Assembly: GCA_030673845.1 (NCBI GenBank) | Contig: JAUTCQ010000012.1 | Location: 307,218-371,217, forward strand | Origin: Verrucomicrobiota bacterium JB022 | GTDB lineage: Bacteria > Verrucomicrobiota > Verrucomicrobiia > Opitutales > Oceanipulchritudinaceae | Length of the DNA stretch: 64,000 nt | Direction of reading: 5' to 3' | The notes under the pieces: model-generated | Database searches by the model: none | Told to the model about the DNA's origin: nothing | Seen by the model: the letters and a program-made list of their open reading frames with translations, nothing else | Shown: positions 1 through 64,000 of the stretch, one piece after another | Numbering within the stretch: position 1 is the stretch's first letter | Layout of the letters: every line of letters begins with the position of its first letter | Made by a program: the position numbers and the translations under genes

Positions 1-1
1 G

Positions 2-265
2 GTCGAATTCGACTATGCTGACGGCCTGGTGGAGACAGGTGCCCTGACGGATTTCCAGATCGCGGGAGAAGACCGTATCTTCCACCCGGCCAAGGCGACG
101 ATTACCGATCGCGATACCGTGCTGGTGTCTTCACCCGAAGTGCCTTCGCCCGTAGCGGTGCGCTTTGGCTGGAGCAATGCCACCAACCCCACCCTTTTCA
201 ATGCCGCCGGGCTCCCTGCCTCCACCTTCCGCACGGATGACTGGCCGCCGCCCGCCGCCGAATAA
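2..265 (+). CDS. 3' fragment (window-truncated) of a carbohydrate esterase; sialate O-acetylesterase-like C-terminal domain
   Basis: The frame is open from the window edge to TAA at 263-265. The C-terminal residues '...VAVRFGWSNATNPTLFNAAGLPASTFRTDDW' match the conserved tail of the SIAE / 9-O-acetylesterase family. The N-terminus lies outside the window. Confidence 0.55.
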   Translation, partial: VEFDYADGLVETGALTDFQIAGEDRIFHPAKATITDRDTVLVSSPEVPSPVAVRFGWSNATNPTLFNAAGLPASTFRTDDWPPPAAE

Positions 266-277
266 TCTGCTACCGAC

Positions 278-1453
278 ATGCACAAAACCCTTTGCCTACC
301 CATCCTGTTACTGGCCATGAACCACGTCACCGCCCATCCAGAACTCGTCGACCCCAAGGCCAATGCGCAGACCGTGGCGCTCTACGAGAACCTCCGGGCG
401 GTGGCGGCTGATCATGTGTTGTTTGGCGCCCAGAATACCACCGCCTACGGGCATGGCTGGGTAGGCAAACCGGGCGACGGCCAGTCCGACGTCAAGGCAG
501 TGACGGGCTCCTTCCCTGCCGTCTATGGCTGGGATCTGCAGGATCTCACACAAGCCTCTCACGTCGAGGAGCAAAGCTACAACCTCTCGCAGACCAACTT
601 AGTGGCGTGGTGCAAGGAAGCTTACGAACGCGGCGGCGTGATCACCTTTGCCTGGCACATGGAAAACCCCGTGACTGGCGGCAGCTTCTATGACTTGACG
701 CCTGCCGCCGCCACGATGTTGCCCGGTGGAGACAACCACCAGAGCTACCTCCAGACGCTGGACCGCGTGGCAGACTTCTTCAAGGAACTGGCGCCCGTGC
801 CCGTGATCTTCCGCCCTTTCCACGAACACAACGGAGACTGGTTCTGGTGGGGCAAGGGCTTTGTGACGGAGGAGGAATACATGCAGCTGTGGCGCATGAC
901 GGTCCACTACCTGCGCGATGAAAAGGGCGTGCACAACCTGCTCTATGCGTTCTCGCCCGACCGCAGCCGCATGGACCTGAGCGAGGGAGAAGAAGCCTAC
1001 TTTTACGCCTACCCGGGAGACGCTTACGTCGACATCCTGGGGATCGACAACTACTGGGATGTCGGCCACTCCGCCAACGAGGCCTCGCCCAAGCAAAACC
1101 ATGCCGATTTTGTGCGCAGCCTGGAGATGGTGGTGCAGTTGGCCACCGCGCGCGACAAGATCCCTGCCTTGACGGAAACGGGTATGGATACGCTGCCCAA
1201 CCCGCAGTGGTATACGGAGGTGTTGCTGGCCGGCCTGAATGCCAACGCCACGACCCGCCGCATTGCCTACGCGCAAGTGTGGCGCAATGCCAACAAGGAG
1301 CTGGAGGGCCGCGATCACTTTTACGTGCCCTACCCCGGCCACCCCGCCGCAGAAGACTTTGTGAAGTTCAAGCAGAGCGGGCTGATCCTGTTCGAGGACG
1401 AACTGCCCGACCTCTACCGCGAAACCAAGGCTGGCAAAGAAGCAAAGGAGTAG
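278..1453 (+). CDS. Glycoside hydrolase family 26 endo-beta-1,4-mannanase, secreted
   Basis: 391-aa ORF with an N-terminal signal peptide (MHKTLCLPILLLAMNHVTA). GH26 signature 'FRPFHEHNGDWFWWG' (RxxHExNxxWFWWG) and an upstream 'WHMENP' catalytic-region motif. Confidence 0.85.
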   Translation: MHKTLCLPILLLAMNHVTAHPELVDPKANAQTVALYENLRAVAADHVLFGAQNTTAYGHGWVGKPGDGQSDVKAVTGSFPAVYGWDLQDLTQASHVEEQSYNLSQTNLVAWCKEAYERGGVITFAWHMENPVTGGSFYDLTPAAATMLPGGDNHQSYLQTLDRVADFFKELAPVPVIFRPFHEHNGDWFWWGKGFVTEEEYMQLWRMTVHYLRDEKGVHNLLYAFSPDRSRMDLSEGEEAYFYAYPGDAYVDILGIDNYWDVGHSANEASPKQNHADFVRSLEMVVQLATARDKIPALTETGMDTLPNPQWYTEVLLAGLNANATTRRIAYAQVWRNANKELEGRDHFYVPYPGHPAAEDFVKFKQSGLILFEDELPDLYRETKAGKEAKE

Positions 1454-1456
1454 CGA

Positions 1457-2218
1457 CTACGCCCCGCTCTCGGCTTCCTGATCGAGTTCGAGGGCCAGCG
1501 CCAGCCCTGTGCGCAGGGCTTCTACGCGCTCGGCGGGCGTAAACGCACCGGGCGCCTCCAGCGTGTAGGAGACCGTCGGTGCACGTTTGACCAGCCAGAT
1601 GGCTTCGGGCCAGCCCTGCGGCTCGTCCGGCTCCGGCTCATGCAGGATCAGGCCCGGCGCGGCCAGGAGATGGTCGTCCACCGGGCCAGTAGTCTGCAAG
1701 CGGATGTGGCGGCCCAATCGCTCGGCTAGCGTTTGGGCAAAGCATGTATTGGAGCTGGTGTTGAGCGCGTAGAGGTAGAGCCCTTGCGCTTCCCAGTCTT
1801 CATGCAGCGAGAGGTGGAAAACGCAGGAGGCGGACTGCCGTTGCCACCACGCCACGAGCGCCTTGGCCTCGGCGCTGCGTTGCTGCAAAAAATCGCGATT
1901 AAGATCAATCCCGGCGTGATTCTCGCGGGTGCCGGCCACCAGCCCCGTGGGGTTCAGGGCGGGAGCAATGACCCACGAGCGGTGGGTCGGCAGCTCGTGT
2001 CGGCGCAGGTAGTCCAGCAAGGCCAACGGCCCTGCCGGCTCGTCGCCATGGATCCCGGCCGAAATAAAGCCGCGACAGCCGTCGACCACCTCGCCCGGGG
2101 TCTGCCAGATACGGATCGGCCCGACTGCCGTCTCCACCACCGTCTCACCCACGAGGCCCCGCTGCGCTGCGGTCGCCTCGAAGTCGGCCAGATATTGGGG
2201 ATAGTCGAACGGTTTCAT
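1457..2218 (-). CDS. Succinylglutamate desuccinylase/aspartoacylase (AstE/AspA) family zinc hydrolase (M14-like)
   Basis: Zn-binding motif 'AGIHGDEPAG' and a downstream 'NPTG...NLNRDF'-like segment, typical of PF04952 / M14-like carboxypeptidases. The start is taken at MKPFDYP (13 codons inside the longest ORF). Confidence 0.65.
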   Translation of the reverse strand: MKPFDYPQYLADFEATAAQRGLVGETVVETAVGPIRIWQTPGEVVDGCRGFISAGIHGDEPAGPLALLDYLRRHELPTHRSWVIAPALNPTGLVAGTRENHAGIDLNRDFLQQRSAEAKALVAWWQRQSASCVFHLSLHEDWEAQGLYLYALNTSSNTCFAQTLAERLGRHIRLQTTGPVDDHLLAAPGLILHEPEPDEPQGWPEAIWLVKRAPTVSYTLEAPGAFTPAERVEALRTGLALALELDQEAESGA

Positions 2219-2889
2219 GGCATTACCCCCCTGCAAGGGAGTCTGCCTAACTTCATTTCACGCTCGGCGGCGATCCGCAAGCGAAAGAGCCCCGCCTGCA
2301 TCCAGACCTCTAGCTTCAATGGACGGTATTCAAGGTCTTCCCAAACGATCGGGGTGCGCTTCTCTGCGCAACTCCCGATCAGGATTTTTGAACGAAGGCA
2401 CGCTTGAGGTCACGAGAGCTAGCGAAGGAACCAAAGTAAACGTGCAAACTTAGCTCAGAGGTTGTGACGGTAGCGTAACGCCAGGCCGGTTAAGCTAATC
2501 TGTTCAACAATACTATGAGTGCCAAATTTGAACGTTATAAAATCAAACAGTTTGCGCCAGCACCGCTGTAAATTCCTTCCAGAATGCTTCAGACAACCGA
2601 AAACCTGAAGATTTGCCCCCGCAGAAACAGCGAGAAGTAAAAACAAAAAATGCTCGCAAACCCGCAGCGGCAGCGAAATCGCACCGGCCTCCCCGTTACG
2701 ACCGACCCGGCGAATCAGCCAATATAACCAAATCTAATTCGCATCATCAGCATATCAACGCCGCCTAATTGACTCTTCTTGCATCAGTTTCCTTTTCGCC
2801 AAAAAGTTACGATAAAGGCGTTGTGCCGAGAGGGAGGATGAGCCTTATCCTCGGTCCTGAATCCGTGACCTTCGTTTGATTTCTCTCAC

Positions 2890-3702
2890 ATGAATAAGTT
2901 CCTTGCCTCTCTCTCGATCCTGGGTGTCGCTGCGGCTAGCCAAGCCTATGCGCTCTGGGGCGTTAGTGCCGACAATTCGCTGATCAAGTTCGATGCCAGC
3001 AATCCGAGCGTGATCCAGAGCCGCACGGCCATTACCGGGCTGAACGATCCGTTCGCGTCGATCCTCGACTTCGACTACAACCCCAACGACGGCTATTTCT
3101 ACGGCGTCGACACCGGCGCGAACGTTTACCGCATCCGCTCCAACGGCGTTGCGACCCAGATCGGCAGCTTTGGCCCCAGCGGCTACGACGCCGATATGGC
3201 CTACGATCCGTTCTTTGGCAACTTCCGCTGGGTCAGCGATTTCGCCGAGAATGCGATGCTCGAGCTCGATGGCTCCTTCAGCTTTGGCGGCGACTTCTTT
3301 TACAGCGTCGACGACGTGAACTTCGGCAATACGCCTTCGCTGACCGGCATCGGGATCGACCCCGACTTCGGCGAAATGTACATGATCGATCCCGAGCTCG
3401 ACGTGCTGGTGCAGACCTTCGACCCCGATGGCGGCGAACTCTTCACCATCGGCAGTCTCGGCCTCGACATCACCGGCTTCTCCTCGTTGGTGATCGACGA
3501 CAATGGCAACCTGTTTGCCGCCCTGTCCGTCGACGGCTTCACCTCCGGCCTCTACTCGATCGATCTGATGACCGGCGCCGCCACCTGGATCGGCGAATTC
3601 GGCGAAGGCATCAACGCCATCGCCGTGCCGGAGCCCCGCGTCTACGCCGCCCTCGCCGGGCTGCTCGCGCTGGGCCTCGCCGTAATCCGCCGCCGCCGCT
3701 AA
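2890..3702 (+). CDS. PEP-CTERM-anchored secreted protein (exosortase substrate)
   Basis: Signal peptide MNKFLASLSILGVAAASQA. The C-terminus 'VPEPRVYAALAGLLALGLAVIRRRR' is a PEP motif followed by a hydrophobic helix and an Arg cluster. The Gly/Asp-rich beta-type body has no enzyme motifs. Confidence 0.75.
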   Translation: MNKFLASLSILGVAAASQAYALWGVSADNSLIKFDASNPSVIQSRTAITGLNDPFASILDFDYNPNDGYFYGVDTGANVYRIRSNGVATQIGSFGPSGYDADMAYDPFFGNFRWVSDFAENAMLELDGSFSFGGDFFYSVDDVNFGNTPSLTGIGIDPDFGEMYMIDPELDVLVQTFDPDGGELFTIGSLGLDITGFSSLVIDDNGNLFAALSVDGFTSGLYSIDLMTGAATWIGEFGEGINAIAVPEPRVYAALAGLLALGLAVIRRRR

Positions 3703-3722
3703 GGCCGCGCATTTTCTCCTGA

Positions 3723-5366
3723 TTGTCTTCGTTACTTAGGTCTCTCATGAAGTATACCCTCCTCCTCCTTGGCGCGACGACCTTGTCCGCGTCTCTCTTC
3801 GGCGGTTACAAGACCACCGAGCCCTCCTACCTGAACGCCGTCGCTGGTGCCGACTTCACTTTCGAAGCGTTGTTGACCACCGGTGACCGGATCCCGATGA
3901 CGGGTGGCACGCCGAGCGAAGAATACACGATGGTCGGCATTCCCGACGCGATGGGCATCTATCGCGACCCGGTCACCGCCGAGCCGATCCTGTTCCTTGC
4001 TCACGAGCTGCCCAGTGGCCGCACTTCCCAGCCGATCGTCGGCGGCGACACCTACATTGGTTCCCTCGTCTCCCGCTTTGTGCTCGACTCGACCGATGGC
4101 TCCCTCGTGAGTGGCGGCCTCGCTCACCAGGCCCTCTACCTCGAGAACGCCTTCTACAGCCCCGAGCCTCCCAAGCAAGGCGACTCCACGTCCTTTACCC
4201 GTTTTTGCTCCGGCTCGTTCGCGGGCCCGATGCACGGGATGGATCGCCCGATCTTCCTCACCAACGAGGAAAGCAGCGGCGGCACCTTCGACGCAGCCGG
4301 CTCCCAAGCCGTGGCCATCTTCGACGGCGAGATGCACACCCTGCCGGCTCTTGGCCGTGTAGTGCGTGAAACGACCATCGTTCAGCCCCGCCGCGACCGC
4401 TACTCCGTAGTGATCTCGTCCGAAGACGGTGGCTTTCCTTCCTACGTTTACATGTATGTGGGCACCAAGCAGCGCTCGGGCGATGCGCTGACCAAGAATG
4501 GCTTCACCGGTGGCAAGATCTACGTGCTCGGCGGTAATGGTGCCGACGCTGGCAAGAATGCCTCCACCTTCACCGAAGGCTCGATCAATGCCCGTTGGAT
4601 CGAAGTGCCCAACGCCGCCAACCTGACCGACGCCGAGCTGAAGCTGGCTGCCGACGCGGCGGGTGGTTTCGGCTTTGTGCGCGTGGAAGATATGGAATTC
4701 GACCCGCAAGACCCGACCCGTCGCCTCTTCGTCGCCACCACGGGTGGTTACGGCCCAAACAGGCTCGGTCGTCTCTACGAAGTGAGCATCAACCCGCGCC
4801 AGCCTTGGGCCACGGGGTCGATGGACGTGATCTACAACTCCGACCTCGTCGTGACCCCTGGCGGCACGATGCAGAACGCCTTCTCCGGCCCCTTCTACTC
4901 CGCCAATGGCGGGACGGAAGTGCAGCCCGAGTATGTGGGTGGCGATATCAATTCCGGCATCAACTACCCGGTGAGCATCGACAATATCGCGGTGAACGAT
5001 AACTACATCGTGATCTGCGAAGACACGAACAGCCCGGCCAATGCCGTCTACGCCCAATACAGCCGCAACGGCGGCGTGTGGACGCTCGATCGCAACAATG
5101 GCTACGCCGCCAAGTTCCAGTCGCAGTTCAACCTGGATTACGCCGAAGCTCGCGACAATGTGAGCCTCAGCGCCGGCCAGTGGGAAGCCTCCGGTGTGAT
5201 CGACGCCAGCGCCATCTTCGGCCCGGACACCTTCGTGATCAACGTCCAGGCCCACGGCACCGACCGCACAAACGCTCCCGACGGCATGGGCGGCTACCTT
5301 ACCAAGCAGCAAGCGGACGCCCGCTTTGCCGAAGACGGCCAGCTGCTGATCATGCGCGCGAACTAA
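3723..5366 (+). CDS. PhoX-like / DUF839 family secreted phosphatase-like protein
   Basis: 547 aa with an N-terminal signal-like segment (MKYTLLLLGATTLSA). Motifs resemble PhoX: 'RFCSGSFAG' (cf. NCAGGxTPWGT), 'IFLTNEESSGG' (cf. LTCEEN), 'DNIAVNDNYIVICEDT', and the C-terminal 'FGPDTFVINVQAHG' (cf. FSPDGKTLFVNIQHPG). It lies 21 nt downstream of the PEP-CTERM gene. An alternative start exists at M9. Confidence 0.65.
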   Translation: MSSLLRSLMKYTLLLLGATTLSASLFGGYKTTEPSYLNAVAGADFTFEALLTTGDRIPMTGGTPSEEYTMVGIPDAMGIYRDPVTAEPILFLAHELPSGRTSQPIVGGDTYIGSLVSRFVLDSTDGSLVSGGLAHQALYLENAFYSPEPPKQGDSTSFTRFCSGSFAGPMHGMDRPIFLTNEESSGGTFDAAGSQAVAIFDGEMHTLPALGRVVRETTIVQPRRDRYSVVISSEDGGFPSYVYMYVGTKQRSGDALTKNGFTGGKIYVLGGNGADAGKNASTFTEGSINARWIEVPNAANLTDAELKLAADAAGGFGFVRVEDMEFDPQDPTRRLFVATTGGYGPNRLGRLYEVSINPRQPWATGSMDVIYNSDLVVTPGGTMQNAFSGPFYSANGGTEVQPEYVGGDINSGINYPVSIDNIAVNDNYIVICEDTNSPANAVYAQYSRNGGVWTLDRNNGYAAKFQSQFNLDYAEARDNVSLSAGQWEASGVIDASAIFGPDTFVINVQAHGTDRTNAPDGMGGYLTKQQADARFAEDGQLLIMRAN

Positions 5367-5393
5367 GCTTCGTCGCCTTCTAACGTTTCCCGC

Positions 5394-5422
5394 CATCCGA
5401 CTGGTCCTATCCCGGTCGGATG
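5394..5422. terminator. Inverted repeat / stem-loop (CATCCGAC-N13-GTCGGATG) between phoX-like and SPFH operon
   Basis: Perfect 8-bp arms are seen in the sequence. There is no strong U-tract after it. It is a possible terminator, attenuator or operator. Confidence 0.35.
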
Positions 5423-5468
5423 TGCCTGTCTCCCGAGTTCGCTTCGCATCCTGACCTGACTTCTTCCC

Positions 5469-7388
5469 ATGCCTTCAACTGCCACCACCGCCAAAGCTCC
5501 GGCCTGGGGCTGGATCCTGACCAGTCTGAGCGCCTTGGAAGCGGTCGTCTTTGCCCTGCTGGCCCACTTCCAGCAATTGCCTTTCGCCTATCCCGTAGCG
5601 GCCCTAGCCACCTGGGTGGCAGCCCTGCAGCTAAACCTGCTCCTGCCACCGGCCACCCCTGCCGTTGCCGCCCGGCCCAAGGGGTTCTGGGCGCGCCTGC
5701 TGCATCGCCTGCGTCAGATCCTCCCTGACACCATGCGCGCTTTTCGCCGCTGCCTGGTCGCGACCGGCGCGCTGGCGGCTTTGGCGCTCATGCTGCCTTT
5801 CCTCCTGCAGATCCGCGCGGGGCTGCACGCCTCGGAGACGCTGGAGCAGATGAATTTCCCTGCGGTGGTGCTGCTCGTGGCGGCCTTCCTCGGCTACTTC
5901 GGGCGTCTCTATGCCCAGCTCTCCGAGCCCGATGCCGACCGCGTCGCGCAGCTGCGCCTCGATGTATTGGGCGGGGTCCACCAGCTCGCCGCAGCCGTGT
6001 TTGGCCTGCTGGCGGTGGTCCTGTTTGTGGAGCTGTATGCCGGGTTGCTGATCCACCCCTGGGTAGCTCTGGTCTTGTGCCTGCTGCTTGGCTTCTGGAT
6101 CATCGAAACACTGCTGCGCTGGGCCCTGCGCTTTTACCAGCCGCGCCGCATCTGGCTGCAGGCGCCTCCACTGGGCACCACCCAGCCCATGCGCCTGCTG
6201 ATACCCCGCAGCCACCCGCTGTGGCAACGCGTGGACGTGGGCGATGCAGAAGCACTCTTCAAGCTGTCGGAGATGTGGTTTTTGCCCAGCATCCTGCGTG
6301 CACTGCCCGCCCTCGCGGCTACGGTCGCCGTCCTGAGCTGGGTGGCATCGTCTTTCCATAGCGTGCCACTGGGCCACCAAGGGCTGCACCAGCACCTTGG
6401 CCGGACGCAAGACCAACTGCTGCAACCGGGCCTGCACGTCACCCTCCCCTTCCCGTTTGGCCGGGTCGAGACCATTCCCGCCGACGAGTTGCGCATGGTC
6501 GTGCTCGGGCTACAGGCCGACACCGGCGAGCCGATCCTCTGGAATCGCGACCATTATGTGGGCGAGGTCAACCAACTCGTGGGGGTGGGCGAAGAGCTGC
6601 TGACGATCAGCGTGCCGATCTACTACCACATCAAAGACCCGCGCAGCTACTTCCTGAATACGACCAACCCGGAAGTCACCGTCTCGCAAGCCGGTTATCA
6701 GGCGCTTTTGCACCACACGTTGCACGAATCGGCCTTCGGCATCATGACAACCGAGCGCGAGGACCTGCAGCAGGCGTTGCATGAAGCGATCCAGGCCGAG
6801 CTCGACTCCAAGCAGTCGGGCATCTCGATCGACCTCGTGTGCCTGCGCGACATCCACCCGCCGGTCGAAGTCGGCCCGAGCTACCAGGAAGTCGTGAGCG
6901 CAGAGGAAGACCGCGAGGCATATATCCACGATGGTCAGGCCTACCAGAGCCAGAACCTCCCGCGCGCCCAGTCTCAGCAGTTCAAGCTGATGGCGCAGGC
7001 CGATGCCAAGCATGCCGAGCGCGTCTCCCAGGCGAACGGCGAGGCCAACAGCTTCCTGAGCGTAGAGGCCAGTTATCAGGATGCGCCGGAAGTCTTTCGC
7101 GTGCGCAAGACCTATGAGGCCTTCGACGAGAGCCTCAGCGGCGTCAAAAAGCTGGTGGTCGACGAGAGCTTCCAGGGCTCCATCCCCGCCTACATCGACG
7201 TGCGCAAGACGCTCAACCCCGATTTGATCAACGAAAGCATCCCGGCCGTGCAGACGCTCATCCCTGCCCTGCAGGCCAAGCCTACCGAATTTGACCGCGC
7301 CGTCGATGGCTACCTGCGGGCCGGCACGGGTGCCATCCCGGCCGTCAACCCGCGCCAGGCCGACGCAGACTACCTTCTGGAGGAATAA
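5469..7388 (+). CDS. SPFH/band-7 domain protein (HflK-like) with a large N-terminal polytopic membrane domain
   Basis: 639 aa. Residues 1-~300 contain multiple hydrophobic helices. They are followed by an SPFH-like core and a charged helical tail (…AEEDREAYIHDGQAYQSQ…). It is the first gene of a tightly packed operon. Confidence 0.7.
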   Translation: MPSTATTAKAPAWGWILTSLSALEAVVFALLAHFQQLPFAYPVAALATWVAALQLNLLLPPATPAVAARPKGFWARLLHRLRQILPDTMRAFRRCLVATGALAALALMLPFLLQIRAGLHASETLEQMNFPAVVLLVAAFLGYFGRLYAQLSEPDADRVAQLRLDVLGGVHQLAAAVFGLLAVVLFVELYAGLLIHPWVALVLCLLLGFWIIETLLRWALRFYQPRRIWLQAPPLGTTQPMRLLIPRSHPLWQRVDVGDAEALFKLSEMWFLPSILRALPALAATVAVLSWVASSFHSVPLGHQGLHQHLGRTQDQLLQPGLHVTLPFPFGRVETIPADELRMVVLGLQADTGEPILWNRDHYVGEVNQLVGVGEELLTISVPIYYHIKDPRSYFLNTTNPEVTVSQAGYQALLHHTLHESAFGIMTTEREDLQQALHEAIQAELDSKQSGISIDLVCLRDIHPPVEVGPSYQEVVSAEEDREAYIHDGQAYQSQNLPRAQSQQFKLMAQADAKHAERVSQANGEANSFLSVEASYQDAPEVFRVRKTYEAFDESLSGVKKLVVDESFQGSIPAYIDVRKTLNPDLINESIPAVQTLIPALQAKPTEFDRAVDGYLRAGTGAIPAVNPRQADADYLLEE

Positions 7389-7391
7389 CCC

Positions 7392-8405
7392 ATGAGCTCC
7401 GAAAGCAACGAAACACCTTCGCGCCAATGGCTCGGTCGCCTCGCCCTCTTTGGGCTGGGGGCTGTCGTCGTCACCCTCACCTCAGCCAGCTTTATGCTGC
7501 GCGACAACGAGCGGGGCGTCGTGCTGCGCTTCGGCAAGCCGGTGCGCGAAGTCGACCAGGCGGGCTGGTATGCCAAGCTGCCCTGGCCGATGGAACAGGT
7601 CGAGCGTATCGACAGTCGCCTCCAATACGGCGAGATCCGCCTTTCCGAGACGCTGACACGCGACAAGCGCAACATCATCGTGCCGATGTACTACGCCTGG
7701 CGCGTGGAAGACCCGCTGCAATTTCTCCGCAGCGTCGGCACGCTGGAGTCGGGCAACGAAAAGCTGGACGCAATCATCTCCAGCGCCCGCAATTCCGCGC
7801 TGGGCCGTACCGATTACGCCTCCCTCGTATCGGTAGAAGAGAGCCGCGAGACGATGGCGGCGCTCGAAGGGCAAATCCTTGCCCAGGCCAGCGCCGACGC
7901 CCGCGAATACCTCGGCATCGGCCTGAGCAGCGTGGGCGTATTGCAGCTCAACCTGCCGGAGAACAACACCGAGTCGGTCTTCCGCCGGATGCGGGCCGAA
8001 CGCAAGCGCGAGGCCTCCCAATACCGCGCCGAGGGCAAGAGCGAAGCCGAACGCCTGCGCGCCGATACCGACAAGCAAACGGCTATCCTCCTCGCCGAGG
8101 CCAAACGCTACGCCGAGGAAAAACACGGTGAGGCCGAGGCCACGGCCGCACGCATCTACGCCAGCGCCCACAGTCAGGATCTTGAGTTTTACCTCTTCAT
8201 GCGTCAGCTCCAGAGCCTGCGCTCGGTCGTCGACCAGAATACGACCCTTTTGCTCGATACCAGCACCCCGCCCTTCAGCCTGATCAAGCCAAGCGGGGAG
8301 ATGGAGGCCCAGATGATCCGCACCCAGCAGGTGCCGACCCGCAAGGGCCTGCCCGCCGCCGCCGCGATCGGCCTCGACCCGGAGGACACTCCCGATGCGC
8401 CGTAA
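7392..8405 (+). CDS. SPFH/band-7 domain protein (HflC-like)
   Basis: 337 aa with a single N-terminal TM (LALFGLGAVVVTLTSASFML). The SPFH core contains 'ERGVVLRFGKP'. It is followed by E/R/A-rich coiled-coil helices. The start lies 4 nt after the previous stop. Confidence 0.75.
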   Translation: MSSESNETPSRQWLGRLALFGLGAVVVTLTSASFMLRDNERGVVLRFGKPVREVDQAGWYAKLPWPMEQVERIDSRLQYGEIRLSETLTRDKRNIIVPMYYAWRVEDPLQFLRSVGTLESGNEKLDAIISSARNSALGRTDYASLVSVEESRETMAALEGQILAQASADAREYLGIGLSSVGVLQLNLPENNTESVFRRMRAERKREASQYRAEGKSEAERLRADTDKQTAILLAEAKRYAEEKHGEAEATAARIYASAHSQDLEFYLFMRQLQSLRSVVDQNTTLLLDTSTPPFSLIKPSGEMEAQMIRTQQVPTRKGLPAAAAIGLDPEDTPDAP

Positions 8406-9492
8406 GCAACGCCAGAATCAGGACGGGCTGATGGTTGCTGCCCTCCTCCTCACGCTCAAGAACCTCAAGCCTGCCGCCTTGTGGGTGTTCCTGCTGCTGC
8501 TGGGGCTCTATACCGCCTCCGGCGTGCGCACGGTGGGGCCGAGCGAGACAGGCCTGTTGCTGCGCTTCGGCAAGCTGCAGCCCAAGACCTACGAGGCGGG
8601 CCTCGTCTTTGGCCTGCCCGAGCCTTTTGACGAACTGGTATTGGTCCAGACCGGAGCCGAGCACAGCCTGACGCTCGAAGCCTGGGCCTCCGGCGGCAAG
8701 AAGATCGGCGACCCCGACCGCGAATACCAGTATACCCTGGAGGAGGTGAGCAACTGGATGGCCGAAAACGGCGGCAACATGCCCCCCACCCGGAAGGTGA
8801 CAGTCGACGGTGCCACGATGCTCAACCCAATCGTCGACGGCTATACGCTGACGGGCGACCGCAATATCCTGCAGGCCCGCTTTACCTTGCGCTATCGCAT
8901 TCACGATCCGGTGGCATATTTCCGCCTCGGCGAGCGCCGCGACGAGCTGATTGGCGGCCTGCTCTACCAGAGCGCCACTCACACGCTGGCCGAAATGCGG
9001 ATCGACGATTGCCTGACGGAGAAGCGCGACCAGTTGATCGAGCGGGTCGAAAGCGGTGCGCAGGCCAAGGCCGATGCGCTGAGCCTCGGCATCACGTTGA
9101 CCGCTTGCGAGCTGCAGGAGCTTTCCCCTCCGCGCCAAGTGCTGGCGGCCTTCGAAGACGTGATCAACGCCCAGATGTTTGCCAAGACGCTGCTGGAAAA
9201 TGCCCGCGAATACCAGGCCAACAGCCTGACGCAGGCTGCCGGACAGTCCGAAGCCATCCGCCGCCGCGCCGAAGCCTACGCCCAAAACCTCGTCGCCAAA
9301 AGCGAGGGCGAGGCTGAAGCCTTCCGTTCCTTTTACGCCGAATACCAGGAGCACCCGCACGCCGTGCTCTCGCGCGTCTACCTCGACTCGCTCGACTACG
9401 TGATGCAGCAGGCCCAGTCCTCCGCCCTTTTTGGCTCCGACCACGCCCAGCCGACGCTCTTCATCGAGCCGTCGCCCAAATACTCGCGCTAG
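8395..9492 (+). CDS. SPFH/band-7 domain protein (HflK-like)
   Basis: 365 aa with an N-terminal TM (MVAALLLTLKNL…VFLLLLGLYTA) and the SPFH motif 'ETGLLLRFGKLQ'. A C-terminal helical region follows. It overlaps the previous gene by 11 nt, which indicates translational coupling. Confidence 0.75.
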   Translation: MRRKQRQNQDGLMVAALLLTLKNLKPAALWVFLLLLGLYTASGVRTVGPSETGLLLRFGKLQPKTYEAGLVFGLPEPFDELVLVQTGAEHSLTLEAWASGGKKIGDPDREYQYTLEEVSNWMAENGGNMPPTRKVTVDGATMLNPIVDGYTLTGDRNILQARFTLRYRIHDPVAYFRLGERRDELIGGLLYQSATHTLAEMRIDDCLTEKRDQLIERVESGAQAKADALSLGITLTACELQELSPPRQVLAAFEDVINAQMFAKTLLENAREYQANSLTQAAGQSEAIRRRAEAYAQNLVAKSEGEAEAFRSFYAEYQEHPHAVLSRVYLDSLDYVMQQAQSSALFGSDHAQPTLFIEPSPKYSR

Positions 9493-9494
9493 CC

Positions 9495-11432
9495 ATGTCT
9501 TCCGAAAAAGTTTCCATCCCCGAAGAGATGCAAGGCCGCCTGCGGCTCGTCTTCATCTCCAGCGCCTTCCTCATCGCGGGCCTCTTGCTGCCCTTGTTAC
9601 GGCCCGACCAGGCCCTGCTGGGCAGCATGCTGGCGCTGATCGGTGCCGTTGTCATCGCCGCACCGATCCTGATCGACGTGATCGGCTCGATGCGCACCTC
9701 GGGCTTTGCCGCCACCCAGTTTTATATGGACCAATATGTGGTCCTCGCCCTCGCCGCCACCCTCGCCACCGGCAAATACGTGACCGGCGGGATCGTCGCG
9801 ATCATCCTCGTGCTCGGCCAGATGCTGGAAGAGCGCACCGTGCTGGGGGTCGAAAGTGCCCTTGCCCGCCTGCGCAAGCTCTCGGAAGTCCGGGCGCGCC
9901 GCCTGCGCGACGACGGCACCGAGGAGGAGGTCGACGCCGCCGAGCTGAAGGTGGGCGAGCGCGTCCGCATCCGCCCTGGCGATTTTGTCCCGACCGACGC
10001 CTTGGTGATCAGCGGCCACTCACAGCTCGACCAGGCCAACATCACCGGCGAGTCCTTGCCGGTCGACGCCGGTGAAGGTGCGGAGATCTTTGCCGGCACG
10101 ACCAACCTCACCGGCCTACTCGAAGCCCGCGTGGTGAAGGAAGCCGGTGACACCGTCGTGGCCAAGGTGCAGCAGATTATCGAAGAGGCCAAGGAGTCCG
10201 AGGCCCCGATCATCCGCATGGCGGAAGACTACGCGCGCTATTATACGCCGTTGATTATCCTGATCGCGGCTTGCGTCTTCTTCTTTACCCGCGATGTCGA
10301 CCGCGCGATTGCGGTGCTGATCGTGTCGATCCCCTGCGCCTTCGTACTCGCCAGCCCGTCCGCCATGGTCGGGGCGATCTCCAGCGCTTCGCGCCTGGGC
10401 ATGCTGATCAAGAGCACGCGCAACCTCGAGCTGGGCCGCCAGATCGACACGGTGGTCTTTGACAAAACGGGCACGCTGACCCAAGGCGTGCTGCGGGTGG
10501 AAGAGATCCGCACGCATGGCGGCTGGACCGAAGAGGCCGCCCTGGCGCTTGCTTCCGCCCTGGAGCAGCACTCGAACCACCCGGTGGCCAAGGCAATTCG
10601 GGAGGCCGCGCGCCACCTGTCGCTGCCCGAAGTGCAAGACTTGAGCGAAGCCCCAGGGCGCGGCGTAACGGCAACCGTGGGCGAGCAGCGCGTGCTGGTG
10701 GGCCGAAAGCTGTGGCTGGAGGAGCAAGGCGTGACCGTCGAGGGGCTGCCGACCGACCAGCCGCTGAGCTTGATTCACCTCGCGGTGGACGGCCAGCAGA
10801 TCGCGACTTTTGGGCTGGCCGACCAACTGCGCCCGGAAACGGCGGAGGCGCTGGAGCGTCTGCGCTACATCGGGATCGAGCGTTTTGTGATGCTGACGGG
10901 CGACCGCCAGCCGGTGGCGGAGGCGATTGCGGCGCGCGTAGGCATTGCGGAGTTTCGCGCCGAGTGCCTGCCGGAAGACAAGCAGATCGAGATCACCAAG
11001 CTGAAGGAAAGCGGCTGCAAGGTGATGGTGGTCGGCGACGGTCTCAATGATGCCCCGGCGCTTGCTTCGGGCGACCTGGGCGTGGCGATGGGCGCCCTCG
11101 GCAACGATGTGGCCGTCAACACCGCCGATGTGGCCCTGATGACAAACGACCTGCGCCGCCTGGCCGACCTGCTGGAGCTGTCGCACCGCACGGTGGGCAT
11201 TATCAACCAGAACCTGCTTTGCGGCTTTGGGCTGATCGTGGTCGCCATCGTGCTGTCGACCGCAGGCTTTGTCAGCCCGATCCTGGCCGCATTTTTCCAC
11301 GAGTTCAGCGCATTTTTTGTCATCTTCAACAGTGCTCGCCTGATGCGTTTCGATGGGCTGGAAGAGGAGTTGGCAGAATCGAACAGAATAGAACCGGAAG
11401 CGAACCCCGGCACAGTTCCGGCTCTGGTTTGA
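9495..11432 (+). CDS. Heavy-metal-translocating P-type ATPase (P1B, short-N-terminus P1B-4-like) with atypical 'IPC' TM motif
   Basis: A-domain 'TGES' (ITGESLPV), phosphorylation motif 'DKTGTLT', hinge 'GDGLNDAPAL', and the P1B N-domain 'HP' motif (SNHPVAKAI). The TM6 motif is 'SIPCAF' where P1B pumps have CPC/SPC. No N-terminal metal-binding domain. The start is 3 nt after the previous stop. Confidence 0.85.
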   Translation: MSSEKVSIPEEMQGRLRLVFISSAFLIAGLLLPLLRPDQALLGSMLALIGAVVIAAPILIDVIGSMRTSGFAATQFYMDQYVVLALAATLATGKYVTGGIVAIILVLGQMLEERTVLGVESALARLRKLSEVRARRLRDDGTEEEVDAAELKVGERVRIRPGDFVPTDALVISGHSQLDQANITGESLPVDAGEGAEIFAGTTNLTGLLEARVVKEAGDTVVAKVQQIIEEAKESEAPIIRMAEDYARYYTPLIILIAACVFFFTRDVDRAIAVLIVSIPCAFVLASPSAMVGAISSASRLGMLIKSTRNLELGRQIDTVVFDKTGTLTQGVLRVEEIRTHGGWTEEAALALASALEQHSNHPVAKAIREAARHLSLPEVQDLSEAPGRGVTATVGEQRVLVGRKLWLEEQGVTVEGLPTDQPLSLIHLAVDGQQIATFGLADQLRPETAEALERLRYIGIERFVMLTGDRQPVAEAIAARVGIAEFRAECLPEDKQIEITKLKESGCKVMVVGDGLNDAPALASGDLGVAMGALGNDVAVNTADVALMTNDLRRLADLLELSHRTVGIINQNLLCGFGLIVVAIVLSTAGFVSPILAAFFHEFSAFFVIFNSARLMRFDGLEEELAESNRIEPEANPGTVPALV

Positions 11433-11436
11433 AGCC

Positions 11437-12105
11437 ATGGGGTGGCGCACGCTCAGTCTCGGCTCGGGGTGGTTGGTGGCAGCCGGCTTGCTGGCGTGGA
11501 TGAGCCTTCGCCCCACGGATGAGCCCGCCCGCTCCCCTGCCCCGGCAATGCGCGAGCTGGCCGCGCCCGACCAGACGGCCAAGCTGATCGAGCTGCATGA
11601 ATCGGTCTTTGCACTGACAAACGATTTGCGGCGTGCCCAGAGCCGAATTGGCGAGTTGGAGGCCGCCTTGAGTGCGCGACCGACCGAAACGGCTCTGGTC
11701 GAGCAACCCCCGGTCTTCCATGCACCCGGGGGTCGGGACCCCAACGAGGCCAACCTCGTGGCGCAACTCGGCTTTGCCGACCGTGAAGCACTTAACCGCA
11801 CGCTGAAGCATTGGGTGATTCAGGACCCGCCGGCCGCCACCGCCTGGCTGAACGAAAACGCTTCCAGCCCAGTGTTTGACGACAGCATCCATCTGGTAGC
11901 GCAGTATCTGGTCGCGCAGCAGCGCTATGAGATGGCCTACGAGTGGGCGGCTTCGATCCACGACCTCGCTCGTCGCCAGCAGGCGGTGACGGAGGTGTAT
12001 GCCGATGCGTATCGCAGCGGCTCGATGGACGAGCAGACGCTAGAGAACTCCGGCCTGCCCGAGGCCGTCGTCGCCAGCATCGAGCGGGGCGACTTCTTTG
12101 ACTGA
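11437..12105 (+). CDS. Hypothetical membrane-anchored protein (last gene of SPFH/ATPase operon)
   Basis: 222 aa with an N-terminal hydrophobic anchor (LSLGSGWLVAAGLLAWMSL) and then a helical region (…LRRAQSRIGELEAALSA…). It starts 5 nt after the ATPase stop. I recognise no known domain. Confidence 0.5.
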   Translation: MGWRTLSLGSGWLVAAGLLAWMSLRPTDEPARSPAPAMRELAAPDQTAKLIELHESVFALTNDLRRAQSRIGELEAALSARPTETALVEQPPVFHAPGGRDPNEANLVAQLGFADREALNRTLKHWVIQDPPAATAWLNENASSPVFDDSIHLVAQYLVAQQRYEMAYEWAASIHDLARRQQAVTEVYADAYRSGSMDEQTLENSGLPEAVVASIERGDFFD

Positions 12106-12116
12106 GGCACAAAAAA

Positions 12117-12142
12117 GGCCCCGGCAGGTGTTGCCGGAGCCT
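12117..12142 (-). terminator. Rho-independent terminator (CCGGCA-GGTGT-TGCCGG) serving the pectate lyase gene; hairpin shared by convergent operons
   Basis: A perfect 6-bp inverted repeat is immediately preceded on the + strand by AAAAAA, which is a U-tract on the minus-strand transcript. It sits between the convergent stops at 12105 and 12167. Confidence 0.6.
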
Positions 12143-12166
12143 GGGTAAAGCCTGTTGCAGAGTCGA

Positions 12167-13714
12167 TTAGCTGATGGTGTCGACGTTGTTGCCGAGGTTC
12201 AGGTAGTCGATGTATTCCTGCGGGTTGGTGCCGTTGAGGTATTCCTCGATGTTGGTGTAGCCATCGCCGTCGGCATCTTCAGCGGCATCGGCGGGGTTGT
12301 GCGGGTCGAGGCCGTAGCGGATTTCCCACTCGTCGGGCATGCCGTCGTTGTCGGAGTCGACCGGCACTTCGTCGGGCGAGAAAGTGTAGTTCGGGTAGCC
12401 GCCCACTTCCTTCGGGTCGTCGATAATACCGTCACCGGAAACCACCTTGCCCGTGCGGACCGACTCGATCACGCGCTGGTCCACCGAGTCGCGGCGGGGC
12501 AGCGTGGCACCGACCTTTGCGAGGACGGATTTGTAGGCCTCGTGGGCGGTCTCCTGCTTGACCGGCCAGCCTTCGAAGGGCGTGTAGACGCGGGCGAACT
12601 GCTTGAGCTTTGCCTCGCTGTCGAACATTTCCATCTCGTCGAGATCTTCGACCTGGACGCCCTTCCAGTTGTCCTTGGTCACTGCGGGGTGGCCTTCCAT
12701 CACGTTACCGGCGATGTACCACTTGCCGGGGCGGGCGGGAGCCTTCGGATACCAGTCGCCGGCACGCCACTCGCTGCCGGGCGAATACATGTTGCGGACG
12801 TTGGGGGTCAGGCGCACCAAGACATCCTTCATGTCCTTGCTCGCGGCCGGGCCGGGCTTGTAGTAGTTGTTGATGACGTTGATCAGCGAGGTTTCGTCGC
12901 CGCCATCCATCGTCCGGTGGCCCCAGTTGAACACCACGTTGTTGCGGTAGTCGAACTCGCCGGACATCCCGATGGAGGGGTTGCGGGCGGTGTTGCTGGC
13001 AAAGAGGTTGTGGTGGAAGGTGGAGTCCTTGCCGCCCCAGGTGCCGCCGAACGCGTGGTTCTTGGCGTTGAGGGCTTCGCTGGAAATGGACCACTGGATG
13101 GTCAGGTTTTCGACCGGGTACTTACGGTCGCCACCCTTTTCCTGAGGCTCCATGCGGCGGTAGAGCGAGAGGTTTTCGTCCATGCCCCAGCTGGAGGAGC
13201 AGTGGTCGATGATGATCTGGCCGATGGGGTTGCCGCCAATGTTATCCGAACCTTGTCCGCCTTCGGGACGTCCGCGGCGGGAGCGGAGGTGTCGAACGAT
13301 GACATTGCTCGTGTTGATATTGAGCGAATTGTAGGCGAGGCAAATGCCGTCGCCCGGGGCCGATTGGCCAGCGATCGTGATATCGGGGTGGTTGATGTCG
13401 ATATCCGACTCAAGCTCGATGATGCCGGCGACGCGGAAGACCACGATGCGGGGGCCTTCGGCTTCGGCTGCCTCACGGAAGCTGCCGGGGCCGCTGTCGT
13501 TGAGGTTGGTGACGATCATCACCTTGCCGCCACGACCGCCCGTGGCCTGCATGCCGCCACCCCAGGCACCGGGGAAGGCCGGGATCTTGAGATCCATGCG
13601 GATCGGGTGCGGCGGGATCTGGCCGGGCTCGGGCACGGTCTTTTCCTGCGCGAAGGCAGCGCTGCTGCCCAGAAGCGTAAGGGCGGCAAAAAACGAGGGG
13701 AGGGTTACTTTCAT
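12167..13714 (-). CDS. Pectate lyase, polysaccharide lyase family 1, secreted, with C-terminal thrombospondin type-3-like Ca-binding repeats
   Basis: Signal peptide MKVTLPSFFAALTLLGSSAAFA; the start is set at this Met inside the longer ORF. PL1 motifs 'IIDHCSSSWGMDENLSLYR' and 'NLFASNTARNPS'. The C-terminus carries DxDxDG repeats (DSDNDGMPDEWE, DADGDGYTNIEEY). Confidence 0.85.
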   Translation of the reverse strand: MKVTLPSFFAALTLLGSSAAFAQEKTVPEPGQIPPHPIRMDLKIPAFPGAWGGGMQATGGRGGKVMIVTNLNDSGPGSFREAAEAEGPRIVVFRVAGIIELESDIDINHPDITIAGQSAPGDGICLAYNSLNINTSNVIVRHLRSRRGRPEGGQGSDNIGGNPIGQIIIDHCSSSWGMDENLSLYRRMEPQEKGGDRKYPVENLTIQWSISSEALNAKNHAFGGTWGGKDSTFHHNLFASNTARNPSIGMSGEFDYRNNVVFNWGHRTMDGGDETSLINVINNYYKPGPAASKDMKDVLVRLTPNVRNMYSPGSEWRAGDWYPKAPARPGKWYIAGNVMEGHPAVTKDNWKGVQVEDLDEMEMFDSEAKLKQFARVYTPFEGWPVKQETAHEAYKSVLAKVGATLPRRDSVDQRVIESVRTGKVVSGDGIIDDPKEVGGYPNYTFSPDEVPVDSDNDGMPDEWEIRYGLDPHNPADAAEDADGDGYTNIEEYLNGTNPQEYIDYLNLGNNVDTIS

Positions 13715-13912
13715 ATGATCAGTTCGGGGATTGCGGATATCTTCGCAGAATGGGACAACATCTATGAAAACCGCAAAAACCGGCATCCGTTGCAATTCAA
13801 CCATAATAACTTACACCACGATCATCTGATGAACGTTCAACGGCAGACCCAGCCAGTTTCACCTCGGTTTTCATGAGGTTGGCCTTGAACAAACCGGCTG
13901 CGACAGCCCGCG

Positions 13913-15364
<1,452 letters not shown>

Positions 15365-15407
15365 GCGCTCATTCGATGCTCAATTACAGAACCTGCAACC
15401 TCAAAAG

Positions 15408-15424
15408 CGGTCAATTTTTGACCG
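15408..15424. promoter_or_regulatory. Palindrome CGGTCAA-TTT-TTGACCG, candidate enhancer/UAS for the adjacent bEBP
   Basis: Perfect 7-3-7 inverted repeat. It lies about 100 bp upstream of the putative -24/-12 element and 44 bp upstream of the divergent bEBP gene start. Confidence 0.4.
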
Positions 15425-15523
15425 GGCATGCGATCAGCCGTTGATCAAAAACAGTTTACACAAGCGTAACCTGTGCTCCAAAGCGGTGATGGCGAAGGCT
15501 TTGACCGCGTAACCTGAACGTGA

Positions 15524-15539
15524 CGGCACGGCGGATGCC
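15524..15539 (+). promoter_or_regulatory. Candidate sigma-54 (-24/-12) promoter 'cGGCACggcggaTGCc' for the TonB-receptor/phytase genes
   Basis: GG at 15525-15526 and GC at 15537-15538 have the canonical 12-nt offset and match TGGCAC-N5-TTGC with 2 mismatches. It lies about 60 nt upstream of the TonB receptor start codon and next to a divergent sigma-54 activator gene. Confidence 0.45.
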
Positions 15540-15598
15540 AAGAAGGAGGGCAACTTGTGACTGAGCCTACCCAACTGCATTGCTGAAAACCACTTCCC

Positions 15599-18409
15599 AT
15601 GATTCGTAAAACCCTCCTCTCGCTGAGTTCGCTGGCGCTGATGCTGGCCTCCGGCTCCTCTCTCTGGGCCGATGGCACCGTAACCGGGATCGTACGCGAC
15701 GCGCAGACCGGCCTGAGCCTCGAAGGCGTCCAGGTGTCCGCCAACGGCGCCACCACCACGACCGACCGCAGCGGCCGCTACTACCTCCAGCTCCCCGCCG
15801 GCACGCAAACGCTGCGCTTCGACTACCTGGGCTCCGAGACCAAGAGCCAGGTAGTGGACGTGGCCGACGCCCGCACCGCACAGGCCGACATGAGCCTAGG
15901 GCTCGAAATTTTTGAAATGGATGCGTTTGTGGTCCAGGGTCGCGCCCTCGGCACCGCCCGTGCGCTCAACCAGCAGCGCGTGTCCGACAACCTGCGCAAC
16001 GTGGTCTCGGCCGACGCCATCGGCAAGTTCCCCGACGAAAACGCCGCCGAGGCCCTTTCCCGCCTCCCGGGCGTCTCCATCGAGCGCGACCAGGGCGAAG
16101 GCCGCTTCGTGATCATCCGCGGGATCGACCCGGAGCTCAACAGCGTGTCGATCGACGGCGTGGCCCTCGCCACTCCTGGCGCGGACGAGCGCAAGACGTT
16201 GCTCGACACCATCCCGACCGAGACTCTCGCCTCCCTCGAAGTGACCAAGGCCGTGCTGCCCGACCAGCCGGGCGACTCCATCGGCGGCCACATCAACCTC
16301 GTGACGCCCAGCGCGTTCGACCGCGACGAGCGCTTCATCACGGCCTCCGGCGCCGCCCTCTACTCGGACTTGACGGACGAGTTTGGCTACAAGTTCAGCG
16401 CCTTCTATTCCGACTTCCTCGATGCCGACCGCAAGTGGGGCATCGCCCTCTCCGCCGTCGCCTCCGAGCGCAAGTTTGGCTCCGACAACATGGAGTCCGA
16501 GCCTTGGGAGCTGGTGGAGGGCGACGATGGCCAGGAATACTGGGCCATGACCGACGCGATGGAGATCCGCGAGTACAACCTGAGTCGCGAGCGCCACGGC
16601 CTGAGCTTCAACCTCGATTACCGCCCCACCGACACGGCCCAATACTACCTGCGCGGCAGCCTGAGCGAGTATACCGACCAGGAAATCCGCCACGCCGGAG
16701 TGCTGAGCTTTGGCGAAGAGTGGGAAGATGAAAACGAGGACGAAGGCGACATCACCGAGTTCACCGGGCTGGGCGACAACGGCTACACCGCCGAAAATGT
16801 GGGCCTGGCCCGCGAGATCAAGGACCGCGAAGAAACGATGTCGATCTACGCCATCTCCGCCGGCGGCCTCAACCGGATCGACAGCCTCACGCTCGATTAC
16901 AAGGCTGGCTTCTCCTTCGCCAAGGAAGAGACGCCTTACGATTTCGAGGCCAAGTTCGAACTGCTCGAAGACGCCAACCACACCGACCCGAGCGACGGCG
17001 ACTTCGAGGTCTACCGCATCAATCCCGACTTCGCCTTCAGCAATACGCGCGGCGATACGCTGGGCATCAACTTTGCCGGCCCAGGCTCGGACATCGACCC
17101 CTACGACGCCAACAGCTACGAATTCGATGAAGTCGAGGCTGCCCGTCAGGACGTGGAGGAAAAGCATTACACGGCCGAATTCAACGCCCGCTACGACTTT
17201 GAAGACAGCTTCCAGAGCTACGCCAAGGTGGGCGGCATGGTCCGCGCCAAAAACAAGACGAGCGACGTCAGCGTCCGCGTCTCCGACGACAACCCGGGCG
17301 ACCTCGACGAGCTGGCCGGCTTTGTCGAGAGCGACGTCCGCGATGCCTACCGCACCCGCCTTCCGCTCGTGACGGAGAGCATCCGCGATTACTTCCGCGC
17401 CAATGAGGGCGCGTTCGCGATGGAAGACGACCTCGAAGGCAACGTGGTCGAAGACTTCGATGCAGACGAATACGTGTGGGCCACCTACGCGATGGGCGGC
17501 ATGACCTTCGGCCAACTGAACGTGATCGCCGGTGCCCGCCTCGAGCATACCGACTTCCAAACCAAGGGCTTCCGCTATGATGGCGACAGCGAGATGGTGA
17601 CCGAAACGGAGTTCGAGAGCGACTACACGAACTTCCTGCCCGGCGTGCACTTCCGCTACGAGATCACGCCCGACTTCATCGCCCGCGCCTCGTGGACGAA
17701 TGCCTTCGCCCGCCCCACCTTCGCCCAGCTCTCACCGGGTATCGTCGTCGATGGCGACGAGATCGAACAGGGCAACCCGGAGCTGGATCCCTATGAATCC
17801 ATGAACTGGGATGCCTCGCTCGAATACTACTTCCAGAACCTGGGGGTGGTCTCCATGGCGGTGTTCCACAAGAAGGTCGACAACTTTATCTACGGCTACG
17901 AATTCACCGACGACGCCACGGGCAACGACATCAGCACCTACCGCAACGGCGAATCGGGCGACATTACCGGCGTGGAGCTGGGCTACCAACAGCGCCTGAC
18001 CTTCTTGCCGGTCGAGGGCTTCACCTTCCTCGCCAACGCCACGTGGTCGGAGAGCGAGGCCGAAGTGCTCGAACGCGGCGACATGCCCTTCGTCAAGCAG
18101 TCCGACCTGGTGGGCAACGTCGCCCTCTCCTACGACTACGGCAACTTCTTTGTCCGCGTCTCCGGCACTTACCGCGATGGCTACCTGGACGAGCTGGGCG
18201 AAGAGGCCTTGGCCGACCGCTACATCGACAGCCACTTCCAGGTCGACATCAGCGCGTCTTACACCTTCGCCCACAACTGGACGGTTTTTGCCGACCTGAT
18301 CAACGTGACCAACGAGCCGCTGCGCGCTTATTGGGGCGAATCGGGTCGCCTCGCGCAGTTCGAGGAATACGGCTGGTCGGCTGTGCTCGGCCTGAAGTGG
18401 AGCCTGTAA
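15599..18409 (+). CDS. TonB-dependent outer-membrane receptor with N-terminal carboxypeptidase-regulatory-like domain
   Basis: 936 aa with a signal peptide and a 'GTVTGIVRDAQTGLSLEGVQVS' CarbopepD_reg-like domain. The plug region is '…NVVSADAIGKFPDENAAEALSRLPGVSIERDQGEGRFVIIRG…'. The long beta-barrel has an aromatic-rich C-terminus. Confidence 0.85.
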   Translation: MIRKTLLSLSSLALMLASGSSLWADGTVTGIVRDAQTGLSLEGVQVSANGATTTTDRSGRYYLQLPAGTQTLRFDYLGSETKSQVVDVADARTAQADMSLGLEIFEMDAFVVQGRALGTARALNQQRVSDNLRNVVSADAIGKFPDENAAEALSRLPGVSIERDQGEGRFVIIRGIDPELNSVSIDGVALATPGADERKTLLDTIPTETLASLEVTKAVLPDQPGDSIGGHINLVTPSAFDRDERFITASGAALYSDLTDEFGYKFSAFYSDFLDADRKWGIALSAVASERKFGSDNMESEPWELVEGDDGQEYWAMTDAMEIREYNLSRERHGLSFNLDYRPTDTAQYYLRGSLSEYTDQEIRHAGVLSFGEEWEDENEDEGDITEFTGLGDNGYTAENVGLAREIKDREETMSIYAISAGGLNRIDSLTLDYKAGFSFAKEETPYDFEAKFELLEDANHTDPSDGDFEVYRINPDFAFSNTRGDTLGINFAGPGSDIDPYDANSYEFDEVEAARQDVEEKHYTAEFNARYDFEDSFQSYAKVGGMVRAKNKTSDVSVRVSDDNPGDLDELAGFVESDVRDAYRTRLPLVTESIRDYFRANEGAFAMEDDLEGNVVEDFDADEYVWATYAMGGMTFGQLNVIAGARLEHTDFQTKGFRYDGDSEMVTETEFESDYTNFLPGVHFRYEITPDFIARASWTNAFARPTFAQLSPGIVVDGDEIEQGNPELDPYESMNWDASLEYYFQNLGVVSMAVFHKKVDNFIYGYEFTDDATGNDISTYRNGESGDITGVELGYQQRLTFLPVEGFTFLANATWSESEAEVLERGDMPFVKQSDLVGNVALSYDYGNFFVRVSGTYRDGYLDELGEEALADRYIDSHFQVDISASYTFAHNWTVFADLINVTNEPLRAYWGESGRLAQFEEYGWSAVLGLKWSL

Positions 18410-18440
18410 TACCGAGCCCTTTGCTCTGAACGAAACTCGG

Positions 18441-18474
18441 GCGGGCGCGGTCCCAATCCTGCGCCCGCCCGTCT
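18441..18474 (+). terminator. GC-rich stem-loop (CGGGCGGGCGC…GCGCCCGCCCG) between TonB receptor and phytase genes
   Basis: 11-bp perfect inverted repeat with a 12-nt loop. The 3' tail (tctcttatcc) is only moderately U-rich. It may be an intra-operon attenuator or a weak terminator. Confidence 0.4.
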
Positions 18475-18533
18475 CTTATCCGCCGCCGCCACCCTGCCGC
18501 CGGCGCATCCGTGAACTATCCCATCTGCCCAAC

Positions 18534-20969
18534 ATGAAGACGACTTTCCCGCCCCTGTGCGGCACGCTTGGAGCGCTGCTGCTGGGCCTCACCGCCTGCC
18601 AGAACACCCCTGCCCTCTCCTCTTCCCGCAACGACTCCGGCCTGCGCCTCAACGAGGTCAAAGCCGGCATCCCGGACGACGTCCACGCCCTGCAATTCAT
18701 CGAGCTAGTAGGGCCCGCAGGGCAGCCGATCCAGAATACCTGGCTGCTCGTGATCGACGGCGATGACGCCGACAACCCGGGCACGGTAGATATCGCGGTA
18801 AATCTCGACGGCCAACGCCTGGGCGCCAACGGCCTGTTGCTGGTCCGCGGACCCGGCCAGTACGCCGATGCCGCCCGCGAGACGGCTGTGCTGGAGCTGC
18901 CGGAGATCCGCTCCTACAGCGACGACTCCCACCCCGACGGATTGATTGAACACGACGCCGTGACCTTCCTGCTCGTGCAGGGTACGCAGCTCTCCTTCCG
19001 CGCAGGCGATGACCTGGACCCGAACAACGCGGGTGAGCTGGCCTTGCCAACCGGCACCCAGATCGTCGACAGCGTGGGCTGGCTCGACAATGGCGCGGGC
19101 GTAGGCTACACCCCGGCGCTGCTCAACCAGTCCGCCGGTGGTCCCGATGCCGCCAGCCGTCTGCGCGACCACCACGAGGCCAACGCCGCCTCCGCCTGGG
19201 CCAATGGTGGCCTCCAGGAGACCAGCCCCGAAAGCAATCGCTACAACCCCAATGCGGCCAGCGTCAACCTGCCCCCCAATGCGAAGGTGACGCCCGGCCA
19301 TCCCAACTTTGCCTACGCGCCGTTTGCGCTGCTCAACGAAGTGGCAGCGCCCAACACGTCCAGTGGCGGCTTCGTGGAAGTTCTCGGCCACCCCCACCAG
19401 TCGCTGGACCACGTGTATCTCGTCGGCGTGGCGGGCCATGAAGTCGTGCTCGTCATGAGCCTCGACGGCCAGGCCACCAACCTCGACGGTATCTTCTACG
19501 GCCCCGCCCAGGCTCAAAGCGACGCACTACAGCAAGTTTTCGCCGCCGATGTGGCCAGCCTGCATCTCGTCTACAGCCCAAAGGTGGACCTGAGCCGCCA
19601 GAACCTCGAACTGCGCGACAACCTGCTGCGCGTGCCCGCAGGCGTGCAGGAGATGGACCGCCTTGCGTGGACGAGCAACCCGCGCTTCATTACCGTGCAG
19701 GAAGACGAACGCGTGTGGGTCGACTACCCGGTGCAAGCCGTGACCCGCTATCGCGACAACCGCCTGACCGGCCCTGATTCTTGGACCTACGGCAGCCTCG
19801 ACGGCGATGCCTATGCCGCTTCGGCCTCGAAGAACGTGCCGGCGAAGGGCCACCTAACTCCTGGGCGAATCAACGTCTCGGAGCTGGCGGCGGCACTCGT
19901 GATGCCGACCGTCGAGACCGCGCGCACCACCTTCACCCCGCCGGATGCGGACGACCCGGCCTTCTGGCACCACCCCACCGACCCCAGCCGCAGCCTCGTG
20001 CTCGCCACCCAGAAAGAGGCCGGCTACTCGATCTATGACGCGCAGGGCCGCACCCTGAAAGACGCGCAGCCGGGCGACATCCGTTTCAACAACGTGGATG
20101 TGGTCTATGGCTTCCCGCTGGGCGGTGAAAAGGTCGACCTGGCGGTGTTTACCGACCGCTTCAGCGACCAGTTGGGCCTCTATCGCATCCAGCCCGACGC
20201 GCCGTACTTGATCGACGTGACGGATTACGCCTCGCCCAAGCTCTTCGACGGCGAGCCGGGCGAAGACACCGCCTATGGCAGCGCTGCCTATGTCAGCCCC
20301 GTCGACGGCAGCTATTACGCCTTTGCCACCCAAAACGGCACCAACCGCGTGGCGCAAGTCCGCCTTGTGGCCAAGGGCGCCAAGGTGGGCTGGGAACCGG
20401 TGCGCGAAATCGTGCTCGCCGGCGGCGAAGAAGACGAGCACGCCGAAGGCATGGTAGTCGACCAGGAGCGCGGCATCCTCTACGTTTGTCAGGAGCCGAC
20501 CGCAGTCTACCATGTCGATGCCGAGCCGACCGAAGCCGTCACCACGCTGACGGCAGACGATTTCCTCGCGGCGGCGGGCGACGACAACCTGCGCGAAGAC
20601 ATCGAGGGCGTCACGATCTACTACCTGCCCGACGGCCGGGGCTACATCCTCGTATCGAGCCAGGGCAGCAACACCTTTGCGGTCTACGACCGCGCCAATC
20701 ACGCCTTTGTCGGGTCGTTTGCGGTGGTGGCCAATGGCGAGGGGATCGACGGCAGCCAGGACTGCGACGGCCTCGACGTGACCAACATGCCGCTGGGGCC
20801 GCTCTTCCCCCAAGGGGTGCTGATCGTACACGACGGGCAAGACCGTGGAGACGGGCCCGGCGACTACGCCACAAATTTCAAGTGGGTACCTTGGGAACGG
20901 GTAGCCGAAGCGTTGGGACTTGAGGTCGATACAAGCTATAACCCGCGCGCCCCCCAAGGCCGCCGGTAA
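18534..20969 (+). CDS. Lipoprotein with lamin-tail (LTD) domains and C-terminal beta-propeller phytase (3-phytase) domain
   Basis: Lipobox 'LLGLTAC'. There are two LTD-like segments (LRLNEV…QFIELVG… and …GFVEVLGHP…). Beta-propeller phytase motifs: 'DDPAFWHHPTDPSRSLV', 'EGMVVDQERGILYVCQE', 'SSQGSNTFAVYDR', 'DCDGLDVTNMPLGPLFPQGVLIVHDGQ'. Confidence 0.8.
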   Translation: MKTTFPPLCGTLGALLLGLTACQNTPALSSSRNDSGLRLNEVKAGIPDDVHALQFIELVGPAGQPIQNTWLLVIDGDDADNPGTVDIAVNLDGQRLGANGLLLVRGPGQYADAARETAVLELPEIRSYSDDSHPDGLIEHDAVTFLLVQGTQLSFRAGDDLDPNNAGELALPTGTQIVDSVGWLDNGAGVGYTPALLNQSAGGPDAASRLRDHHEANAASAWANGGLQETSPESNRYNPNAASVNLPPNAKVTPGHPNFAYAPFALLNEVAAPNTSSGGFVEVLGHPHQSLDHVYLVGVAGHEVVLVMSLDGQATNLDGIFYGPAQAQSDALQQVFAADVASLHLVYSPKVDLSRQNLELRDNLLRVPAGVQEMDRLAWTSNPRFITVQEDERVWVDYPVQAVTRYRDNRLTGPDSWTYGSLDGDAYAASASKNVPAKGHLTPGRINVSELAAALVMPTVETARTTFTPPDADDPAFWHHPTDPSRSLVLATQKEAGYSIYDAQGRTLKDAQPGDIRFNNVDVVYGFPLGGEKVDLAVFTDRFSDQLGLYRIQPDAPYLIDVTDYASPKLFDGEPGEDTAYGSAAYVSPVDGSYYAFATQNGTNRVAQVRLVAKGAKVGWEPVREIVLAGGEEDEHAEGMVVDQERGILYVCQEPTAVYHVDAEPTEAVTTLTADDFLAAAGDDNLREDIEGVTIYYLPDGRGYILVSSQGSNTFAVYDRANHAFVGSFAVVANGEGIDGSQDCDGLDVTNMPLGPLFPQGVLIVHDGQDRGDGPGDYATNFKWVPWERVAEALGLEVDTSYNPRAPQGRR

Positions 20970-20983
20970 GAGAGTTGAGAGAG

Positions 20984-21010
20984 CCCGCACCCCTCCAGGT
21001 GCGGGTTTTT
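20984..21010 (+). terminator. Rho-independent terminator (CCCGCACC-loop-GGTGCGGG-TTTTT) after phytase gene
   Basis: 8-bp stem followed by TTTTT, 15 nt after the phytase stop codon. Confidence 0.75.
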
Positions 21011-21080
21011 CGTCGACAACGTCACCGAAACGTCACGCCCCGGCCCCGCCCGTTATGGTAAAATCGACCGTTCAGCCCTC

Positions 21081-23141
21081 ATGCGCCTGAGCTTCCTCAC
21101 CCTGATCGCCGTCTGCGTCAGCCACCTCGGCTGGGGTCAGGGCAGCACGCTCTCGAAGGAAGACCTCGTCAACGCGGTGTGGCACTACCACCTGGAAAGC
21201 GCGTTGGCCGAGCCGGAGAAGGTCTACAAGCTCGACCTTTCGCGGCAGGGGCTGGAAGCCTTCCCGCTGGAAGTGACGGGGCTGCCCAACCTCCGCATCC
21301 TGCTGCTCAACCACAACCGGATCGCAGTGGTGCCGCCGGAGATCGGGCGCCTGCAAAAGCTGGTGGAGCTGGAGCTGAACGACAACGAGCTGGAGGAGCT
21401 GCCGCCCGAGCTGTTTACCATCGGCACGCTCTCAGAGTTGGAGGCCTCGCGCAACCGCATCCGCGAGCTGCCCGCCGCCGTCGCCCAGCTGCACCAGTTG
21501 ACCGAGATCGAGCTGAACGAAAACCGCCTGACGCGTCTGCCCGACGAGGTGGGGCAGCTGACGGAGCTTGAAGAGCTGAAGGTGGCCCGCAACCAGTTGA
21601 CCGAGCTGCCGGCCTCGATCCTCGAACTCGACCAACTAGGCGAACTGGTCGTCGGCTCCAACCAGCTAAGCCACCTGTGGCCCGACATCGACCGCCTACG
21701 CAATCTGCGCGACCTCGACATCTCCAACAACAACCTGCGCGAGCTGCCAGCGGCGCTCTTCGATTTCCACCTCAGCCTGCTCTTTCTCAAGAACAACCCT
21801 TTTGCCCATCCGTTGACGGAAGAGCAGGTGGCCGCCGTGCTCCACGCCGAGGAAAACGACTTCGACGCGGTGATCCTGAGCCTGGCCGAGGCGGGCGACG
21901 CTGTATTGGCGGAGCGTTATCTGGATTTTGCGCAGCGCTATTTCGAGGAACACAAACTGTGGGGCGATCTCGCCGCCGCCTACCTCACGGCAGCCTTCGT
22001 CTACCGCGACCTGGGGCAGCTGGAGCTGGCCGTGGATTACACCAACCGCGCGGAAGCCTTGGCCGAGGAAGTCAATTTCGACTTGTTGACGGCGGACGAC
22101 GACGAGGCCTTTTACGCCAACACGACGGAGATCATCCGCGACGCCCAGAACCTGCAGGAGCTGTTGCACAGCGAACATGAGAAGGCGACCCTGCGCCGCA
22201 ACGTACGCTGGGGCATGATCGCGGGGATGGCCCTGCTGATGGGCTTCTCGGCTTTCGTCTACTGGAGCCGTCGCCGCCTGCAGCGCTACAACCGGGAGCT
22301 GGCCGAGCAGCGCAGACAAATCGCCGAACAGGCCGAGGCGCTGGAGCTGGCAAACGATCATCTGACCGCGCGACAGGGCGAGATTTTGGCGCAAAACGAG
22401 CGGATCGAGGCCCAGGCAGCGGATCTGCGCCGCCTCAACGCGACCAAGGACCGCATCTTTTCCATCGTGGGACATGATTTGCGCAACCCGCTTTATGCGA
22501 TCGAAAGCGTGGCCGAGCTGATCGAAGACGAACAGGGCTTTTGCGAGCCGCAGGAGCAGCAACGCCGCGCCCAAGTGATCCAACGCAGCGCGCAGGAGGC
22601 GTCCCAACTGCTCCACAACCTGCTCGACTGGGCGCGTACCCAGACCAACGACATCCCCTACCGTCCGGGTTTCGTCCAGCCGGGGGTTTTGGTCGATAGC
22701 ACGCTCGACCTGCTGCTGCCTTCCATCCAGCGCAAGCGGCTGCTGATCGACTCGCGGATCGCACCGCATACGGTCGTTTATGCCGACCCGCACATGCTGC
22801 AGACGGTTTTTCGAAACCTGATTGGCAATGCCATCAAGTTCAGCCATGAAGGTGGCCGCATCAGTGTGTGCGAGCGCCAGAGCGAGTCGTGGCACGAGTT
22901 CGAGATCGCCGACGAAGGAGTCGGCATGGAACAGGGAGTGGCCAAGGGACTGCTGCGGCAGACCCGGATCCACTCGGCCACCGGCACCCGGGGAGAAAAA
23001 GGAAGCGGGCTGGGCCTGCTCATCTGCCGCGAGTTCATTGCCCGCAACGAGGGAATGCTGGAGATCGATAGTGCCCCGCAGCAAGGAACGCGCTTCGTCG
23101 TCCGCCTGCCCCTGGTCGGCCTTGCGTTAGCGGTACGTTAG
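21081..23141 (+). CDS. Sensor histidine kinase with N-terminal leucine-rich-repeat (LRR) and TPR-like sensor region
   Basis: Signal/TM, then about 8 LRRs (LxxLxLxxNxLxxLPxxI, e.g. 'LPNLRILLLNHNRIAVVPPEIGRLQKLVELELNDNELEELP'). A helical TPR-like region, a TM and a coiled coil follow. HisKA 'FSIVGHDLRNPLYAI'. HATPase_c 'GNAIKFSHEGGRISV…DEGVGMEQ…GSGLGLLICREF'. Confidence 0.85.
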   Translation: MRLSFLTLIAVCVSHLGWGQGSTLSKEDLVNAVWHYHLESALAEPEKVYKLDLSRQGLEAFPLEVTGLPNLRILLLNHNRIAVVPPEIGRLQKLVELELNDNELEELPPELFTIGTLSELEASRNRIRELPAAVAQLHQLTEIELNENRLTRLPDEVGQLTELEELKVARNQLTELPASILELDQLGELVVGSNQLSHLWPDIDRLRNLRDLDISNNNLRELPAALFDFHLSLLFLKNNPFAHPLTEEQVAAVLHAEENDFDAVILSLAEAGDAVLAERYLDFAQRYFEEHKLWGDLAAAYLTAAFVYRDLGQLELAVDYTNRAEALAEEVNFDLLTADDDEAFYANTTEIIRDAQNLQELLHSEHEKATLRRNVRWGMIAGMALLMGFSAFVYWSRRRLQRYNRELAEQRRQIAEQAEALELANDHLTARQGEILAQNERIEAQAADLRRLNATKDRIFSIVGHDLRNPLYAIESVAELIEDEQGFCEPQEQQRRAQVIQRSAQEASQLLHNLLDWARTQTNDIPYRPGFVQPGVLVDSTLDLLLPSIQRKRLLIDSRIAPHTVVYADPHMLQTVFRNLIGNAIKFSHEGGRISVCERQSESWHEFEIADEGVGMEQGVAKGLLRQTRIHSATGTRGEKGSGLGLLICREFIARNEGMLEIDSAPQQGTRFVVRLPLVGLALAVR

Positions 23142-23269
23142 CCGCGCGCATAAAGTAAATCTGCAAGCACAACCAGAGGCTAAAGCCCTAATTTAGGCTA
23201 AATTCGGAGAGCGAAAACGCCGATTTTTAAGGAGCGTAGCACTCCTTATACTCCCGGCCGAATTTCTGC

Positions 23270-25384
23270 ATGCGCAAGAGCTTGCTTCATCATTCCGTCA
23301 AAGATCCGCTCATTATGGCCGGAATCGTCCTGGCGGCTGCGCTCTTTGGCATCTTTACGCGCCAGATCGGTTTTTTGGCCGCCTTCTGGCCCGCCAATGC
23401 CCTGCTGATCGGGTTGATGATCCGCACGCCTCGTTACGCGGCGCTACCCAACTGGGTCGCAGCCTTCGTGGCCCTCGTTGCCGCCGACGTGCTGGCGGGT
23501 ACCACTTGGCATCTGACCCTGTGGCTGACGAGTGCCAATATGGTGGCAATCTTCACCGGGTACCTGCTGCTGATGCGCATGAACGAGGCCGATCGCCAGT
23601 TGCGACGCCCCCTTTCCGTGCTCTACCTCTTCGCAGCCTGCACCATCTACTCGATCGCCGCCGCGACGGTAGGCGCTGGCACTGCGCCCGTTTATTTCGA
23701 TAAACCTTACTGGGCCGGCTTCGGATTCTGGTCTACCGCCGAGTTGGTCAACGCCGTCATCGTCCTGCCGATGCTGCTGACCTTCCCAACCGGTGCGGCT
23801 CTATGCGAGAAGTTGCGGGAGATGGGGAAGCTGCGCTGGGCCAAAAGGTTGGCTCCGGCAGCGGCCCTCCTCGCGTCCCTCTTCCTCGCGGTGCTGATAG
23901 ACGGCCCGGGCTCGATGGCCTTTCCTGTGCCCGCCCTGCTCTGGTGCGCGCTCAGCTACAGCCTTTTCTCCACCGCTACCCTTACAACGGCCCTCTGCAG
24001 CGGCATGATGGTAGCCATCGCTACCCAGTTCATCGCCATACCGCTCGGCGAAGATCCGATGGCGGCCATGGCCTCGGTGCGTCTCGGCCTCGTGCTCATG
24101 GCCCTCGCGCCTCTGACGGTGGCAAGCGTCAGCCTCGTCCAACGCGAACTGCTGGAGGCCGAGCGCTTGCATGGCGAGAAGCTGGAGAAGGCGAAGGAAA
24201 CGGCGGAAGCGGCCCAACAGGCCAAGAGCAACTTTCTCGCGATCATGAGCCATGAGATCCGCACGCCCATGAACGGCATCATTGGACTCACCGATCTGCT
24301 CAACCGCACTTCGCTGGACGCGGAGCAGGCTGACATGGGTCGCCTGATCAAGCACAGCTCCGAAAACCTGCTGACGATCCTCAACGACATTCTCGACTTT
24401 TCCAAGATCGAGGCCGGCAAGCTGGAGATCACGCCGGAGAGATTCGAGCTCGCCCCCTTGGTCGAAGATGTTGCGGCCCTGCTCGCTCCGGCCGCAGACA
24501 AGAAGGGCCTCGCGCTGAATCTGGAGATCGACCCCGCCCTCAGCGAGCCTTTGTGGGGCGATGCCGGGCGGATTCGGCAGGTGTTGACCAACCTGGTGGG
24601 CAACGCGCTGAAATTTACCACGCAGGGTAGCGTCACGATTGTCGCACGCGAGCTGGAGCACTCCGACTGCAGCGTGACATTTCGCATGGCCGTGCGTGAC
24701 ACGGGGATTGGCATTGCCCAGGCAGCCCAGGCCCAGCTTTTCCAGCCCTTCACGCAAGTCCATGACGCCCCGGCCCGCAAGTTTGGCGGCACCGGGCTCG
24801 GCTTGTCGATCTGCCAACAACTGATCCACCTGATGGGCGGCCAGATCGGCCTGTCCAGCGAGTCGGGCCGGGGCTCGGAATTCTGGTTTACCCTCACCCT
24901 GCAGCGCAACGGCCAAGAGGGAAACAAGCGTCATCCCCGGCCCAGCGCCCCTACCCCAGGCCTGAACCCTGTTCAGCGTTCCCTGGATTTGTTGGTGGCC
25001 GACGACAACGCCGTCAACCAGACCGTCATTCGCCGCCTGCTTGCCTCGATGGGGCACCGGGTAGAGATCGTGAGCGACGGGCAGGAAGCACTCGATCGCC
25101 TGGCCCAGCAGCCTTTCGACGCGGTATTGATGGATTGCCAGATGCCGGGCGTCGACGGCTACGAGGCCACGCGGCGGATTCGTTCCGGATCCTTGCCAGG
25201 CGTCGATGCGAACGTTTGCGTGATAGCCCTGACCGCTTCGGCCATGTCTGAAGCGCGGGACGCGTGCCTTTCCGCCGGGATGGACGACTTCGTCAGCAAG
25301 CCCATCCGCCCCGAGGAGATGCACGCCGCCCTGCAACGCGTTTGCAAGGCCGGTGAAGACGCGACGCAGGAGCCGACCGCGTAG
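23270..25384 (+). CDS. Hybrid sensor histidine kinase / response regulator with MASE1-like polytopic membrane sensor domain
   Basis: About 300 aa of multi-TM N-terminus. HisKA '[18 protein letters not shown]'. HATPase_c ([10 protein letters not shown]…DTGIGI…[13 protein letters not shown]). C-terminal REC domain ([13 protein letters not shown]…[18 protein letters not shown]). Confidence 0.9.
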
Positions 25385-25389
25385 CGCAT

Positions 25390-28300
25390 CTAGTCGTCAT
25401 GCGCCTGGCTTTCCGGGAGCGGGTCGAGCCCGATCCGCAGGAAGAGGCGGTTGAAGGCGCGCAGAAGGGTGCGCAGTTGCCATTTGATATCGTCGGATAG
25501 CTCGATGTGGTGGGTTAAGGCCGTGTTTTCGGGTGCGGCCGAAGGGGTGAGATGCTGGAGCTGAGCGTCGAGTCGGCGCAGAGGCTCGACCACAGTCTCG
25601 GCAAGCTGCCCCAGCGAGGCGGAAAACTCCGGCGGCAGGTGCAGCGTTGCAGGCGTGGCGGGGCGTTGTGCGGCCTCGGCCAAAGGCGCGAGCGAACGCC
25701 CCACCTGCCCTTGCAGCGCGGCCAGGGACTGCGTGAGCGTGGTCAGATCTTGGCGGAGCGCGCCCAGGCTGTCGGGGGTAAGGGCGAGCGGCGGCAGCGG
25801 GCGCTCCAGTAGCTGGGCCACTTGCGCCTGCCCTTGCCCGAACTGGGCCAAATGGGTTGATACTTCCGCGCGGAAGGCAGGGTCGAGCATCACCGGCTGG
25901 CCCTGCTGGCCCACCGCCGTCTCCAGCTGGCTGGAAATCTTGCCGACGCCTTGGGTCAGGTCGTGCACTGCGCCGACCACGCGGTCGACGGGGTCCTGAT
26001 CCTTCGCACCCATCACGGAGTTGCGCACGTAGCGTTCCTTGACGAGGGCCCAGCGCGCCTGTTCCTGCTCGGTCAAGAGGCCCTCCATCTCACGGAACTT
26101 CAGGAGATTCGACTCCGCCCCGGTGGTGAGGGTCTGGGCTTCGCCCACGTAGTGCTGCAAGACGAGCGCATCCACCTCGCCCGGCGTCATGAGCGGCAAC
26201 ACCTTTTCCGCCATCCGGTTCATGTTGCGGTAGGAGCCCTGGAGCTTGAAGGGCGGCTCGGTGCGGTAGTTGTCTGCCGTGGCGGCGCTGCGGATATACT
26301 CGAGGTTGACGCGCAGGACGGTGTCGCGCACGCGCATCAGGTGACGCGTGACGGTGACCATCTCGTTGACCTCTTCCATCGAATAGTTGCCGACAAAGTC
26401 GACGCCTTCATGGCTGCCCGTCTCCGCGATGCGCATGACGGCGTAGACGTCTTCGCGTGCCTTGCCTGCGAGCGTGCTGAGCGCAGGATTGGAAGTGAGG
26501 CAGTTTTCGAGGTAGCTGGCCTCGAAGGCGGTGCGGTTTTGCTGCACCATGTCGCCCAGGTTGTAGGTGTCGGCGCGGTTGGCCAACATGTCGGGGATCT
26601 GGAAGCGCCCCCCCGTCTCGGTGTAAGGGTTGCCGGCCATAACGACGGCCACCTTCTTGCCGCGCAAGTCGTAGGTACGCGCCACGCCGTTGTAGACGCC
26701 CTCGATCTTGCGCTGCCCGTCGCAGAGCGAGATGAACTTCTGCAGCAGCTCCGGGTTGGTGTGCTGGATGTCGTCGAGGTAGATCATCACGTTGTCGCCC
26801 ATCTCGAAAGCGAGATTCAGCTTGTTGACCTCCTCGCGGGCGCTCGCGTTGCGGGCTTCGCTGGGGTCGAGGCTGGTGACGTCGTGCCCGATGGCCGGGC
26901 CGTTGACCTTGACGAAGGTGATGCCGAGGCGGTTGGCGACATACTCCATCAGGGTCGTCTTGCCGTAGCCGGGCGGCGAGATGAGCAGCAGCATGCCCAT
27001 GCGGTCGGTGCGGGTGTTCTCGCCGGCGGTGCCGATCTGCTTGGCCAGGTTGTCGCCAATGAGGGGCAGGAAGACTTCGTCGAGCAAGCGGTTACGCACA
27101 AAGGCGCTCATCACCTGCGGCTTGAACTCGTCGAGCCTCAGCTTTACGCGCAGGGTCTCGACCAGCTCGTGCTTGCGGCGGTCGAAGGCCAGCCACTGGG
27201 GCATGGTATCGCCCTCGAAGCGGCGGAGCTTGCGCAGGAAGTGGTTGTAATGCAGGTGGTAGCGACGGCCCTCGCCCAGCACCGGGTGATCGCCCCGCAA
27301 GCCTTCCAGGTCGCGCTCCAGCGGCACTTCGACGACCTGGCTCGGCTGAATTCCGCCGCGCAGGAGGTGGGCCGCCGTCTCGTCCACGTATTCCAGCTCA
27401 CGCTCGTTCAGGCCTTGGGCAAGGCCGTAGCCGAGCAGCCAGTCGCGGATCACTTCAAATTCGGCGGCGGGTTGCCCCTTCATGCGCTCGCGGGCCTCCT
27501 CGAAGGCGTTGAGGTAGCGCTGCGCCACCAGCTCCACGCGGAAGCGCTCGGCGAGCTGCGCGGCTTCGCGGCTGACCGTCAGGCTGTCGGGCGTCACCAG
27601 CTCGGTAAACAGATAACGCGCGGCCTCCGGGGCGAGTGCGGCCGGGAACAGCGCGGTGCGTTCGCAAAACTCCTCCACCGCCCGCTCGATCTCGCGGATG
27701 TAGCCGGCCTGCGTCTGGTGCTGCGGGAAGAGCCGCCGCATGGTGGCAAAGGAATCGAGCCTCTGGCTGAGCAACTGGCGCTGTTCGCTGCCTGCATACT
27801 GCTCCCAGAAGACGAGGGCGCAGGCGCGGGTCGCCGTGTCGTAGCGCAGCAGGCCGACCACGGCGTGGATCTCCACCAGTGCATCGAGCAGCAGGCGGGC
27901 GTCGAGGTCGTGCAGGCCCTTGGAGTAGCCTTCGCGGTAGCGCGGGCCCATGAACCGTTGGATCCAGGCCAGGCGGGCTTCGGGCGTGGCGGCGAGGTAA
28001 CCCGGCAGGTCAAGCCCGTCCCCACCCTGCTCCAGTGCCTGCAGTGCCGCGTAGGCGAGGAATTCGGCGCGGTAGACGGTGTCGCTCTCGCTCGGCAGCT
28101 CCATGTCCCACACCGGGCGGAGAGCGTTCAACTCCTCATCCACGATACGCTGGAAAAACTGGGTGCCGGTGAGGTGGTAGTAGAAGTCGCCCTCGCGCCG
28201 GACCGTCGTGAGGTTCAGCTCTTGCTGGTTGACGGTGAACTTGTGGCGGCCGAACTGCAGGAGGTTGGTGCCGTCGACGAAGAGCTCCTGCCGGTCCTTG

Positions 28301-30822
28301 AGCTGGCGCACGGCATCGCCCTGGGCGGTCTTGAGGCGGGTGGCGAGGTCGTCGCCCTTCAGCGGCTCGCCCAGCTCCTTGAGCTGCCGGATGAGGTTGC
28401 GCACCTTGTCGACCATCAGGTCGCTCGCGAAATAGCCGTTGATCTCGTTGACTTCCTTGAACTGCGCGACGCGGCTGCGGATGCCCTTGAGGATGCGCTC
28501 ACCCGCCGACATCAGCTGCCCGGCCTTCTGGTTGCGTGCTTCCTGCAGGGCCATGCGGCGCGACTGGAAGGCGTTGTAGACTTCCTCCCGCTTGGTCGTG
28601 ATCTGCTCGACGAACTCCGGGAACTCCGCGAACTGGCCCTCCAGCTCTTCGAGCTGCACCATGAGCTTGGTCAGGTATTCCTCGCAACGCTCGGGCGAGT
28701 CGACGATGTCGAGGTAGTTGATGACCGCCTGGTTGAGCAGCTTGAGCTGGGCGTTGAACTGCGCCACGCCCTCCGTCCGCATCATGTCGCGACGGCGGTT
28801 GCGCAGCTCCACCTTCAGTTGGTTCAGGTCGGCGTAGATCGCGGAAATGCGGTCGATGATGGCGGTAGCCTGGGTGGCGTCGTCGATCTTGAGGTTGTTG
28901 ACGATGTCGATCAACAGCTCTAACTGCGCCCCCGTCTCGTCGCAAGCGGCCTCGACTTCCTTGAGGATGGCGACGGTATCGGCCTCGCGCCCCGCTTTGG
29001 CATGTTCGGCCAGTGCGGCGGCATAGGGCGCAAGCGCAGCCTCGCTGAGCAGGAAAGTGACGGTCTGTTGCGCAACCCGAGCGGACAGCTCGCTAAGGGA
29101 GGTTTCGAGCTGGTCGACTGCCGGGAGATCGACGTAGCGCAGCTCCCGCAGGCCGATGATCTCGCCCCGCAACTGGCGCAGGCGGGCGAGGTGGGCCACA
29201 TAGCCGCGAATGTCATCCGGCGGCGTGCCTCCGGCCTCGGTCAGGGCCTTGCGCGTGGCCTGGCTCACGGCGTCCATGCGCGCCTGGGTGGCCTTGCGGA
29301 TGCGCTGCACCTTCTCGAACTCATCGATGGCGGCCTGCCCGGTGGCATGTACGGCGGCGAGGGTCGTTTTCAGGTCCACCGCCTCGGGTCGGTCGAGCCA
29401 GTAATGCAGGTCGATCACCTTCTGGCTGAGCCGCACAAGGTCGACGTACAGGCCTTCGTAGCTGTCTTCGCGCGCGATGAGCAACGAGATTTCGCGCAGG
29501 GCGGAGAGGCAGCGCACGATCTCGGCGTTGCCCACCTTGAAGAGGAAGTTGTCGGCTTGCCCAGCCACCACCTGCTGCTCTTTGGAGAAAGGCGTTTGCC
29601 AGATCTGCAGGGCGTGCGCCTGGGTCGGCTCTTCGTTGGCCTTGAAGTAAACCAGCTCGCCGTTGGAGAAGAGCGTGAAGCCTTGGCAGACGATGGGCGC
29701 CTCCACGCTCTGCTCGATCAAATTGTAGCGCATGAGCACATACGTGCCGCTGCGGCGCTCGTAGAACACATAGAGGTAGTCTTCGCCGTTGGGCGCCTTG
29801 ACGACGCGCTCGAAATACATCTGCTGCAGCTCGCCGGGGAAGAGCTTGTATTCGCCGTTGTGCAGGTAATAGCCGTTGGCGAAGATCACGCCCTGATCTT
29901 CCGGCAGCAGCACGCAAGACTGCTCAATGGCGTCGACCCGGCGCACCTCCTTCACCTTTTCGTTGTAGATGAAGTGGCGGGCCTGCTTCTCCTGATAAGG
30001 CTTGATCTTGAGCAGGATGAGGCTGCCGAGAATCGCGTAATGATACTCGGCGTCGTCGAGCGTCTGATCCTTTTCCTGCACGGGCTCGGCGTAGATGCCC
30101 TGCCCGTCTTCGGTGTTGTCCTCGATCTTGATCGTGAGGTCGCCCCCCACCGCTTCCACAAACAGACGGTCTTCAATCGAGATGTGGGGGTGCGGACCGC
30201 CGCGCTGCATATCGCGATGGGCGCGGGTCCACTTGAACTGGTGCTGCTCCGGGAACTGGTATTCGTGCTCGAAACGGTTGCCCTCGTAGCGCAGCACGTC
30301 ACCGTCGATCAGCCACTTGAAGACCTTGATGTCGCGCAGGTCGTCGCTGATGCGGAAGGCCATGTAGAGGAAGGCCCCAATGACCATGAACTTTACGAAG
30401 ACGGCCTTGCGGTAGTAACGGTAGAGATACGCAAAGTCGTCCTGAAACTCCTGCGAGGCCAGGATCTCCTCCAGCGGCAGCGGGTGGAAACTGCGGTCGG
30501 CCCGGTCGTAGCGGAAGGCGGCCAGCACATCCGTGGGCGTCACGGTCGAGCGCAGGCCCATCTGCACGTTGTAGCCAAAGAGGAAGCGGTCTCCCGAGAG
30601 CGACACCATGCCGCGCGCCACGCAGTTGTAATCCGTGGTGATGCGCTGTGTGGCCAGCAGCTCGGGCTCGACCACGCCAAAGACGCCTTGGCGGGCGGTA
30701 TTGAGCTGCTGGATCTTGCCCTGCAGCTCCGCGCCTTGCTGGCGCAGCCGCTGGCGGATGACCTCGTAGGCACCGCCTTCGAGCTTCGAGGCGGGCGCGG
30801 GGGTGGCGGGGACCGACGACAT
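25390..30822 (-). CDS. Giant (1810 aa) uncharacterised protein with a single C-proximal AAA+ ATPase module; third gene of the NfeD-flotillin operon
   Basis: The ORF is uninterrupted. It has a beta-rich N-terminal ~450 aa, a ~700 aa helical/coiled-coil middle, and an AAA+ core at ~aa 1280 (Walker A 'ISPPGYGKTT', DNA ~26953-26979; Walker B 'VMIYLDD'; sensor-1 'VVMAGNPY'). The C-terminal tail is Q/A/L-rich and low-complexity. It has no signal peptide and I recognise no protease or nuclease motif. It lies 104 nt downstream of flotillin on the same strand. Confidence 0.8.
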   Translation of the reverse strand: MSSVPATPAPASKLEGGAYEVIRQRLRQQGAELQGKIQQLNTARQGVFGVVEPELLATQRITTDYNCVARGMVSLSGDRFLFGYNVQMGLRSTVTPTDVLAAFRYDRADRSFHPLPLEEILASQEFQDDFAYLYRYYRKAVFVKFMVIGAFLYMAFRISDDLRDIKVFKWLIDGDVLRYEGNRFEHEYQFPEQHQFKWTRAHRDMQRGGPHPHISIEDRLFVEAVGGDLTIKIEDNTEDGQGIYAEPVQEKDQTLDDAEYHYAILGSLILLKIKPYQEKQARHFIYNEKVKEVRRVDAIEQSCVLLPEDQGVIFANGYYLHNGEYKLFPGELQQMYFERVVKAPNGEDYLYVFYERRSGTYVLMRYNLIEQSVEAPIVCQGFTLFSNGELVYFKANEEPTQAHALQIWQTPFSKEQQVVAGQADNFLFKVGNAEIVRCLSALREISLLIAREDSYEGLYVDLVRLSQKVIDLHYWLDRPEAVDLKTTLAAVHATGQAAIDEFEKVQRIRKATQARMDAVSQATRKALTEAGGTPPDDIRGYVAHLARLRQLRGEIIGLRELRYVDLPAVDQLETSLSELSARVAQQTVTFLLSEAALAPYAAALAEHAKAGREADTVAILKEVEAACDETGAQLELLIDIVNNLKIDDATQATAIIDRISAIYADLNQLKVELRNRRRDMMRTEGVAQFNAQLKLLNQAVINYLDIVDSPERCEEYLTKLMVQLEELEGQFAEFPEFVEQITTKREEVYNAFQSRRMALQEARNQKAGQLMSAGERILKGIRSRVAQFKEVNEINGYFASDLMVDKVRNLIRQLKELGEPLKGDDLATRLKTAQGDAVRQLKDRQELFVDGTNLLQFGRHKFTVNQQELNLTTVRREGDFYYHLTGTQFFQRIVDEELNALRPVWDMELPSESDTVYRAEFLAYAALQALEQGGDGLDLPGYLAATPEARLAWIQRFMGPRYREGYSKGLHDLDARLLLDALVEIHAVVGLLRYDTATRACALVFWEQYAGSEQRQLLSQRLDSFATMRRLFPQHQTQAGYIREIERAVEEFCERTALFPAALAPEAARYLFTELVTPDSLTVSREAAQLAERFRVELVAQRYLNAFEEARERMKGQPAAEFEVIRDWLLGYGLAQGLNERELEYVDETAAHLLRGGIQPSQVVEVPLERDLEGLRGDHPVLGEGRRYHLHYNHFLRKLRRFEGDTMPQWLAFDRRKHELVETLRVKLRLDEFKPQVMSAFVRNRLLDEVFLPLIGDNLAKQIGTAGENTRTDRMGMLLLISPPGYGKTTLMEYVANRLGITFVKVNGPAIGHDVTSLDPSEARNASAREEVNKLNLAFEMGDNVMIYLDDIQHTNPELLQKFISLCDGQRKIEGVYNGVARTYDLRGKKVAVVMAGNPYTETGGRFQIPDMLANRADTYNLGDMVQQNRTAFEASYLENCLTSNPALSTLAGKAREDVYAVMRIAETGSHEGVDFVGNYSMEEVNEMVTVTRHLMRVRDTVLRVNLEYIRSAATADNYRTEPPFKLQGSYRNMNRMAEKVLPLMTPGEVDALVLQHYVGEAQTLTTGAESNLLKFREMEGLLTEQEQARWALVKERYVRNSVMGAKDQDPVDRVVGAVHDLTQGVGKISSQLETAVGQQGQPVMLDPAFRAEVSTHLAQFGQGQAQVAQLLERPLPPLALTPDSLGALRQDLTTLTQSLAALQGQVGRSLAPLAEAAQRPATPATLHLPPEFSASLGQLAETVVEPLRRLDAQLQHLTPSAAPENTALTHHIELSDDIKWQLRTLLRAFNRLFLRIGLDPLPESQAHDD

Positions 30823-30926
30823 AGGGGAATCGATGGGAACGAATGCGAACGCAAGTAACGAAGAGAGAGAAGGGACGCGCCCGGCGGCGCATCCACTTCA
30901 GCCCCTTCCTCTGGCCCGGCTCGGGC

Positions 30927-33074
30927 TTAGTTCTTTTGCGTCAACGTGGGGTTGAGGGCCAGCAGATCGCGCACAAACATCTGGCCGTAAGGCGACTTGT
31001 CGGCGATGCCGATATACTCCTGGATCTTGGCCAGCAGGCTCTGGTCGTTGCCTGCGAGGCCGGCCAGCTTGGCCAAGAGGGCGCTCAGCGTGAGGTTGCG
31101 GACGTCTTCGGTGCGCAGGCCCAGCTTGTTGACCCATTGGGTGACGTTGGCGCGGAACTGCTCCGGCCCGCCGTCGAAGAAGGTCTCCTTGACGTCGAGC
31201 AGGTGCTCGGAGCTGTTGATCGTGCGGTCGACCGACTTGCCGCGCGTGACGGCGCCGACGATGCGGTCGTAGAAGTCGGTGCTGCCGCCCACGATGTCGA
31301 CGCGGGTGTTCTTGAGCGCCTCGGCCAAAACGGCGGCCTGGTGCTCGGCAATGCGTTCGTTGACTTCGATGGAAGCCAGCTCGATCTCCTTGTCCTTCTG
31401 CAGGCGCAGCTTGAACTCTTCGTGTTCGCGGCCCACGCCGTCGAAGATCTTCATCGCCTCGGCCTTTTCCTTGATACCGGTGGCATCGGCGAGGTAGCGC
31501 AGCTCGTCGCTCTTGGCGAGCGATTCGCCTTCCTTCAGCTTGGCGGCGGCCATGGCTTCGAGCACTTGGGCTTCGCCCAGGCCAGCGGCGGCGGTCTCGG
31601 CCGTCTTGGCGGAGGCGAGGTTTTTCTTGGCTTCGGCGGTGCGCTGGCTGGCGCTTTCTTCGGCTTCGGCGGTCACGACGAGCTCCTGCGCCTTCAGCTC
31701 GGCCGAGCGCTTGCTGGCCTCGGCGGCACGGACTTGGGTGAGGAAGAGCTCTTCGGCCTTCATCACTTCGGCGTCCTTGCTCGCTTCGGCGGCCTTGAGC
31801 TGGGCGATGAGCTTTTCCTGCGCTTCCTGCTCGGCCTTGGTGATGGCGACTTGCTTGGCGCGGTCGGCCCCGGCAAAGGCTTCGGTGTCCTTGATCTTTT
31901 CCTGCTCGATCACGACGGTCTTCTCGACCATCACGCGGTCCTTGATCACCTCCTGGATGTTGCGCTTTTCGACTTCCACGGCTTTTTCGCGCTCGATGTC
32001 GGCCAGTTGGGTCACTTTCTGGCGCTCGACCACTTCCAGATCGCGGTCGCGCTGGACGCGCTCGGTCTCAATGGCATCGGTACGCTGCTTGTTCTTTTGC
32101 GCGATGATGATCTGGCGATCCTTGTTCTCGGTCGCGATGGCCAACTCTTCCTCGGTGGCGATGCGGGCCTGCTCGTGGCGGAGGCGCTGCTCTTCGGCCA
32201 CGCGCTTCGATTCGGCCTCTTCGCGGCTGCGGATGACGGAGATTTCGCGCTTCTGCTTTTCCTCGGCTTCGGCTTGTTGCTTCTCCAGCTCAAGCACGGC
32301 TTCGCGCGCCTCAACGTTTTGCTTGGTGATGGTCTTGACGCGGTCCTGATCGATCTGGTTGGCGAGGATCTTTTCGCGCGAGGTGCGGTCGGTGATCTTC
32401 TTGATGCCTTCGGCGTCGAGGATGTTGTTGGGGTTGAGGTGTTCGAGCCCCGTCTGCTCCAGATAGTCGATGGCGGCGTCTTCGAGCACGTAGCCGTTCA
32501 AGTCCGTCCCGATCACCTTGATGATCTCATCGCGGAACTTGTTACGCTCGGTGTAAAGCTCTTCGAAGTGGAACTGCTTGCCCACCGTCTTGAGTGCCTC
32601 GGAGAACTTGGCGTCGAAGAGCTCGCGGATGCCTTCGATACTGCTGGCGCGTTCGCAACCGATGGAGGTGGCGACGTTCTTTACATCGGCCTCGTTATCG
32701 TTGATGCGCACGAAGAAATCGACCGCGATGTCGGCCCGCATGTTGTCCTTGCAGATGAGGCCTTCCGAACCGCGGCGCTCGACCGTGACCCGGCGCACCG
32801 TGATGTCCATCTTCTCCAGCTTGTGGACGACGGGCAGCACGATCATGCCGGTAAACGAGACCTTGGTGCCGCCCGCGCCGTTGCGGATCAGCGCCTTGCC
32901 CTGCTCCACCTTCTGGTAGGCGGAGGTGACGAAAAAGACGACGGCCACCAGGATAAAGAGCAGGATCCCGATGGTAATGAGGGTCAGGTCGCCAAGGATA
33001 CCACCGCCTCGGCTGGCAGTGGCTTCGGCATCGGCAGCGGCTTGCGCGAGGATAGGAAGCAGGACAGGGTGCAT
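30927..33074 (-). CDS. Flotillin-family SPFH protein (YqiK/FloT-like)
   Basis: N-terminal TM (ITIGILLFILVAVVFFV) and an SPFH core. A long E/A/K-rich coiled coil with 'AEAEEKQ…' repeats follows, then a flotillin-type C-terminus. It lies 34 nt downstream of the NfeD-like gene. Confidence 0.85.
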   Translation of the reverse strand: MHPVLLPILAQAAADAEATASRGGGILGDLTLITIGILLFILVAVVFFVTSAYQKVEQGKALIRNGAGGTKVSFTGMIVLPVVHKLEKMDITVRRVTVERRGSEGLICKDNMRADIAVDFFVRINDNEADVKNVATSIGCERASSIEGIRELFDAKFSEALKTVGKQFHFEELYTERNKFRDEIIKVIGTDLNGYVLEDAAIDYLEQTGLEHLNPNNILDAEGIKKITDRTSREKILANQIDQDRVKTITKQNVEAREAVLELEKQQAEAEEKQKREISVIRSREEAESKRVAEEQRLRHEQARIATEEELAIATENKDRQIIIAQKNKQRTDAIETERVQRDRDLEVVERQKVTQLADIEREKAVEVEKRNIQEVIKDRVMVEKTVVIEQEKIKDTEAFAGADRAKQVAITKAEQEAQEKLIAQLKAAEASKDAEVMKAEELFLTQVRAAEASKRSAELKAQELVVTAEAEESASQRTAEAKKNLASAKTAETAAAGLGEAQVLEAMAAAKLKEGESLAKSDELRYLADATGIKEKAEAMKIFDGVGREHEEFKLRLQKDKEIELASIEVNERIAEHQAAVLAEALKNTRVDIVGGSTDFYDRIVGAVTRGKSVDRTINSSEHLLDVKETFFDGGPEQFRANVTQWVNKLGLRTEDVRNLTLSALLAKLAGLAGNDQSLLAKIQEYIGIADKSPYGQMFVRDLLALNPTLTQKN

Positions 33075-33108
33075 GGTTTGGATAAGTTGGAAGTCTTGAA
33101 ATTTATGG

Positions 33109-33768
33109 TTAGGAACGAAGCTGTTCGTCGAGCGTTTCTTTGGGGAAGTAGCCTTCCCAGGGTTGGACGTAGTAGAGCAGGCGCTTGTCGTCGCCCTCGA
33201 TGATGAGCGCCTCGTCGCCGCGCTTCAGCGGTGCGCTGCCGGGCACGAGGCGGATCTGCAGGATCTTTTCCCGCCCGTCCCACTTCACGAGGCCTTGGCC
33301 GAAGCTGTCGGTGACTTCCCCGGTGCGCACGGTGCAGATCTTGCCGACCATCGGCTCGTGGACCGTGCCCTCGATCGCCAGTTGGCGCAGCCACGGGCGC
33401 AAGGGGCGCATGGCGGCCTTGGTGAGGAAGAGGCTTACCAGCACGCTGCCGCCCATGTAGACGAAGCCCATTACCAGCCCCAACGCGTGATTGAAGTAAT
33501 AGTTCGTCAGCATGGAGAGGAACCATGCGAAGGTGATGCAGATGCTGCCAAAGAGACTCAGCGGGACTACGTCGAGGTCGAAATACTTGTAGAGGGTCTT
33601 GAAAAAGCCGCCCCCCAGGCTGATGTCGGCATCCACGTCGCCCCCAAAGTCGAGGTCGAAATCGAAGATCCCGAGCAGCGTCACGAGCCAATACAGCAGC
33701 ACGAGCCCCAACAGGATCGTCAGGGGCAGGTTATACCAGGCAAGGGCTTCTCGGATGATTTCGGGCAT
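33109..33768 (-). CDS. NfeD/YqiJ-like membrane protein with C-terminal OB-fold
   Basis: 219 aa. It has three or four TM helices followed by a short beta-rich soluble domain ('GKICTVRTGEVTDSFGQGLVKWDGREKILQIRLVPGSAPLKRGDEALIIEG'). This arrangement and the position immediately upstream of flotillin are typical of the YqiJ/NfeD–YqiK module. Confidence 0.7.
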   Translation of the reverse strand: MPEIIREALAWYNLPLTILLGLVLLYWLVTLLGIFDFDLDFGGDVDADISLGGGFFKTLYKYFDLDVVPLSLFGSICITFAWFLSMLTNYYFNHALGLVMGFVYMGGSVLVSLFLTKAAMRPLRPWLRQLAIEGTVHEPMVGKICTVRTGEVTDSFGQGLVKWDGREKILQIRLVPGSAPLKRGDEALIIEGDDKRLLYYVQPWEGYFPKETLDEQLRS

Positions 33769-33942
33769 CGTCAGGACAGGTTGGATTATAGGATCGGCAG
33801 CGAGATCGGGCCATTATAAAAACCCTCACGGATTGGAAGGCAGGCCCCCAAACTGTCCCTTCCACCGGCGGAAGACCAGCGCAGAATCGCGCTGCGTGCC
33901 TGCATCGCGGGATGTCTCCAGTGCGGGAGCGGTTCTGGACGC

Positions 33943-33975
33943 AAAAAAGGCACCGGCAGATAAACTGCAGGTGCC
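33943..33975 (-). terminator. Rho-independent terminator for the CBM/beta-helix gene (GGCACC…GGTGCC stem with U-tract on minus strand)
   Basis: The + strand reads AAAAAA-GGCACCGGCAG-ataaa-CTGCAGGTGCC. On the minus-strand transcript the hairpin is followed by UUUUUU. It lies about 50 nt downstream of the stop at 34025. Confidence 0.7.
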
Positions 33976-34024
33976 GTTGGCGATGGTCGTGCGGACCGTT
34001 TGGGGTGTCGCTCCGAAGGCCGGA

Positions 34025-36103
34025 TCAGGGAACCCAGACGGGAGGGTTGGCGCCCCCGCTGAGGTTTTGATTGTTGGAGGCGTTGAGCGTCACTTGCCCT
34101 TGGGCACCGACATAGATCGTGCTGCCCACCTGATTGTCTTCCACCACGGCGGTCACGTTGGGCTGCGGATGGTAGATGTCGATCCCGGCGGCACCACAGC
34201 CGAGGATGTAGTTGTCGCGGACGTTGATGGTTTGCCCGGCGGTGAGCACGCGGCGATACATGATACCGGTCTTGGTGCTCCGGCCCGTGGTGTTGGTCCA
34301 GGTAATGCGGTTGTTCTCGATCGTCGTATCACCGGCGGCGACCTTGACGTTGATCGCGGTAGCCGGATCTGTCATCGCGAGGGTGAAGTTCAGCTCGTTG
34401 CCGGTAATCGTGGGGCCGGGGACGGAGGTGCCCATGCCGCGGTGCGAAATGTCGATCACCGCGTTGGTGAACGTGTTGTTGCGAATGGTAATATTGCCCG
34501 GGCCCTTGAAATCGTCGACCGACGAGAGACCGGCGTAGCTGATGAAGACGTTGTCTTCGAGCACCACGTCCTGCACATTGCTCGCGACGTAAGAGCTGTT
34601 ATACATGCGGTAGAGCGGGTAGCCCTCGATATTGCTCGTCACGAGGTTGCGGCGGAAGACCATGTTCTTCGTGCCGTAGAAGTTGGCGATGGCGCCGTTG
34701 AGGCCGTCACTCGCGATGTTGTCTTGCGCCACGCTGTCGAAGCAGCCTTCGAAATCGAGCGAGATGTCGTCGGAGCGGTGGGTGTTGTTGAACTCGGCCG
34801 TGATATACTGGCCCATGCTGATGAAGATGCCGGCATTGACCATGTCGTTGGCGACGTTGCCGGCGATGTAGAATCGGCGGGCCCAACGCGGATTCGTCAT
34901 CGCGCCGTTGTTGTTCGGGCCGGTGCCGAAGGAAGCGTTGCCACCCCACACCCCGATGCCGGTGCCGTAGAAGCTCAGGTTGTTCTTGTAGATCTCACTG
35001 TCGATCGTATAGCGGAAGCGGATGCAGGCCTGCTCTTCCACGATGCCATTGACGTTCGGCCCGATCCCAGTGCAAAAGGCGACCCGGATGTTGGCCGAGA
35101 GCTGGTCTTCGGACGTGATGTCGGCATAGGTCGACTTGTGGGTGGTGACGAAGATCAGGTTACCCGGGTCGGCCGTGCAGTGGCGCATGAGGACGTTTTT
35201 GGCCGTCTTGTAGTGCGCAATGTATTTGGAGGGGTTGTAAGACGAGGGGATCACGCCACCGATGACCTTGAAGGCCGTGTACTCGTTGTCGCCCATAAAG
35301 GTGGTGTCGTTGCCAAACGCGCGGAAAATGCTGTTGCCGTCGGCCACCTGGTTGAAGATTGTGCTGTCGCCCGCGCCCTGGATAATGGCCCCTTTGGGCA
35401 TCGTGATGATGCCGCTCACGCGGTAGGTACCGGGCGGGAAGTAGAGGAACTTGTGCGTATTGAGGGCCGCGCCGATGGCGGTGGTGACATCGGTATTGTT
35501 GCCGGGAATACCGAGGGTGCTGACGTCCTTGCGCTGGTATTCCGTCAGGTAGACATCGTCGATCCAGAGCGAGCCGGTGGTCGAGTGGAGCGTGACGCCC
35601 ACCACGAGCGAAGTCTGGTCGGCGGTGAAGGAGCACTCGAACAGCTGCCAATCGAAGTTGCCCGTCGGCAGGGCCGTGGTGGCCTGCGAAGCCCCTTGGA
35701 TCACGAAGTTGGTGCCCGCACCCACAGACTGGCCCTTGGCCCAGACGTAGGCGTAATAAGTCTTGCCGACCGTGAGGCCGGAGACGGTCTGCTTGACTTG
35801 CTTGTAGACGCCCGGCTGCTGGGAGCCGGTGTAGGTCATCTTGACGCTTTGCTCTTCCCAGTGGAACTGGGTGGCGTCGGTCGCCACGGTGGCAGTGGGA
35901 GCCCCGGCCTGCCCGATGACCCAGTTATTGCTGCCGCCGAGCGGCGCTTCGAAGCTACTGTTCTGGAGCAGGTTCTGCGCGTGAGAGACCACCGGGGCCA
36001 GCCCGAGGGCGGAAGCCAGGCAGAGGGCAAAGGTGCGTAGAGGTGAAACACGTGGGCGGTGAGAGACAGGCCGCACGGATTGAGGTTTTGTGGGTAGGTT
36101 CAT
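34025..36103 (-). CDS. Secreted carbohydrate-active protein: N-terminal CBM4/9-like module plus right-handed beta-helix (Pectate_lyase_3 / GH28-related) domain
   Basis: The signal peptide (…LRTFALCLASALGLAPVVSHA) is followed by 'QNLLQNSSFE…W' (CBM_4_9-like). The beta-helix region has 'TDVTTAIGAALNTHKFLYFPPGTYRVSG' and many Asn-rich coils. The longest ORF would start 11 codons upstream at 36136. Confidence 0.65.
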   Translation of the reverse strand: MNLPTKPQSVRPVSHRPRVSPLRTFALCLASALGLAPVVSHAQNLLQNSSFEAPLGGSNNWVIGQAGAPTATVATDATQFHWEEQSVKMTYTGSQQPGVYKQVKQTVSGLTVGKTYYAYVWAKGQSVGAGTNFVIQGASQATTALPTGNFDWQLFECSFTADQTSLVVGVTLHSTTGSLWIDDVYLTEYQRKDVSTLGIPGNNTDVTTAIGAALNTHKFLYFPPGTYRVSGIITMPKGAIIQGAGDSTIFNQVADGNSIFRAFGNDTTFMGDNEYTAFKVIGGVIPSSYNPSKYIAHYKTAKNVLMRHCTADPGNLIFVTTHKSTYADITSEDQLSANIRVAFCTGIGPNVNGIVEEQACIRFRYTIDSEIYKNNLSFYGTGIGVWGGNASFGTGPNNNGAMTNPRWARRFYIAGNVANDMVNAGIFISMGQYITAEFNNTHRSDDISLDFEGCFDSVAQDNIASDGLNGAIANFYGTKNMVFRRNLVTSNIEGYPLYRMYNSSYVASNVQDVVLEDNVFISYAGLSSVDDFKGPGNITIRNNTFTNAVIDISHRGMGTSVPGPTITGNELNFTLAMTDPATAINVKVAAGDTTIENNRITWTNTTGRSTKTGIMYRRVLTAGQTINVRDNYILGCGAAGIDIYHPQPNVTAVVEDNQVGSTIYVGAQGQVTLNASNNQNLSGGANPPVWVP

Positions 36104-36186
36104 GTTTTTCGGGGGGTATAAGAAGTGGTGAGACATTCGGCCTCACCAACGAGAAAATGCGTCCGCAGCCTGGGCGGAAAAGGGGC

Positions 36187-36954
36187 TCAATCCGCCGACA
36201 CGACGCTGCCGTTGACGACGATGTTATCGAGGTCGACGTTGCGGTTGCTGAGGGTAGTCGCCCCTTTCATCGTCTGCCCGTCGGAGTAGAGGTAGAGGCG
36301 GAAGGTGACGGGCGTGTCGGGAGCCACCGGGCCGATTTTGGTCAGGTCGATGCTCAGGTGGACGAAGCCCGACTTGGTCCCGCCCGTCCCGGAGTGCGTC
36401 AAGCTGGTGCGGCCGACCGGCTTGGCATAACCGTCGAGGCTGGTGTAGAGCGCCACGGTAAAGGTGGTCTCGATCGCCTGTTCTGCCGCGCCGCCATAAC
36501 GGATCTGTGCGTCGAAGCCCAGGACGTTGGTTTCGTCGAAATGCAGCGCCTTGCCGGTGGTGGGCACGAGCACGAATTGCAGGAAATCGTTGGCGACCTT
36601 GGCATCGTGCCGGGTGCCGGTGTCGATCTCCCTGGAGCCGATGCCGTTGCCCGCCAGGTTGTCGGTGATCACGGGGGCCGTAGCCACGCCGACGGCAGCC
36701 CCACCGGCACCGCTGAAGGTGAGGCCGTAGGAGGGCAAGGCCGTGTCGTAGGGAGCCATCAGCAACTGGCTGGCGCGCACGTCTGCCCCGATCGAAGAAG
36801 GGTTGGTGCCTGGCACGACGGTGGAGTAAGAGCTGCCGAGCTGCGCGTTGCCGATGCCGGTGAAGTCGTAGCTGGCCAGAATGGCGGCCTGGAGCCCGGC
36901 GGTGGAGAGTGCGCTGGCCGAAGCAGCCAGCGCGAAGAGGGGATACAGTTTCAT
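36187..36954 (-). CDS. Secreted protein, paralogue of the PEP-CTERM family at 37324/38466, lacking the PEP-CTERM tail (inverted copy)
   Basis: Signal peptide MKLYPLFALAASASALSTAGLQA. It shares 'AAILASYDFTGIGNAQL…', 'PSYGLT…SG', 'GPVITDNLA…NG…G…EIDTG…DAKV.NDFL.F.L.P..G' and 'TLSNRNVDLDNIVVNGS' with the two downstream paralogues. It ends at '…VVNGSVVSAD*' with no PEP motif in any downstream frame. Confidence 0.65.
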   Translation of the reverse strand: MKLYPLFALAASASALSTAGLQAAILASYDFTGIGNAQLGSSYSTVVPGTNPSSIGADVRASQLLMAPYDTALPSYGLTFSGAGGAAVGVATAPVITDNLAGNGIGSREIDTGTRHDAKVANDFLQFVLVPTTGKALHFDETNVLGFDAQIRYGGAAEQAIETTFTVALYTSLDGYAKPVGRTSLTHSGTGGTKSGFVHLSIDLTKIGPVAPDTPVTFRLYLYSDGQTMKGATTLSNRNVDLDNIVVNGSVVSAD

Positions 36955-37323
36955 GGAGTCGTTTAGGCTCAAGGGGTGGAAGAAATGCGAAGAGGCGCGC
37001 AATCGCCGCTTTCGGAGCATGGTCGGACCGCACGGGGGGCAGAGTGGCCTGGGGAGAGGCTCAGGGGCGGTGCCAGAGGGATAAGAGAGGTGGCTCTGGC
37101 ATCGAGTTACAGCACAACCTGTCCGTCGGACACCCGAACCGTTGTTTACGTAAAGCGGCCTCGTTTACGTAAACTGCCGGGAGGCGTGCCGCGGCGGGAA
37201 GTTGCGGCTGAATGGACACCATCCCCTACCCCTCCATGCCACGGGTTCAGGCTCGGGCGGGAGACGGTATCGCGACCTTGCGTCGTTCATTTTCCCTCTC
37301 CGCAACTACCGTTCATTACCCCC

Positions 37324-38328
37324 ATGAAAATCTACCCTCTCTGTGCGTTTGCCGTCTCGGCCAGCGCGTTTGCCACCGCCGGGCTCCATGCCGCCATTCT
37401 GGCCAGCTACGACTTCACCGGCATCGGCAACGCACAGCTCGCCAACTCCTACGAGGCCGCCGTGCCGGGCACCGGCCCCACCGTAGTGGGAGATGAGGTG
37501 ACCGCCAGCGCCCTGATCAGCGGGCTGTTCGACACGACCCTACCCTCTTACGGGCTGACGACCTCCGGCAGCAACATCGCCGCCATCGGTGCGCTCAACG
37601 GCCCTGTCATCACCGACAACCTGGCGACCAACGGAATGGGCGCCAAGGAGATCGAGACCGGCGGCGAATACGACGCCAAGGTGACCAACGACTTCCTGGA
37701 GTTTACCCTCACCCCTGCCGCCGGCAACGCGCTGAGCTTTCAGGCCGCCGACGCCCTGAGCTTCGACGCGCAGCTCCGCTACGGCGGCTCCGGCAGCCTG
37801 AGCATTTCGACCACCTTGACCGTGGCGCTCTACACCAGCCTCGACGACTACACGACTCCGGTCGGTAGCGCTACCCTGACGCACAATGGCGCCGGCGGCA
37901 CCAAATCCGGCTTCGCCCCCTTGAGTATCGACCTTGCCGCCATTGGCAACGCCCCCGCCGATACCGCCGTCAGCTTCCGCCTCTACTTTTACACCGATGC
38001 CCAGACGCTGGCCGGCTCCACCACCTTGAGCAACCGCAACGTCGACCTCGACAACTTCGTCGTCAACGGCAGCCTCGCGCTGCCCTCGGTGGCCGCGCCC
38101 GCAGAGGTGCAACTTGAGCTGGAAGGAGCGACCCCGCGCCTCAAGTTCGCATCGCAGGCCGGAGCCACCTACGACGTCCAGATGTCTGACCGCGCCGATT
38201 TCGCCGCCCCCACCCTGGCCAAAGAAGGCATCAGCGGCAACGGCGGGCAGCTCGACATCCTGCTCGACAACATAACGGTCGGCACGAGCCCGCACTTCTT
38301 CCGGGTTGTCGCTCGCGCAGCCAACTAG
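37324..38328 (+). CDS. Secreted paralogue of PEP-CTERM family with alternative ~85-aa C-terminal extension (no PEP-CTERM)
   Basis: Signal peptide MKIYPLCAFAVSASAFATAGLHA. The body is highly similar to the 38466 paralogue. After 'FVVNGSLALPS' a divergent tail replaces the PEP-CTERM. The start is set at MKIYPL rather than the upstream in-frame Met at 36976. Confidence 0.7.
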   Translation: MKIYPLCAFAVSASAFATAGLHAAILASYDFTGIGNAQLANSYEAAVPGTGPTVVGDEVTASALISGLFDTTLPSYGLTTSGSNIAAIGALNGPVITDNLATNGMGAKEIETGGEYDAKVTNDFLEFTLTPAAGNALSFQAADALSFDAQLRYGGSGSLSISTTLTVALYTSLDDYTTPVGSATLTHNGAGGTKSGFAPLSIDLAAIGNAPADTAVSFRLYFYTDAQTLAGSTTLSNRNVDLDNFVVNGSLALPSVAAPAEVQLELEGATPRLKFASQAGATYDVQMSDRADFAAPTLAKEGISGNGGQLDILLDNITVGTSPHFFRVVARAAN

Positions 38329-38465
38329 GCTCCCGGATCAAGCGCTCCCGCCGCATGCGTACGCCCCGTTTGGCCAGCAACCGCCGCCACGGGCCCGGGC
38401 TCTGCCTATGCGCATTCTCCCGGGCCGGCACTCCCTTTCTCTCCACCCCAATGTTCCTCACCTCC

Positions 38466-39305
38466 ATGAAACAGCATACCCTCCTCGCACTCAGCCTCAT
38501 CATGGGCTCACTCGTCACGACCGGGCTTCAGGCCTCGGTATTGGCTTCTTACGACTTCACGGGCATCGGCACCGCCCAGCTCACCAGCTCCTACGCCACG
38601 ACCGTCCCCGGCACGGCCGCAGCCACGACCGGCGCCAATATCAGCGCCAGCCCCCTGATCGCCGGGCTCTACGATACGAGCATCCCTTCCTACGGGCTCA
38701 CCGCAAGCGGCAGCAACATTGCGGCTATCGGCACCACCACGGGGCCCGTCATCACCGACAACCTCGCGGTCAATGGCATCGGCTCCACCGAAATCGACAC
38801 CGGCGGCGAATACGATGCCAAGGTGACCAACGATTTCCTGCAGTTTACGCTGACTCCCGCCGCCGGAATGTCGCTGGACTTCGGCGCAGGAGACGTCTTG
38901 AGCTTCGACGCCCAGATCCGCTACGGCGGCTCCGGCAGCCTCGACATCTCCACCACCTTGACGGCCGCCCTCTATACCGATGCAGATGGCTATGCGAGCC
39001 AGGTGGACAACACCACGTTGACACACACCGGGGCCGGCGGCACGAAGACCGGCTTCTCCAGCCTCAGTATCGACCTCGCCAGCCTGGGCATGATGGCGGC
39101 CGATACGCCGCTCAGCTTCCGCCTCTACCTTTACACCGACGCGCAGACGCTGGCGGGCTCCACCACCTTGAGCAACCGCAACATCGACCTGGACAACTTC
39201 GTGGTCAACGGAGGCGTTACCGCCGTGCCCGAGCCGTCCATCATCTCGCTCGCGATGGCCGTCGCCACCTTTGCTTTCGTCTGGCAGCGTCGAAAGCGCG
39301 CGTAG
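38466..39305 (+). CDS. PEP-CTERM-anchored secreted protein (paralogue family)
   Basis: Signal peptide MKQHTLLALSLIMGSLVTTGLQA. The C-terminus 'VPEPSIISLAMAVATFAFVWQRRKRA' is a PEP motif followed by a TM helix and basic residues. Confidence 0.75.
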   Translation: MKQHTLLALSLIMGSLVTTGLQASVLASYDFTGIGTAQLTSSYATTVPGTAAATTGANISASPLIAGLYDTSIPSYGLTASGSNIAAIGTTTGPVITDNLAVNGIGSTEIDTGGEYDAKVTNDFLQFTLTPAAGMSLDFGAGDVLSFDAQIRYGGSGSLDISTTLTAALYTDADGYASQVDNTTLTHTGAGGTKTGFSSLSIDLASLGMMAADTPLSFRLYLYTDAQTLAGSTTLSNRNIDLDNFVVNGGVTAVPEPSIISLAMAVATFAFVWQRRKRA

Positions 39306-39346
39306 GAGTATCGCGCGGGGGAGCTTTCGTCCAGTCAGCATAGTAA

Positions 39347-39372
39347 AGGGCCGCCTGCCGATGTGGGCGGCC
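39347..39372 (+). terminator. Stem-loop GGGCCGCC-N10-GGCGGCCC downstream of PEP-CTERM gene
   Basis: Perfect 8-bp GC-rich inverted repeat 42 nt after the stop at 39305. A second hairpin (GAGGCGTCG…CGACGCCTC, ~39437-39466) lies nearer the convergent gene. The U-tracts are weak. Confidence 0.45.
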
Positions 39373-39501
39373 CATTGCTGCCGACAAAAGCACCGCTTTC
39401 CCAGCCCAGGCCGAGACATCCTGATCTGGCCCGCTGCAAGCACAAGAGGCGTCGTCCTGGGGAGGGCGACGCCTCATTTGTCATCCCAGAAGGCTCGCGA
39501 C

Positions 39502-41205
39502 TCAGGGAGCCACCGTCATGACGATGAAGACGGGCAGATTACCCACCTCCGGCAGGGGCACGGCGACTTCCTCTACCTGGCCATCGCCGTCTGCATCCGG
39601 GTTGGTCACCACTGGCACCGCGCCAAAGGGCGTCCAGAGGGCGATGGGCAACGAAAGGTCCGTCGTCCACCAGTAGGCGATGGTCGGCGGGTTGCGGATC
39701 AGGCGGCGATGCGTGTAGACGAGCTGCTGGTTGCTCCGCGCCAGCCGTGGGGCCAGAGCCGCAGACGTTACCTCAGCAGGCGAGGTGCCCAGCGCATACT
39801 CAAAGACATTCGCCAGCCCATCCTGATCCGGATCGGCGTCGAATAAAGCGTCGTTAAACGCCACCCCATGCGACAAGGCCCAGATAGAGGCCGCGGGCAC
39901 CAGCTCAGCAGGATATCCCAGCCAGTAGAGCGCGCGATCATCCGTCGTCGCACGGGCCGGGTAGTAAATGCGGAAGTCGGACGCCACCGCGTCGAACGCC
40001 CATGGCTGGATTACAGGCAAAGCCCCGGTAAAGACGGCTGCGGCCAAGCTGGCACATCCGCTGAACGCGCCAAGCTCGATCTTCGCAACCTCCACTGGGA
40101 TCGTGACCCGCGTCAGGCCGGTGCAATCTGCGAACGCGTGCTTGCCGATGCTGGCGAGGCTACGCCCCAGTGAAAGATCGACCAGACTACGGCAGCCCGA
40201 GAAAGTGCGGTCGGCAATCCGGGTGAGGCCATGGCCGATGGTGACGCGGCGCAACTGAAGGCAGTCCGCAAACGCATACTGACCCACGCTGGTAACACTG
40301 TCCGGAATCGCTACCGCCTGAAGGCTGGAGCAGGAGAAAAACGCGTTGTCGCCAAGATGGGCGAGCCCCTCGGGCAGCACGACCTCCGCCAGCAGGGTGC
40401 AAGCGGCGAAGGCCCAGGGCCCGAGTTGCTCCACCCCAGCCGGCAAAGCGATACGTGTGAGGCTGGAACAACCCTGGAAAGCGCCCTCCCCGATCACCGT
40501 CACCCCTTGGCCGAACTGAACCTCGGCCAAGTGGGAACAGTCGGCAAAGGCTCGCGCTTCGATTGTCGTGACCGCGTCGGGGATGGTGACGCGGGTCAGG
40601 CCGAAGCTGGAGGCAAACGCTGCCGCTCCAATCCGCGACACGCTGCCCGGGATTTCATAGGCGCCCTCCCAGCCGCCCGGGAAGGCCAGTAACGTCTGGC
40701 GCGCGTGATCGAAAAGCACGCCGCCGATGCTGCTGAAAGTCGGGTTGGCCGGGCTGACTTCGATGGCCTGCAATGCCGGGCACGCTCCAAACGCCTCCGG
40801 GCCGATACTTGCCACCGTGGCCGGTATCGACACATCGGTGAGGCGGGAACAGCCCAGAAAGACATATGCTCCGATGCTGGCAACGCCATCGCCCAGGGCG
40901 AGGCTTGCCAGGCTGGAACAGCCCGTGAAGGCGTAGTCGCCAATCCGCGTCACGCTGTCGGAAATCGTGACGCTCGTCAGGCCGGAGTGGTTCGAGAACG
41001 CCCAATCGCCAATCGCCGTGACGGGTCTTCCGCCGATTGTAGCCGGGATCTCGACCTCCGGTGCACTACCTTCGTAGGCCGTGATCGTGACAGCCCGGGA
41101 GGCGACTTCGTAGACAAAGCCTTCAAAGGTCGCCGCCCGGGCGAACGACAGGTAAAACAATGAGGCGAGAAGGGAGAAGAAACAACGCTTGAAGGGGAAG
41201 CGCAT
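39502..41205 (-). CDS. BspA-like leucine-rich-repeat (LRR_5) surface protein, secreted
   Basis: Signal peptide (…LLASLFYLSFARA). It has about 14 repeats of the '…IP.SVTSIG..AF..C.SL..V.I' type, characteristic of the BspA/LRR_5 family. The C-terminus carries Asp-rich motifs 'DADPDQDGLANVFEYALGTSP' and 'NPDADGDGQVEE'. Confidence 0.75.
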   Translation of the reverse strand: MRFPFKRCFFSLLASLFYLSFARAATFEGFVYEVASRAVTITAYEGSAPEVEIPATIGGRPVTAIGDWAFSNHSGLTSVTISDSVTRIGDYAFTGCSSLASLALGDGVASIGAYVFLGCSRLTDVSIPATVASIGPEAFGACPALQAIEVSPANPTFSSIGGVLFDHARQTLLAFPGGWEGAYEIPGSVSRIGAAAFASSFGLTRVTIPDAVTTIEARAFADCSHLAEVQFGQGVTVIGEGAFQGCSSLTRIALPAGVEQLGPWAFAACTLLAEVVLPEGLAHLGDNAFFSCSSLQAVAIPDSVTSVGQYAFADCLQLRRVTIGHGLTRIADRTFSGCRSLVDLSLGRSLASIGKHAFADCTGLTRVTIPVEVAKIELGAFSGCASLAAAVFTGALPVIQPWAFDAVASDFRIYYPARATTDDRALYWLGYPAELVPAASIWALSHGVAFNDALFDADPDQDGLANVFEYALGTSPAEVTSAALAPRLARSNQQLVYTHRRLIRNPPTIAYWWTTDLSLPIALWTPFGAVPVVTNPDADGDGQVEEVAVPLPEVGNLPVFIVMTVAP

Positions 41206-41246
41206 AAGGGGAAGTTGAAGGAACGTAGTGGGGCCGCACCGGCCCG

Positions 41247-42740
41247 CTACCCTCTCCGCAGGCAGGCCGCGCTGAGGAAGCCCGTGAGCAGGATGGTAGC
41301 CGTGCCGATGACGATGGTAAAGAAGCCGTGGAAGGGGCTGCGCAGCGCCTCAGGGAAGCCCTCCAGCAGAGTGGAAAACGTGAGCCACAGGATGACCACC
41401 ACCCCCAGAAGCACCGCCAGGATCGCATCCCGGCCGGTGGCAGTGCGCGAAAGCATCCCTAGCAGGAACAGCCCGAAGCTGCCCCCACCAAAAGTCCCCG
41501 CCAGGATCCACCAGGCGTCGAGGATGCTGGGCACGTTGACGAGCGCCAGAGCCAGGCTCGTCCCGAGGACCCCGAAGACGACCGTCGCGCCGTAGAGGAC
41601 CCGCATTTTGGCCTTTTCGCTGGTGGCAAAGTCGCGCAGAAGCGCGAAATAGTCGTTGAGCACGATGGTCGACGAAGAGTTGAGGCTGCTCGAAATCGTG
41701 CTCATGGCGGCGGCAAAGATCGAGGCGATCAGCAGTCCGCGCACGCCCGCCGGCAGCTCTGTAACGATGAACCACGGAAAAACCGAATCGGCAGCAGAGG
41801 CCTCGCGGTAGGCCGCCGGCAGATTTTCCGGGAAGGTCGCATAGTAGACGAAGAGCGCGGTGCCGATGAGGAAGAACAGCGCCGAGACGGGCAGGTAGAT
41901 CAGACCGCCGATCCAGATGCTTTTCGCCGCCTCGGCCTTGGACCGGGAGGCGTGGTAGCGTTGGACGTAGTTCTGATCGATGCCGAAATTCTGCAGGTTG
42001 ATCACCAGCCCGTAAACAAGCACAACCCAGAAGGTCGATTCGCCCACTTCGGGCCCGAAGCTGCCGAGTGAAAACTTGTCGTAGGCCAGTCCGGCCTCCA
42101 GGAACTGCCCGGCCCCGCCGGGCAGCGAAAAGATCATGAGCCCCGCGCAGACGAGCGCCCCCAGGATCAGGATCACCGTCTGAATCGCATCGGTCCAGAT
42201 CACGCCCACAATGCCGCCGGCAAAGGTGTACACCGTCGTCGTGATGCCGGTGACGAGGATGATGAGGCGGATGTCTACCCCCAGCAACACACTGACGGGC
42301 AACGCCATGAGGTAAGTGACGGTTGCGATGCGCGCGACCTGCGTCAGCAGATAACAAAGGCTGGTGTAGACGCGCGCCCAGCGGCCAAAACGCTCCTCCA
42401 GGTGCGAATAGGCCGAGACTTCTCCCCGGTCGCGGTAAAAGGGCATGAACCACTTCACGGCGATCACTGCCGCAACCGGGATCGAAAGGCTGAAGACAAA
42501 CGAGTTCCAGTTGGTGGCAAAGGCTTTGCCCGGCAGCGCCAGAAAACTGATGCTACTGATGTAGGTGCCGAGGATGGAGAGACCGGTGAGGATGCCCGAC
42601 ATGCTGCCGTTACCTGCCGTGAAGCCCGCCACCGAGCGGCTCTTGCGCCAGAAGTAAAAGCCGATCCCCAGCGTCATGAGAAAATACGCGACCAGGACGA
42701 GCGCGTCCACCAGCTCGACATGGCTCTGCTCGGCCGGCAT
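41247..42740 (-). CDS. Sodium:solute symporter (SSS family)
   Basis: About 13 TM helices with SSS-typical regions ('GFTAGNGSMSGILTGLSILGTYISSISFLALPG', 'WTDAIQTVILI'). The start is set at MPAEQSH, where TGATG overlaps the stop of the upstream aldolase gene. Confidence 0.85.
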   Translation of the reverse strand: MPAEQSHVELVDALVLVAYFLMTLGIGFYFWRKSRSVAGFTAGNGSMSGILTGLSILGTYISSISFLALPGKAFATNWNSFVFSLSIPVAAVIAVKWFMPFYRDRGEVSAYSHLEERFGRWARVYTSLCYLLTQVARIATVTYLMALPVSVLLGVDIRLIILVTGITTTVYTFAGGIVGVIWTDAIQTVILILGALVCAGLMIFSLPGGAGQFLEAGLAYDKFSLGSFGPEVGESTFWVVLVYGLVINLQNFGIDQNYVQRYHASRSKAEAAKSIWIGGLIYLPVSALFFLIGTALFVYYATFPENLPAAYREASAADSVFPWFIVTELPAGVRGLLIASIFAAAMSTISSSLNSSSTIVLNDYFALLRDFATSEKAKMRVLYGATVVFGVLGTSLALALVNVPSILDAWWILAGTFGGGSFGLFLLGMLSRTATGRDAILAVLLGVVVILWLTFSTLLEGFPEALRSPFHGFFTIVIGTATILLTGFLSAACLRRG

Positions 42741-43669
42741 CAGGCGTCCTCCGGTTGGGGTTGGTGGAGCGGGTAGCCCCACGCCGCAAAGCGGTCGCGC
42801 AGGGTGGTGACGATGCTCTCATAGCGCGCCTGAGTCGTGTCGGACACACGGGATTGCGGCACCCCGACCGTAAAGCCGCGCGCCTCCATGCCCCCCCCGA
42901 CATTGAGCGGGAACGGGATCCGGTCGATAATCGCACCCAGCTCGCGGAGCTGGCTGGCGTAGGGCTCGATCGCCCCCGAATGGCCTGCCGCACAGACTCG
43001 ATAGAGGTGGATCATGGCCTCGGGCAAGATGTTGACCAGCCCACCAATGCAACCGGCGGCCCCAATCGCAAACGCTTCCGGCAGGCGGGTATCCGCGCCG
43101 GAAAACACGGCGAATCCATACTCGCGCCCCAGCTCGACCAGCTTGTGGTGATAGTCGAACTCACCGCCGCTCTGCTTGATCGCCAGCATGGGTGCGCGTT
43201 GGGCAAAGGCCGCCACAGTCTGCGGCTCGATACGGGTACCGATCAGCTCGGGGAAATTATAAAGCATGCAGGGCAGCCCGGACGCCTCGGCGGCGACGAG
43301 GAAGTGCTCGAGCATGTCGTCTTGCGCGGTGGGGAAGAAGCCCGGAGCCATGATCCCGACACCAGCCACGCCTGTCTGCTTGGCGTGGGCCGCCAGCTCG
43401 GCCACGGCACGGGGTGCGATGTGGCTGACGTTGGCGATGACCGGCAAGGGCGCGGCCAGCTCCGCGACGGCCTCGAGGATCGTCTTGCGCTCATCGAGCG
43501 AGAAGTAGGGGAAGCATCCCGTGCTGCCGAGAGCAAGGACACCGTGGATGCCGCGTTGCTTGAGAAACTGGAGGTGGCTGGACAGCGCTGCCTTGTCCAG
43601 CGTGCCTTTGGGCGTCATCGGGATCCAAAGCGCAGCCCAGATGCCCTTTACGGGGAGAGTAGTCGTCAT
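42740..43669 (-). CDS. DapA/NanA-family class I aldolase (dihydrodipicolinate synthase / N-acetylneuraminate lyase family)
   Basis: DHDPS-family motifs: 'GSTGCFPYFSLDERK' (GxTGE-type) and the Schiff-base Lys region 'PMLAIKQSGGE'. The start is set at MTTTLPVKGIW. The stop overlaps the symporter start. Confidence 0.8.
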   Translation of the reverse strand: MTTTLPVKGIWAALWIPMTPKGTLDKAALSSHLQFLKQRGIHGVLALGSTGCFPYFSLDERKTILEAVAELAAPLPVIANVSHIAPRAVAELAAHAKQTGVAGVGIMAPGFFPTAQDDMLEHFLVAAEASGLPCMLYNFPELIGTRIEPQTVAAFAQRAPMLAIKQSGGEFDYHHKLVELGREYGFAVFSGADTRLPEAFAIGAAGCIGGLVNILPEAMIHLYRVCAAGHSGAIEPYASQLRELGAIIDRIPFPLNVGGGMEARGFTVGVPQSRVSDTTQARYESIVTTLRDRFAAWGYPLHQPQPEDA

Positions 43670-43772
43670 GTGCGGAACAGTTTTTGGGCCGAGCGAAACC
43701 AGACTCACAGGAATGCCTGTGAGCTGGCCCGGCCAAGGGGTACAGAGTAATCAGGTGGTGCCTGAGGGCCTG

Positions 43773-45803
43773 CTAACGCGCTGAAGCGGGGTTGCGCAGG
43801 TAGTAGAAGAAGCCGTCTTCGGCTCCCAGCAGCAGGTCGGGCACGCCATCTTCGTCCCAGTCGACAATCGTCGGCGTGGTGGAGTGGCCGGCGAGGACTT
43901 GCTCGCTCAAGGGCCCTTCGTAGCGGAAGTGCCACTGGCCGTCTTTCTGGCCCAGCCCCTTGAGCAGGCTGACGTTGGGCTGGCTGTTCATCAGGATGTC
44001 GCGCACGCCGTCCTGGTCCCAATCGACAAAGCAGAACGTGCGGCGACCGCTGCGCCCGCCGATGCCGGAATTCATGATCAACGGCCCGGCGACGCGCTCG
44101 CCTTCGGCCTTGATCGGCAAGCCGCTGCTGTCGAATTCGCTGACGTTGGCCATCTGGAAGACGCGGCGGGGTGGGTGCAGCTTCAAGGTGCCATCCTCGG
44201 CCTTGAAGCGCTCGTAGAGGGCGAGGTAGCCTTCCGCGTCCAGCGTCACGAGGTCCATCAGGCCGTCCTCGTTCAGGTCGACCATCGCGGGGGTGGAGCG
44301 CCATTGCACGACGAGCTCGTCGCCCTCGGGCGTCCACCAGTTCCAGGCGGGCTTCTGCGGCTTGCCCGGCCACTCGACGGTCAGGCGCTCGCCCGGCGCC
44401 AGCGCGGGTTCGGCGGCGCTGCCGACGTTGCGGTAGAGCGTGACGTAGCCCCAGATGCCGTTTTCGAGGATGTCGAGCAGGCCGTCGCCGTCCCAATCGC
44501 CGACGCTGAGATTGGAGTAGCCCCACTTCGCCTCGGCCGGCCCCTGGATGGAACCGTTGGGCCCTGCCATCTCCCGGATTTCCTTACCCCCGGCTGTCAA
44601 GTGGACCGGCGGGGCCCAGCGCGGCGGGTTGCCGCCCATGTTCTTGATAAAGCCGATGTAGCCCGCCGTGTTGCCGGTCAGGATGTCGGGCAGGCCGTCG
44701 CCGTCCCAGTCGACACTCACGGGTGAGGACAGCGCGCCGAATTTCACTTCGTCCGCAAACTGGCGGAAGTAGCGCGGGGCCTTGAAGAGCGGCAACCCGT
44801 CTTGCATCGTGCCGGTGTGCTCGACCAGAGCCACCCGGCCGTCTTCGTCGCCCACCACCAGATCGGGCCAGCCGTCGCCGTTGAAGTCGACCGCCACCGG
44901 GTTGATCATGCAGAGGTCCATATGGAGGTCTTTGCCATTGGCCTGCAGTTTCTTGCCGGCAGCATAGCGGGGCGATTCACGGGTGCCGACGTTTTCGAAA
45001 TAAGTAAAGCTGTCGCGGAATTCGCCGCAGATCAGGTCGAGGTCGCCATCGCCGTCAAAATCCGCAAACGAGGGGTTGGGGTTGCCGTAAACGTCGACGT
45101 CTGCCCCACCCGCCTGAAGGCGGACGGGCTCGGCATAGCGCGGCTGCTCGGTCGTACCTTCGTTGCGTAACAGGTAGACATACCCGCGCAGCGGGCCGTG
45201 GGTCCACTCGCCTTGAGCGTTGTAGGCATTGTCCCAGCCATAATCGCCCCAGAAGCCGATGCCGACGACGAGGTCCTGCGCGCCATCGCCCTCGAAGTCG
45301 ACATAGCGCCAGTGGTTGGCGCGGATGCGAAACGGCGAGGCTTTTTCCCCTCCCTGGGTGAAGACCTGCTCGGGCGCTGGCATGGTAACGCCTTGCTCAA
45401 AACCCGTCTCCTTGAAATCGGGGTAGACGGTGTTGGGGCTGGTGACCAGCGGCTGCCCGTCGACGTAAGAGATCTGGGGATTGCCGACCGCTTTGCCCAG
45501 ACGCTCGGCGGCCTCGAACACAGGCAAACCCGTCTGCGGATCTAGGGTGCCGGAATTGCGGAAATAGTAGATGCCGTTGGAAGGCTTGTCGGTGCAGGCC
45601 ACAACCATGTCGATCAGGCCGTCTCCGTCATAGTCCATCGGCAGCGGCCAGGCCCAGAGGCCGACCCCCAGGTCGACGAGCATGCCGGGGTTGTGATAGC
45701 CGATGCGCTCGAAATCAGCCGCCTGCGCGGTGGTCGTTGCGGCCAGGGCGAGGGCCAGCAGCGCACGGGCTGCACGGCGGGGGCGGGAAAGATCAGTCTC
45801 CAT
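43773..45803 (-). CDS. FG-GAP/VCBS-repeat beta-propeller protein, secreted
   Basis: Signal-like N-terminus (METDLSRPRRAARALLALALAATTTAQA). It has many 'DFDGDGDLDL', 'DFNGDGWPDLVVG', 'DWDGDGLPDIL', 'DWDEDGVPDLLLG' FG-GAP-type Ca-binding repeats. Confidence 0.7.
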   Translation of the reverse strand: METDLSRPRRAARALLALALAATTTAQAADFERIGYHNPGMLVDLGVGLWAWPLPMDYDGDGLIDMVVACTDKPSNGIYYFRNSGTLDPQTGLPVFEAAERLGKAVGNPQISYVDGQPLVTSPNTVYPDFKETGFEQGVTMPAPEQVFTQGGEKASPFRIRANHWRYVDFEGDGAQDLVVGIGFWGDYGWDNAYNAQGEWTHGPLRGYVYLLRNEGTTEQPRYAEPVRLQAGGADVDVYGNPNPSFADFDGDGDLDLICGEFRDSFTYFENVGTRESPRYAAGKKLQANGKDLHMDLCMINPVAVDFNGDGWPDLVVGDEDGRVALVEHTGTMQDGLPLFKAPRYFRQFADEVKFGALSSPVSVDWDGDGLPDILTGNTAGYIGFIKNMGGNPPRWAPPVHLTAGGKEIREMAGPNGSIQGPAEAKWGYSNLSVGDWDGDGLLDILENGIWGYVTLYRNVGSAAEPALAPGERLTVEWPGKPQKPAWNWWTPEGDELVVQWRSTPAMVDLNEDGLMDLVTLDAEGYLALYERFKAEDGTLKLHPPRRVFQMANVSEFDSSGLPIKAEGERVAGPLIMNSGIGGRSGRRTFCFVDWDQDGVRDILMNSQPNVSLLKGLGQKDGQWHFRYEGPLSEQVLAGHSTTPTIVDWDEDGVPDLLLGAEDGFFYYLRNPASAR

Positions 45804-47292
45804 AGCGGACGAGTTGGTCGGGGTTGAAATGATAGGCATCCTTGGCGAGCGTTTCCATGGAGTGCACGGTCTCGCGATAGTCGGGCCGGTCGATAAGGTT
45901 ATCGGTCTCGGCCGGGTCGGTGCGGTGGTCGTAGAGTTCGCGGCCGATCAGCTCGCCGCTCTCACAGTCCCTCCACTCCACGTAGCGATACTGTTCGGTG
46001 CGCAGCGCATAGCCCATCGCCTGCCAGTTGCGGCTGTAAAACGGCTGGGGATGCTGGCTGAGGACGTAGGTCTTGCCCGGCAGGCTCGGGTCGTTGAGCA
46101 GCGGCACGAAGCTCTTGCCTTCCAACGCGGCGGGCGCCGGCAGCCCGGCCATTTCGCAGATGCTGGGGAAGAGGTCGATCAGCTCCACCAGCCCATCGGC
46201 CTGGCCGCTTTTGCCCTGGTAGCGCTCGGGCAGGTGCACGATCAAGGGCACGCGGGCATCCAGCTCGTAGTTGGTCGTTTTGCCCCACAGCTCGTGCTCG
46301 CCGAGGTGAAAGCCGTGGTCGCTGAAGAAGATGACAATGGTGTTGTCGTCCAGCCCGGTGGCCTTGAGCTGGGCAAGCACTTTGCCAACCTGGGCATCGA
46401 CGAAGCTGATGCAGGCAAAGTAGCCGTGCCGCAGCGCCAGGACTTCATCGTGACTCAAGGGCCCCTGTTTGGGCATGCCGCCATAGCTGCGCAGCTCCGT
46501 CCAGCGATGACGCGCCACTTCGGGGACGTTTTCCGGGAAATCGGTCGAGGGCACGCGGTCGAAGTCTGCCCGGTCGTAGAGGTCCCAATAGCGTTGCGGG
46601 ACGTTGAACGGCAGGTGCGGCTTCCAGAAGCCGACGGCGAGGAAGAAGGGTTCGGTGACTTCGGCGCGATCCTTCAAGGCCGCACAGGCAACGGCTGCGA
46701 TTTGGCCGTCGAAGTAGGCTTCGTCGGGCACGTCGTAGTGCTCGTAGGCTCCCCCCTTGGCCTCCGGCCCGAAGGGATCTCCCGGCACGACCGAGTCTTG
46801 CCAGTGCGCCCCGTTGATGAACGAGGATGGTGCCGACCACGATTGCGGATCGGCCATGGGCGCGCGGTTGGGCTTCTTGGCCGTTTCGTTGTGGAAGATC
46901 TTGCCGATGGCGCGCGTGTAGTAGCCGTTCTGCTTCAGGTATTCCGGCAGGCTCACGATGTCTTCGTGGACTTCGCGGAAGCGCCCGTCGAGATCCCACA
47001 CGCGGACGGTGTCCGGGCGCAAGCCCGTCAAAAACGAGGTGCGCGAGGGGTTGCAGACCGCCTGCTGGGCGTAGGCACGGCTGAAGATCACCGAGCTTTC
47101 GCTCAAGGCGTCGAGGTGAGGTGTCACGGCCAGCTCGCTCCCATAGCTCCCGATCTCCGGGCGCATATCGTCGGTGACGATAAAGAGGATGTTGGGCCGC
47201 TCCGGCGCAGTCTCGGCGCGTAGCCCACCGGCGCTCCAGAGCAGGCATAAGGCGAGGGTGCCGGTCGAAAGCTTGAATCGTTGGAGAATCAT
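45793..47292 (-). CDS. Sulfatase (formylglycine-dependent; iduronate-2-sulfatase-like)
   Basis: Signal peptide. 'PNILFIVTDDMRP' with the sulfatase signature 'CNPSRTSFLTGLRP' (C-x-P-x-R). Confidence 0.9.
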   Translation of the reverse strand: MILQRFKLSTGTLALCLLWSAGGLRAETAPERPNILFIVTDDMRPEIGSYGSELAVTPHLDALSESSVIFSRAYAQQAVCNPSRTSFLTGLRPDTVRVWDLDGRFREVHEDIVSLPEYLKQNGYYTRAIGKIFHNETAKKPNRAPMADPQSWSAPSSFINGAHWQDSVVPGDPFGPEAKGGAYEHYDVPDEAYFDGQIAAVACAALKDRAEVTEPFFLAVGFWKPHLPFNVPQRYWDLYDRADFDRVPSTDFPENVPEVARHRWTELRSYGGMPKQGPLSHDEVLALRHGYFACISFVDAQVGKVLAQLKATGLDDNTIVIFFSDHGFHLGEHELWGKTTNYELDARVPLIVHLPERYQGKSGQADGLVELIDLFPSICEMAGLPAPAALEGKSFVPLLNDPSLPGKTYVLSQHPQPFYSRNWQAMGYALRTEQYRYVEWRDCESGELIGRELYDHRTDPAETDNLIDRPDYRETVHSMETLAKDAYHFNPDQLVRYGD

Positions 47293-47314
47293 GAAAAGCG
47301 GGATCGGTTGGGGT

Positions 47315-48691
47315 TTAGTCGGCCGGGAGCGCTACGTCGTTCCACCAGATGATACCTTGCTGCAGACGGCGGTCGACAAACAGCGGGGGCGGCAGCTCGG
47401 CGTCCCACGCCTTGAACTCGCGCTTCAACTCGCGCAGCAGCTTGGGTTTTTTGGCCGCCAGGTTGTGCGCTTCAGCCGGGTCCTTGCGCAGGTTGTAGAG
47501 TTCCCAGGCCGGGTCCTTGTTATCCCCCACCCCGTTGCGGATCAGCTTCCAGTCTCCCTTGCGGATGGCAGACATGTAGGGGCCGTAGCGCCAGTAGAGC
47601 GCTCGATCGGGCAACGGCTGGCCGTCGCGCAAGAGCGGCATCAGGTCGACCCCGTGCAGCTCCGCCTCGGGCTCGACACCCTCGAGCAGGCCCAGCACGG
47701 TCGGCACCACGTCGACCGCGATCACCGGCTCCTTGAGGGTTGTGCCGGTTTGCTTGAAGCCATTGGGCCACTGGACGAGGAAGGGGGTGCGGATGCCGCC
47801 TTCGTAGAGCACGTATTTGCCGCCGCGCAGGGGTGCGTTGTCGCTGTGGTTTTGCGGGGCGCCGCCGTTGTCGCTGAAGAAGAAGACGAGGGTGTCGTCG
47901 AACTGGCCCGTCTCTTTGAGTGCCTGCAGCACGCGGCCCACGTTGTCGTCCATCGAGGCCGTCATGGCGGCGTAATAGCGGCGGCCAATGTCTTCGATAT
48001 GGGCGTAGCGTTGCAGGTATTCCTCCGTCGCTTCCATCGGCACGTGCACGGCGTTGAAGCACAGCATCAGGCACCACGGGCCGTCTTGCTCGCGGCGCAC
48101 AAACTCGACCGCGTCGGAGCCGAAGGCATCCGTCAGGTAGCTCTCCTTGGGCTCCTCCTGATCGTTGCGAAACAGGGGGCCTTCCGTGCCGGGCAGGTAG
48201 GAGGTACCTCCGCCCAGGAAGCCGTAAAAGTAATCGAAGCCACGGTTGGTCGGGTAAAATTCATCGTCCCACCCCATGTGCCACTTGCCGATGAGGCCGA
48301 CCGAGTAGCCTTCGCGCTGGAGGTAATCGCCGAGGCTGCGCTCTGAAGTCGGGAGGCCGATGCCGGGCGGATGGCCGGGGCCTCCCAGCGTCTGCACCCC
48401 AAAGGCTTCCTGATAGCGGCCTGTGACAATGCCCATGCGGCTGGGCAGGCAGACGGGTGCGGTGATGTAGGCGTCGGAAAACGACACCCCATTTTGCGCC
48501 AGCGAGTCGATATGAGGCGTCTGGATGTCTTTGGCGCCGGTGATCCCAAGGTCGGCGTAGCCGAGGTCGTCGGCCACGATGACGAGGATGTTGGGCGTTG
48601 GCTTGGGCTCTGTGGGCTGGGCTTGCAGGCTGGTGGCCAACACGAGGCCCGCCGACACCGCGAGCCGGAGAGTTCTGGGGAAGTGGAGCAT
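47315..48691 (-). CDS. Sulfatase (formylglycine-dependent arylsulfatase family)
   Basis: Signal peptide. 'PNILVIVADDLGYADLG' with the signature 'CLPSRMGIVTGRY'. Confidence 0.9.
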   Translation of the reverse strand: MLHFPRTLRLAVSAGLVLATSLQAQPTEPKPTPNILVIVADDLGYADLGITGAKDIQTPHIDSLAQNGVSFSDAYITAPVCLPSRMGIVTGRYQEAFGVQTLGGPGHPPGIGLPTSERSLGDYLQREGYSVGLIGKWHMGWDDEFYPTNRGFDYFYGFLGGGTSYLPGTEGPLFRNDQEEPKESYLTDAFGSDAVEFVRREQDGPWCLMLCFNAVHVPMEATEEYLQRYAHIEDIGRRYYAAMTASMDDNVGRVLQALKETGQFDDTLVFFFSDNGGAPQNHSDNAPLRGGKYVLYEGGIRTPFLVQWPNGFKQTGTTLKEPVIAVDVVPTVLGLLEGVEPEAELHGVDLMPLLRDGQPLPDRALYWRYGPYMSAIRKGDWKLIRNGVGDNKDPAWELYNLRKDPAEAHNLAAKKPKLLRELKREFKAWDAELPPPLFVDRRLQQGIIWWNDVALPAD

Positions 48692-48757
48692 GGGGATAGC
48701 GGAAAAGAAGAAGCGCGGCAGGGCAAAACCATGGCTCCCTGCCGCGCCCAGGGCGAA

Positions 48758-51700
48758 TTAGAATGCAAACGAATTGGTGAGGAAGAAGGTGCGCTCGACC
48801 GGGGCGCGCACCACCGCCCAGCTGCCGTCGGGGTTGATGACTTCGGGCGTAATATCGTTACTGCCGACGAGGTTACGGGCATTGAGCTGGACCGTCCAGC
48901 GGACATCTCCCCAGATCTTGCGCTCGTAGCGGATGAAGACGTCTCCATTCCACTGCGACGAAGCGTAGAAGGGGTTGTCGAGGTCGGGCACCTGCAGGAT
49001 GTCGCCTTCGCTTTCGACCAGGTTGATCGGGTAGCCGACTGCGGCCTTGTCTTGCCAGCGGATGGAGCCGCCAATGCCGACACCCTTGAACAAGCTGTCC
49101 TTGTCGAAGGTGTAGCCAGTGGTGAAGTTGACCCGCCACTTGCGCTGCTCCTGGCTCACGGCGCCGTCGCGTGCAGTGATGGCTGCCAGCGGGTTCAGCA
49201 CGTCACGGGTGAAGCGCTGCTTGTAGGTGACGTTGCTGGCCACGTTGGGCTCGTCGAAGACTTCCTCGTCCCACAGGCGGGCGTCGACCAGCGACTGGCG
49301 GATCTGGCCGTAGTATTCGCCGAGTTCGGAGCCGGAGCCGGAGCGGATCGTCTCCTGCTTGGCGATGTTGAGGGCGAGGCGCCAGTTGTCGGTGACGTTG
49401 GCCGTCAGCTCGATTTCGACCCCTTTGGCGATGAGGTCGGAGCTGGAGACGAGGCCCTGGACGGGCTCTGCCTCCACCGCGCGGTCGCCCACCGCGTTTT
49501 CGACGATGCGGATGTTGCTCTCCGTCTTGAGCGGCTCGGGCACCATGTTGATGAGGGTGTCGATCACCTCGTCGTAAGAGCTGTGATGCTCGGCCAAACC
49601 GGTTTCGCGGCCCGTGTAATCGTAGCCGAAGGGCACGCCCAGGCGCTGGGCTTCGAGCAGGCGGCTCACCCAGCCCACGACAGGTGATACGGCCTGGTTG
49701 TCGAGGTTGGTATCGAGGGCGATGGCGGTGTTCTCGGTCTCATACCAGTTGACGCGCAGGCTGAAGCGGCGGTCCAGCATGGAAATGAGGAAGCCCTTTT
49801 CTTCCGTCTGGCCCGAGGGCGGGCTCAGCGGGTTGAGGTAGACGTCTTGACGGAAGCCGACCGGCGTAAAGTTCTCCGACTTGGAGTAGAAGAGGCTCAA
49901 CTCCGAGCGCAGGGGCAGGTCGGGCAGCCACAGGTCGGGGTAGTGTGCCACCACGCTCCAACTGGTGGTCTCGCCCTCGATGTCGAGGTTGGGCTCGTCC
50001 TGCAACTGGAGCGAAATGGGGTCGAGCGCGCCATCGTCGAGGCGGCGGTTGGGCAGGCTCAGCGTATCGCGGACGCGGTCTTGCCGGATGCCATACATGC
50101 CGACGATCAAGTCCTTCACCAGGTAGCCTTGCCAGGTGATCGCCTTGGTGTCGATGATCCGCTCGTTGGCGCTGCCCTGCTTCAGAAACTCGTCCGCATA
50201 GGCCGTGACCTGACGCACCGTCCCGGTATTGGGGTCGCGCACAAAGGTGACGAACTCGTCCCCATGCTTCGGCAGCGGCACGTCGATGTAGCCGCCGAAT
50301 TGCACGTCTTCGTAGGTGGGGAACTGGCGCAGATCGGGCCCGACATAAAAGGCGGCGTGCAGCTGACGGCGGAAGTTGTTCTTCAGGCCGGAGAGCGCGT
50401 CTTCCATGTCGATCTCGTCGGAGCTGACTGCCATCGCGTAGCCTTCGCGCCGCTCGTAGCGCGAAGCTTCTTCGACCAGCCCGGAGAACACGTGGCGGCC
50501 GAGCCAGTTCGAAGCCCAGCCGTCGTCGATCAGCTCCTTGAAGTCCAGCTCCAGGAACGCCGTGGCGCGCTTGGTCTCGCGATACATCTCGATCTCGGCA
50601 TGGTTGCCCCAGACGCGGGAGACGAGCAGCGGGCGGCCTGCATTAGGGTTGGGCTGGCCGTTGCCCAGCCACAGGTTGTTGTCGACTTTCACGTCGAAGG
50701 CGCGGCCGTCGACGATGCCAAACGACTCCCCGCCGCCGAAGGTAAACTGGTTGCGCCGATCCAGCTCTTGCTTGTTGTAGGCCAGCTCGACCCCGAAACG
50801 GTTTTTCCAGAAGAGCTGCTCGAGCGTAAAGGTCTGGTTCTGGAAGCTGTCCTGACGCTCTTCCATGCGGCCCGAAAGCAGCGTGTCCACAAAGTCGTAG
50901 ATGTGGGTATTCTGGAAGGTGGGCGCGGTGAAGCCGGTCGTCCAGGGCTCATCCACGAGGCTGGACTGCATCAACCAGTCGAACGAGCCTTGGACGCGCC
51001 CCTCGACCGCCTGCAGGTCGGCGTATTGGGGGTTGGTAAAGCCGACTGAGGGGCCTGCGCCGCCCGACGAATTGGTGTAGATCTGGCCCACGGTGATGAA
51101 CCACGGGAGGCGCTGTGCCTCGCTGCCCAGGAAGGGGCCGCCGGCGCCAAACTGGTCGTGCATTGCCTGCGGCACGAAGGTGCCGTCGGTATAGCGGGCG
51201 GGTGCCTGCATCCCCGTCTGGTTCTCGATGGCTTCGACGTTCGGCGGCATGTACCAGTCGCGGATCGTGTCGATCGGCGCGATGACGTTGGGCGGCGTGG
51301 TCTGGACTTCGGCAAACTCCAGGTTGCTGCGGAACGTGGTGGTGCCGACCATCTTGTTTTTGGTGCCTTGGTAGAGCACGCCGGTCAGGGCGGCGGCCAG
51401 GCGCTGGTCGTCGGAGTAGGCGGGCTCCTGCTCGAAGTTCTTGCGCTCGTTGAGGGCGTTGATGCGGACGGCGAAGCGCTTGGGGATCAGGATCTGGTTG
51501 AAGTCGAGCGTCTCGCGGTGGCTCCCGCGCTGATCCACGCGGAAGGCGACGCGGTAACGGTCGCGCAGGAGGTTCGCCGTCTTGCTGGAGTAGTTGATGA
51601 CCCCGCCCGGGCTGCCGACCCCGAAGAGGATCGAGTTGGGGCCGCGGCTGATGTCGACCCGCTCGACGTTGTAGGTGTCGAAGCCGAAATCGGTGATGAA

Positions 51701-52216
51701 ATAGTCGCGGCTGATCTCCGCCCTCACCAGGCCGCGCACACGCGTATTGCCTTCGGGGTTTTCGCGGTTGTCCTGCTGCGAGGCGCGTCCTGCCGTATTG
51801 CCGGAGTTGGTAAAGTTACCGGACGAGCCGCCCACTTCGGTGCCGGTGGTATACACCAGCAGGTCTTCAATGCCGGTGACGGCGGTGTCTTCGATAAACT
51901 CCGGCGTGACGACGGAGATGGCGGCCCCGAGGTCGCGCAGATCCGAATTGATACGGGTGCCGGCGAGGGACGAGGTGGCCTGGTAGCCCATGTTGGACGA
52001 AGCTTCGACCGTGAAGGGGCTCAGGGTGAACATCACGTCTTCATCCGCCTCTTCCTGGGCGCTGACCGTGAGGCCGGAGAGGGTGGCGGCAAGCGCCAGC
52101 AGCAGGCGTGGCGAGCGGGCCAGCGCGCTGCGCCTGCGGGTCGTGAATACGGACCGCGAAATGGGAGCACTGTCGAAAGCTTGGGATGGAACTCTAGGGG
52201 TAGCAGATGTCTTCAT
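48758..52216 (-). CDS. TonB-dependent outer-membrane receptor (large, 1152 aa)
   Basis: Signal peptide, 'TLSPFTVEAS' N-terminal motif, a plug region, a very long barrel, and a C-terminal '…FLTNSFAF' ending in an aromatic residue. Confidence 0.85.
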   Translation of the reverse strand: MKTSATPRVPSQAFDSAPISRSVFTTRRRSALARSPRLLLALAATLSGLTVSAQEEADEDVMFTLSPFTVEASSNMGYQATSSLAGTRINSDLRDLGAAISVVTPEFIEDTAVTGIEDLLVYTTGTEVGGSSGNFTNSGNTAGRASQQDNRENPEGNTRVRGLVRAEISRDYFITDFGFDTYNVERVDISRGPNSILFGVGSPGGVINYSSKTANLLRDRYRVAFRVDQRGSHRETLDFNQILIPKRFAVRINALNERKNFEQEPAYSDDQRLAAALTGVLYQGTKNKMVGTTTFRSNLEFAEVQTTPPNVIAPIDTIRDWYMPPNVEAIENQTGMQAPARYTDGTFVPQAMHDQFGAGGPFLGSEAQRLPWFITVGQIYTNSSGGAGPSVGFTNPQYADLQAVEGRVQGSFDWLMQSSLVDEPWTTGFTAPTFQNTHIYDFVDTLLSGRMEERQDSFQNQTFTLEQLFWKNRFGVELAYNKQELDRRNQFTFGGGESFGIVDGRAFDVKVDNNLWLGNGQPNPNAGRPLLVSRVWGNHAEIEMYRETKRATAFLELDFKELIDDGWASNWLGRHVFSGLVEEASRYERREGYAMAVSSDEIDMEDALSGLKNNFRRQLHAAFYVGPDLRQFPTYEDVQFGGYIDVPLPKHGDEFVTFVRDPNTGTVRQVTAYADEFLKQGSANERIIDTKAITWQGYLVKDLIVGMYGIRQDRVRDTLSLPNRRLDDGALDPISLQLQDEPNLDIEGETTSWSVVAHYPDLWLPDLPLRSELSLFYSKSENFTPVGFRQDVYLNPLSPPSGQTEEKGFLISMLDRRFSLRVNWYETENTAIALDTNLDNQAVSPVVGWVSRLLEAQRLGVPFGYDYTGRETGLAEHHSSYDEVIDTLINMVPEPLKTESNIRIVENAVGDRAVEAEPVQGLVSSSDLIAKGVEIELTANVTDNWRLALNIAKQETIRSGSGSELGEYYGQIRQSLVDARLWDEEVFDEPNVASNVTYKQRFTRDVLNPLAAITARDGAVSQEQRKWRVNFTTGYTFDKDSLFKGVGIGGSIRWQDKAAVGYPINLVESEGDILQVPDLDNPFYASSQWNGDVFIRYERKIWGDVRWTVQLNARNLVGSNDITPEVINPDGSWAVVRAPVERTFFLTNSFAF

Positions 52217-52276
52217 GTTGGTTACGGGAGTAGTTTTGTGTGACGATGGATGGGACGAGGCTGAAGCAGCAGCAGC

Positions 52277-54589
52277 CTACCCATCGTCATTGGCCTTGGG
52301 GGAGAGAGACTCGGTCACGACGGCGCCCGGGGCGCAGGCGACGATGCGGTCGACGAGTTGAAGTTGGTGAGTTTGCCGGTTGGTCGCCGCCGCCTGAACT
52401 GTCAGCACCTCACGCGAAACGTCGACGGTGAAATGATCTTTCTGATACACGAGTGAAAAGCGCAAGCGTGTCCAGCGGGGGTAAAGACGGGGGCGGATGG
52501 CGAGGCGACCTTCGTGGCGCCCCACCCCGGCAAAGCCGAAGACCGTTGTCAGCCAGGCGCCTCCGCAGGCGGCAGGGTGTGTGCCCCCCATGAAAATGGT
52601 GCCGGCGTAGAGCTTGAAGTCGCCCTTCAAGTCGATGGACGCGGTCTTGATAAAGTAGCGGTAGGCCTCCTCCAGCCGACCGATCTCGGTGGCCGTCAGC
52701 GCGTAGGCGCAGGCGCTGAGGCTGGAGCCGTGCTCGGTGCGGGGCTCGTAGTAGTCCCAATTGGCCTGGACGATCTCCGGCGCGAAGCTTTCGCGGAAGA
52801 GATACATCATCATGATTACGTCGGCCTGCTTGATCACCTGGGTCGGCACTGCCAGCCCCTGCCCTGCCCCGAGATATTCGTTGGGGTGGATCTTGCGCGA
52901 GGTGACTTCTTCGATCGAAACGTCGTCGAGCTTGAAGTAGCCTTCGAACTGCTCGATGAGCCCGGTTTGCGGGTCGGGCTCGGGCACGTAGGCCTCGCGC
53001 AGCAGCACGGCATAGGCGGGCAGCTCATCGGCGATCTGCAAGCGCTCGATCAAGGCTTCCAGCGCATCCGGATGCTCGGCGCGCAGGTGCTCCACCAGCT
53101 CCAGCGCGATGCGAAGCGTCTCGTAGGCCACCCGGTTGGTAAAGGCGTTGTTGTTGACGCGCTCGTGGTACTCGTCGGGCCCGATCACGTCGAGAAACTC
53201 GTAGCGGCGCTTGTCGGCTTTGTAGTAAGCATACGAGTAGTAGAAGCGGGCACATTCGAGGATGACATCGGCCCCGCCTTCCAACAGCAGGCTGTCGTCG
53301 CCTGTGACGAGGAAGTGCTGCCACATGGCGATGGCAATATCGCCGCTGACGTGGATCTGCTTGTCGCGGAAGTGGGTGCGCAGCTCGCGCCCGGTGTGGG
53401 GATCGCCCACGTTGAAGTAGCTGCAGGCGTCGTCGCCCGTCTCCTGGCTCTCCCAGGCGTAAAACGCGCCCCGATAGCCGGGCCCTTCGGTCTGTGCCTT
53501 GCGGCGGGCACCGTCGAGTGTGTGGATACGGTAGCGCAACAGCTCGGCGGCAGCTTCCGGCCAAGTATAGAGAAACATGGGATACATGAACATCTCCGTA
53601 TCCCAGAAGATCGCGCCCTTGTAGACCTGCCCCGACAGCGCCCGGGCCGGGATCGAGTTGGCGCTGCCTTCGACCGGCGCTGCCATCAGGAGCTGCAGGA
53701 TGCTGAAGCGCAGGGCGAGTTGGGCGTCATCGTCGCCCTCGATCACCACATCGGCCCGTTCCCAGCGGCGCTGCCACTCCGCCCGGTGCTCGGCGAGGCA
53801 CGGTTCGAAGCCCACTGCCGCCGCTGCGCGGACCATCTCGACCACGGCTTCGCGCGGAGAGGCTTCCAGCGAGTCGTTGCCGGTGGCCACGGCAAAGAAT
53901 TTATCGAAAGTATACGTTTTGCCGGCTTCGGCCTTGATCTGCCACGTGTGCAGGTTGCGGCCTTCGCTCACTTCCTGCTTGCCGTCGGCAAGGGTGTGGA
54001 CGACGGCTTCGGCCACCGCCACGGGGATGCCTTGTTCCTGCGTCTTGCCGTGGACCAGCAGCACGTCGCCTTGGGTCGCAAATTCGAGCCCCGGGAGGTG
54101 CGGGCCGTTCAAGTCCCAGATGTTGCCGTCGATCCCCGTGCGGATCCGCAGCGAGGCAGCCGCATCGCAGGTGACGGTGTAACGCACGACCCCGAGGTGG
54201 GGGTTGGCCGCACTGAGGAAACGCGTCGACTGGAGGGTGACGCCCTTGCCGTTGACCTGGAACACCGATTGGCGTGAAAACACGGCGGCGGCGAGGTCGA
54301 GGGCCTGCTCGTGCCGGGCGCAATCGCCCGACGCCAAGGTCAGCTCGACCCCATCGACCGACACGGCTGTGTAGCCACCGTTGGGCGCGTTGACCGGCTC
54401 CCGCCAGGCCTCGCCCACCCGGTCGAAAATCCCGGCCAGGGTGACGCCGACGTGTTGCTCCGGCCCATCCTCGTCCAGCGTGCCGCGATAGCCCATGTAG
54501 CCATTGGCGATCTGGAAGCGGATCTGGCGGCGCATGAGGTCTGCCGCGTCTCCGCCCAACTCGGATGTACTAATTTTCCAGTGTTCCAT
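52277..54589 (-). CDS. Glycoside hydrolase family 65 disaccharide phosphorylase (maltose/trehalose/kojibiose/nigerose-phosphorylase type)
   Basis: 770 aa with no signal peptide. It has the GH65 N-terminal beta-sandwich, the central (alpha/alpha)6 with '…GAIFWDTEMFMYP…' and '…KQADVIMMMYLF…', and the C-terminal beta domain. It lies in an operon with beta-phosphoglucomutase. Confidence 0.85.
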   Translation of the reverse strand: MEHWKISTSELGGDAADLMRRQIRFQIANGYMGYRGTLDEDGPEQHVGVTLAGIFDRVGEAWREPVNAPNGGYTAVSVDGVELTLASGDCARHEQALDLAAAVFSRQSVFQVNGKGVTLQSTRFLSAANPHLGVVRYTVTCDAAASLRIRTGIDGNIWDLNGPHLPGLEFATQGDVLLVHGKTQEQGIPVAVAEAVVHTLADGKQEVSEGRNLHTWQIKAEAGKTYTFDKFFAVATGNDSLEASPREAVVEMVRAAAAVGFEPCLAEHRAEWQRRWERADVVIEGDDDAQLALRFSILQLLMAAPVEGSANSIPARALSGQVYKGAIFWDTEMFMYPMFLYTWPEAAAELLRYRIHTLDGARRKAQTEGPGYRGAFYAWESQETGDDACSYFNVGDPHTGRELRTHFRDKQIHVSGDIAIAMWQHFLVTGDDSLLLEGGADVILECARFYYSYAYYKADKRRYEFLDVIGPDEYHERVNNNAFTNRVAYETLRIALELVEHLRAEHPDALEALIERLQIADELPAYAVLLREAYVPEPDPQTGLIEQFEGYFKLDDVSIEEVTSRKIHPNEYLGAGQGLAVPTQVIKQADVIMMMYLFRESFAPEIVQANWDYYEPRTEHGSSLSACAYALTATEIGRLEEAYRYFIKTASIDLKGDFKLYAGTIFMGGTHPAACGGAWLTTVFGFAGVGRHEGRLAIRPRLYPRWTRLRFSLVYQKDHFTVDVSREVLTVQAAATNRQTHQLQLVDRIVACAPGAVVTESLSPKANDDG

Positions 54590-54602
54590 AAAAAGTGAAG
54601 GA

Positions 54603-56105
54603 TCAAGCCAATGGCTCTTCGTCGCGCACCCTCAACATGAGGGCTGCCGCGAGCACCATGGAGGCGCCGCCGAGGACGAGGGCAAAGATGGCGTGGCCGT
54701 GAAAAAGCGTCCGCACCAGCAGGCCGAGCACCGCTGCGGCCAGGATTTGCGGGATGACGATGAAGAAGTTGAAGATGCCCATGTAGACCCCCATCTTGCG
54801 GTAGGAGACCACGCTGCTGAGGATCGCATACGGCATCGTGAGCAGGCTCGCCCAGGCGATGCCGAAGCCGATCATGAGGCCAATCAGGAGGAAGGGCTCG
54901 CGCACCAGATACATGGCGGCCAGGCTGACCCCGCCCAGCACAAGACAGATCATGTGCGTGTAGACGCGGCCAATGCGGCGTGCGAGCACGGGGAGGAGAA
55001 ACGCGACCACGGCGGCCGTCCCGTTCCAGACGGCCATGAGGACCCCCACCCAATTCGCGCCCTCGTTGTAGGCGTCGGAACGTGGATCGCTACTACCGAA
55101 GTGGTAGCTGGTGACCGCCGAGGTCGCATAGATGAAAAAGGCGAAGAGCGCGAACCAGGTGCACATCTGGGCGAGCGACAGTTGCCGCATGGGCCCCGGC
55201 ATGTTGTTCAGGTCGTGCATGATCTCGACCAGGCCGTGCTGGTCTCCCCGGGCGCTGCGCCAGGCGGCGAGCAGCTGCAGGAGGCCGTAGGCCACCGAGC
55301 CGACCGAGAGGATATACTGCCCCTTGTCCCACGACAGCAGGTTGATCAGGGCCGTGAAGGCGACGCCTACGACCATCAAGATCGTGCCGGTGACGACGTA
55401 GCGCTGGCGGTCGAGGGAGATGACCGCCGCAGGCTCTTCGGGGGTGGCCGCCTCCCGATTGAAGCTCTCCAGCTCTTCGGGCGAGTATTCCCGCACCTTG
55501 AAGACGGTCCACATGACCGCCAGGAAGTAGACGATACCGCCGAGGATGAAGGCCCATTTTACCGAGTCTGGCACGACGCCTTCGGGCGCGGTGTTGGACA
55601 TCCCGAACACATTCGTGAGCAGGTAGGGCATCAGCGAGCCCAGCACGGAGCTGGCACCGATAAAGAACGTCTGCATCGCGAAGCCGGCGGTGCGTTGCTC
55701 GTTGGGCAGCATGTCGCCCACAAAGGCGCGCATCGGCTCCATCGTGATGTTGATCGAGGCATCGAGGATCCAGAGCATGCCGGCGGCGAACCAGAGGTAG
55801 GGAGAATGCGGCATCACCAGCAGGCCGAGCGAGGCGAGCACGGCGCCGATCAGGAAGTAGGGCTTGCGACGCCCGAGCCGGTTCCACGTCTTGTCGCTGA
55901 GGTAGCCGATGATGGGCTGCACCAGCAGGCCGGTGACGGGGCCCGCGATCCACAGGATCGGGATCTCGTCGATCTTGGCCCCGAGGGTTTCGAAGATGCG
56001 GCTCACGTTGGCGTTCTGCAGCGCAAAGCCGAACTGAATGCCCACGTAGCCAAAGCTCATGTTCCAGAGCTGCCAGAAAGAAAGTTGAGGTTTCCGTATC
56101 ATCAT
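54603..56105 (-). CDS. MFS sugar:cation symporter (GPH / sucrose-maltose-H+ symporter-like)
   Basis: 12 predicted TMs. The start is set at MMIRKPQLSFWQLWNMSFGYVGIQFGFAL; the 83 upstream codons look like non-coding read-through. The 'R.GRRKPY' loop motif is typical of GPH/SLC45-type transporters. Confidence 0.8.
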   Translation of the reverse strand: MMIRKPQLSFWQLWNMSFGYVGIQFGFALQNANVSRIFETLGAKIDEIPILWIAGPVTGLLVQPIIGYLSDKTWNRLGRRKPYFLIGAVLASLGLLVMPHSPYLWFAAGMLWILDASINITMEPMRAFVGDMLPNEQRTAGFAMQTFFIGASSVLGSLMPYLLTNVFGMSNTAPEGVVPDSVKWAFILGGIVYFLAVMWTVFKVREYSPEELESFNREAATPEEPAAVISLDRQRYVVTGTILMVVGVAFTALINLLSWDKGQYILSVGSVAYGLLQLLAAWRSARGDQHGLVEIMHDLNNMPGPMRQLSLAQMCTWFALFAFFIYATSAVTSYHFGSSDPRSDAYNEGANWVGVLMAVWNGTAAVVAFLLPVLARRIGRVYTHMICLVLGGVSLAAMYLVREPFLLIGLMIGFGIAWASLLTMPYAILSSVVSYRKMGVYMGIFNFFIVIPQILAAAVLGLLVRTLFHGHAIFALVLGGASMVLAAALMLRVRDEEPLA

Positions 56106-56127
56106 GGGGTGTAGCGAAACCGATGAT

Positions 56128-56946
56128 TCAGGACGCGGCACGCTTGGAGTGAACCAGCTGCGCAAGTTCCTCCAGATTTGTCTCCGCGAAGTCGCTGAAG
56201 ACGATGTCGGCCCCGTTCTCGCGAAGGGCTTGGGCGTTGTCGCTGCGGGCCAGCCCCACCACGAGGGCAAAGCCGCCTCGTGCGCCGGCCTGGACGCCCG
56301 AAACGGCATCTTCGACCAGCACGGCCCGCGTCGCTTCGACGCCCAGCTCGGCACACGCGGCGAGGAAGGTGTCGGGGGCGGGTTTGCCGGGCAGCCCGCG
56401 CTCGGCGGCGACCAGGCCGTCGATCACGACTTCGAAGAGCTCGCCGAGGCCCGTCTTGGCCAGCACCACCTGCGCGTTGCGGCTGGAGGTGACGAGGGCG
56501 ATCTGAATCCCCTGCGCGGGCAGCTCGCCGATCAGGTCGAGCGTGGATTCGTAAAGCGCCACGCCGTCGGTCTCGATGATTTCGAAGAAATAGGCGTTCT
56601 TCAGGTTGCCGAGCGCCCCTACCGTCGCAAAGCCCGGGGCGTCGTCCAGCGAGCCTTGCGGCAGCTCGATGCCTTGGTGGGCGAGGTAATGGCGGATGGC
56701 TTCGAAGCGCGGGCGACCGTCGATGTAGGCCAGGTAATCGTGCGCGGCATCGAAGACTTTCGGCTCCTGCGGATGCTGCGCGTTCCAATGGGCAAAGAAC
56801 GCGTCGAAAAGGCGTTGCCAGGCTTGGGCGTGGACTTCGGCAGTCTGCGTCAACACGCCGTCCATGTCGAAAACGACCGCGTCGAAAGCAGGTGGAGAAA
56901 TGGAATCAGGCGCTGCGTCGGCAGCAGAAAAAGACGAATGGGCCAT
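56128..56946 (-). CDS. pgmB: Beta-phosphoglucomutase (HAD superfamily)
   Basis: HAD motif I 'AVVFDMDGVLTQTAEVHAQAW', motif II/III 'LVTSSRN…', and 'VEDAVSGVQAGARGGF'. The start is set at MAHSSFS. It lies immediately upstream of the MFS and GH65 genes. Confidence 0.85.
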   Translation of the reverse strand: MAHSSFSAADAAPDSISPPAFDAVVFDMDGVLTQTAEVHAQAWQRLFDAFFAHWNAQHPQEPKVFDAAHDYLAYIDGRPRFEAIRHYLAHQGIELPQGSLDDAPGFATVGALGNLKNAYFFEIIETDGVALYESTLDLIGELPAQGIQIALVTSSRNAQVVLAKTGLGELFEVVIDGLVAAERGLPGKPAPDTFLAACAELGVEATRAVLVEDAVSGVQAGARGGFALVVGLARSDNAQALRENGADIVFSDFAETNLEELAQLVHSKRAAS

Positions 56947-57108
56947 GGGGAAACAGGCACAAAGGGGGTGAAAGGGGATCTCCGGGGGCTTGCCAGTCAA
57001 AGGCTCAGGCGGAGTAGCGGGGCTGATGTCTCCATTGAGGAATAAATCTTGGCAGAAGCACACTTCACCCTCAGTTTATGTAAACTGCTTTATGTAAACC
57101 CAACTCCG

Positions 57109-58167
57109 ATGATGACAAACCGCCCCAGCCTACGAACCATTGCCGAAATCACCGGCGTCTCCAAAATGACCGTATCCCTCGCACTCCGTGACCACCCCCG
57201 CATCCCGCTCGCCACCCGCGAGCGGATCAAGCGCGTGGCCGCAGAGCAAGGCTACCAGGCCAACCCGGAAATCTCCCGGCTGCTGGCCGCCGTACGCAAG
57301 ACCAACATCGACGAGCGCGGCCTGCCGCTGGCCTGCATCACCACCGGCGCAGCCCCGGGCCTCTGGCGCGAATCGCCAACCGAGTCCGCCTATTGGGAGG
57401 GCGCCTGCAAGCGGGCCAAGACCTACGGCTATTACGTCGAGGAATATTGGCTCGAGCAGCCCAGAATGAAGCCGCAGCGCTTGAGCGACATCCTCTGGAA
57501 CCGCGGCATCAAGGGCGTCATCATCCCGCCCGTGCTGCGCGTGCTCACCGGCACGAACCGCGATGTGCGGATGGAGCTCGACTGGGCCCGCTTCTGCGCC
57601 GTCACCATTGGCGACCCGCTCACGTCGCCGGAGCTCAACCGCGTGGTGCACGACCACTACGCCTCGATGCTGACCGCCATGAACCGGCTGATGGAGCTGG
57701 GCTACCGGCGGATCGGCCTATGCCTGCACGAGCACATGGACTTGACCGTAAACCAGCGTTGGCAAGCCGGCTACCGCGTCTTTCGCACCAACCACCCAAT
57801 CGAACGTTTCGAGCCCCTGATCCGGTCCAAGCTTTCGGCCGAAGCGGTGCGCGACTGGATCGCACACAACCGGATCGATGCCATCTTGAGCGCCGGCCAC
57901 AACATGCCCGAGTTCTTCCGGCAAACCGGGATCGAGATCGGACGCGATGTGGCGTATGCCGACCTCGACCTTTACCCTGACGCTCCTCAGCACCGCAACG
58001 TGAGCGGCATCGTCCAGAACTCGGAGATGCTCGGGATGGCCGCCGTCGACATGACCGTGTCGGCCCTGCAGCGCAACCAGACCGGCGTCCCCAAAGTCCC
58101 CTTTGTCACCCAGGTCCGAGGCACCTGGATCGATGGAAAAACCACGCCTCCCGTCAAGCCCGGCTGA
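57109..58167 (+). CDS. LacI-family transcriptional regulator
   Basis: N-terminal HTH 'SLRTIAEITGVSKMTVSLALRD' and a periplasmic-binding-protein-like C-terminal domain. It is divergent from the GH65/pgmB operon. The start is set at MMTNRPS. Confidence 0.85.
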   Translation: MMTNRPSLRTIAEITGVSKMTVSLALRDHPRIPLATRERIKRVAAEQGYQANPEISRLLAAVRKTNIDERGLPLACITTGAAPGLWRESPTESAYWEGACKRAKTYGYYVEEYWLEQPRMKPQRLSDILWNRGIKGVIIPPVLRVLTGTNRDVRMELDWARFCAVTIGDPLTSPELNRVVHDHYASMLTAMNRLMELGYRRIGLCLHEHMDLTVNQRWQAGYRVFRTNHPIERFEPLIRSKLSAEAVRDWIAHNRIDAILSAGHNMPEFFRQTGIEIGRDVAYADLDLYPDAPQHRNVSGIVQNSEMLGMAAVDMTVSALQRNQTGVPKVPFVTQVRGTWIDGKTTPPVKPG

Positions 58168-58219
58168 GGCTGCACCCGTAGATCACACGCCTGCAGCCCT
58201 GCCCCTATCCCCTACCCCT

Positions 58220-60103
58220 ATGCATCCCTTCAGTAACCCTCCACCCCGGCGGCACCACCCCCGCCTTTTTGCCCCCTTGCTGGCCACCTTTGCCTTTGTG
58301 TCGCTCGTTGCAGCGGGCGAAGACGTGACCAAGCTGGGCCTCAGCGGCGATGGCACCAGCGACAATACCGAAGCGCTGCAGGCGCTGCTGCGCGACGGCC
58401 CCTCGTCGCTCTACTTCCCCGATGGCAGCTACCTGCTCGGCACCGTCGAAGTCCCGGCCGACCGTAAACTCGAATTCTCCCCCGAAGCCGAGATCGTCGT
58501 AAACCCGGAGAAGATCACGGAGAAGAACCTCTTCGTCGTCACGGGCGACAACGTCCAGTTCGAAGGCCTGCACTACGACTTTGCCTGGAACGGCGCCGGT
58601 ATGGAAGAGACGCCCGTGCACAATCTCGTGTATGCCGAAGACGTCGAGTCCCTCACCGTCAGCCAGTTCGAAGTGGTCAACAGCGATGAACGCGGCCTCG
58701 TGCCGCTGGAAAAGCGTGCCCGCCGCGGTCGCCTGCTGAATATGGACGGGACGGACCCGAAGGCGAATTACAGCCACATCAAATATTACAACGCGCAGCG
58801 CATCATCCTGGCGAAAAGCAGCCGCGACATCATTCTGGAGGACTCTGGAGCCTCCCGCCTGCACGCCATGATCGAGGCGATCCACTGCGCGAATGTGACG
58901 GTGCGCGGCAATCACATGGTCAGCGGCAATGCGATGACGATGTTCCAGGAAGGCGGCGAAACCCTGCGCCACCACGACAACTGGTCGCGCGACGTCAAGT
59001 ATCAGGTCGTGTGGTTTGGCGGCTCTCCCGACCCGAACCGCAAGCCCAAGGAAGTCCCGCAAGGCACCTCGCGCGTCGTCTACCGCGACATCAAGCACGA
59101 CGACCCCGCCTACAATCGCCACACTTCCGGCGCCTTCGACGTGATTGTGCAAAACAACTACGCGGAATACGGCAACACCCTCGCGTGGGGCAACAAGGCC
59201 CGCCAGGTGGTGATCGACAACAACATCGCGCGCTTCATCTCCGACTACGCCTACGGCACCGAAGGCGGCGAGAACATCGTCTTCTCCAACAACATTTCGA
59301 TCAACTCCACCGCCGGCGGCATCGTCTCGATGTATTGGGGCGAGAAGCTGCTCATTACCGGCAACCTCATCCTCGTGCGCCATGAAGACTGGTCGCCCGA
59401 ATGGAGCTGGTGGGATCAGGCCGGCAAATACCTCGGGCCGTTTGTCCGCCTCCACCACGGGCCCTACAGCGAGCAAGACCCCTACGGCGCAGGCACGGTG
59501 CACATCAGCAGCAACCTCTTCGTCAACGAGCTCTCCGGGCGGTCTACGCCGCTGACGATCCAGGCCAGCCGCGACATCACCATCAGCGACAACAAGTTCA
59601 TCAACGGGCGGGTCGACAAGTTTGGCGCCGGCAGCGTCTCCGTGTTGAACAACGAGTTCGTCTCGCGTCTGGGCTTCGACGACCTGGCCATCAGCGTGCG
59701 CGGCGAGGTGGAGAAGGCCATTATTCGCGGTAACACGATCCACAAACAGGCCGCATTGGCAGCCGCCAGCACCGCCGAACAGGAAGCCGAGCAAACCTCC
59801 GTGCCCTACCTCCTCTTCACCGAAGAAGATGCCCCCGTGCGCGAAGGGGCCGAAGACCAGATCACGAAAGCCAAAGAGGCCAAGCGCGGTCTGCCGGCCA
59901 TCTCGCTCCAGCCGCAAGGCGAATTCTTCGGCCTGGTGGAAGACAACGCCGTGATCGGCTGGGACGCTTCGATCTCGGTCGAAATGCCCTCCAAACCCGG
60001 CGCCAACATCATCGTGACCGACAACACTGTCGACGGAGAGGTTTCCGGGCCCAAGCAAAAGAACTTCAAGGCGCTCAACAACCTCGACATCAGCGGCAAC
60101 TAG
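58220..60103 (+). CDS. Right-handed beta-helix protein of the Pectate_lyase_3 / GH28-related superfamily (secreted)
   Basis: N-terminal hydrophobic signal (LFAPLLATFAFVSLVAAG), then 'GDGTSDNTEALQALL' (the conserved GDGxTDDTxAxQxAx motif), and many short Asn/Gly coils. The start is set at MHPFSNPP to avoid overlap with lacI. Confidence 0.65.
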   Translation: MHPFSNPPPRRHHPRLFAPLLATFAFVSLVAAGEDVTKLGLSGDGTSDNTEALQALLRDGPSSLYFPDGSYLLGTVEVPADRKLEFSPEAEIVVNPEKITEKNLFVVTGDNVQFEGLHYDFAWNGAGMEETPVHNLVYAEDVESLTVSQFEVVNSDERGLVPLEKRARRGRLLNMDGTDPKANYSHIKYYNAQRIILAKSSRDIILEDSGASRLHAMIEAIHCANVTVRGNHMVSGNAMTMFQEGGETLRHHDNWSRDVKYQVVWFGGSPDPNRKPKEVPQGTSRVVYRDIKHDDPAYNRHTSGAFDVIVQNNYAEYGNTLAWGNKARQVVIDNNIARFISDYAYGTEGGENIVFSNNISINSTAGGIVSMYWGEKLLITGNLILVRHEDWSPEWSWWDQAGKYLGPFVRLHHGPYSEQDPYGAGTVHISSNLFVNELSGRSTPLTIQASRDITISDNKFINGRVDKFGAGSVSVLNNEFVSRLGFDDLAISVRGEVEKAIIRGNTIHKQAALAAASTAEQEAEQTSVPYLLFTEEDAPVREGAEDQITKAKEAKRGLPAISLQPQGEFFGLVEDNAVIGWDASISVEMPSKPGANIIVTDNTVDGEVSGPKQKNFKALNNLDISGN

Positions 60104-60277
60104 GCAAGTAAACGCTGTGTATTAAGTGCCCTGCAACTGGGCCGCAACTCACTTGAGGGCGATTTCGTAACTACGGAATCGCCCTTTGTATGTCCCGCTT
60201 TGGGCGGGGCAACAATGTGCGCGCACCCTTCCTTGCCCATTGGTGGGGAGAGTGGTTATCTTGAGGATACCCCGCTC

Positions 60278-62437
60278 ATGAATCGCGATACTCCTCCCCT
60301 CTACCCCATGGCGGCTCGGCTCCTGTCCGCATTCCTGATTTCGGCGCTGTGCCTGCTCCCGCTGGCCTTGCCCGCCGCAATCGACCGAGAAGCTTTGGTG
60401 ACGCGCCATAACCCGCAGCTGACGGCGGTCGATTACGATGCGCCGCTGACGGTCGGCAACGGCAACTTCGCCTATACGGTCGATGTCACAGGGCTGCAGA
60501 CTTTCCCTGCAGCTTACCACCGCCAGGGTGTGCCGACGGAAACGCTCTCCCGCTGGGCGTGGGTAAGCGATGCAAATCCGGAAGGCTATCAATTGTCGGA
60601 CGCCTTTCGGGAATATCAGCAGCCCGATGGTCGATGGCAGGGCTACCCCACCGCGAGCGGCAGCCCTGCAGGCCAATGGCTGCGCAAGAACCCACGCGTC
60701 CAGCCCCTGGGGCAAATCGGGCTGGCGTGGGCCGGCGACAAGCCTATCGCGCCCGACGACATCAAGGATGTCCGCCAAACGCTCGATCTCTGGCATGGAG
60801 CGATCCACAGCCGCTACCGCCTGGAGGGCGAAGCGGTAACCGTGACCACCGCCTGTTTGCCGGATGAGGATACCATCCTGCTGCGGCTCGAATCGGCCTT
60901 GGTGGGCAATGGCGTGATCGGGATTCGGTTTGCCTTCCCTCGCGGCTACGATCCGGCCATCAAGAATACGCCCGGGTTCGACTGGTCGGAGCCGGAGGCA
61001 CATACCTCAACGCTGCAGAACGGTCGGCAGATCCTCCGTCGAGTCAACGACCTCACTTATGCGGTTTCCACCAGCCGCACGATGGAGGCAACGGCGGAGC
61101 CTCATGTGTTCATAATCCACGGTGAGCCAGGGCAAAACGTGCTGGAAGTGGCGATCCATCTGGGGCTCAAGCCGCTGGAGGATGTCGCGGTAGACTTCGA
61201 GCGCGTCGAGCGCCACTGGCCGGAGTTCTGGCGCACGTCGGCGGCCGCAGACTTCTCGGGCAGCACCAACCCCTTGGCCGCTAAATTCGAGCGGCGTATC
61301 GTGCTGTCGCAATACCTGATGGCGGTGCAGATGGCGGGAGACGTGCCTCCCCAGGAAAGCGGGCTGACGTGCAGCACCTGGTATGGCAAGCACCACACCG
61401 AGATGATCTGGTGGCATGCCGCCCACTTTGCCCTTTGGGGCCACCCGGAGCTGTTGAGCCGCAACCTCGACTGGTACGTCGCACGGCTGCCGGAAGCGCG
61501 CGCCTTGGCCCGCGAGCGCCGGCTCGACGGGGCCCGCTGGGCCAAGATGGTGGGCCCGAAGCTGCGGGAAAGCCCGGGAGGGAACCCGTTGATCGTCTGG
61601 AACCAGCCCCACCCCATCTACCTGAGCGAACTACTTTACCGCCAAGCGCCTACCCCCGAGACCTTGGAGCGCTACGGCCAACTCGTGCAGGAAACGGCGG
61701 AAGCCTTGGCCTCCATGCTTTGGCTCGATCCAGAGCGCGGGGAGTATGTGCTGGGGCCGCCCTTGTGGATCGCCCAGGAGATCTACGACCAGCGCATCAG
61801 CCAAAACCCGCCCTTCGAGCTGGCGGCGTGGCGCTGGAGCTTGGGGGTGGCCCAGCAGTGGCGCGAACGCCGGGGGCTGGAACGCGATCCCCACTGGGAC
61901 GAAATTATCGCGCAGCTAGCCTCGCTCCCCACCAAGGATGGCAAATACGTGGCCATGGAGGCCCAGCCCGACACGTGGGACAATGTCGAAAGCCGTCACG
62001 ACCACCCCAGCATGTTGATGGCGCTCGGAGTGCTCCCCCAAACCGATGCGGTCGACCCGGCCACGATGGATCGAACGCTGGACGCCGTGCTCCAACATTG
62101 GGATTGGGAAACGAAGATCTGGGGCTGGGACTACCCCATGATCGCGATGACGGCCACTCGGCTCGGCCGGCCGGATGATGCTGTCGAAATCCTGCTGCGA
62201 GAAGGCCCCAATAACGGCTATCTGCCCAACGGCATTTGCCCGCAACGCGTCATCGGGGAAGGCGCGCCGGGCAACCCACGTTACGACATTGCCGCCTATT
62301 TCCCCGCCAATGGATCGTTTCTGGCCGCAGCGGCGCTCATGCTTGGCGGCTGGGATGGAGCCGACGAGGCCCACCCCGGCATCCCACAAGATGGCACCTG
62401 GGAAGTGCAGGCCGAGGGCTGGCAGGCGTTACCCTAG
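60278..62437 (+). CDS. Putative secreted glycoside hydrolase, (alpha/alpha)6 six-hairpin-like, family unassigned
   Basis: Signal peptide (MAARLLSAFLISALCLLPLALPAA). An N-terminal beta region is followed by a Trp-rich helical region ('CSTWYGKHHTEMIWWHAAHFALWGHPELLSRNLDWYV…', '…WDWETKIWGWDYPMIAM…'), which suggests a glucoamylase/GH63/GH65-like toroid. The family call is uncertain. Confidence 0.5.
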   Translation: MNRDTPPLYPMAARLLSAFLISALCLLPLALPAAIDREALVTRHNPQLTAVDYDAPLTVGNGNFAYTVDVTGLQTFPAAYHRQGVPTETLSRWAWVSDANPEGYQLSDAFREYQQPDGRWQGYPTASGSPAGQWLRKNPRVQPLGQIGLAWAGDKPIAPDDIKDVRQTLDLWHGAIHSRYRLEGEAVTVTTACLPDEDTILLRLESALVGNGVIGIRFAFPRGYDPAIKNTPGFDWSEPEAHTSTLQNGRQILRRVNDLTYAVSTSRTMEATAEPHVFIIHGEPGQNVLEVAIHLGLKPLEDVAVDFERVERHWPEFWRTSAAADFSGSTNPLAAKFERRIVLSQYLMAVQMAGDVPPQESGLTCSTWYGKHHTEMIWWHAAHFALWGHPELLSRNLDWYVARLPEARALARERRLDGARWAKMVGPKLRESPGGNPLIVWNQPHPIYLSELLYRQAPTPETLERYGQLVQETAEALASMLWLDPERGEYVLGPPLWIAQEIYDQRISQNPPFELAAWRWSLGVAQQWRERRGLERDPHWDEIIAQLASLPTKDGKYVAMEAQPDTWDNVESRHDHPSMLMALGVLPQTDAVDPATMDRTLDAVLQHWDWETKIWGWDYPMIAMTATRLGRPDDAVEILLREGPNNGYLPNGICPQRVIGEGAPGNPRYDIAAYFPANGSFLAAAALMLGGWDGADEAHPGIPQDGTWEVQAEGWQALP

Positions 62438-62464
62438 AGCCAAAGAGAGGCAAAGACCTCAAAC

Positions 62465-62505
62465 GCCAACAAGATACAGGTCTTGAAACGTTGGCTTTGC
62501 GCTGC
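62465..62505 (+). terminator. Stem-loop GCCAAC…GTTGGC followed by T-rich tract after glycoside hydrolase gene
   Basis: 6-bp arms with a 19-nt loop, followed by 'tttgcgctgctatctcttttcg'. Weak. Confidence 0.3.
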
Positions 62506-62525
62506 TATCTCTTTTCGTAGCTGCC

Positions 62526-62843
62526 ATGGAAACGACTTCCTTACTCCTGCAAAGACAACGCGAAGTAGTGTTGAATTTTTTCATCAGTGCTGCTCTGAGT
62601 ACCGCCGCAATGTATGTCAATGTCGCGTTCTTCCCGGAAGAAGCGGTATTTTTCAAGCTCGTCGTTTTCGCGGCCCTGCTCCCCGTCTTGTTCAGCGCCT
62701 ACCAGTGGGGCATTGCCCGGGGCTTCAACCGTGAGAACTGCAGCCCGCTGGAGATGGTTTTGCGGCACGGGGTGATCCTCTACATCGCGTTCATGTTTAC
62801 CTGCACCGTAGCCGGCCTGATTACGCTGGCGGTGTTTCATTAA
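62526..62843 (+). CDS. Small hypothetical membrane protein (105 aa, 3 predicted TM helices)
   Basis: Hydrophobic segments FFISAALSTAAMYVNVAFF, LVVFAALLPVLFSAY and VILYIAFMFTCTVAGLITLAVF. It is followed immediately by a strong terminator. Confidence 0.45.
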   Translation: METTSLLLQRQREVVLNFFISAALSTAAMYVNVAFFPEEAVFFKLVVFAALLPVLFSAYQWGIARGFNRENCSPLEMVLRHGVILYIAFMFTCTVAGLITLAVFH

Positions 62844-62880
62844 AAAACCCGCCCTGCGCCAAGGCAAGGCGGGGTGGTTT
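62843..62880. terminator. Bidirectional rho-independent terminator (AAAAA-CCCGCC-loop-GGCGGG-GTGGTTT) between convergent genes
   Basis: 6-bp GC stem flanked by an A-run on one side and a U-rich tract on the other. It sits between the stop at 62843 (+) and the stop at 62899 (-). Confidence 0.75.
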
Positions 62881-62898
62881 CACAAGGTCTGCGATCGC

Positions 62899-64000
62899 CT
62901 ACTCGGCCGGGATCGTGACCAGGAGATCCAAGAATTGCGTAGCTTCGACGCTGAGGGGTTGCGTGGAGCGGACGAGCACAGTCTCCGTCCCGTCCCCGTT
63001 ATCCGTGGCGGCAATTTCTACGGCGTCCAAAACCTCCTGGAAGCCTGGAGCAGTGGATACGCGGACGGAAGCCACCACATCGCCCAGGTCGCTTCGTCGG
63101 ACAAAACGCACCGCGGGGAAGGTTGCTTCACCTTCCGTGACCGTCATCAACTGAAGGTCCACCTCGCCGGCTTGGTGAGGATCGAGCCCGAGGGCGAACT
63201 TGAGCAGGTTCGGGATGCCATCGCCCGCCGGGTTGTCATGAGTGCCGTCTTCCCCTTCCGACAGGCCTTGCTGATACGCCCAGTGCTGGAAGGCCGCGCC
63301 CGGCCCCACCCCGGTAACCTGCAACTGCAGCCCGCTTTCGTTGGAGACCAGCTCTCCACGCAGCTGGTTCGAGGGGGCCAACGAAAAGTCGCCCGCCTGC
63401 AGATCGGTCGTAGCGGCCTGGACGACCGGATAAGCCTGTCCTCGGCTCATGCCTTCCCGAGAAGCGAACTCGATGAAATGCGGGCCCGCATCACCCGTCA
63501 AGTGGCTCACGGAAAGGGGGGAGCCCTCTCCAGATGGAACGAGCAGGGTGCTGGCAGCCTTCAGTGTGAGGGTGCCGCCGATATTCCCGTCGCCCGCGAT
63601 CTTACCTCCGCTATTCACGACCACATTACCGGCGGAAAGCGCTCCCGTGACCTGCAGCACACCCGCATCGACGCTGATCGTGCCGGTGTAGGGGCTGACG
63701 CTGGTCAGTTGGAGGATTCCCGCCCCGTCTTTGACGATCGCGCCTTCGCCGCTCAGCATGCCGTGTAGCGTGATCATATGGGGAGCGCCTTCTTCATCGC
63801 CTGCCGTAAGGCGCACCGAACCTGCGGGCGGAAAATCGAGATCGACCGCACTCTCCCAATCTGCAGTCGCGCCCAGCATGCCCGACGACAGCTCGACCAA
63901 CGTCGTCATGCCGCTCGTCCCGTTTTTGGCCAGGCCGCCGGAGCCGAGATAGACCGCGCCTCCGTCGAGCCTTACCTCCACGTTACCAGCGTCGACCGTT
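62899..64000 (-). CDS. 3' part of a large autotransporter-associated beta-strand-repeat (PATR) protein; continues beyond window
   Basis: The frame is open to the window edge. It has repeats of the type 'GAGILQLTSVSPYTGTISVDAGVLQVTGAL' and 'GNIGGTLTLKAAS', typical of Verrucomicrobia PATR passenger repeats. A C-terminal domain follows. Confidence 0.65.
   Translation of the reverse strand, partial: TVDAGNVEVRLDGGAVYLGSGGLAKNGTSGMTTLVELSSGMLGATADWESAVDLDFPPAGSVRLTAGDEEGAPHMITLHGMLSGEGAIVKDGAGILQLTSVSPYTGTISVDAGVLQVTGALSAGNVVVNSGGKIAGDGNIGGTLTLKAASTLLVPSGEGSPLSVSHLTGDAGPHFIEFASREGMSRGQAYPVVQAATTDLQAGDFSLAPSNQLRGELVSNESGLQLQVTGVGPGAAFQHWAYQQGLSEGEDGTHDNPAGDGIPNLLKFALGLDPHQAGEVDLQLMTVTEGEATFPAVRFVRRSDLGDVVASVRVSTAPGFQEVLDAVEIAATDNGDGTETVLVRSTQPLSVEATQFLDLLVTIPAE

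Follow-up and report, generated by a model that had tools for sequence, protein, structure and literature searches.

A conserved gene module of three SPFH-domain proteins and a P1B-type metal ATPase

In Escherichia coli, the SPFH-domain proteins HflK and HflC form a 24-mer cage that encloses hexamers of FtsH. We know of no SPFH partner of the P1B-4 pumps, a group of metal-transporting ATPases defined in the Arguello and Rosenzweig classifications by an SPC motif in M4, an HEG(G/S)T motif in M6 and the lack of an HMA domain. The sole characterized relative of the ATPase considered here is HmtA of Pseudomonas aeruginosa, whose locus, PA2434-PA2439, combines three HflK/C-family genes with a P1B ATPase, is Zur-regulated and is induced by zinc starvation (PMC4542158, PMC8531726, PMC11761036). 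There PA2439, of the 'HflK family', comes first, followed by PA2438 (HflC), PA2437 ('HflC family') and the ATPase gene PA2435. The PA2439 promoter is bound by Zur, and PA2435-2439 are induced on zinc depletion (PMC8531726, PMC4542158, PMC11761036), while hmtA itself was not zinc-repressed in one study (PMC8531726). For HmtA, cytoplasmic import of both Zn and Cu has been reported (Lewinson et al. 2009, as related in PMC8456098 and PMC10393844). Another described association is that of PacL1 with CtpC in Mycobacterium tuberculosis; PacL1 and its paralogues are small scaffolds, encoded in operons with P1B ATPases, that assemble pump platforms (PMC9374683, PMC13043812). Taking the whole picture together, we consider it probable that the five genes described below are the Verrucomicrobial version of an old and widespread SPFH1-SPFH2-SPFH3-P1B module.

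Organization of the locus and its products

In the window, the whole 64,000-nt stretch of DNA that was analyzed, the ORF list holds five consecutive plus-strand ORFs spanning 5469-12105. They encode SPFH1 (5469-7388; 639 aa, HflK-like), SPFH2 (7392-8405; 337 aa, HflC-like), SPFH3 (8395-9492; 365 aa, a second HflK-like protein, the first 11 nt of its gene coinciding with the last 11 of SPFH2), a P1B-type ATPase (9495-11432; 645 aa) and an anchored small protein (11437-12105; 222 aa). From gene 1 to gene 5, the true gaps measure 3, 2 and 4 nt, with the 11-nt overlap falling between the first and second of these; the values of 4, -11, 3 and 5 given in the initial annotation are coordinate differences, and its description of a compact five-gene unit holds. 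The translational coupling, quality control and confining microdomain that it also proposed are inferences. A Shine-Dalgarno-like GGAGGA lies upstream of the starts of SPFH2 and SPFH3, and a terminator search inside the unit returned no convincing candidate. The 3' boundary of the unit is a strong GC-rich hairpin with a T-run (12116-12142; 11 pairs, eight of them G-C); the T-run is on the minus strand and the hairpin therefore serves the convergent pectate-lyase-like gene. On the 5' side, an inverted repeat with 11-nt arms and no T-run (5394-5422, plus strand) lies in the 102-nt gap that separates the PhoX-like gene from SPFH1, and could be a processing or attenuation site.

Although the five-gene unit is real, the conserved Verrucomicrobial cluster is usually larger than first drawn, and includes two upstream plus-strand genes at 2890-5366. 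The first (2890-3702) encodes a secreted protein of the DUF4394 beta-propeller type (PF14339, E 1.4e-30) that has both a signal peptide and, at its C terminus, a PEP-CTERM sorting signal, and is found at the same position in loci L001, L004, L005, L006, L095, L096, L101, L104, L105 and L106. The second (3723-5366; probable start ATG 3747) encodes a PhoX-like secreted protein, likewise with a signal peptide; Pfam gave no match for the window copy itself, which is 51-79% identical to neighbors that pass PF05787 (41-55 bits, cut-off 24). A minus-strand ORF at 3732-5396 overlaps this gene and was set aside as a shadow ORF. At the other end of the cluster, the 222-aa protein has, as annotated, an N-terminal hydrophobic anchor, which is conserved in its homologues; a linker of variable sequence joins it to a C-terminal helical domain of ~100 aa that is conserved. 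Profile searches of Pfam and NCBIfam gave no family match for it. Its alignment with four homologues (23-30% identity) has W126, W137 and W170 invariant, and tblastn places matches 3' of the ATPase in ~10 metagenome loci; the gene was seen only in Verrucomicrobial clusters.

All three SPFH proteins match the Pfam Band_7/SPFH domain (E 2e-8 for SPFH1, 4e-25 for SPFH2 and 1e-14 for SPFH3), scoring above the gathering score of PF01145, which places them in the SPFH/Band 7 superfamily as initially proposed. The polytopic N-terminal domain noticed in SPFH1 is likewise present: it comprises ~290 aa with seven hydrophobic helices by sequence (membrane domain at residues ~1-297; nucleotides 5469-6338 encode the first 290 aa), which AlphaFold2 models with confidence (pLDDT 85-95), and after it come the SPFH domain and, at residues 470-556, a long coiled-coil helix. 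A structure search with the model recovers HflK as the best fold match. SPFH2 and SPFH3 each have a single N-terminal transmembrane helix, with a predicted periplasmic SPFH domain in the former and an insertion of ~50 aa within the SPFH domain in the latter. We compared these proteins with the NCBIfam equivalog models of HflK (TIGR01933, NF008181) and HflC (TIGR01932, NF008259) at their curated cut-offs. On the TIGR01933 hflK model SPFH1 scores 131.5 bits and SPFH3 139.7 bits, against a cut-off of 159.4, and SPFH2 scores 158.7 bits on the TIGR01932 hflC model (cut-off 134.4) and 141 on NF008259 (cut-off 427).

The assignment of the fourth protein to the P1B-type ATPases is borne out by its matches to Pfam E1-E2_ATPase and Hydrolase and to TIGR01525 (531.8 bits, cut-off 346). 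It has eight predicted transmembrane helices without an N-terminal HMA domain, and all of the catalytic motifs DKTGT, TGES, HP and GDGxNDAP, with D323 of DKTGT as the phosphorylation site; these motifs, an M4 motif of the xPC/CPx type and the MA/MB plus M1-M6 topology are those of the P1B family. Its PDB matches are CopA, sCoaT and ZntA. The M4 motif, I-P-C, aligns with CPC of CopA and ZntA and SPC of sCoaT; in the M6 motif, H-E-F-S-A, H602 aligns with D714 of ZntA, and the sCoaT counterpart is HEGST. The C-terminal half scores about the same against sCoaT (203.9 bits) as against CopA (206.9) and higher than against ZntA (177.6). The window ATPase and all of its close relatives have (I/M)PC in M4, MPC being found in locus L003, and HEFSAFF in M6. 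Judged by these motifs, the protein is a P1B-4 relative that shares the His-Glu-Cys core, and no clean member of that group. Since the M4 Cys and M6 His-Glu are as in P1B-4, the substrate is likely to be a divalent transition metal of the Zn, Co, Fe or Cu type.

Gene-order conservation, fusions and metal context

The initial annotation had called for a check of synteny in related genomes; this was run, and the SPFH triad with the P1B ATPase proved to be widely conserved across phyla. In the window's own clade it occurs in Nibricoccus, Luteolibacter, Haloferula and MAG loci. We sampled 28 metagenome loci of this clade, with ATPases at least 55% identical to that of the window: SPFH3 lies directly 5' of the ATPase in all 23 that have real upstream sequence, and the full triad is present in all 11 with at least 4 kb upstream. 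Relatives of SPFH1 are encoded in 484 species genomes. The order SPFH1-SPFH2-SPFH3-ATPase is kept in every one of the 79 full Burkholderiaceae and Pseudomonas loci examined, which include 34 Pseudomonas species with exactly these four genes, and the window is identical to all 79 in order and strand, giving it the gene order of the hmtA-type module. The same order is seen on plasmids of Rhizobium and Paraburkholderia, and is common to Verrucomicrobiota and Alpha-, Beta- and Gammaproteobacteria. In a control set of 50 loci of P1B ATPases less than 40% identical, no SPFH genes were found within the flanks; the SPFH linkage is confined to this ATPase clade. The conserved synteny and the empty control set together put the arrangement beyond chance.

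Across phyla, the proteins at positions 1 and 2 correspond one-to-one as reciprocal best matches, the best matches of SPFH2 being the position-2 proteins of other loci (112-163 bits), whereas SPFH3 has cross-phylum scores of 49-62 bits against 77 bits to E. coli HflK. The window ATPase scores 335-372 bits to the proteobacterial module ATPases, as opposed to 245 to E. coli ZntA and 272 to CopA. Its identity to these proteobacterial counterparts is 35-38%, and their CPC/HN(V)(G/S)T motifs correspond to IPC/HEFSA in the window protein; therefore, substrate and direction may differ between them.

Further evidence comes from gene fusions. A single protein combines the ATPase with an SPFH protein in Planctomycetota, Elusimicrobiota and Fervidibacterota (56 clusters at 50% identity), on many independent contigs of these phyla, and 56 of the 57 long fusion representatives carry both parts. 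The joint is one extra transmembrane helix linking the ATPase to an SPFH1-type protein from which the polytopic N-terminal domain is absent. In a structure model of the fusion (pLDDT 85.7), M6 is followed by a basic cytosolic helix (617-633), the extra transmembrane helix (635-652) and the SPFH domain, and the model puts that domain opposite the cytoplasmic domains of the ATPase, as in HflK/C. Two further SPFH genes come after the fusion P0024 in locus L002, and in locus L093 the fusion is separated from the SPFH genes by genes for CbiQ and an ABC ATPase. These recurrent fusions are strong independent evidence for a physical partnership, and the suggestion in the initial annotation of an SPFH assembly organizing a P-type ATPase is therefore the best reading of the synteny and fusions. 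On these comparisons, the SPFH triad is very probably a dedicated physical partner of the pump.

The efflux role that had been attached to this suggestion was not supported: HmtA has been reported to import Zn and Cu, and the surroundings of the genes speak for metal scarcity. A Zur-box-like palindrome is conserved upstream of SPFH1 in 31 of the 34 Pseudomonas loci, and znuA-like, COG0523-like and PCu(A)C genes adjoin the Paraburkholderia copy. Judged by this Paraburkholderia setting and by the hmtA locus of Pseudomonas, the probable role of the module is to maintain metal homeostasis when metal is scarce, and not to detoxify. No match to the Zur box GTTATANTATAAC with up to two mismatches occurs in the window, where a Verrucomicrobial Zur site could look different, and no shared regulatory motif was found among Verrucomicrobial upstream regions. 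The initial annotation had also known of no description of the arrangement. It is not wholly undescribed: the hmtA locus figures in papers; its SPFH genes are called FtsH modulators there, and their link to the pump is unanalyzed. The SPFH-pump partnership, visible as it is in Pseudomonas zinc-starvation data, does not seem to have been recognized so far.

Proposed assembly and its alternatives

Based on comparative genomics and single-chain models, we propose that the three SPFH proteins would form one HflK/C-type hetero-oligomeric ring or cage at the periplasmic face of the inner membrane. The pump would lie within the membrane patch of the ring, held by the SPFH1 N-terminal domain in trans or by covalent fusion; we give this geometry of a ring with an embedded pump an even chance. 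One possibility is that SPFH3, as a slim subunit of HflK type, takes turns with the bulky SPFH1 around the ring; the pump would then be placed at only some ring positions. The service of such a ring to the pump might consist in gating, stabilization, a lipid environment or a private periplasmic space.

The alternative that survives best, though a rather unlikely one, is that the triad forms an HflK/C-like cage whose role is to bring in FtsH and to control breakdown of the ATPase; the pump would be no resident of the cage but its dedicated substrate, with a level tuned to metal supply. It would account for SPFH2 passing the TIGR01932 hflC cut-off, for the HflK-like character of SPFH1 and SPFH3 and for HflK/C-FtsH being the best structural match. 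Moreover, another bacterial P-type ATPase, MgtA, is a substrate of FtsH (as cited in PMC13220708), and FtsH, as a zinc enzyme, could fit the Zur regulon, as proposed in PMC9431628. However, ftsH is linked in none of the more than 100 loci examined, SPFH1 and SPFH3 fall under the HflK equivalog cut-offs, and a covalent substrate-adaptor fusion retained by 56 clusters is easier to reconcile with a stable partnership than with degradation. This proposal and an SPFH assembly organizing the pump are compatible, and both may hold.

A more far-reaching form of the SPFH assembly organizing the pump, which we regard as unlikely, is that the three SPFH proteins close off the mouth of the pump on its periplasmic side with a vault like that of HflK/C, creating a private, diffusion-limited periplasmic chamber for a scarce transition metal. 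Within it, the ATPase might supply enzymes that have just been exported, the co-conserved PhoX-like and DUF4394 proteins for instance, with metal that does not leak away through porins; alternatively, trapped periplasmic metal might let a P-type ATPase act as a net importer, as reported for HmtA. If true, this would be a new function of SPFH cages, compartmentalizing an ion and not a protease, and could explain the long-disputed 'importer' behavior of HmtA.

Very unlikely is a relay of two transporters, with the SPFH1 N-terminal domain as a metal channel like those of the cation diffusion facilitators (CDFs), so that, for example, one partner fills the space under the cage and the other empties it. 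No CDF is among the top 50 Foldseek matches, hhalign gives 0.2% probability for the domain against E. coli FieF, and Pfam Cation_efflux is matched by no family member. The CDF metal site is built from H/D residues of TM2 and TM5, whereas the transmembrane helices of this family conserve neither His nor Asp; the domain was rejected as a CDF by both profile and site. Its absence from the fusions, too, fits an adaptor better than a transporter. Finally, the notion that these are ordinary HflK/HflC paralogues, serving FtsH or general membrane organization with no pump link, as the public annotations 'protease modulator HflK/HflC' and likewise the Pseudomonas papers would have it, is scarcely credible against the strict cross-phylum gene order, the 0/50 generic P1B loci and the recurrent fusions.

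Comparison with known systems

The window and the hmtA locus are alike in composition and order, as judged from the gene descriptions in the papers and from 34 other Pseudomonas species, and ZntA and CopA are more distant from the module ATPases of the window and Pseudomonas types than these are from each other. They differ in that the hmtA-type ATPase motifs CPC and HN(V)(G/S)T are replaced in the window by IPC and HEFSA, and in that the Verrucomicrobial cluster adds the DUF4394, PhoX-like and 222-aa genes; in a locus of the nitroreducens group of Pseudomonas (L063), a small extra gene lies between SPFH3 and the ATPase. With the P1B-4 pumps (sCoaT, PDB 7qbz; CzcP, PfeT and CtpD) the window ATPase has in common the xPC of M4, the His-Glu dyad of M6 and the lack of an N-terminal HMA domain, but it has IPC instead of SPC, and instead of HEG(G/S)T it has HEFSA, in which H and E alone are kept.

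As in the window, E. coli HflK/HflC are HflK-like and HflC-like paralogues encoded side by side, with N-terminal transmembrane anchors and an SPFH domain that is periplasmic (by prediction in the window) and accompanied by a long coiled coil; with FtsH they provide the best fold match. In contrast, the window has three paralogues rather than two, one with a seven-helix domain or fused to the client, and two of the three do not reach the equivalog cut-offs. Its linked client is a P-type ATPase where that of the E. coli cage is FtsH, and the triad lies outside the hfq-hflX-hflK-hflC context, flanked by the PhoX-like gene and the ATPase.

The PacL 'effluxosomes' resemble the window in that one operon holds the genes of a membrane scaffold and of a P1B ATPase; the platforms into which PacL gathers the pump are needed for metal homeostasis. 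However, the PacL proteins lie outside the SPFH family, their platforms are independent of the flotillin-like Rv1488, their role is efflux detoxification, and the PacL system has homology to no gene of the window module. The SPFH-NfeD operons (QmcA-YbbJ, stomatin-NfeD) and the eukaryotic complexes of stomatin with aquaporin or ion channels likewise join an SPFH oligomer to a specific membrane partner, and the solved stomatin-AQP1 complex 9zd2 is among the fold matches. No NfeD domain was found in any cluster gene scanned with Pfam and NCBIfam. Unlike in these systems, SPFH proteins are paired in the window with a primary active pump, and in several phyla gene fusion has cemented this pairing.

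Conservation of the SPFH-ATPase gene order

According to the ORF list, the + strand unit at 5469-12105 of the window encodes three SPFH proteins, SPFH1 (5469-7388, +), SPFH2 (7392-8405, +) and SPFH3 (8395-9492, +), each with a Band_7/SPFH domain in Pfam, followed by a P1B ATPase (9495-11432, +) with the E1-E2_ATPase and HAD hydrolase domains of Pfam, and a 222-aa protein (11437-12105, +). The first and second ORFs are 3 nt apart, the second and third overlap by 11 nt, and gaps of 2 nt and 4 nt precede the fourth and the fifth. GGAGGA is found 5' of the second and third genes. In NCBIfam, SPFH2 is nearest to HflC and scores over the TIGR01932 cut-off, SPFH1 and SPFH3 are nearest to HflK, each under the equivalog cut-off, and the fourth protein is a heavy-metal P1B ATPase with 531.8 bits. 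The 222-aa protein has an N-terminal hydrophobic anchor and matched no family in Pfam and NCBIfam searches. The 3' end of the unit coincides with a strong hairpin that was assigned to the convergent gene. A promoter scan of 3000-14500 detected no sigma-70-like site, a result that is uninformative for a Verrucomicrobium. The five-gene description in the initial annotation is correct as judged by the ORF list, both sets of family searches and the hydrophobic helices. An exact protein match places the window in a Verrucomicrobiota MAG, 'bacterium JB022'.

That annotation had suggested that an SPFH cage organizes or regulates the P-type ATPase. We find the gene order to be kept both in the clade of the window and in other phyla, with control loci free of SPFH genes. 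The order SPFH1-SPFH2-SPFH3-ATPase (hereafter the module) also occurs in Nibricoccus aquaticus (Opitutae), in the Verrucomicrobiae Luteolibacter algae and Haloferula chungangensis, and on two MAG contigs. When metagenomes were scanned with the ATPase of the window as query, 80 loci were recovered, of which 28 constitute a close set with ATPases at least 55% identical to that of the window. Within this set SPFH3 lies directly 5' of the ATPase in 23 of the 23 loci with real upstream sequence, and the whole triad of SPFH genes is present in all 11 that have 4 kb or more of upstream sequence. The control comprised 50 loci from the same scan with other P1B ATPases less than 40% identical, 39 of which have 2 kb or more of upstream sequence, and no SPFH gene was found in their flanks (0/50). 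In one further locus (L115) the ATPase is 41% identical and a divergent triad is also present. Four loci belonging to one Verrucomicrobial sub-lineage (L104, L107, L108 and L111; ATPases ~58-60% identical) have an extra 0.8-1 kb, probably an inserted gene, between SPFH2 and SPFH3.

Beyond this phylum, tblastn against plasmids recovered the four genes of the module from a megaplasmid of Paraburkholderia sprentiae and from plasmids of Rhizobium tumorigenes. As the cross-phylum SPFH1 alignment was too divergent for a locus scan, two proteobacterial sequences were used as the query, and an SPFH1 relative was found in 484 genomes when each species was represented by a single genome. The best 80 of these 484 were inspected; they come from Paraburkholderia, Burkholderia, Trinickia and 34 Pseudomonas species, P. 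aeruginosa not included, and all 79 full-length loci among them show SPFH1-SPFH2-SPFH3-ATPase in the same order and on the same strand. Across phyla, position 1 best matches position 1 and position 2 best matches position 2; position 3 is HflK-like in both the Verrucomicrobial and proteobacterial groups, and match scores do not single out an orthologue for it across phyla. The module ATPases score 335-372 bits to each other across phyla, and their scores to ZntA and CopA of E. coli are 245-272 bits. The ATPase of a Rhizobium tumorigenes plasmid locus (L008) is 75% identical to that of a Pseudomonas locus (L063), and only 55% to the Paraburkholderia one, which suggests that the module may have moved horizontally between Alpha- and Gammaproteobacteria.

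ATPase-SPFH fusions and the predicted scaffold

In one of the collected loci the association takes the form of a single polypeptide, P0024, an SPFH1 homologue of 989 aa in which a P1B ATPase is C-terminally fused to an HflK-like SPFH protein, with two further SPFH genes following. A HMMER search of 1.84 billion representatives recovered, among the best 150, 57 proteins of 961-1301 aa, 56 of which contain both the N-terminal ZntA-like and the C-terminal HflK-like parts. Single fusion clusters recur on many independent contigs, and the named sources are Candidatus Fervidibacterota, Elusimicrobiota and Planctomycetota; the fusion is a protein family and not an artefact. Additional SPFH genes lie close by in two more fusion loci.

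In the stand-alone version, SPFH1 carries an extra N-terminal domain of ~290 aa with seven hydrophobic helices, as judged from sequence, and strongly basic loops on alternating sides. AlphaFold2 models it as a confident helical bundle; the SPFH domain comes next, and then a coiled-coil helix of ~85 residues. Homology between this extra domain and the membrane region of the ATPase was rejected (hhalign, 0.4%), so that the domain is no degenerate copy of that region. A likeness to the cation diffusion facilitators (CDF) is a lead only: no CDF protein is among the top 50 Foldseek matches, its profile is negative against the E. coli CDF protein FieF, no member of the domain family matches Pfam Cation_efflux, and the helices of the family contain no conserved His or Asp. 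The polytopic domain is missing from the fusion loci, so that it and the ATPase are alternative N-termini of one SPFH subunit. This alternation suggests that the domain is an adaptor that holds the pump when ATPase and SPFH1 are separate polypeptides.

The C-terminus of P-type ATPases is cytoplasmic. In the model of the fusion (mean pLDDT 85.7, pTM 0.66), M6 is followed by a basic helix (617-633), an extra transmembrane helix (635-652) and the SPFH domain. If the model holds, the SPFH part must be periplasmic, as in HflK/C, given the cytoplasmic end of the ATPase and the one additional transmembrane helix. The three SPFH paralogues would then form one HflK/C-type ring on the periplasmic face, with the pump tethered within the membrane patch of that ring; more speculatively, the bulky and slim HflK-like paralogues could space pumps around it. 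Conserved synteny, a clean negative control and recurrent gene fusion together strongly support the claimed SPFH assembly dedicated to a P1B ATPase. The accompanying statements on efflux, quality control and confinement of the pump are not established.

Metal site and Verrucomicrobial neighbors

The window ATPase lacks an HMA domain and has the full set of catalytic motifs. Its M4 helix has IPC in place of the usual CPC (MPC in the Verrucomicrobial locus L003), and its M6 motif is HEFSA; in alignments to solved structures these lie, respectively, on SPC and HEGST of the P1B-4 pump sCoaT, and H602 aligns with the essential D714 of ZntA. In contrast, the proteobacterial and fusion-type ATPases retain CPC, with HN(V)(G/S)T or HQVSS in M6. 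The M4 Pro-Cys, M5 Asn and M6 His are invariant in all three groups. This comparison of motifs makes a divalent transition metal the likely substrate, and the metal of the Verrucomicrobial clade may differ from that of the proteobacterial clade.

Most Verrucomicrobial loci (the window, L001, L004-L006, L095, L096, L101 and L104-L106) share a pair of secreted proteins encoded directly 5' of the triad. In the window these are a DUF4394 protein that has both a signal peptide and a PEP-CTERM anchor (2890-3702, +) and a PhoX-like protein (3723-5366, +), separated from SPFH1 by a 102-nt gap with a hairpin. The pair is absent from L102 and L103, and in L003 two secreted Dioxygenase_C-domain proteins replace it; the 222-aa anchored protein is kept downstream in many Verrucomicrobial loci. 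Enzymes of the PhoX type work with Fe and Ca, not Zn, and the pair could thus partner the pump by sparing metal or by receiving it. A 554-aa ORF antisense to the PhoX-like gene (3732-5396, -) was rejected as its shadow, since it matches no family and gives no sign of conserved homologues; this GC-rich region contains many antisense ORFs of a similar kind.

The flanks encode a GH26 glycosidase (278-1453, +), a pectate-lyase-like protein that carries a bacterial TSP3 repeat (12167-13804, -), a sigma-54-dependent NtrC-type response regulator (13913-15364, -) and a TIGR01782-type TonB-dependent receptor (15599-18409, +). These genes speak for a setting of polysaccharide use and show no evident connection to the module. 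A convergent pectate-lyase-like gene likewise follows the cluster of Nibricoccus.

The Pseudomonas hmtA locus, zinc and SPFH clients

Matching gene descriptions and the loci of the 34 Pseudomonas species indicate that the hmtA locus of P. aeruginosa (PA2434-PA2439) is probably an instance of the module. Its P1B ATPase, HmtA, is a reported Zn and Cu importer as summarized in PMC8456098 and PMC10393844, and reviews state that import needs confirmation. Genes of the locus are up in a znuA mutant (PMC4542158), zinc depletion raises the PA2435, PA2438 and PA2439 proteins (PMC11761036), and the SPFH genes have been read as FtsH modulators (PMC4542158, PMC11761036, PMC9431628).

In 31 of the 34 Pseudomonas loci (L055-L088) we observed an imperfect palindrome, CGTTATATCGTAACG, with a TTTCAC word ahead of it, located 45-70 nt 5' of the SPFH1 start (e.g. 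L070, 7372-7384). It has at most two mismatches to a Zur-box core, versus 3-5 at best in coding-region controls of the same length. The palindrome resembles a Zur box and fits what the papers on the hmtA locus report as a weak Zur site in the promoter of PA2439. A GCGCGCTA(A/C)ATTG word occurs 5' of SPFH1 in 26 of 45 Burkholderiaceae loci (L009-L054, 7550-8010). The window contains no proteobacterial Zur box, the Verrucomicrobial upstream regions share no common regulatory motif, and Rfam detected no riboswitch or known RNA in the leaders. In L063, from the nitroreducens group, a small secreted or lipoprotein-like gene (11350-11904) occupies the PA2436 position between SPFH3 and the ATPase, and a homologue search found its relatives in nitroreducens-group Pseudomonas only. 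The Pseudomonas loci are flanked by genes for cyclopropane-fatty-acid synthase, cardiolipin synthase, Lrp and LysE, which give no clue to a metal.

The Paraburkholderia plasmid copy adjoins znuA-like ABC genes, a PCu(A)C chaperone and a gene annotated solely as 'GTP-binding protein', which we take to be of the COG0523 type. An Elusimicrobial contig (L093) carries CbiQ and an ABC ATPase (4243-5909), parts of an ECF-type cobalt/nickel transporter, between two SPFH genes and the fusion gene. Taken together with the Pseudomonas data, these neighbors point to metal acquisition or scarcity, not detoxification. The module is found in hundreds of species, among them Burkholderiaceae associated with plants, fluorescent pseudomonads and Verrucomicrobia that are abundant in freshwater and soil, so that a role in the economy of trace metals could be ecologically important.

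The arrangement had been put forward as one without a known description. It is not wholly new, being present in the Pseudomonas hmtA literature; it went unrecognized there, and no paper found in our full-text literature searches discusses a partnership between SPFH proteins and P-type ATPases. The published zinc-starvation data are thereby reframed: the three zinc-starvation-induced 'FtsH modulators' of Pseudomonas are probably subunits of an HmtA machine. HmtA was reportedly characterized without these three proteins, and this may be relevant to the unusual direction and selectivity reported for it. Compared with the hmtA locus, the cluster of the window is a divergent variant from the Verrucomicrobia, in which the metal-site motif differs and secreted partners are added. 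What SPFH proteins such as stomatin, prohibitin, flotillin or HflK/C do for their clients is an open question, and to our knowledge FtsH is the only well-understood client of bacterial SPFH proteins. A second, genetically hard-wired client would provide a clean comparative system, and the client here is a primary metal pump, fused to its scaffold in some phyla and encoded beside a scaffold of three paralogues in others.

Follow-up and report, generated by a model that had tools for sequence, protein, structure and literature searches.

Among the organic forms of phosphorus in soils and sediments, phytate is one of the major pools. The expression of bacterial phytases is described, in the literature searched, as being under phosphate-starvation (Pho) control, and in the same literature no paper was found linking a phytase to sigma-54 or pairing an LRR kinase with a bEBP. 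The action of a two-component bEBP on a -24/-12 promoter is a textbook mechanism. The GC at position -12 of sigma-54 promoters is nearly invariant, and NtrC-type enhancers usually comprise two or more sites. The described systems closest to the locus presented here are the enteric NtrB/NtrC-glnAp2 system, the PhoR/PhoB system and, from general background, the substrate-sensing two-component systems found beside TonB-receptor utilisation loci, for instance the hybrid two-component systems of polysaccharide utilisation in Bacteroides.

Verrucomicrobiota bacterium JB022 is a little-studied marine bacterium. The window analyzed in this work is a stretch of 64,000 nt of its DNA (GCA_030673845.1 JAUTCQ010000012.1:307218-371217), in which a gap of 234 bp (15365-15598) is flanked by the minus-strand gene of an activator on one side and by the plus-strand gene of a TonB-dependent receptor on the other. 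The Pfam domains and the coordinates agree with the preliminary description of this DNA, where the gap had been placed between a sigma-54 activator gene and a TonB receptor. Phytate-phosphorus scavenging appears to be under a dedicated sensor kinase and activator in this locus, and not under the usual phosphate-starvation switch. The best explanation, which we regard as probable, is that the gap is a divergent control region, with a sigma-54 promoter for a receptor-phytase operon, a divergently encoded activator and an LRR kinase as the partner of the latter. The features of the locus are the following:

13913-15364, minus strand: NtrC-family response-regulator activator (bEBP), with Pfam REC, Sigma54_activat, AAA_lid_14 and HTH_8
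15404-15425, no strand: 22-nt block AAAGCGGTCAATTTTTGACCGG with the 7-3-7 dyad, candidate UAS (22/22 identity to Puniceicoccaceae 5H)
15455-15476, plus strand: conserved block TTTACACAAGCGTAACCTGTGC with motif B (15458-15471), recognized by its conservation in related loci
15524-15539, plus strand: putative sigma-54-type promoter, cGGCACG (-24) N4 aTGCc (-12), from the pattern and the orthologous elements
15599-18409, plus strand: TonB-dependent receptor, gene 1 of the operon (Pfam, NCBIfam)
18438-18471, plus strand: hairpin of 13 bp, rich in G+C, in the receptor-phytase intergenic space (terminator scan, fold energy)
18534-20969, plus strand: phytase lipoprotein of 811 aa, gene 2 of the operon (Pfam Phytase PF02333)
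20984-21010, plus strand: intrinsic terminator closing the receptor-phytase operon (fold energy, stem kept in 5H)
21081-23141, plus strand: LRR-domain sensor histidine kinase (Pfam LRR_8/LRR_14, HisKA, HATPase_c)
23270-25384: hybrid kinase, the second kinase downstream

An ORF of 1810 aa with a high GC3 (25390-30822, minus strand) is convergent with the hybrid kinase. Within the 64-kb window, neither an ORF with an RpoN box nor pst/pho genes were found, tRNAs were absent, and Rfam gave no match either in the gap or across the whole window. Since bEBPs act only with sigma-54 and the one encoded here is intact, the genome can be presumed to carry rpoN.

The activator, whose sequence is 100% identical to a protein of Verrucomicrobiota bacterium JB022, contains the Pfam domains Response_reg, Sigma54_activat (E 4e-71), AAA_lid_14 and HTH_8, and both its GAFTGA loop and the receiver residues E9, D10, D55, T83 and K105 are invariant across five orthologues. 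Its score was 434.9 bits against TIGR01818 (cut-off 558.6) and 390.8 bits against NF008176 (cut-off 620). Because it falls below the TIGR01818 cut-off, the protein is not an NtrC orthologue, though it is a member of the family.

The search of genome contigs with the activator yielded a single true orthologue, that of Puniceicoccaceae bacterium 5H, the other 79 matches being generic bEBPs with about 40% identity. This closest relative has the same divergent layout, and its activator, receptor and phytase are 80, 69 and 70% identical to those of JB022, respectively. A second activator, P0003, which is 50% identical and belongs to the locus designated L083, was accepted as an orthologue by its context, with the genes of a receptor and a 376-aa phytase running divergently from it and that of an LRR-HisKA-HATPase kinase convergent with it. 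Four further proteins with 47-51% identity (P0004, P0006, P0007, and P0008) were discarded, as they belong to a different orthogroup with an Hpt/PAS-kinase context. Directly after the phytase of L083, the region 159-3758 carries exbB-exbD-exbD-tonB and a TPR protein, which suggests a self-contained uptake locus in this lineage.

Additionally, the LRR kinase (21081-23141) was used as a probe, and only about eight full-length homologues were detected in 5.8 billion proteins. In the loci L167, L168, L170 and, in part, L169, the LRR kinase is convergent with an NtrC-type activator wherever the contig is long enough, and on the other side of these activators lie, in divergent orientation, the genes of a receptor and of a phytase measuring about 380 aa. 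The conserved module is thus composed of the LRR kinase, the activator, the receptor and the phytase. Six activator-bearing loci were compared (JB022, 5H, L083, L167, L170, and L168), corresponding to only about four independent lineages, all from metagenomes, and they share this gene set, in which the histidine kinase has an LRR domain, the activator is of the NtrC type, the receptor is TonB-dependent and the phytase is a beta-propeller protein. A metagenome search with the receptor alignment retrieved mostly receptor loci lacking the activator, and these served as negative controls.

The sequence cGGCACggcggaTGCc (15524-15539, plus strand) has GG at 15525-26 and GC at 15537-38, with exactly 10 nt between them, and its GC is situated 61 nt ahead of the receptor ATG (15599). 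These coordinates confirm what had been noted before, namely a GG and a GC at the -24/-12 spacing about 60 nt before this ATG. The pattern GGCAC-N6-TGC was found five times in the 64-kb window against 4.8 expected, that is, at chance frequency, and the JB022 site agrees with TGGCACG-N4-TTGCW at 9 of the 12 positions, a score equalled by about 40 other sites of the window; it has no T in front of GG and none at -14. Perfect inverted repeats with 7-bp arms and spacers of 0-10 nt, such as the one found in this gap, numbered 57 in the 64 kb versus about 68 in shuffled sequences, or about one per 1.1 kb, so that around 0.2 would be expected in a gap of 234 bp. Since the promoter match and the palindrome are each at chance level in the window, motif statistics alone were set aside as evidence, and the significance of both elements comes only from their position, their orientation and their conservation in the related loci.

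All six activator-bearing loci contain exactly one GGCA[CT]G-N5-TG[CT] (yGGCAyG-N5-TGy), on the receptor-sense strand and 43-74 nt before the receptor ATG. The same pattern has a single match in the whole 64-kb window, and in unrelated loci fetched as controls, some 1.5 Mb in total, its background rate was 0.005 for each 200 nt of strand. Moreover, TGGCACGG was the sole 8-mer (one mismatch allowed) common to the six intergenic regions. The individual elements are:

JB022: cGGCACGgcggaTGCc
5H: tGGCACGcccggTGCc
L083, 7942-7927, minus strand: tGGCACGaaccgTGTt
L167, 12597-12612: tGGCACGgcctcTGTt
L170, 5276-5291: tGGCACGggcccTGTt
L168, 12584-12599: tGGCATGggtatTGTt

The orthologous promoters score 10/12 against TGGCACG-N4-TTGCW, and TGGCACG is perfect in four of them. 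The element of 5H has GG and GC with 10 nt between, as in JB022, and the substitutions between these two bacteria are located in the spacer and at -14, leaving GGCACG and TGC untouched. L083, L167, L170, and L168 retain this spacing and have GT (TGT) as the -12 pair, followed by a conserved T(A)AAG. By contrast, the motif was not present, even in its loose form, upstream of any of 20 homologous receptors unaccompanied by the activator, most of which lie beside a phytase; Pho boxes of the type TGTCA-N6-TGTCA were detected in four of these 20. Two independent comparisons, JB022 with 5H and L083 with L167 and L170, revealed the same three islands of conservation: the dyad, motif B and the promoter.

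The preliminary description had proposed that the receptor and the phytase are under sigma-54 control, and the proposal is strengthened by the presence of the element in 6/6 activator-bearing loci and in 0/20 receptor loci devoid of the activator. Judging from these sequence comparisons, the gap very probably contains a real sigma-54 promoter that reads into the receptor-phytase genes, with transcription predicted to start near 15549-15551 and to give a 5'UTR of about 50 nt. The presence of the conserved promoter in every related locus found speaks for dedicated control rather than for a phosphate-starvation switch.

It could be argued that GGCACG...TGC is no promoter at all, that the operon is transcribed in a sigma-70-type or PhoB-dependent manner, and that the activator regulates something else. 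The chance frequency of the motif in the window, its moderate match of 9/12, the GT at -12 in four orthologues and the Pho boxes at phytase/TonB-receptor pairs elsewhere are in line with this alternative. However, the distribution of the element (all six activator-linked loci, with matching position and strand, versus none of the 20 activator-less ones) argues against it, as do the substitutions between JB022 and 5H, which spare the consensus positions, and the co-occurrence of activator, receptor, phytase and kinase at each of the loci. In the gap itself, the promoter scan found no sigma-70-like pair of hexamers, and no Pho box (CTGTCAT-N4-CTGTCAY, two 7-bp direct repeats with an 11-bp period that take the place of the -35) was found at up to 3 mismatches. 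We therefore consider transcription from a promoter of another class very unlikely.

Two side observations concern this region. At the predicted transcription start of JB022, a strong Shine-Dalgarno-like AAGGAGG is followed by TTG-TGA, a start codon with a stop directly after it (15543-15560); it is not kept in 5H and is probably fortuitous. In L168, the 10-mer TGGCATGGGT occurs twice (12484-12493 and 12584-12593), at a distance of exactly 100 bp. Of the two copies, the downstream one serves as the -24 element of the predicted promoter, and the upstream one has no -12 partner and lies inside a short ATGCC-GT-GGCAT dyad.

The palindrome CGGTCAATTTTTGACCG (15408-15424) forms a perfect 7-3-7 dyad centred 109.5 bp upstream of the promoter GG, in keeping with the earlier report of a perfect palindrome about 100 bp upstream of the promoter, and about 134 bp upstream of the predicted transcription start. 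Its geometry matches that of the NtrC-type 17-bp dyad. An NtrC-type UAS is expected to be a dyad-symmetric site of some 17 bp, placed 80-150 bp ahead of the promoter, and the JB022 dyad has this size and position. The block that contains it, AAAGCGGTCAATTTTTGACCGG, is identical to that of 5H at 22 of 22 positions and is the longest perfectly conserved block of the gap, the flanking spacer having diverged, and its distance to the promoter is the same in both bacteria. Conserved TTGAnC sequences resembling half-sites were noticed, by eye only, 23 bp downstream of the dyad. No second copy of the dyad was found in the whole window at up to 2 mismatches. An imperfect repeat, CGGTGA...TTGACCG (15486-15508), was dropped from the analysis because it is not preserved in 5H.

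In L083, L167, and L170, the corresponding place is taken by another dyad, GTGACC-N6-GG(T/A)(C/T)AC, with GGTCAC as the second half in the first of these loci and GGATAC in the other two. It has the half-site TGACC in common with the dyad of JB022 and 5H, but in the opposite orientation. No clear dyad was seen at this place in L168. The dyad of the distant loci abuts the annotated ATG of the activator (L083 8058-8037, L167 12480-12501, and L170 5145-5166), and on the activator-sense strand it reads as a mini-ORF of four codons, ATGGTCAC(G/T)GAATGA, whose stop overlaps that ATG and in which the single substitution seen is synonymous.

The palindrome had also been interpreted as the enhancer of the promoter, an interpretation that is plausible. 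It is favored by the geometry, the distance and the 22/22 conservation in 5H, and weakened by the single copy and by the other dyad in the distant loci. Because it has the geometry and the position of an NtrC-type enhancer, the dyad is retained as the best candidate for the activator site in the JB022 genome; since a different dyad is found in the distant loci, its role as the activator site is plausible only.

On the minus strand the palindrome would give a stem of 7 bp with a loop of 3 nt followed by CUUUU, 43 nt upstream of the activator ATG, and so it might be taken as a leader element of the activator mRNA, a hairpin with a role in stability, attenuation or translation, instead of a protein-binding DNA site. 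Against this, the predicted fold is weak (-8.4 kcal/mol, z = -1.9), with 7 of 200 shuffled sequences folding as well, the run of T is short and reduced to only 3 T in 5H, and the palindrome has no Rfam match. No compensatory changes were detected between JB022 and 5H, as the dyad block is identical in both. An RNA hairpin or terminator was consequently rejected as the main reading of the palindrome, on account of the weak fold, and we regard it as highly improbable.

Between the dyad and the promoter lies motif B, ACACAA-NN-GTAACC (15458-15471), which had been overlooked in the preliminary description. It is exact in JB022, 5H, L083, and L167 and has one mismatch in L170, and in these five loci it is situated 63-67 bp upstream of the -24 GG; L168 carries a degenerate version, TTTACATATGAGTGATT, at 66 bp. 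No other occurrence was found in 1.6 Mb of fetched loci. In JB022 and 5H it forms part of the second island, TTTACACAAsCGTAACCwGTGC. The distance from the dyad to motif B is 42 bp in four loci and 56 bp in L170, due to a 14-bp duplication. Motif B is better conserved and better positioned than the dyad. It is non-palindromic and fits neither the IHF nor the Pho-box consensus: the IHF consensus WATCAANNNNTTR has no match in the window, and motif B occupies the position between UAS and promoter where such a site would be located but does not conform to it. The possibility that motif B is a -35/-10 promoter for either gene was dismissed, as no conserved -10 was seen by eye on either strand.

These observations raise the question of which element the activator binds. 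The HTH recognition helix distinguishes two subgroups of activators, with ITRNTFRKRL in one and (V/I)(T/S)RLTLRRK(M/L) in the other. The helices differ at two positions, N/L and F/L, in step with the change of the dyad, a difference compatible with co-variation of the protein and its site. The residues corresponding to the DNA contacts of Fis (R, T, R, K/R of the recognition helix) do not differ between the subgroups, so that a site that does not vary is compatible with the activator as well. It is possible, then, that the sigma-54 promoter is real but that the activator binds motif B, the palindrome being an operator or leader element of the activator gene, for autoregulation or for another repressor. 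This possibility draws on the retention of motif B across both DNA-binding-domain subgroups at a fixed distance (63-67 bp) from the -24 GG, on the invariant Fis-contact residues, on the dyad abutting the annotated start codon of the activator in L083, L167, and L170, and on the behavior of the dyad, which differs in sequence and orientation between the subgroups and in L170 is 14 bp further from motif B than in L167. On the other hand, motif B has no dyad symmetry, and inverted repeats are the sites to which NtrC-type activators bind with their HTH_8 domains, as dimers; the dyad of JB022 and 5H has the exact NtrC 7-3-7 geometry at a typical enhancer distance and in the longest perfectly conserved block of the gap, and the N/L and F/L positions of the recognition helix change in step with it. 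For these reasons, binding to motif B in place of the dyad is judged rather unlikely, and the dyad is kept as the candidate enhancer in what follows.

The genes downstream of the putative promoter encode the receptor and the phytase. The receptor has the Pfam domains CarboxypepD_reg, Plug and TonB_dep_Rec_b-barrel and was assigned to the TonB-Xanth-Caul subfamily (NCBIfam TIGR01782, 543 bits, cut-off 310), and its start codon and signal peptide are conserved in 5H. In the second protein, the C-terminal beta-propeller (residues 444-805) corresponds to the phytase domain (Pfam Phytase PF02333, E 5.5e-67), and a lipobox-type signal, LLGLTAC, is visible in the translation. Its N-terminal part of about 440 aa (18534-19860) gave no Pfam match, and the orthologues in L083, L167, L168, and L170 have a length of 376-386 aa and a single domain. 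The interval from the receptor stop to the phytase start contains a hairpin (18438-18471; -30.3 kcal/mol, z = -6.1) with no T-run, which may be an attenuator or else an mRNA-stabilising or processing element setting the ratio of receptor to phytase. After the phytase, a stem formed by CCCGCACC and GGTGCGGG and followed by TTTTT constitutes a strong intrinsic terminator (20984-21010; -22.9 kcal/mol, z = -5.0), whose stem is conserved in 5H with a changed loop. This terminator delimits an operon consisting of receptor and phytase.

The LRR kinase gene is located directly after the phytase and is syntenic with the activator in 5H, L083, L167, L168, L169, and L170. This corrects the previous view of the activator as an orphan response regulator with no adjacent kinase, since the kinase gene is found just after the phytase and is syntenic in every locus. 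Its strict synteny with the activator makes the LRR kinase the probable partner, and the two proteins are probably a cognate pair. By contrast with this synteny, the hybrid kinase (23270-25384) is not beside the module in L083, L167, or L168, and the 5H locus ends before that position. Inspected by eye, the translation of the LRR kinase displays a signal peptide, a periplasmic LRR region, a normal H-box (GHDLRNP) and, at about 378-395, one hydrophobic stretch that is a candidate for a transmembrane segment. As no segment exceeded the threshold of the hydropathy scan, the membrane topology given here is a reading and not a computed result.

The LRR kinase gene starts 70 nt past the terminator and has an upstream region of its own. 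This region (21018-21064) carries AACGTCAC-cga-AACGTCAC, a direct repeat whose period is 11 bp, and, 22 nt further on, TAAAAT; both are kept in 5H. The layout of the AACGTCAC repeat (7+4+7) resembles that of a Pho box, and the region as a whole looks like an activator-dependent promoter of the sigma-70 type.

Taken together, these data can be arranged in a mechanism in which we infer the sigma-54 dependence, the pairing of kinase and regulator, the element bound by the activator and the nature of the signal; the motifs with their conservation, the gene and domain content, the synteny and the terminator are directly observed. The LRR kinase, expressed from its own promoter, would sense a periplasmic signal through its LRR domain; phytate or a derivative is a guess made from the target genes only. 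The kinase would then phosphorylate Asp55 of the activator, which would oligomerise on the upstream DNA, at the dyad with or without motif B. Motif B could be a second contact of the activator or the site of an architectural protein or a co-regulator. ATP hydrolysis and the GAFTGA loop would remodel and open the closed complex of sigma-54 at 15524-15539, and the receptor and the lipoprotein phytase would be produced from a transcript ending at 20984-21010.

A further and more tentative idea is that this is a rare module dedicated to phytate, in which the periplasmic LRR domain of the kinase senses phytate or a cue derived from it, and the scavenging of organic phosphorus is induced by its substrate from a sigma-54 promoter, independently of PhoB, mostly with GT at -12 and with a factor bound at motif B; we consider it possible but less likely than not. 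As the activation of -24/-12 promoters by two-component bEBPs is a textbook mechanism, the advance made here is the assignment of a new regulon and not a new principle. If correct, it would provide a second regulatory route to phytase, in marine Verrucomicrobiota, and a likely function for a very rare class of bacterial sensor kinases, those with an LRR domain. The module also offers a concrete set of promoter and operator sequences. Three of its features are out of the ordinary: the LRR sensor, motif B and, in most members, the GT at -12.

Among the known systems, NtrB/NtrC-glnAp2 of enteric bacteria resembles the JB022 locus in its REC-AAA+-HTH_8 regulator with a GAFTGA loop, in its promoter with GG at -24 and GC at -12 separated by 10 nt, in the 17-bp 7-3-7 dyad about 110 bp upstream of -24 and in the partner histidine kinase encoded nearby. 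The two differ in that the JB022 kinase is read as a membrane sensor with a periplasmic LRR domain, whereas NtrB is cytoplasmic; in that JB022 has one dyad, against two or more in the NtrC type; and in that the presumed target is a TonB-dependent receptor with a phytase and not nitrogen assimilation. Moreover, the activator is here below the TIGR01818 cut-off, and 4/6 members of the family have GT at -12.

The likeness to PhoR/PhoB lies in the target, a TonB-dependent receptor paired with a beta-propeller phytase, and in its presumed role in the scavenging of phytate phosphorus. However, the gap of JB022 has no Pho box, whereas TGTCA-N6-TGTCA is present at homologous receptors without the activator; the JB022 activator is an AAA+ protein that would act on sigma-54, and PhoB a winged-helix protein acting on sigma-70; and the signal is likely periplasmic and perceived via the LRR domain in JB022, while PhoR/PhoB responds to the flux of the Pst transporter. 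With the hybrid two-component systems of polysaccharide utilisation in Bacteroides, the locus has in common a periplasmic sensor kinase encoded next to a TonB-dependent receptor and to a hydrolase, located at the surface or in the periplasm, whose induction it presumably brings about. The output is of the AraC type in those systems and an NtrC-type sigma-54 activator in JB022, the sensor is a beta-propeller or Y_Y_Y domain there and an LRR domain here, and the substrate is a glycan in Bacteroides and, as proposed, an organophosphate in JB022.

Follow-up and report, generated by a model that had tools for sequence, protein, structure and literature searches.

The window, a 64,000-nucleotide stretch of DNA from Verrucomicrobiota bacterium JB022, carries three co-directional minus-strand genes, for a YqiJ-like membrane protein, a flotillin-type SPFH scaffold protein and a giant soluble ATPase (Table 1). 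Open reading frame calls on the window returned all three genes exactly at the coordinates first read and bore out the layout given in the earlier note: spacers of 34 nt between the YqiJ-like and flotillin genes and of 104 nt between the flotillin and giant genes, a gap of 256 nt upstream of the triad and a convergent gene downstream, which encodes 704 aa and ends at 25384, five bases from the stop of the giant gene. The 703-aa beta-helix gene upstream of the triad is followed by a terminator-like hairpin with a U-run, and the 61-nt stretch that contains it (33930-33990) folds at -20.5 kcal/mol (z -3.1). This suggests that transcription of the triad starts separately, within the 256-nt gap. 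A strong, terminator-like RNA structure also lies in the flotillin–giant spacer, where the 77-nt stretch 30850-30926 folds at -42.7 kcal/mol (z -3.2) in the window locus, the one locus to which this value applies. Such a hairpin weighs against taking co-transcription of the triad for granted; its putative function is attenuation or RNA processing, which would keep the dosage of the ATPase lower.

Table 1. Positions in the window of the triad genes, of the coded domains of the giant ATPase and of the RNA structures
Feature	Position	Strand	Basis or context
YqiJ-like protein gene, 219 aa	33109..33768	(-)	ORF + translation
Flotillin-type SPFH scaffold gene, 715 aa	30927..33074	(-)	ORF + translation
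Giant soluble ATPase gene, 1810 aa	25390..30822	(-)	ORF + translation
DUF3686 region, aa 32-474 of the giant ATPase	29401..30729	(-)	Pfam
DUF7902, aa 596-678, within the helical middle region	28789..29037	(-)	Pfam
AAA+ module and lid, aa 1231-1620	25963..27132	(-)	
L/A/Q/P-rich C-terminal tail, aa 1621-1810	25393..25962	(-)	Composition + conservation
Terminator-like hairpin and U-run	33943..33975	(-)	Sequence; after the upstream 703-aa beta-helix gene
Strong RNA structure, terminator-like	30857..30911	(-)	In the 104-nt flotillin–giant spacer

The YqiJ-like protein and the flotillin

Hydropathy placed three hydrophobic or transmembrane segments in the 219-aa protein (aa 7-40, 65-88 and 95-116), the first two of which are joined by an Asp-rich linker, and its C-terminal domain of ~90 aa is beta-rich and putatively NfeD/YuaF-like. 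The window protein matched no Pfam family, YqiJ_N and NfeD included, even at E <= 10; among 23 homologues only five touched YqiJ_N (best E 7.8e-5) and one NfeD. Comparison by hhalign, using an alignment of these 23 homologues, matched the protein to E. coli YqiJ (94.8% probability, E 4.9e-8, 183 columns) and to the equivalent gene product of pQBR103 (99.9%), and several sources name its homologues DUF1449/YqiJ. The sole PDB match of the YqiJ profile was YuaF (2k14), at the position where the C-terminal OB-fold, the partner-binding domain of NfeD, would be expected, with a non-significant E of 0.43. By profile comparison, the 219-aa protein is a predicted remote homologue of YqiJ.

In the 715-aa protein an N-terminal transmembrane segment (aa 23-57 by hydropathy) leads into an SPFH/Band_7 domain (aa 55-197), beyond which lie a long coiled coil rich in E, A and K and a C-terminal region. 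Band_7 was recovered by Pfam on the aa 1-267 fragment, at 40.9 bits against a gathering cutoff of 23.6 (E 2.9e-10); the full-length protein gave no Pfam match, even at E = 10, probably because of coiled-coil bias filtering. Scans of NCBIfam and PADLOC yielded nothing for either the full-length flotillin or the YqiJ-like protein, and the flotillin matched no PDB sequence. BLASTP aligned it to E. coli YqiK with 30% identity over 441 aa (E 2e-45). Taken with the Band_7 fragment and the hhalign match to YqiJ, this backs the YqiJ–flotillin module that the earlier note had recognized.

Identity between the window flotillin and the SPFH proteins linked to the giant gene in pQBR103, Proteus and locus L086 is 39-46%. 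Since the Proteus protein shares 43% identity with the window flotillin and only 29% with E. coli YqiK, the giant-linked flotillins form a paralogous subfamily; they are also longer, at about 600-730 aa, than YqiK, which has 553 aa. On these comparisons the window protein is of YqiK type but not an orthologue of E. coli YqiK itself. The last ~100 aa of the flotillin were considered as a giant-specific docking domain and rejected as a general feature, being absent from the pQBR103 and L086 flotillins.

As in the window, a YqiJ/NfeD-type gene for a protein with three transmembrane segments lies immediately upstream of flotillin in E. coli YqiJ-YqiK and in B. subtilis YuaF(NfeD2)-YuaG(FloT). Both of these modules consist of two genes. 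No giant ATPase gene lies downstream of YqiJ-YqiK in E. coli, and 5,426 E. coli genomes gave no DNA-level match to the giant gene of Proteus.

Domains and motifs of the giant ATPase

The giant protein had been described as not assignable to any named family, which Pfam contradicts. PF12458 (DUF3686) matched aa 32-474 with 582.3 bits against a cutoff of 25 (E 6.8e-175) over the whole profile (positions 1-448 of 448), PF25472 (DUF7902) scored 88.2 bits against a cutoff of 26, and PF00004 (AAA) scored 34.2 bits against 21.2, marking a single C-terminal AAA+ module. Homologues are common, with more than 5,000 clusters, and match the window protein in their Pfam domains and in length (about 1.6-1.9 kaa); NCBI names the protein 'DNA repair ATPase'. 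Across phyla they share 43-58% identity over ~1,600 aa, a level that points to a constrained cellular machine. In a comparison of 120 homologues the core (aa 1-1620) was conserved and the tail variable, with conservation of 0.09-0.46 and gaps of up to 81%.

An AF2 model of the N-terminal part (pLDDT 87.4, pTM 0.86) confirmed the earlier reading of a beta-rich N-terminus followed by a helical region. An N-terminal helix (aa 18-48) precedes a beta-propeller of about 27-28 strands (aa 54-409), a strand count from which the propeller probably has seven blades, and the top Foldseek matches of the model were all beta-propellers, including Sec12, Elp1, DCAF1 and sialidases. Helices start at aa 426 in the model, and the helical middle region as a whole covers roughly aa 420-1230 (~750 residues).

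In the AAA+ module the Walker A motif reads SPPGYGK1288T, which corrects the GPPGYGKT given earlier, whereas Walker B (IYLD1350D1351), sensor-1 (N1398 in AGNPY) and the tail rich in L, A, Q and P were all found as described. To these we add a candidate Arg finger (R1416), a candidate sensor-2 (R1532) and a beta-hairpin preceding the sensor-1 strand. The nucleotide motifs are all invariant across homologues, Walker B being invariant as D-D instead of D-E, and this might mean slow hydrolysis, the protein acting as a switch rather than a motor. Structure comparison showed that the AAA+ fold is nearest to those of NorQ and CbbQ, which are MoxR ATPases, rather than to that of FtsH. Pfam found no DNA-binding, nuclease or peptidase domain, the last in agreement with the earlier description of an AAA+ protein that lacks a protease domain, and hydropathy found no transmembrane segment. 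The predicted topology of the triad is a soluble giant protein, a flotillin with one transmembrane segment and a YqiJ-like protein with three.

Linkage across phyla and relation to a described PspA operon

We determined linkage in the loci of the 80 closest relatives, of which 64 were informative in having enough upstream DNA. The gene directly upstream of the giant gene encoded a flotillin in 61 of these 64, with the order YqiJ-like, flotillin, giant on one strand; a shared gene order of this extent is far beyond chance. These loci come from Verrucomicrobiota, Planctomycetota, Bacteroidota, Desulfobacterota, Clostridia, Kiritimatiellota and Omnitrophota, and the triad is likewise present in Pseudomonas pQBR103, Streptomyces, Deinococcus and Proteus. 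All three genes are kept at the locus of the most divergent full-length giant homologue sampled. The three exceptions (L012, L023 and L048) have no flotillin, their upstream genes being unrelated and including no alternative SPFH or NfeD pair. Genes that flank the triad in the window are not conserved beside it in other loci. Judged by gene content and order, the triad is conserved as a unit in at least ten bacterial phyla, and its YqiJ-like protein with three transmembrane segments, YqiK-type flotillin and giant ATPase are, on the same grounds, inherited together across many phyla. The earlier note had made its proposal depend on whether giant homologues are linked to flotillin and an NfeD-type gene; common as they are, they are almost always so linked where sampled.

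The note had also put the system forward as undescribed. This claim falls, since the gene set is already found in the comparative genomics of Ravi et al. 2024 (mSystems, PMC11237479), where its kinship with the phage-shock membrane-stress system is pointed out. These authors described a CesT/Tir-PspA-YqiJ/YuaF-band-7/flotillin-(beta-propeller+coiled-coil+AAA+) operon, of which the neighbourhood of Dokdonia donghaensis IS97_2772 is an example, and also covered 'abbreviated' operons without CesT/Tir-PspA. Their account is a contextual prediction that gives no ATPase clade and no linkage statistics, and our prediction for the window agrees with it. The three proteins, their order and their domain architectures are alike in the two cases. 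The full operon differs in having CesT/Tir-PspA: within the 64-kb window we found neither PspA (tblastn and HMM) nor CesT (tblastn), and the window triad therefore corresponds to the abbreviated form.

PspA_IM30 adjoins the triad in 17 Bacteroidota loci, directly upstream in 16 of them, and CesT_Tir_1 is present in 15. A divergent HTH/S24 regulator family accompanies these PspA/CesT genes in 15 loci, lying upstream where shown. In Bacteroidota the loci thus sampled match the full form, down to its divergent HTH+protease regulator. On pQBR103 the triad is joined to a PspA-polyamine operon; a literature search for pQBR103 and PspA yielded nothing useful. The window triad is a further example of a described, functionally uncharacterized operon class.

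Possible roles of the module

Our preferred reading, to which we assign a probability of about 0.55, is that the triad is a PspA-less form of a conserved membrane module that in other lineages accompanies the PspA/IM30 stress system and in which a scaffold is remodelled at the expense of ATP. From its sequence and context, the giant protein is most likely an ATP-driven remodeller or adaptor of flotillin assemblies (and of PspA) at the inner face of the membrane. With help from the YqiJ-like protein, the flotillin would assemble into an oligomeric cage or scaffold at the cytoplasmic side of the inner membrane. The giant protein would dock there through its propeller and long helical arm, oligomerize through its MoxR-like AAA+ module and spend ATP on the assembly, disassembly or reshaping of this scaffold, of PspA where present, or of the clients held in the scaffold. 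MoxR proteins (NorQ-NorD, CbbQ-CbbO, RavA-ViaA) are ~250-500 aa long and work with a separate VWA/MIDAS adaptor, whereas the AAA+ module of the giant protein, with its DD Walker B, shares one chain with a propeller and a helical arm of 750 aa. No VWA/MIDAS partner recurred among the neighbours in the 80 loci or in annotated contexts, including pQBR103, and the role of that adaptor would be built into the giant protein's own chain. The physiological role of the module would be membrane maintenance or envelope-stress repair. Points against this reading are the missing PspA of the window, the three loci without a flotillin, the DD Walker B and the hairpin in the flotillin–giant spacer.

HflK/C-FtsH, an inner-membrane complex in which the function of an SPFH scaffold is tied to that of an AAA+ machine, had been offered as the precedent. 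What stands of this analogy is the pairing of an SPFH scaffold with an AAA+ protein, which is conserved in the triad; the rest is loose, for FtsH, a member of the classical AAA clade, is anchored in the membrane and has an M41 protease domain, and the giant protein has none of these features. A protease-free counterpart can still be pictured, in which the flotillin cage gathers clients, proteins in or just beneath the membrane, for extraction, unfolding or insertion by the AAA+ ring, and it gains from the fact that MoxR-type relatives work on specific client complexes and that a propeller is a typical platform for binding clients or adaptors. However, the fold is not FtsH-like, protease domain and membrane anchor are both missing, and no conserved neighbour is a candidate client, except PspA/CesT in some lineages, leaving this reading rather doubtful. 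The invariant D-D of Walker B and the length of the helical arm (~750 aa) would also suit a structural tether or switch, that is, a slow ATPase stably linking flotillin patches to another cytoplasmic structure. Yet invariance extends to sensor-1, the Arg finger and the candidate sensor-2, as would be expected of a working ATPase, and the nearest structural relatives are active remodellers, so that a tether appears unlikely.

The two remaining explanations place the giant protein outside membrane upkeep. The earlier note had raised defence, in which scaffold and large ATPase would sense infection and trigger membrane-level abortive infection. The size of an uncharacterized ATPase, copies on some megaplasmids (for example pQBR103 and those of Streptomyces and Deinococcus) and a CII-like or XRE/S24 regulator upstream in some loci speak for such a role. 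But the matches of the giant protein in PADLOC-DB v2, to LmuB (a 253-aa helical stretch), mad8 and IetA (the P-loop region), are weak (E 5.5e-4 to 1.3e-3) and carry no system signature, we found no phage copies, and the flanks hold ordinary metabolic and signalling genes instead of defence islands. Together with a cross-phylum conservation that is unusually high and an architecture that is fixed, unlike those of fast-evolving defence genes, these observations make an anti-phage or conflict system quite improbable. The least probable explanation, and a very unlikely one, is a DNA-repair ATPase that merely sits beside membrane genes. It takes its support from names, Pfam titling DUF3686 'ATPase involved in DNA repair' in line with the NCBI label, and from RuvB, which was the top Foldseek match in one comparison and whose RuvB_N family gave weak Pfam matches. 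Against it, Pfam domains, neighbours and literature offered no evidence for the name: DNA-binding and nuclease domains are missing from the giant protein, its conserved partners are all membrane proteins, and a literature search for DUF3686/PF12458, or for the name with flotillin, yielded no paper. Coiled-coil or P-loop similarity, we infer, is how the protein came by this name.

The preferred reading of ATP-driven scaffold remodelling has a wider form. Bacterial flotillins and PspA build large membrane-bound assemblies, and we know of no ATPase shown to drive the assembly or disassembly of either. The triad shares with Vps4-ESCRT-III of archaea and eukaryotes the idea of an AAA+ protein genetically coupled to a polymer of the ESCRT-III superfamily (PspA) and to membrane remodelling. 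More tentatively, then, the giant protein could be the missing energy source for bacterial membrane scaffolds, remodelling flotillin cages and, where linked, PspA/ESCRT-III polymers; it would be analogous to Vps4 but MoxR-derived, of independent origin and equipped with a propeller as adaptor. A 2025 review considers a Vps4-like ATPase to be apparently absent from bacteria.

In conclusion, the label 'DNA repair ATPase' is a probable misnomer that is spreading through genome annotation, and the module that contains the protein couples a highly conserved 200-kDa AAA+ protein genetically to flotillin in, by gene order, at least ten phyla. Its carriers include culturable candidates for genetics, namely Proteus mirabilis, Vibrio campbellii, Pseudomonas fluorescens pQBR103, Streptomyces and Flavobacteriia, which makes the role of the module directly testable.

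Layout and linkage of the triad

The linkage of the three genes for a YqiJ-like protein, a flotillin and a giant ATPase is striking. ORF calling reproduced exactly the layout described in the earlier note: three minus-strand frames with spacers of 34 nt (YqiJ-like/flotillin) and 104 nt (flotillin/giant), a 256-nt gap upstream and a convergent 704-aa gene ending at 25384 beside the giant gene. A giant-protein profile was run against a single genome of each species, and we kept the best 80 loci (43–58% identity), drawn from Verrucomicrobiota, Planctomycetota, Bacteroidota, Desulfobacterota, Clostridia, Kiritimatiellota and Omnitrophota. Among the 64 of these with at least 2.6 kb of upstream DNA, a flotillin homologue lies directly upstream of the giant gene on the same strand in 61, so that the conserved adjacency raised in the earlier note holds; in the other three the upstream genes are unrelated. 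A YqiJ-like gene precedes flotillin in 48/57 loci by tblastn, and in more by ORF clustering. The triad is kept in the most divergent full-length giant homologue sampled and recurs in annotated records of Pseudomonas fluorescens pQBR103, Streptomyces and Deinococcus megaplasmids and Proteus mirabilis. Nothing comparable lies downstream of yqiK in E. coli K-12, and 5,426 E. coli genomes searched at the DNA level contained no match.

Features of the triad, its flanks and the giant protein
Feature	Position	Strand	Basis or remark
YqiJ-like gene, 219 aa	33109-33768	-	ORF call and translation
Flotillin gene, 715 aa	30927-33074	-	ORF call and translation
Giant ATPase gene, 1810 aa	25390-30822	-	ORF call and translation
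Terminator-like hairpin, then U-run	33943-33975	-	3' of upstream 703-aa gene
Stable RNA structure, pyrimidine-rich 3' flank	30857-30911	-	104-nt flotillin–giant spacer
703-aa protein	34025-36136	-	upstream of triad
686-aa protein	21081-23141	+	
Hybrid histidine kinase	23270-25384		
DUF3686 (PF12458, 'ATPase involved in DNA repair')	giant aa 32-474		Pfam, 582 bits
DUF7902	giant aa 596-678		Pfam
AAA	giant aa 1278-1398		Pfam

The gene upstream of the triad encodes a 703-aa, pectate-lyase-like protein with a right-handed beta-helix and is closed by a clean hairpin resembling an intrinsic terminator; the 61-nt stretch containing this hairpin and its U-run folds at -20.5 kcal/mol (z -3.1), suggesting that the triad has its own transcription start. 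Within the flotillin–giant spacer, the 77-nt stretch 30850-30926 folds at -42.7 kcal/mol (z -3.2). This structure may serve for attenuation or processing, and could lower the dosage of the ATPase relative to the scaffold. On the other flank, the 686-aa protein carries HisKA and HATPase_c together with leucine-rich repeats and is therefore an LRR-sensor histidine kinase; the hybrid histidine kinase gene adjoins it. None of these three flanking genes is conserved beside the triad in the surveyed loci.

Some surveyed loci (numbered with the prefix L) carry small nuclease-like genes directly upstream of the giant gene, either PDDEXK_3/GxxExxY (L002, L004, L019) or DUF559 (L034, L040, L043). They sit between giant and flotillin wherever the locus includes flotillin (not in L034), look selfish and explain the long spacers in some loci. 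A Phage_CP76/CII-like regulator of ~160 aa recurs near the triad start in L001, L013, L027 and L046 (Verrucomicrobiota and Kiritimatiellota); the window's 256-nt gap leaves no room for an equivalent. Three co-directional genes of about 182, 242–278 and 287–292 aa (families 21–23) follow the giant gene in the Bacteroidota loci L036, L068 and L072, which may be simple lineage synteny.

Identity of the three proteins

At full length, the 219-aa and 715-aa proteins matched nothing in Pfam, NCBIfam or PADLOC scans, and we therefore put the labels of the earlier note to direct tests. With its coiled coil removed beforehand, the 715-aa protein matched Band_7/SPFH at 40.9 bits over aa 55–197 (cutoff 23.6 bits), and it aligned with E. 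coli YqiK at 30% identity across 441 aa (E 2e-45), bearing out the flotillin label. For the 219-aa protein, a profile built from 23 homologues matched E. coli YqiJ (probability 94.8%, E 4.9e-8, 183 columns), which upholds the YqiJ part of the label NfeD/YqiJ-like; an OB-fold at its C-terminus has weak support, with YuaF (2k14) matched at the right position but at E 0.43. Hydropathy gave one transmembrane segment for flotillin, three for the YqiJ-like protein and none for the giant. Since the giant-linked Proteus flotillin is 43% identical to that of the window as against 29% to E. coli YqiK, the flotillins travelling with the giant are a separate subfamily. Between TM1 and TM2 of the YqiJ-like protein lies an Asp-rich linker of variable length (aa 36–60), its acidic character kept in 23/23 homologues. 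The positive-inside rule makes a cytoplasmic location of the linker probable, and, speculatively, it might bind cations or polyamines, an idea raised because polyamine genes occur in related Psp operons.

The earlier note could assign the giant to no named family; three Pfam families match it (see table), and its family is thus named, though uncharacterised. Its core (aa 1–1620) is conserved across 120 homologues and its tail is not. An AF2 model of aa 1–500 (pLDDT 87, pTM 0.86) places a helix (aa 18–48) before a beta domain of 27–28 strands (aa 54–409) and further helices, and its Foldseek matches were beta-propellers without exception; we infer about seven blades. The propeller-region profile found 915 representatives at E <= 0.001 among 1.84 billion, and the non-fragments among the matches listed were 1.6–2.0 kaa long, indicating that among these the propeller occurs inside the giant architecture. 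The model of aa 1195–1640 (pLDDT 75) has an AAA+ core in which a beta-hairpin separates helix 3 from the sensor-1 strand. K1288, D1350-D1351, N1398, R1416 and R1532 are invariant in homologues; Walker A reads SPPGYGKT, correcting the GPPGYGKT reported before, and Walker B is D-D, not D-E. Sequence-level PDB matches (Cdc48, VAT, Rix7) were confined to the N-terminal half of the AAA+ module, which we tentatively assign as MoxR-like rather than FtsH-like.

Connection to phage-shock operons

In 17 Bacteroidota loci a PspA/IM30 gene adjoins the triad, directly upstream of the YqiJ-like gene in 16 and, in L031, downstream on the opposite strand. Fifteen of the 17 carry a CesT_Tir_1 gene, and 15 loci have a divergently transcribed regulator of an HTH/S24-like family. 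On the environmental megaplasmid pQBR103 (L082, 85.4–97.6 kb) genes for PspA, rhomboid, DUF2491, DUF350, DUF1190 and glutathionylspermidine synthase form an operon that the triad follows, with an MvaT/MvaU-family gene a short way downstream. Psp-associated YqiJ–flotillin–AAA+ operons, with CesT/Tir-PspA or abbreviated, have been described computationally by Ravi et al. 2024 (PMC11237479), contrary to the earlier note's proposal of an undescribed system. Unlike the fuller operons of that class, the window triad is of the abbreviated form, the 64 kb containing neither PspA (tblastn and HMM) nor CesT (tblastn). To this description we add the 61/64 linkage count, the distinct giant-linked flotillin subfamily, the MoxR-like assignment and evidence against the name 'DNA repair ATPase'. 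Among the papers searched, none reported an experiment on the giant protein.

Proposed mechanism and alternatives

The triad is inherited as a unit, two of its proteins being membrane proteins and the third soluble, and has a contextual tie to PspA. Together with the YqiJ-like protein, flotillin would build a scaffold at the cytoplasmic membrane face, on which the giant would dock through its propeller and helical arm. Oligomerising via its AAA+ module, it would spend ATP on putting together, taking apart or reshaping assemblies of flotillin (and PspA), or on their clients, acting in effect as a MoxR-type remodeller with a built-in adaptor.

Extraction of clients in the manner of HflK/C–FtsH, without a protease, is plausible, if a minority reading. 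That the giant is a slow nucleotide switch or a tether, as the D-D Walker B might suggest, we consider improbable. The anti-phage role suggested in the earlier note seems to us still less probable: the PADLOC matches are weak and fall on coiled-coil or P-loop stretches, no copies were found in phages, conservation is very high and the flanking genes are ordinary. A function in DNA repair, after the NCBI name 'DNA repair ATPase' of an identical protein recorded for Verrucomicrobiota bacterium JB022, is very unlikely, with no supporting domain, partner or paper found, and the name is probably a misnomer. The triad opens to direct testing the question of how the dynamics of flotillin and PspA in bacteria are powered.

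Follow-up and report, generated by a model that had tools for sequence, protein, structure and literature searches.

The flotillin operon and its ATPase gene

The window analysed here, a stretch of 64,000 nucleotides from Verrucomicrobiota bacterium JB022, contains an operon of three genes that encode, in this order, a YqiJ-like membrane protein, a YqiK-like flotillin and a giant ATPase, all on the minus strand, as is every feature located below. The first gene (33109..33768) codes for a YqiJ/DUF1449-like (NfeD-type) membrane protein of 219 aa, recognized by hhalign (family alignment versus Escherichia coli YqiJ, probability 96.9%, E 2e-10) and by a position conserved across loci; by this comparison its product is of the YqiJ/YuaF type, in which several TM segments are combined with an OB-like domain at the C-terminus. 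The flotillin (30927..33074, 715 aa) combines an N-terminal TM helix (residues 30-50) and an SPFH domain with a long helix rich in E, K and A and a C-terminal extension that is conserved; it is homologous to E. coli YqiK (BLASTP E 2e-45; hhalign probability 99.95%). Sequence and profile searches of Pfam, NCBIfam and PDB with these two proteins returned no match, even at E = 10, and their identification derives entirely from direct comparison with YqiK and YqiJ of strain K-12. Across ATPase-linked flotillins, the segment at residues ~600-680 is conserved, and E. coli YqiK, encoded in an operon without an ATPase gene, has nothing equivalent to it. Between the flotillin and ATPase genes, a gap of 104 nt contains a terminator-like hairpin (30873..30894), a possible attenuator picked out solely by a consensus scan.

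The last gene of the operon (25390..30822) is a continuous 1810-codon ORF, established by ORF calling and translation, whose product carries Pfam matches to DUF3686, DUF7902 and AAA+. An identical protein has been deposited as 'DNA repair ATPase [Verrucomicrobiota bacterium JB022]'. The first-pass annotation, which did not include the flotillin operon context that we regard as decisive, had considered a fusion of two genes by frameshift and seen no sign of one. Such an artefact is now ruled out, the ORF being unbroken and 74 orthologous ORFs, all complete and 1608-1978 aa long, aligning with it from end to end. Also borne out is the prediction of a protein devoid of TM helices: the 19-residue segment that scores highest for hydrophobicity (Kyte-Doolittle 1.88, residues 140-158) corresponds to two strands of a beta-propeller in the AlphaFold model.

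Domain organization of the 1810-residue protein

The protein is typical of the DUF3686/DUF7902/AAA+ family. The DUF3686 match (E 6.8e-175, residues 32-474) spans model positions 1-448 of 448, and the DUF7902 match (E 4.3e-25) covers residues 596-678. The novelty implied by the first description of its architecture does not hold, because these confident profile matches, together with AAA, assign the whole protein to a known multi-domain family. Two AlphaFold models underlie the domain map (mean pLDDT 87.7 and 87.8), one of them covering residues 1-900.

The protein is predicted to begin with a heptad-like helix (residues 18-48, 30679..30771; pLDDT >90, heptad patch 20-52), followed by a beta-propeller of about seven blades (residues 54-410, 29593..30663; DSSP strands 54-409) that forms the core of DUF3686. 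Foldseek confirmed the propeller fold of the model, retrieving generic propellers only (Sec12, Elp1, CyRPA, PON1, clathrin NTD and prolyl oligopeptidase) at 6-11% identity. Next comes a helical stalk or bundle (residues 426-847, 28282..29547) that includes DUF7902 and modelled helices at 484-531, 649-706 and 735-785. The second of these is confidently predicted and, at 58 residues, the longest; it contains the stretch (residues 666-705) that had been quoted as evidence for long coiled coils ahead of the ATPase. That claim survives in part: the models support long helices or helical bundles in this region, but a continuous canonical coiled coil is not supported, the heptad signal of a crude periodicity script (4.6% of windows) lying within the range of shuffled controls (mean 1.8%, maximum 9.9%). 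Nor are the ~1240 residues preceding the ATPase mainly coiled coil, as they also contain, in the models, the propeller, a small conserved beta domain (residues 854-892, 28147..28263; strands in both models and invariant G858, F862, N865 and H883) and an all-alpha domain (residues 918-1154, 27361..28071). A beta element and a long helix (residues 1169-1228, 27139..27318) lead into the ATPase in the model.

Conservation is lost in the protein only at the C-terminal tail (residues 1640-1810, 25393..25905), where the conservation profile gives identities of 0.03-0.05 at an occupancy of 0.2-0.35. Tail length in the family has a median of 66 residues and a range of 0-364. The initial description of a Q/A-rich tail directly after the ATPase, which quoted residues 1638-1706, was right about a variable tail but needs correction in two respects: its composition (L 18%, A 13%, Q 10%, P 8%) is not simply Q/A-rich, and ~200 conserved residues (1422-1639) intervene. 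The suggestion that the tail is disordered or binds a scaffold is plausible; the tail is lineage-specific, and in one homologue this part of the protein carries ankyrin repeats.

Catalytic motifs of the AAA+ module

A single AAA+ module (residues ~1245-1440; Pfam AAA match 1278-1398), with its alpha/beta core modelled at residues 1245-1421 (26560..27090), lies far from either terminus, in agreement with the first-pass annotation. Its motifs, SPPGYGKTT, hhhDDIQH, AGNPYTE and PDMLxNRAD, are near-invariant among 186 family members. Walker A (SPPGYGKTT, residues 1282-1290, 26953..26979) is identical in 183 of them, and Walker B (IYLDDIQH, residues 1347-1354, 26761..26784) has DD in place of DE not only here, as noted at first sight, but in all 186. 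A pre-sensor-1 beta-hairpin (residues 1372-1385, 26668..26709) is formed in the model by two strands between alpha3 and the sensor-1 strand. Sensor 1 (VMAGNPY, N1398) and a candidate arginine finger (PDMLANRAD, R1416) occupy invariant columns at 26569..26643, modelled as beta4, alpha4 and beta5, with R1416 at the position expected of a trans-acting finger. A lid and a conserved C-terminal helical domain follow (residues 1422-1639, 25906..26559), as judged by model helices and the conservation profile, with invariant R1499, R1520 and R1532. In the family alignment, the loop at the pore-loop-1 position, NGPAIGHDVTSLDP, lacks the aromatic-hydrophobic-Gly motif, so that substrate threading is not supported.

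The DD pair, which the first-pass annotation read as a possible sign of slow or regulated hydrolysis, could signify very weak hydrolysis, and the protein might then work mainly as a scaffold or switch gated by ATP and not as a motor, with very slow hydrolysis leaving nucleotide binding to control the assembly of a large propeller/stalk platform under the membrane. The invariance of DD, the missing aromatic pore-loop motif and the preponderance of interaction-type domains, with ~70% of the conserved protein lying outside the ATPase in the models, all point this way, as does the precedent of DnaA, an AAA+ switch whose hydrolysis is slow and regulated and whose Walker B likewise reads 'DDIQ'. However, the invariance of N1398, R1416 and the lid arginines is the pattern expected of an active hydrolase, and aspartate can serve as a catalytic base. 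We regard this mainly switch-like reading as unlikely.

A widespread family under a misleading name

More than 5,000 homologues (5,115) share the same architecture and Pfam set, with lengths of 1600-1980 aa and 49-61% identity across phyla. The family occurs in at least eight phyla and, in GTDB representative genomes, in at least 568 species. The propeller is present in 691 clusters at 50% identity; among the best 150 of the listed clusters, nearly all full-length members (~1500-2040 aa) carry it at or near the N-terminus. The gene is also found in Proteus mirabilis, Vibrio and Hymenobacter. The window protein shows no essential difference from proteins combining DUF3686 (PF12458), DUF7902 (PF25472) and AAA, matching them in domain order, length and motifs and reaching 57-61% identity with those of Cerasicoccus and Opitutales; its tail alone is lineage-specific, and the window itself adds nothing new on the family.

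Homologues are named 'DNA repair ATPase' at NCBI, a label that steers readers towards DNA repair. A role as a DNA repair ATPase could draw on this name, on the Pfam description and on structural similarity to RuvB, which gave the lowest Foldseek E-values (4e-6) along with weak RuvB_N/RuvB profile matches. Yet the profile scores stay below the family cut-offs, and neither a DNA-binding domain nor a repair-gene context was found. We consider this role hardly credible and the name a misnomer that the evidence found here does not support. Searches of the literature for DUF3686, PF12458 or an operon of flotillin and DNA repair ATPase found nothing by these names.

Two-sided linkage with flotillin

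Of 65 genome loci, 62 have a flotillin gene upstream of that for the ATPase, and the other three have none adjacent. Reciprocally, when metagenome loci were collected by means of the C-terminal region of the flotillin, all 54 encoded the ATPase N-terminus just downstream. The three genes occur in identical order in Planctomycetota and Acidobacteriota, and RefSeq labels the corresponding neighbours in Streptomyces and on Pseudomonas pQBR103 'flotillin family protein' or 'SPFH domain-containing protein'. In some Bacteroidota, genes are inserted between those for flotillin and ATPase; these are mutually unrelated and were rejected as a fourth component. Since the ATPase gene nearly always follows a flotillin gene, a role on flotillin assemblies is probable, and one in DNA repair is not. 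Operon linkage by itself is uninformative as to which partner is the substrate.

The operon has already been described by comparative genomics, with a proposed role in sub-membrane dynamics, by Ravi et al. 2024 (mSystems, PMC11237479), who report both an 'abbreviated' form without the CesT/Tir-PspA pair and operons combined with PspA. These combined operons bring in another potential substrate: the ATPase might act on PspA/IM30 (ESCRT-III-like) polymers as a functional analogue of Vps4, with flotillin serving only as a membrane platform. On pQBR103, the trio lies directly downstream of a YjfI-PspA/IM30-DUF350-DUF1190-glutathionylspermidine-synthase cluster, and according to a 2025 review a Vps4-like ATPase for bacterial PspA is not known. 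The window has the abbreviated form, tblastn with the pQBR103 proteins having detected no PspA or YjfI homologue in it. We give PspA as the substrate a low likelihood.

A conflict or anti-phage role, with the giant ATPase sensing infection at the membrane, is suggested by the frequency of large ATPase and membrane protein combinations in defence systems, by copies on megaplasmids and by genes for a UvrD-like helicase and a DNA methyltransferase a few kb upstream on pQBR103. Several lines of evidence run counter to it. The best PADLOC match (LmuB, E 5.5e-4) involves helical (coiled-coil/P-loop) stretches and leaves the domains uncovered; 50,697 phage records yielded zero matches; the Pfam search revealed no nuclease, protease or TIR effector domain; and in the loci examined the genes outside the trio are unrelated metabolic ones. 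Furthermore, 43-61% identity over 1600 residues across phyla is unlike the rapid divergence of defence genes. We find a defence function very improbable.

A putative remodeller of flotillin assemblies

Taken together, family membership, predicted structure, motifs and gene linkage suggest that the protein uses ATP to remodel flotillin assemblies beneath the membrane during envelope stress or membrane maintenance, a reading to which we assign a probability of roughly 0.5. The ATPase would assemble as an AAA+ ring, as we infer by analogy with other AAA+ proteins, and the propeller and stalk would recruit it to the sub-membrane flotillin assembly. ATP binding and slow or regulated hydrolysis could then drive the assembly, disassembly or remodelling of the flotillin scaffold or of client complexes within it, and this activity would form part of an envelope-stress or membrane-maintenance response.

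More specifically, and with considerably less confidence, the protein might be a dedicated non-proteolytic motor of bacterial flotillin cages. A MoxR/dynein-like ring would use its propellers and stalks to bind the conserved C-terminal extension, at the dome apex of a YqiK-type flotillin, and would open, disassemble or load the dome upon membrane stress. Such a motor, if real, would be to flotillin what FtsH is to HflK/C or Vps4 to ESCRT-III; it could also be the ATPase still missing from bacterial PspA/flotillin membrane repair.

To our knowledge, no ATP-driven machine acts on bacterial flotillins. The obvious candidate is a ~1700-residue ATPase whose gene, in hundreds of species belonging to at least eight phyla, strictly accompanies that of a single flotillin subfamily. 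The domain map, the clade assignment (MoxR/dynein-like, with an invariant DD Walker B) and the two-sided linkage numbers added here allow the hypothesis to be tested directly in tractable hosts, the operon being carried by Pseudomonas fluorescens SBW25 pQBR103 and by Streptomyces.

Comparison with known AAA+ and SPFH systems

According to its predicted structure, the AAA+ module is of the MoxR/dynein/midasin type. As in the MoxR family (AAA_5/AAA_3; NorQ, CbbQ and RavA), the modelled core fold has a pre-sensor-1 hairpin, and it resembles MoxR structures most closely. By contrast, the MoxR helix-2 insert, a beta-hairpin within alpha2, is not visible in the model, which has coil and short helices between beta2 (1302-1307) and alpha2 (1326-1341), and the canonical DE of the MoxR Walker B is DD throughout the present family. 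Known MoxR-type ATPases operate with VWA/MIDAS partners, whereas no VWA family protein was found among the ten flanking ORFs scanned here. With its ~1240 N-terminal residues, the window protein is also five to six times larger than the MoxR (NorQ and CbbQ), dynein and midasin modules, with which it shares 13-15% sequence identity. It differs from the classical AAA clade (p97, Vps4, FtsH and NSF-D1), which has no pre-sensor-1 hairpin and has an aromatic-hydrophobic-Gly pore loop 1.

At the level of the system, the closest parallels are HflK/C-FtsH and the prohibitin-m-AAA protease, in which an SPFH scaffold is functionally coupled to a membrane ring ATPase (PMC13220708, PMC2636767). The pairing of an SPFH-family scaffold with an AAA+ ATPase is shared, on the strength of gene linkage in the present case. 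FtsH, however, is a membrane-anchored protease of the classical clade, whereas the window encodes a MoxR-like ATPase, predicted to be soluble, that carries no protease domain, and its SPFH partner is of the flotillin type and not of the HflK/C type. The combination of NfeD-like and SPFH2 genes follows the operon logic of Bacillus subtilis yuaF-floT (Hinderhofer et al. 2009), and both genes of the two-gene E. coli yqiJ-yqiK operon are homologous to the first two genes here; these two operons have no third gene, and their flotillins lack the ATPase-linked C-terminal extension. The operon of Ravi et al. 2024 has the same three components as that of the window, which carries its abbreviated version. 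Both studies are computational, and to the earlier description (PMC11237479) ours adds the four elements absent from it, namely structure, clade assignment, motif analysis and linkage statistics.

A very large ATPase of a catalogued family

The gene at 25390..30822 (-) is an uninterrupted open reading frame (ORF) of 1810 codons in the translated window, and its product matches the whole Pfam model DUF3686 ('ATPase involved in DNA repair'; residues 32-474, E 6.8e-175), followed by DUF7902 (residues 596-678, E 4e-25) and AAA/AAA_5 (residues 1278-1404). These confident profile matches to a known multi-domain family overturn the novelty of architecture implied by the first-pass annotation. Family identity is essentially certain: the window's ATPase is a fresh member of a catalogued family, for which a role has been proposed from comparative genomics. 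That this is a single continuous gene, as had been proposed, is borne out by end-to-end alignment with 74 complete ORFs of orthologues, 1608-1978 aa long, which rules out a fusion artefact. A hybrid histidine kinase gene (23270..25384 (+)) converges on it, the two stop codons lying 5 nt apart; the gene before that one (21081..23141 (+)) encodes a histidine kinase that bears a leucine-rich-repeat sensor region at its N-terminus.

Of the candidates scored in a search of 5.8 billion proteins, at least 5115 were matches; the top 120 are all 1640-1980 aa long, share the same Pfam set and show 49-61% identity. On GTDB contigs (one genome per species), at least 568 species carry a relative, spanning Verrucomicrobiota, Planctomycetota, Bacteroidota, Desulfobacterota, Clostridia, Kiritimatiellota and Omnitrophota, to which Acidobacteriota can be added. 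Further relatives reside on plasmids or chromids of Pseudomonas, Proteus, Vibrio, Photobacterium, Halomonas, Streptomyces, Nonomuraea and Deinococcus, and the phage records searched contained no match. Membership of a defence system is a rival reading that we consider very improbable.

The deposited protein identical to ours bears the label 'DNA repair ATPase [Verrucomicrobiota bacterium JB022]', and the Pfam description points the same way. DNA repair is nevertheless the reading to which we give least credence: RuvB scores fall far below family cut-offs, no DNA-related domain was found in the ATPase and its conserved operon partners are membrane proteins, so that the name is, as far as we found, baseless.

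Domain organization and the AAA+ module

Two AlphaFold2 models built on 108-sequence alignments, covering residues 1-900 (pLDDT 87.7) and 780-1660 (pLDDT 87.8, pTM 0.77), delineate an N-terminal helix (residues 18-48), a beta-propeller of about seven blades (54-410), a helical region that includes helices of 48, 58 and 51 residues (426-847), a small beta domain (854-892), an all-alpha domain (918-1154), a beta element with a long helix (1169-1228), the AAA+ alpha/beta core (1245-1421) and a lid with a helical C-domain (1422-1639), followed by the tail (1640-1810). The protein is well conserved between residue 14 and roughly residue 1615, most strongly in the ATPase module (0.75-0.84 identity), whereas conservation collapses in the tail. 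The propeller matches generic propellers only, at 6-11% identity. As sole query it retrieved 691 clusters (50% identity); in the best 150 listed, nearly all full-length proteins (~1500-2040 aa) have it at the N-terminus or close by, even where identity falls to 30%, and it thus appears to be confined to this architecture.

The predicted absence of a transmembrane helix was upheld, the top 19-residue window (Kyte-Doolittle 1.88) corresponding to two beta-strands in the model. The 'long coiled coils', exemplified by residues 666-705, stood only as long helices: in a crude heptad test the helical region did not rise above shuffled controls, and we therefore speak of long helices or bundles rather than proven coiled coils. 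The tail, of which residues 1638-1706 had been quoted, ranges from 0 to 364 residues across the family and is replaced by ankyrin repeats in one full-length homologue (P0085), which suggests a lineage-specific adaptor position. At the extreme end of the window protein's otherwise unconserved tail (residues ~1776-1800; 25423..25497 (-)) lies an amphipathic segment, DDIKWQLRTLLRAFNRLFLRIGLD, recurrent in the closest Opitutales/Cerasicoccus relatives (for example, LDQILEAFHLLFRHTGID) and absent from other lineages.

Within the AAA+ module, Walker A reads SPPGYGKTT (residues 1282-1290) and Walker B reads IYLDDIQH (residues 1347-1354), the DD remarked on in the first-pass annotation recurring in 186/186 full-length members; Walker A, DD, sensor 1 (GNP) and PDMLxNRAD are all essentially invariant in this set. 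From the DD one may reasonably infer slow or regulated hydrolysis. A beta-hairpin (residues 1372-1385) between alpha3 and the sensor-1 strand in the AlphaFold2 model rules out the classical AAA clade, and target-normalised Foldseek TM-scores (CbbQ 0.60, NorQ 0.55, RuvB 0.36) agree with a non-classical one. Sequence likeness to p97 and RuvB is limited to ~40 residues around the P-loop. In the family alignment the pore-loop-1 position reads NGPAIGHDVTSLDP, and the aromatic-hydrophobic-Gly motif was not found. We regard an ATP-gated scaffold, as opposed to a motor, as an unlikely role.

A conserved operon with a YqiK-type flotillin

The ATPase gene closes a three-gene operon, 104 nt downstream of a gene for a 715-aa protein (30927..33074 (-)), which in turn lies 34 nt downstream of one for a 219-aa membrane protein (33109..33768 (-)). 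Pfam, NCBIfam and PDB profile searches gave no match in the 219-aa protein and did not recognise the 715-aa protein as an SPFH/flotillin member, even with a cut-off as loose as E = 10; the ATPase-linked flotillin subfamily is an annotation blind spot. Judged by its sequence, the 715-aa protein is a clear homologue of the flotillin YqiK (E. coli K-12 YqiK: BLASTP E 2e-45, 30% identity over 441 aa; hhalign 99.95%), and the family of the 219-aa protein aligns with YqiJ/DUF1449 (hhalign probability 96.9%, E 2e-10). RefSeq labels the neighbours 'flotillin family protein' or 'SPFH domain-containing protein'.

Gene order is identical in Symmachiella and Sulfidibacter, and in 62 of the 65 genome loci whose upstream sequence extends 3 kb or more, the flotillin gene precedes the ATPase gene on the same strand. 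Reciprocally, 80 metagenome loci of the closest relatives were sampled by the flotillin C-terminal region, and the ATPase N-terminus follows the flotillin in all 54 that have at least 1.5 kb downstream. We infer a mechanism, at a probability of roughly 0.5, in which the propeller and stalk would bring a ring-forming ATPase to YqiK-type flotillin assemblies, where, under envelope stress, it would remodel the flotillin scaffold or the clients of that scaffold. Flotillin residues ~600-680 (31035..31277 (-)), conserved among ATPase-linked flotillins and without counterpart in E. coli YqiK, are a candidate docking site.

In the 104-nt gap between flotillin stop and ATPase start, a consensus scan alone marks a GC-rich terminator-like hairpin (30873..30894 (-)), a possible attenuator of the very large ATPase gene. 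In several Bacteroidota, 1-4 small, mutually unrelated genes, many for predicted membrane proteins or lipoproteins, separate the flotillin and ATPase genes (loci L071, 3651..5768; L059, 4555..5979; L019, 4612..5698; L038, 4669..5835). Just upstream of the window's operon, on the same strand, a gene (34025..36136 (-)) encodes a 703-aa protein whose domains are of the right-handed beta-helix (pectate-lyase-like) type; it is not kept beside the operon in other genomes. Elsewhere in the 64-kb window, three consecutive SPFH/Band_7 genes (5469..9492 (+)), the first at 5469-7388 with its domain in an unusually central position (residues 298-487), the others at 7392-8405 and 8395-9492, bring the SPFH proteins to four with the operon flotillin; the triplet, directly followed by a P-type ATPase gene (9495..11432 (+)), is reminiscent of the Pseudomonas aeruginosa PaFlo5-6-7 operon (PMC13086221).

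Long and abbreviated forms of the operon

Ravi et al. 2024 (mSystems, PMC11237479) described this operon by comparative genomics, reported that some versions include a CesT/Tir-PspA pair while abbreviated ones are widespread, and proposed a role in sub-membrane dynamics. The pQBR103 locus of Pseudomonas fluorescens SBW25 (L087, 4438..12401, continuing into L085 to 12223) has YjfI, PspA/IM30, a rhomboid protease, DUF2491, DUF350, DUF1190 and a glutathionylspermidine-synthase-like gene, then the three operon genes. That the ATPase acts on PspA polymers is a rival reading that we consider unlikely. PspA is detectable nearby in only 2/80 loci. Literature searches by family identifiers and flotillin/AAA+ keywords found no experimental study of the ATPase family, which is a more interesting experimental target than the window itself; pQBR103, a well-studied megaplasmid with a genetically tractable host, carries the PspA-linked operon. 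pQBR103 has the long form of the operon and the window the abbreviated one, and the E. coli yqiJ-yqiK operon, unlike that of the window, has no ATPase gene.
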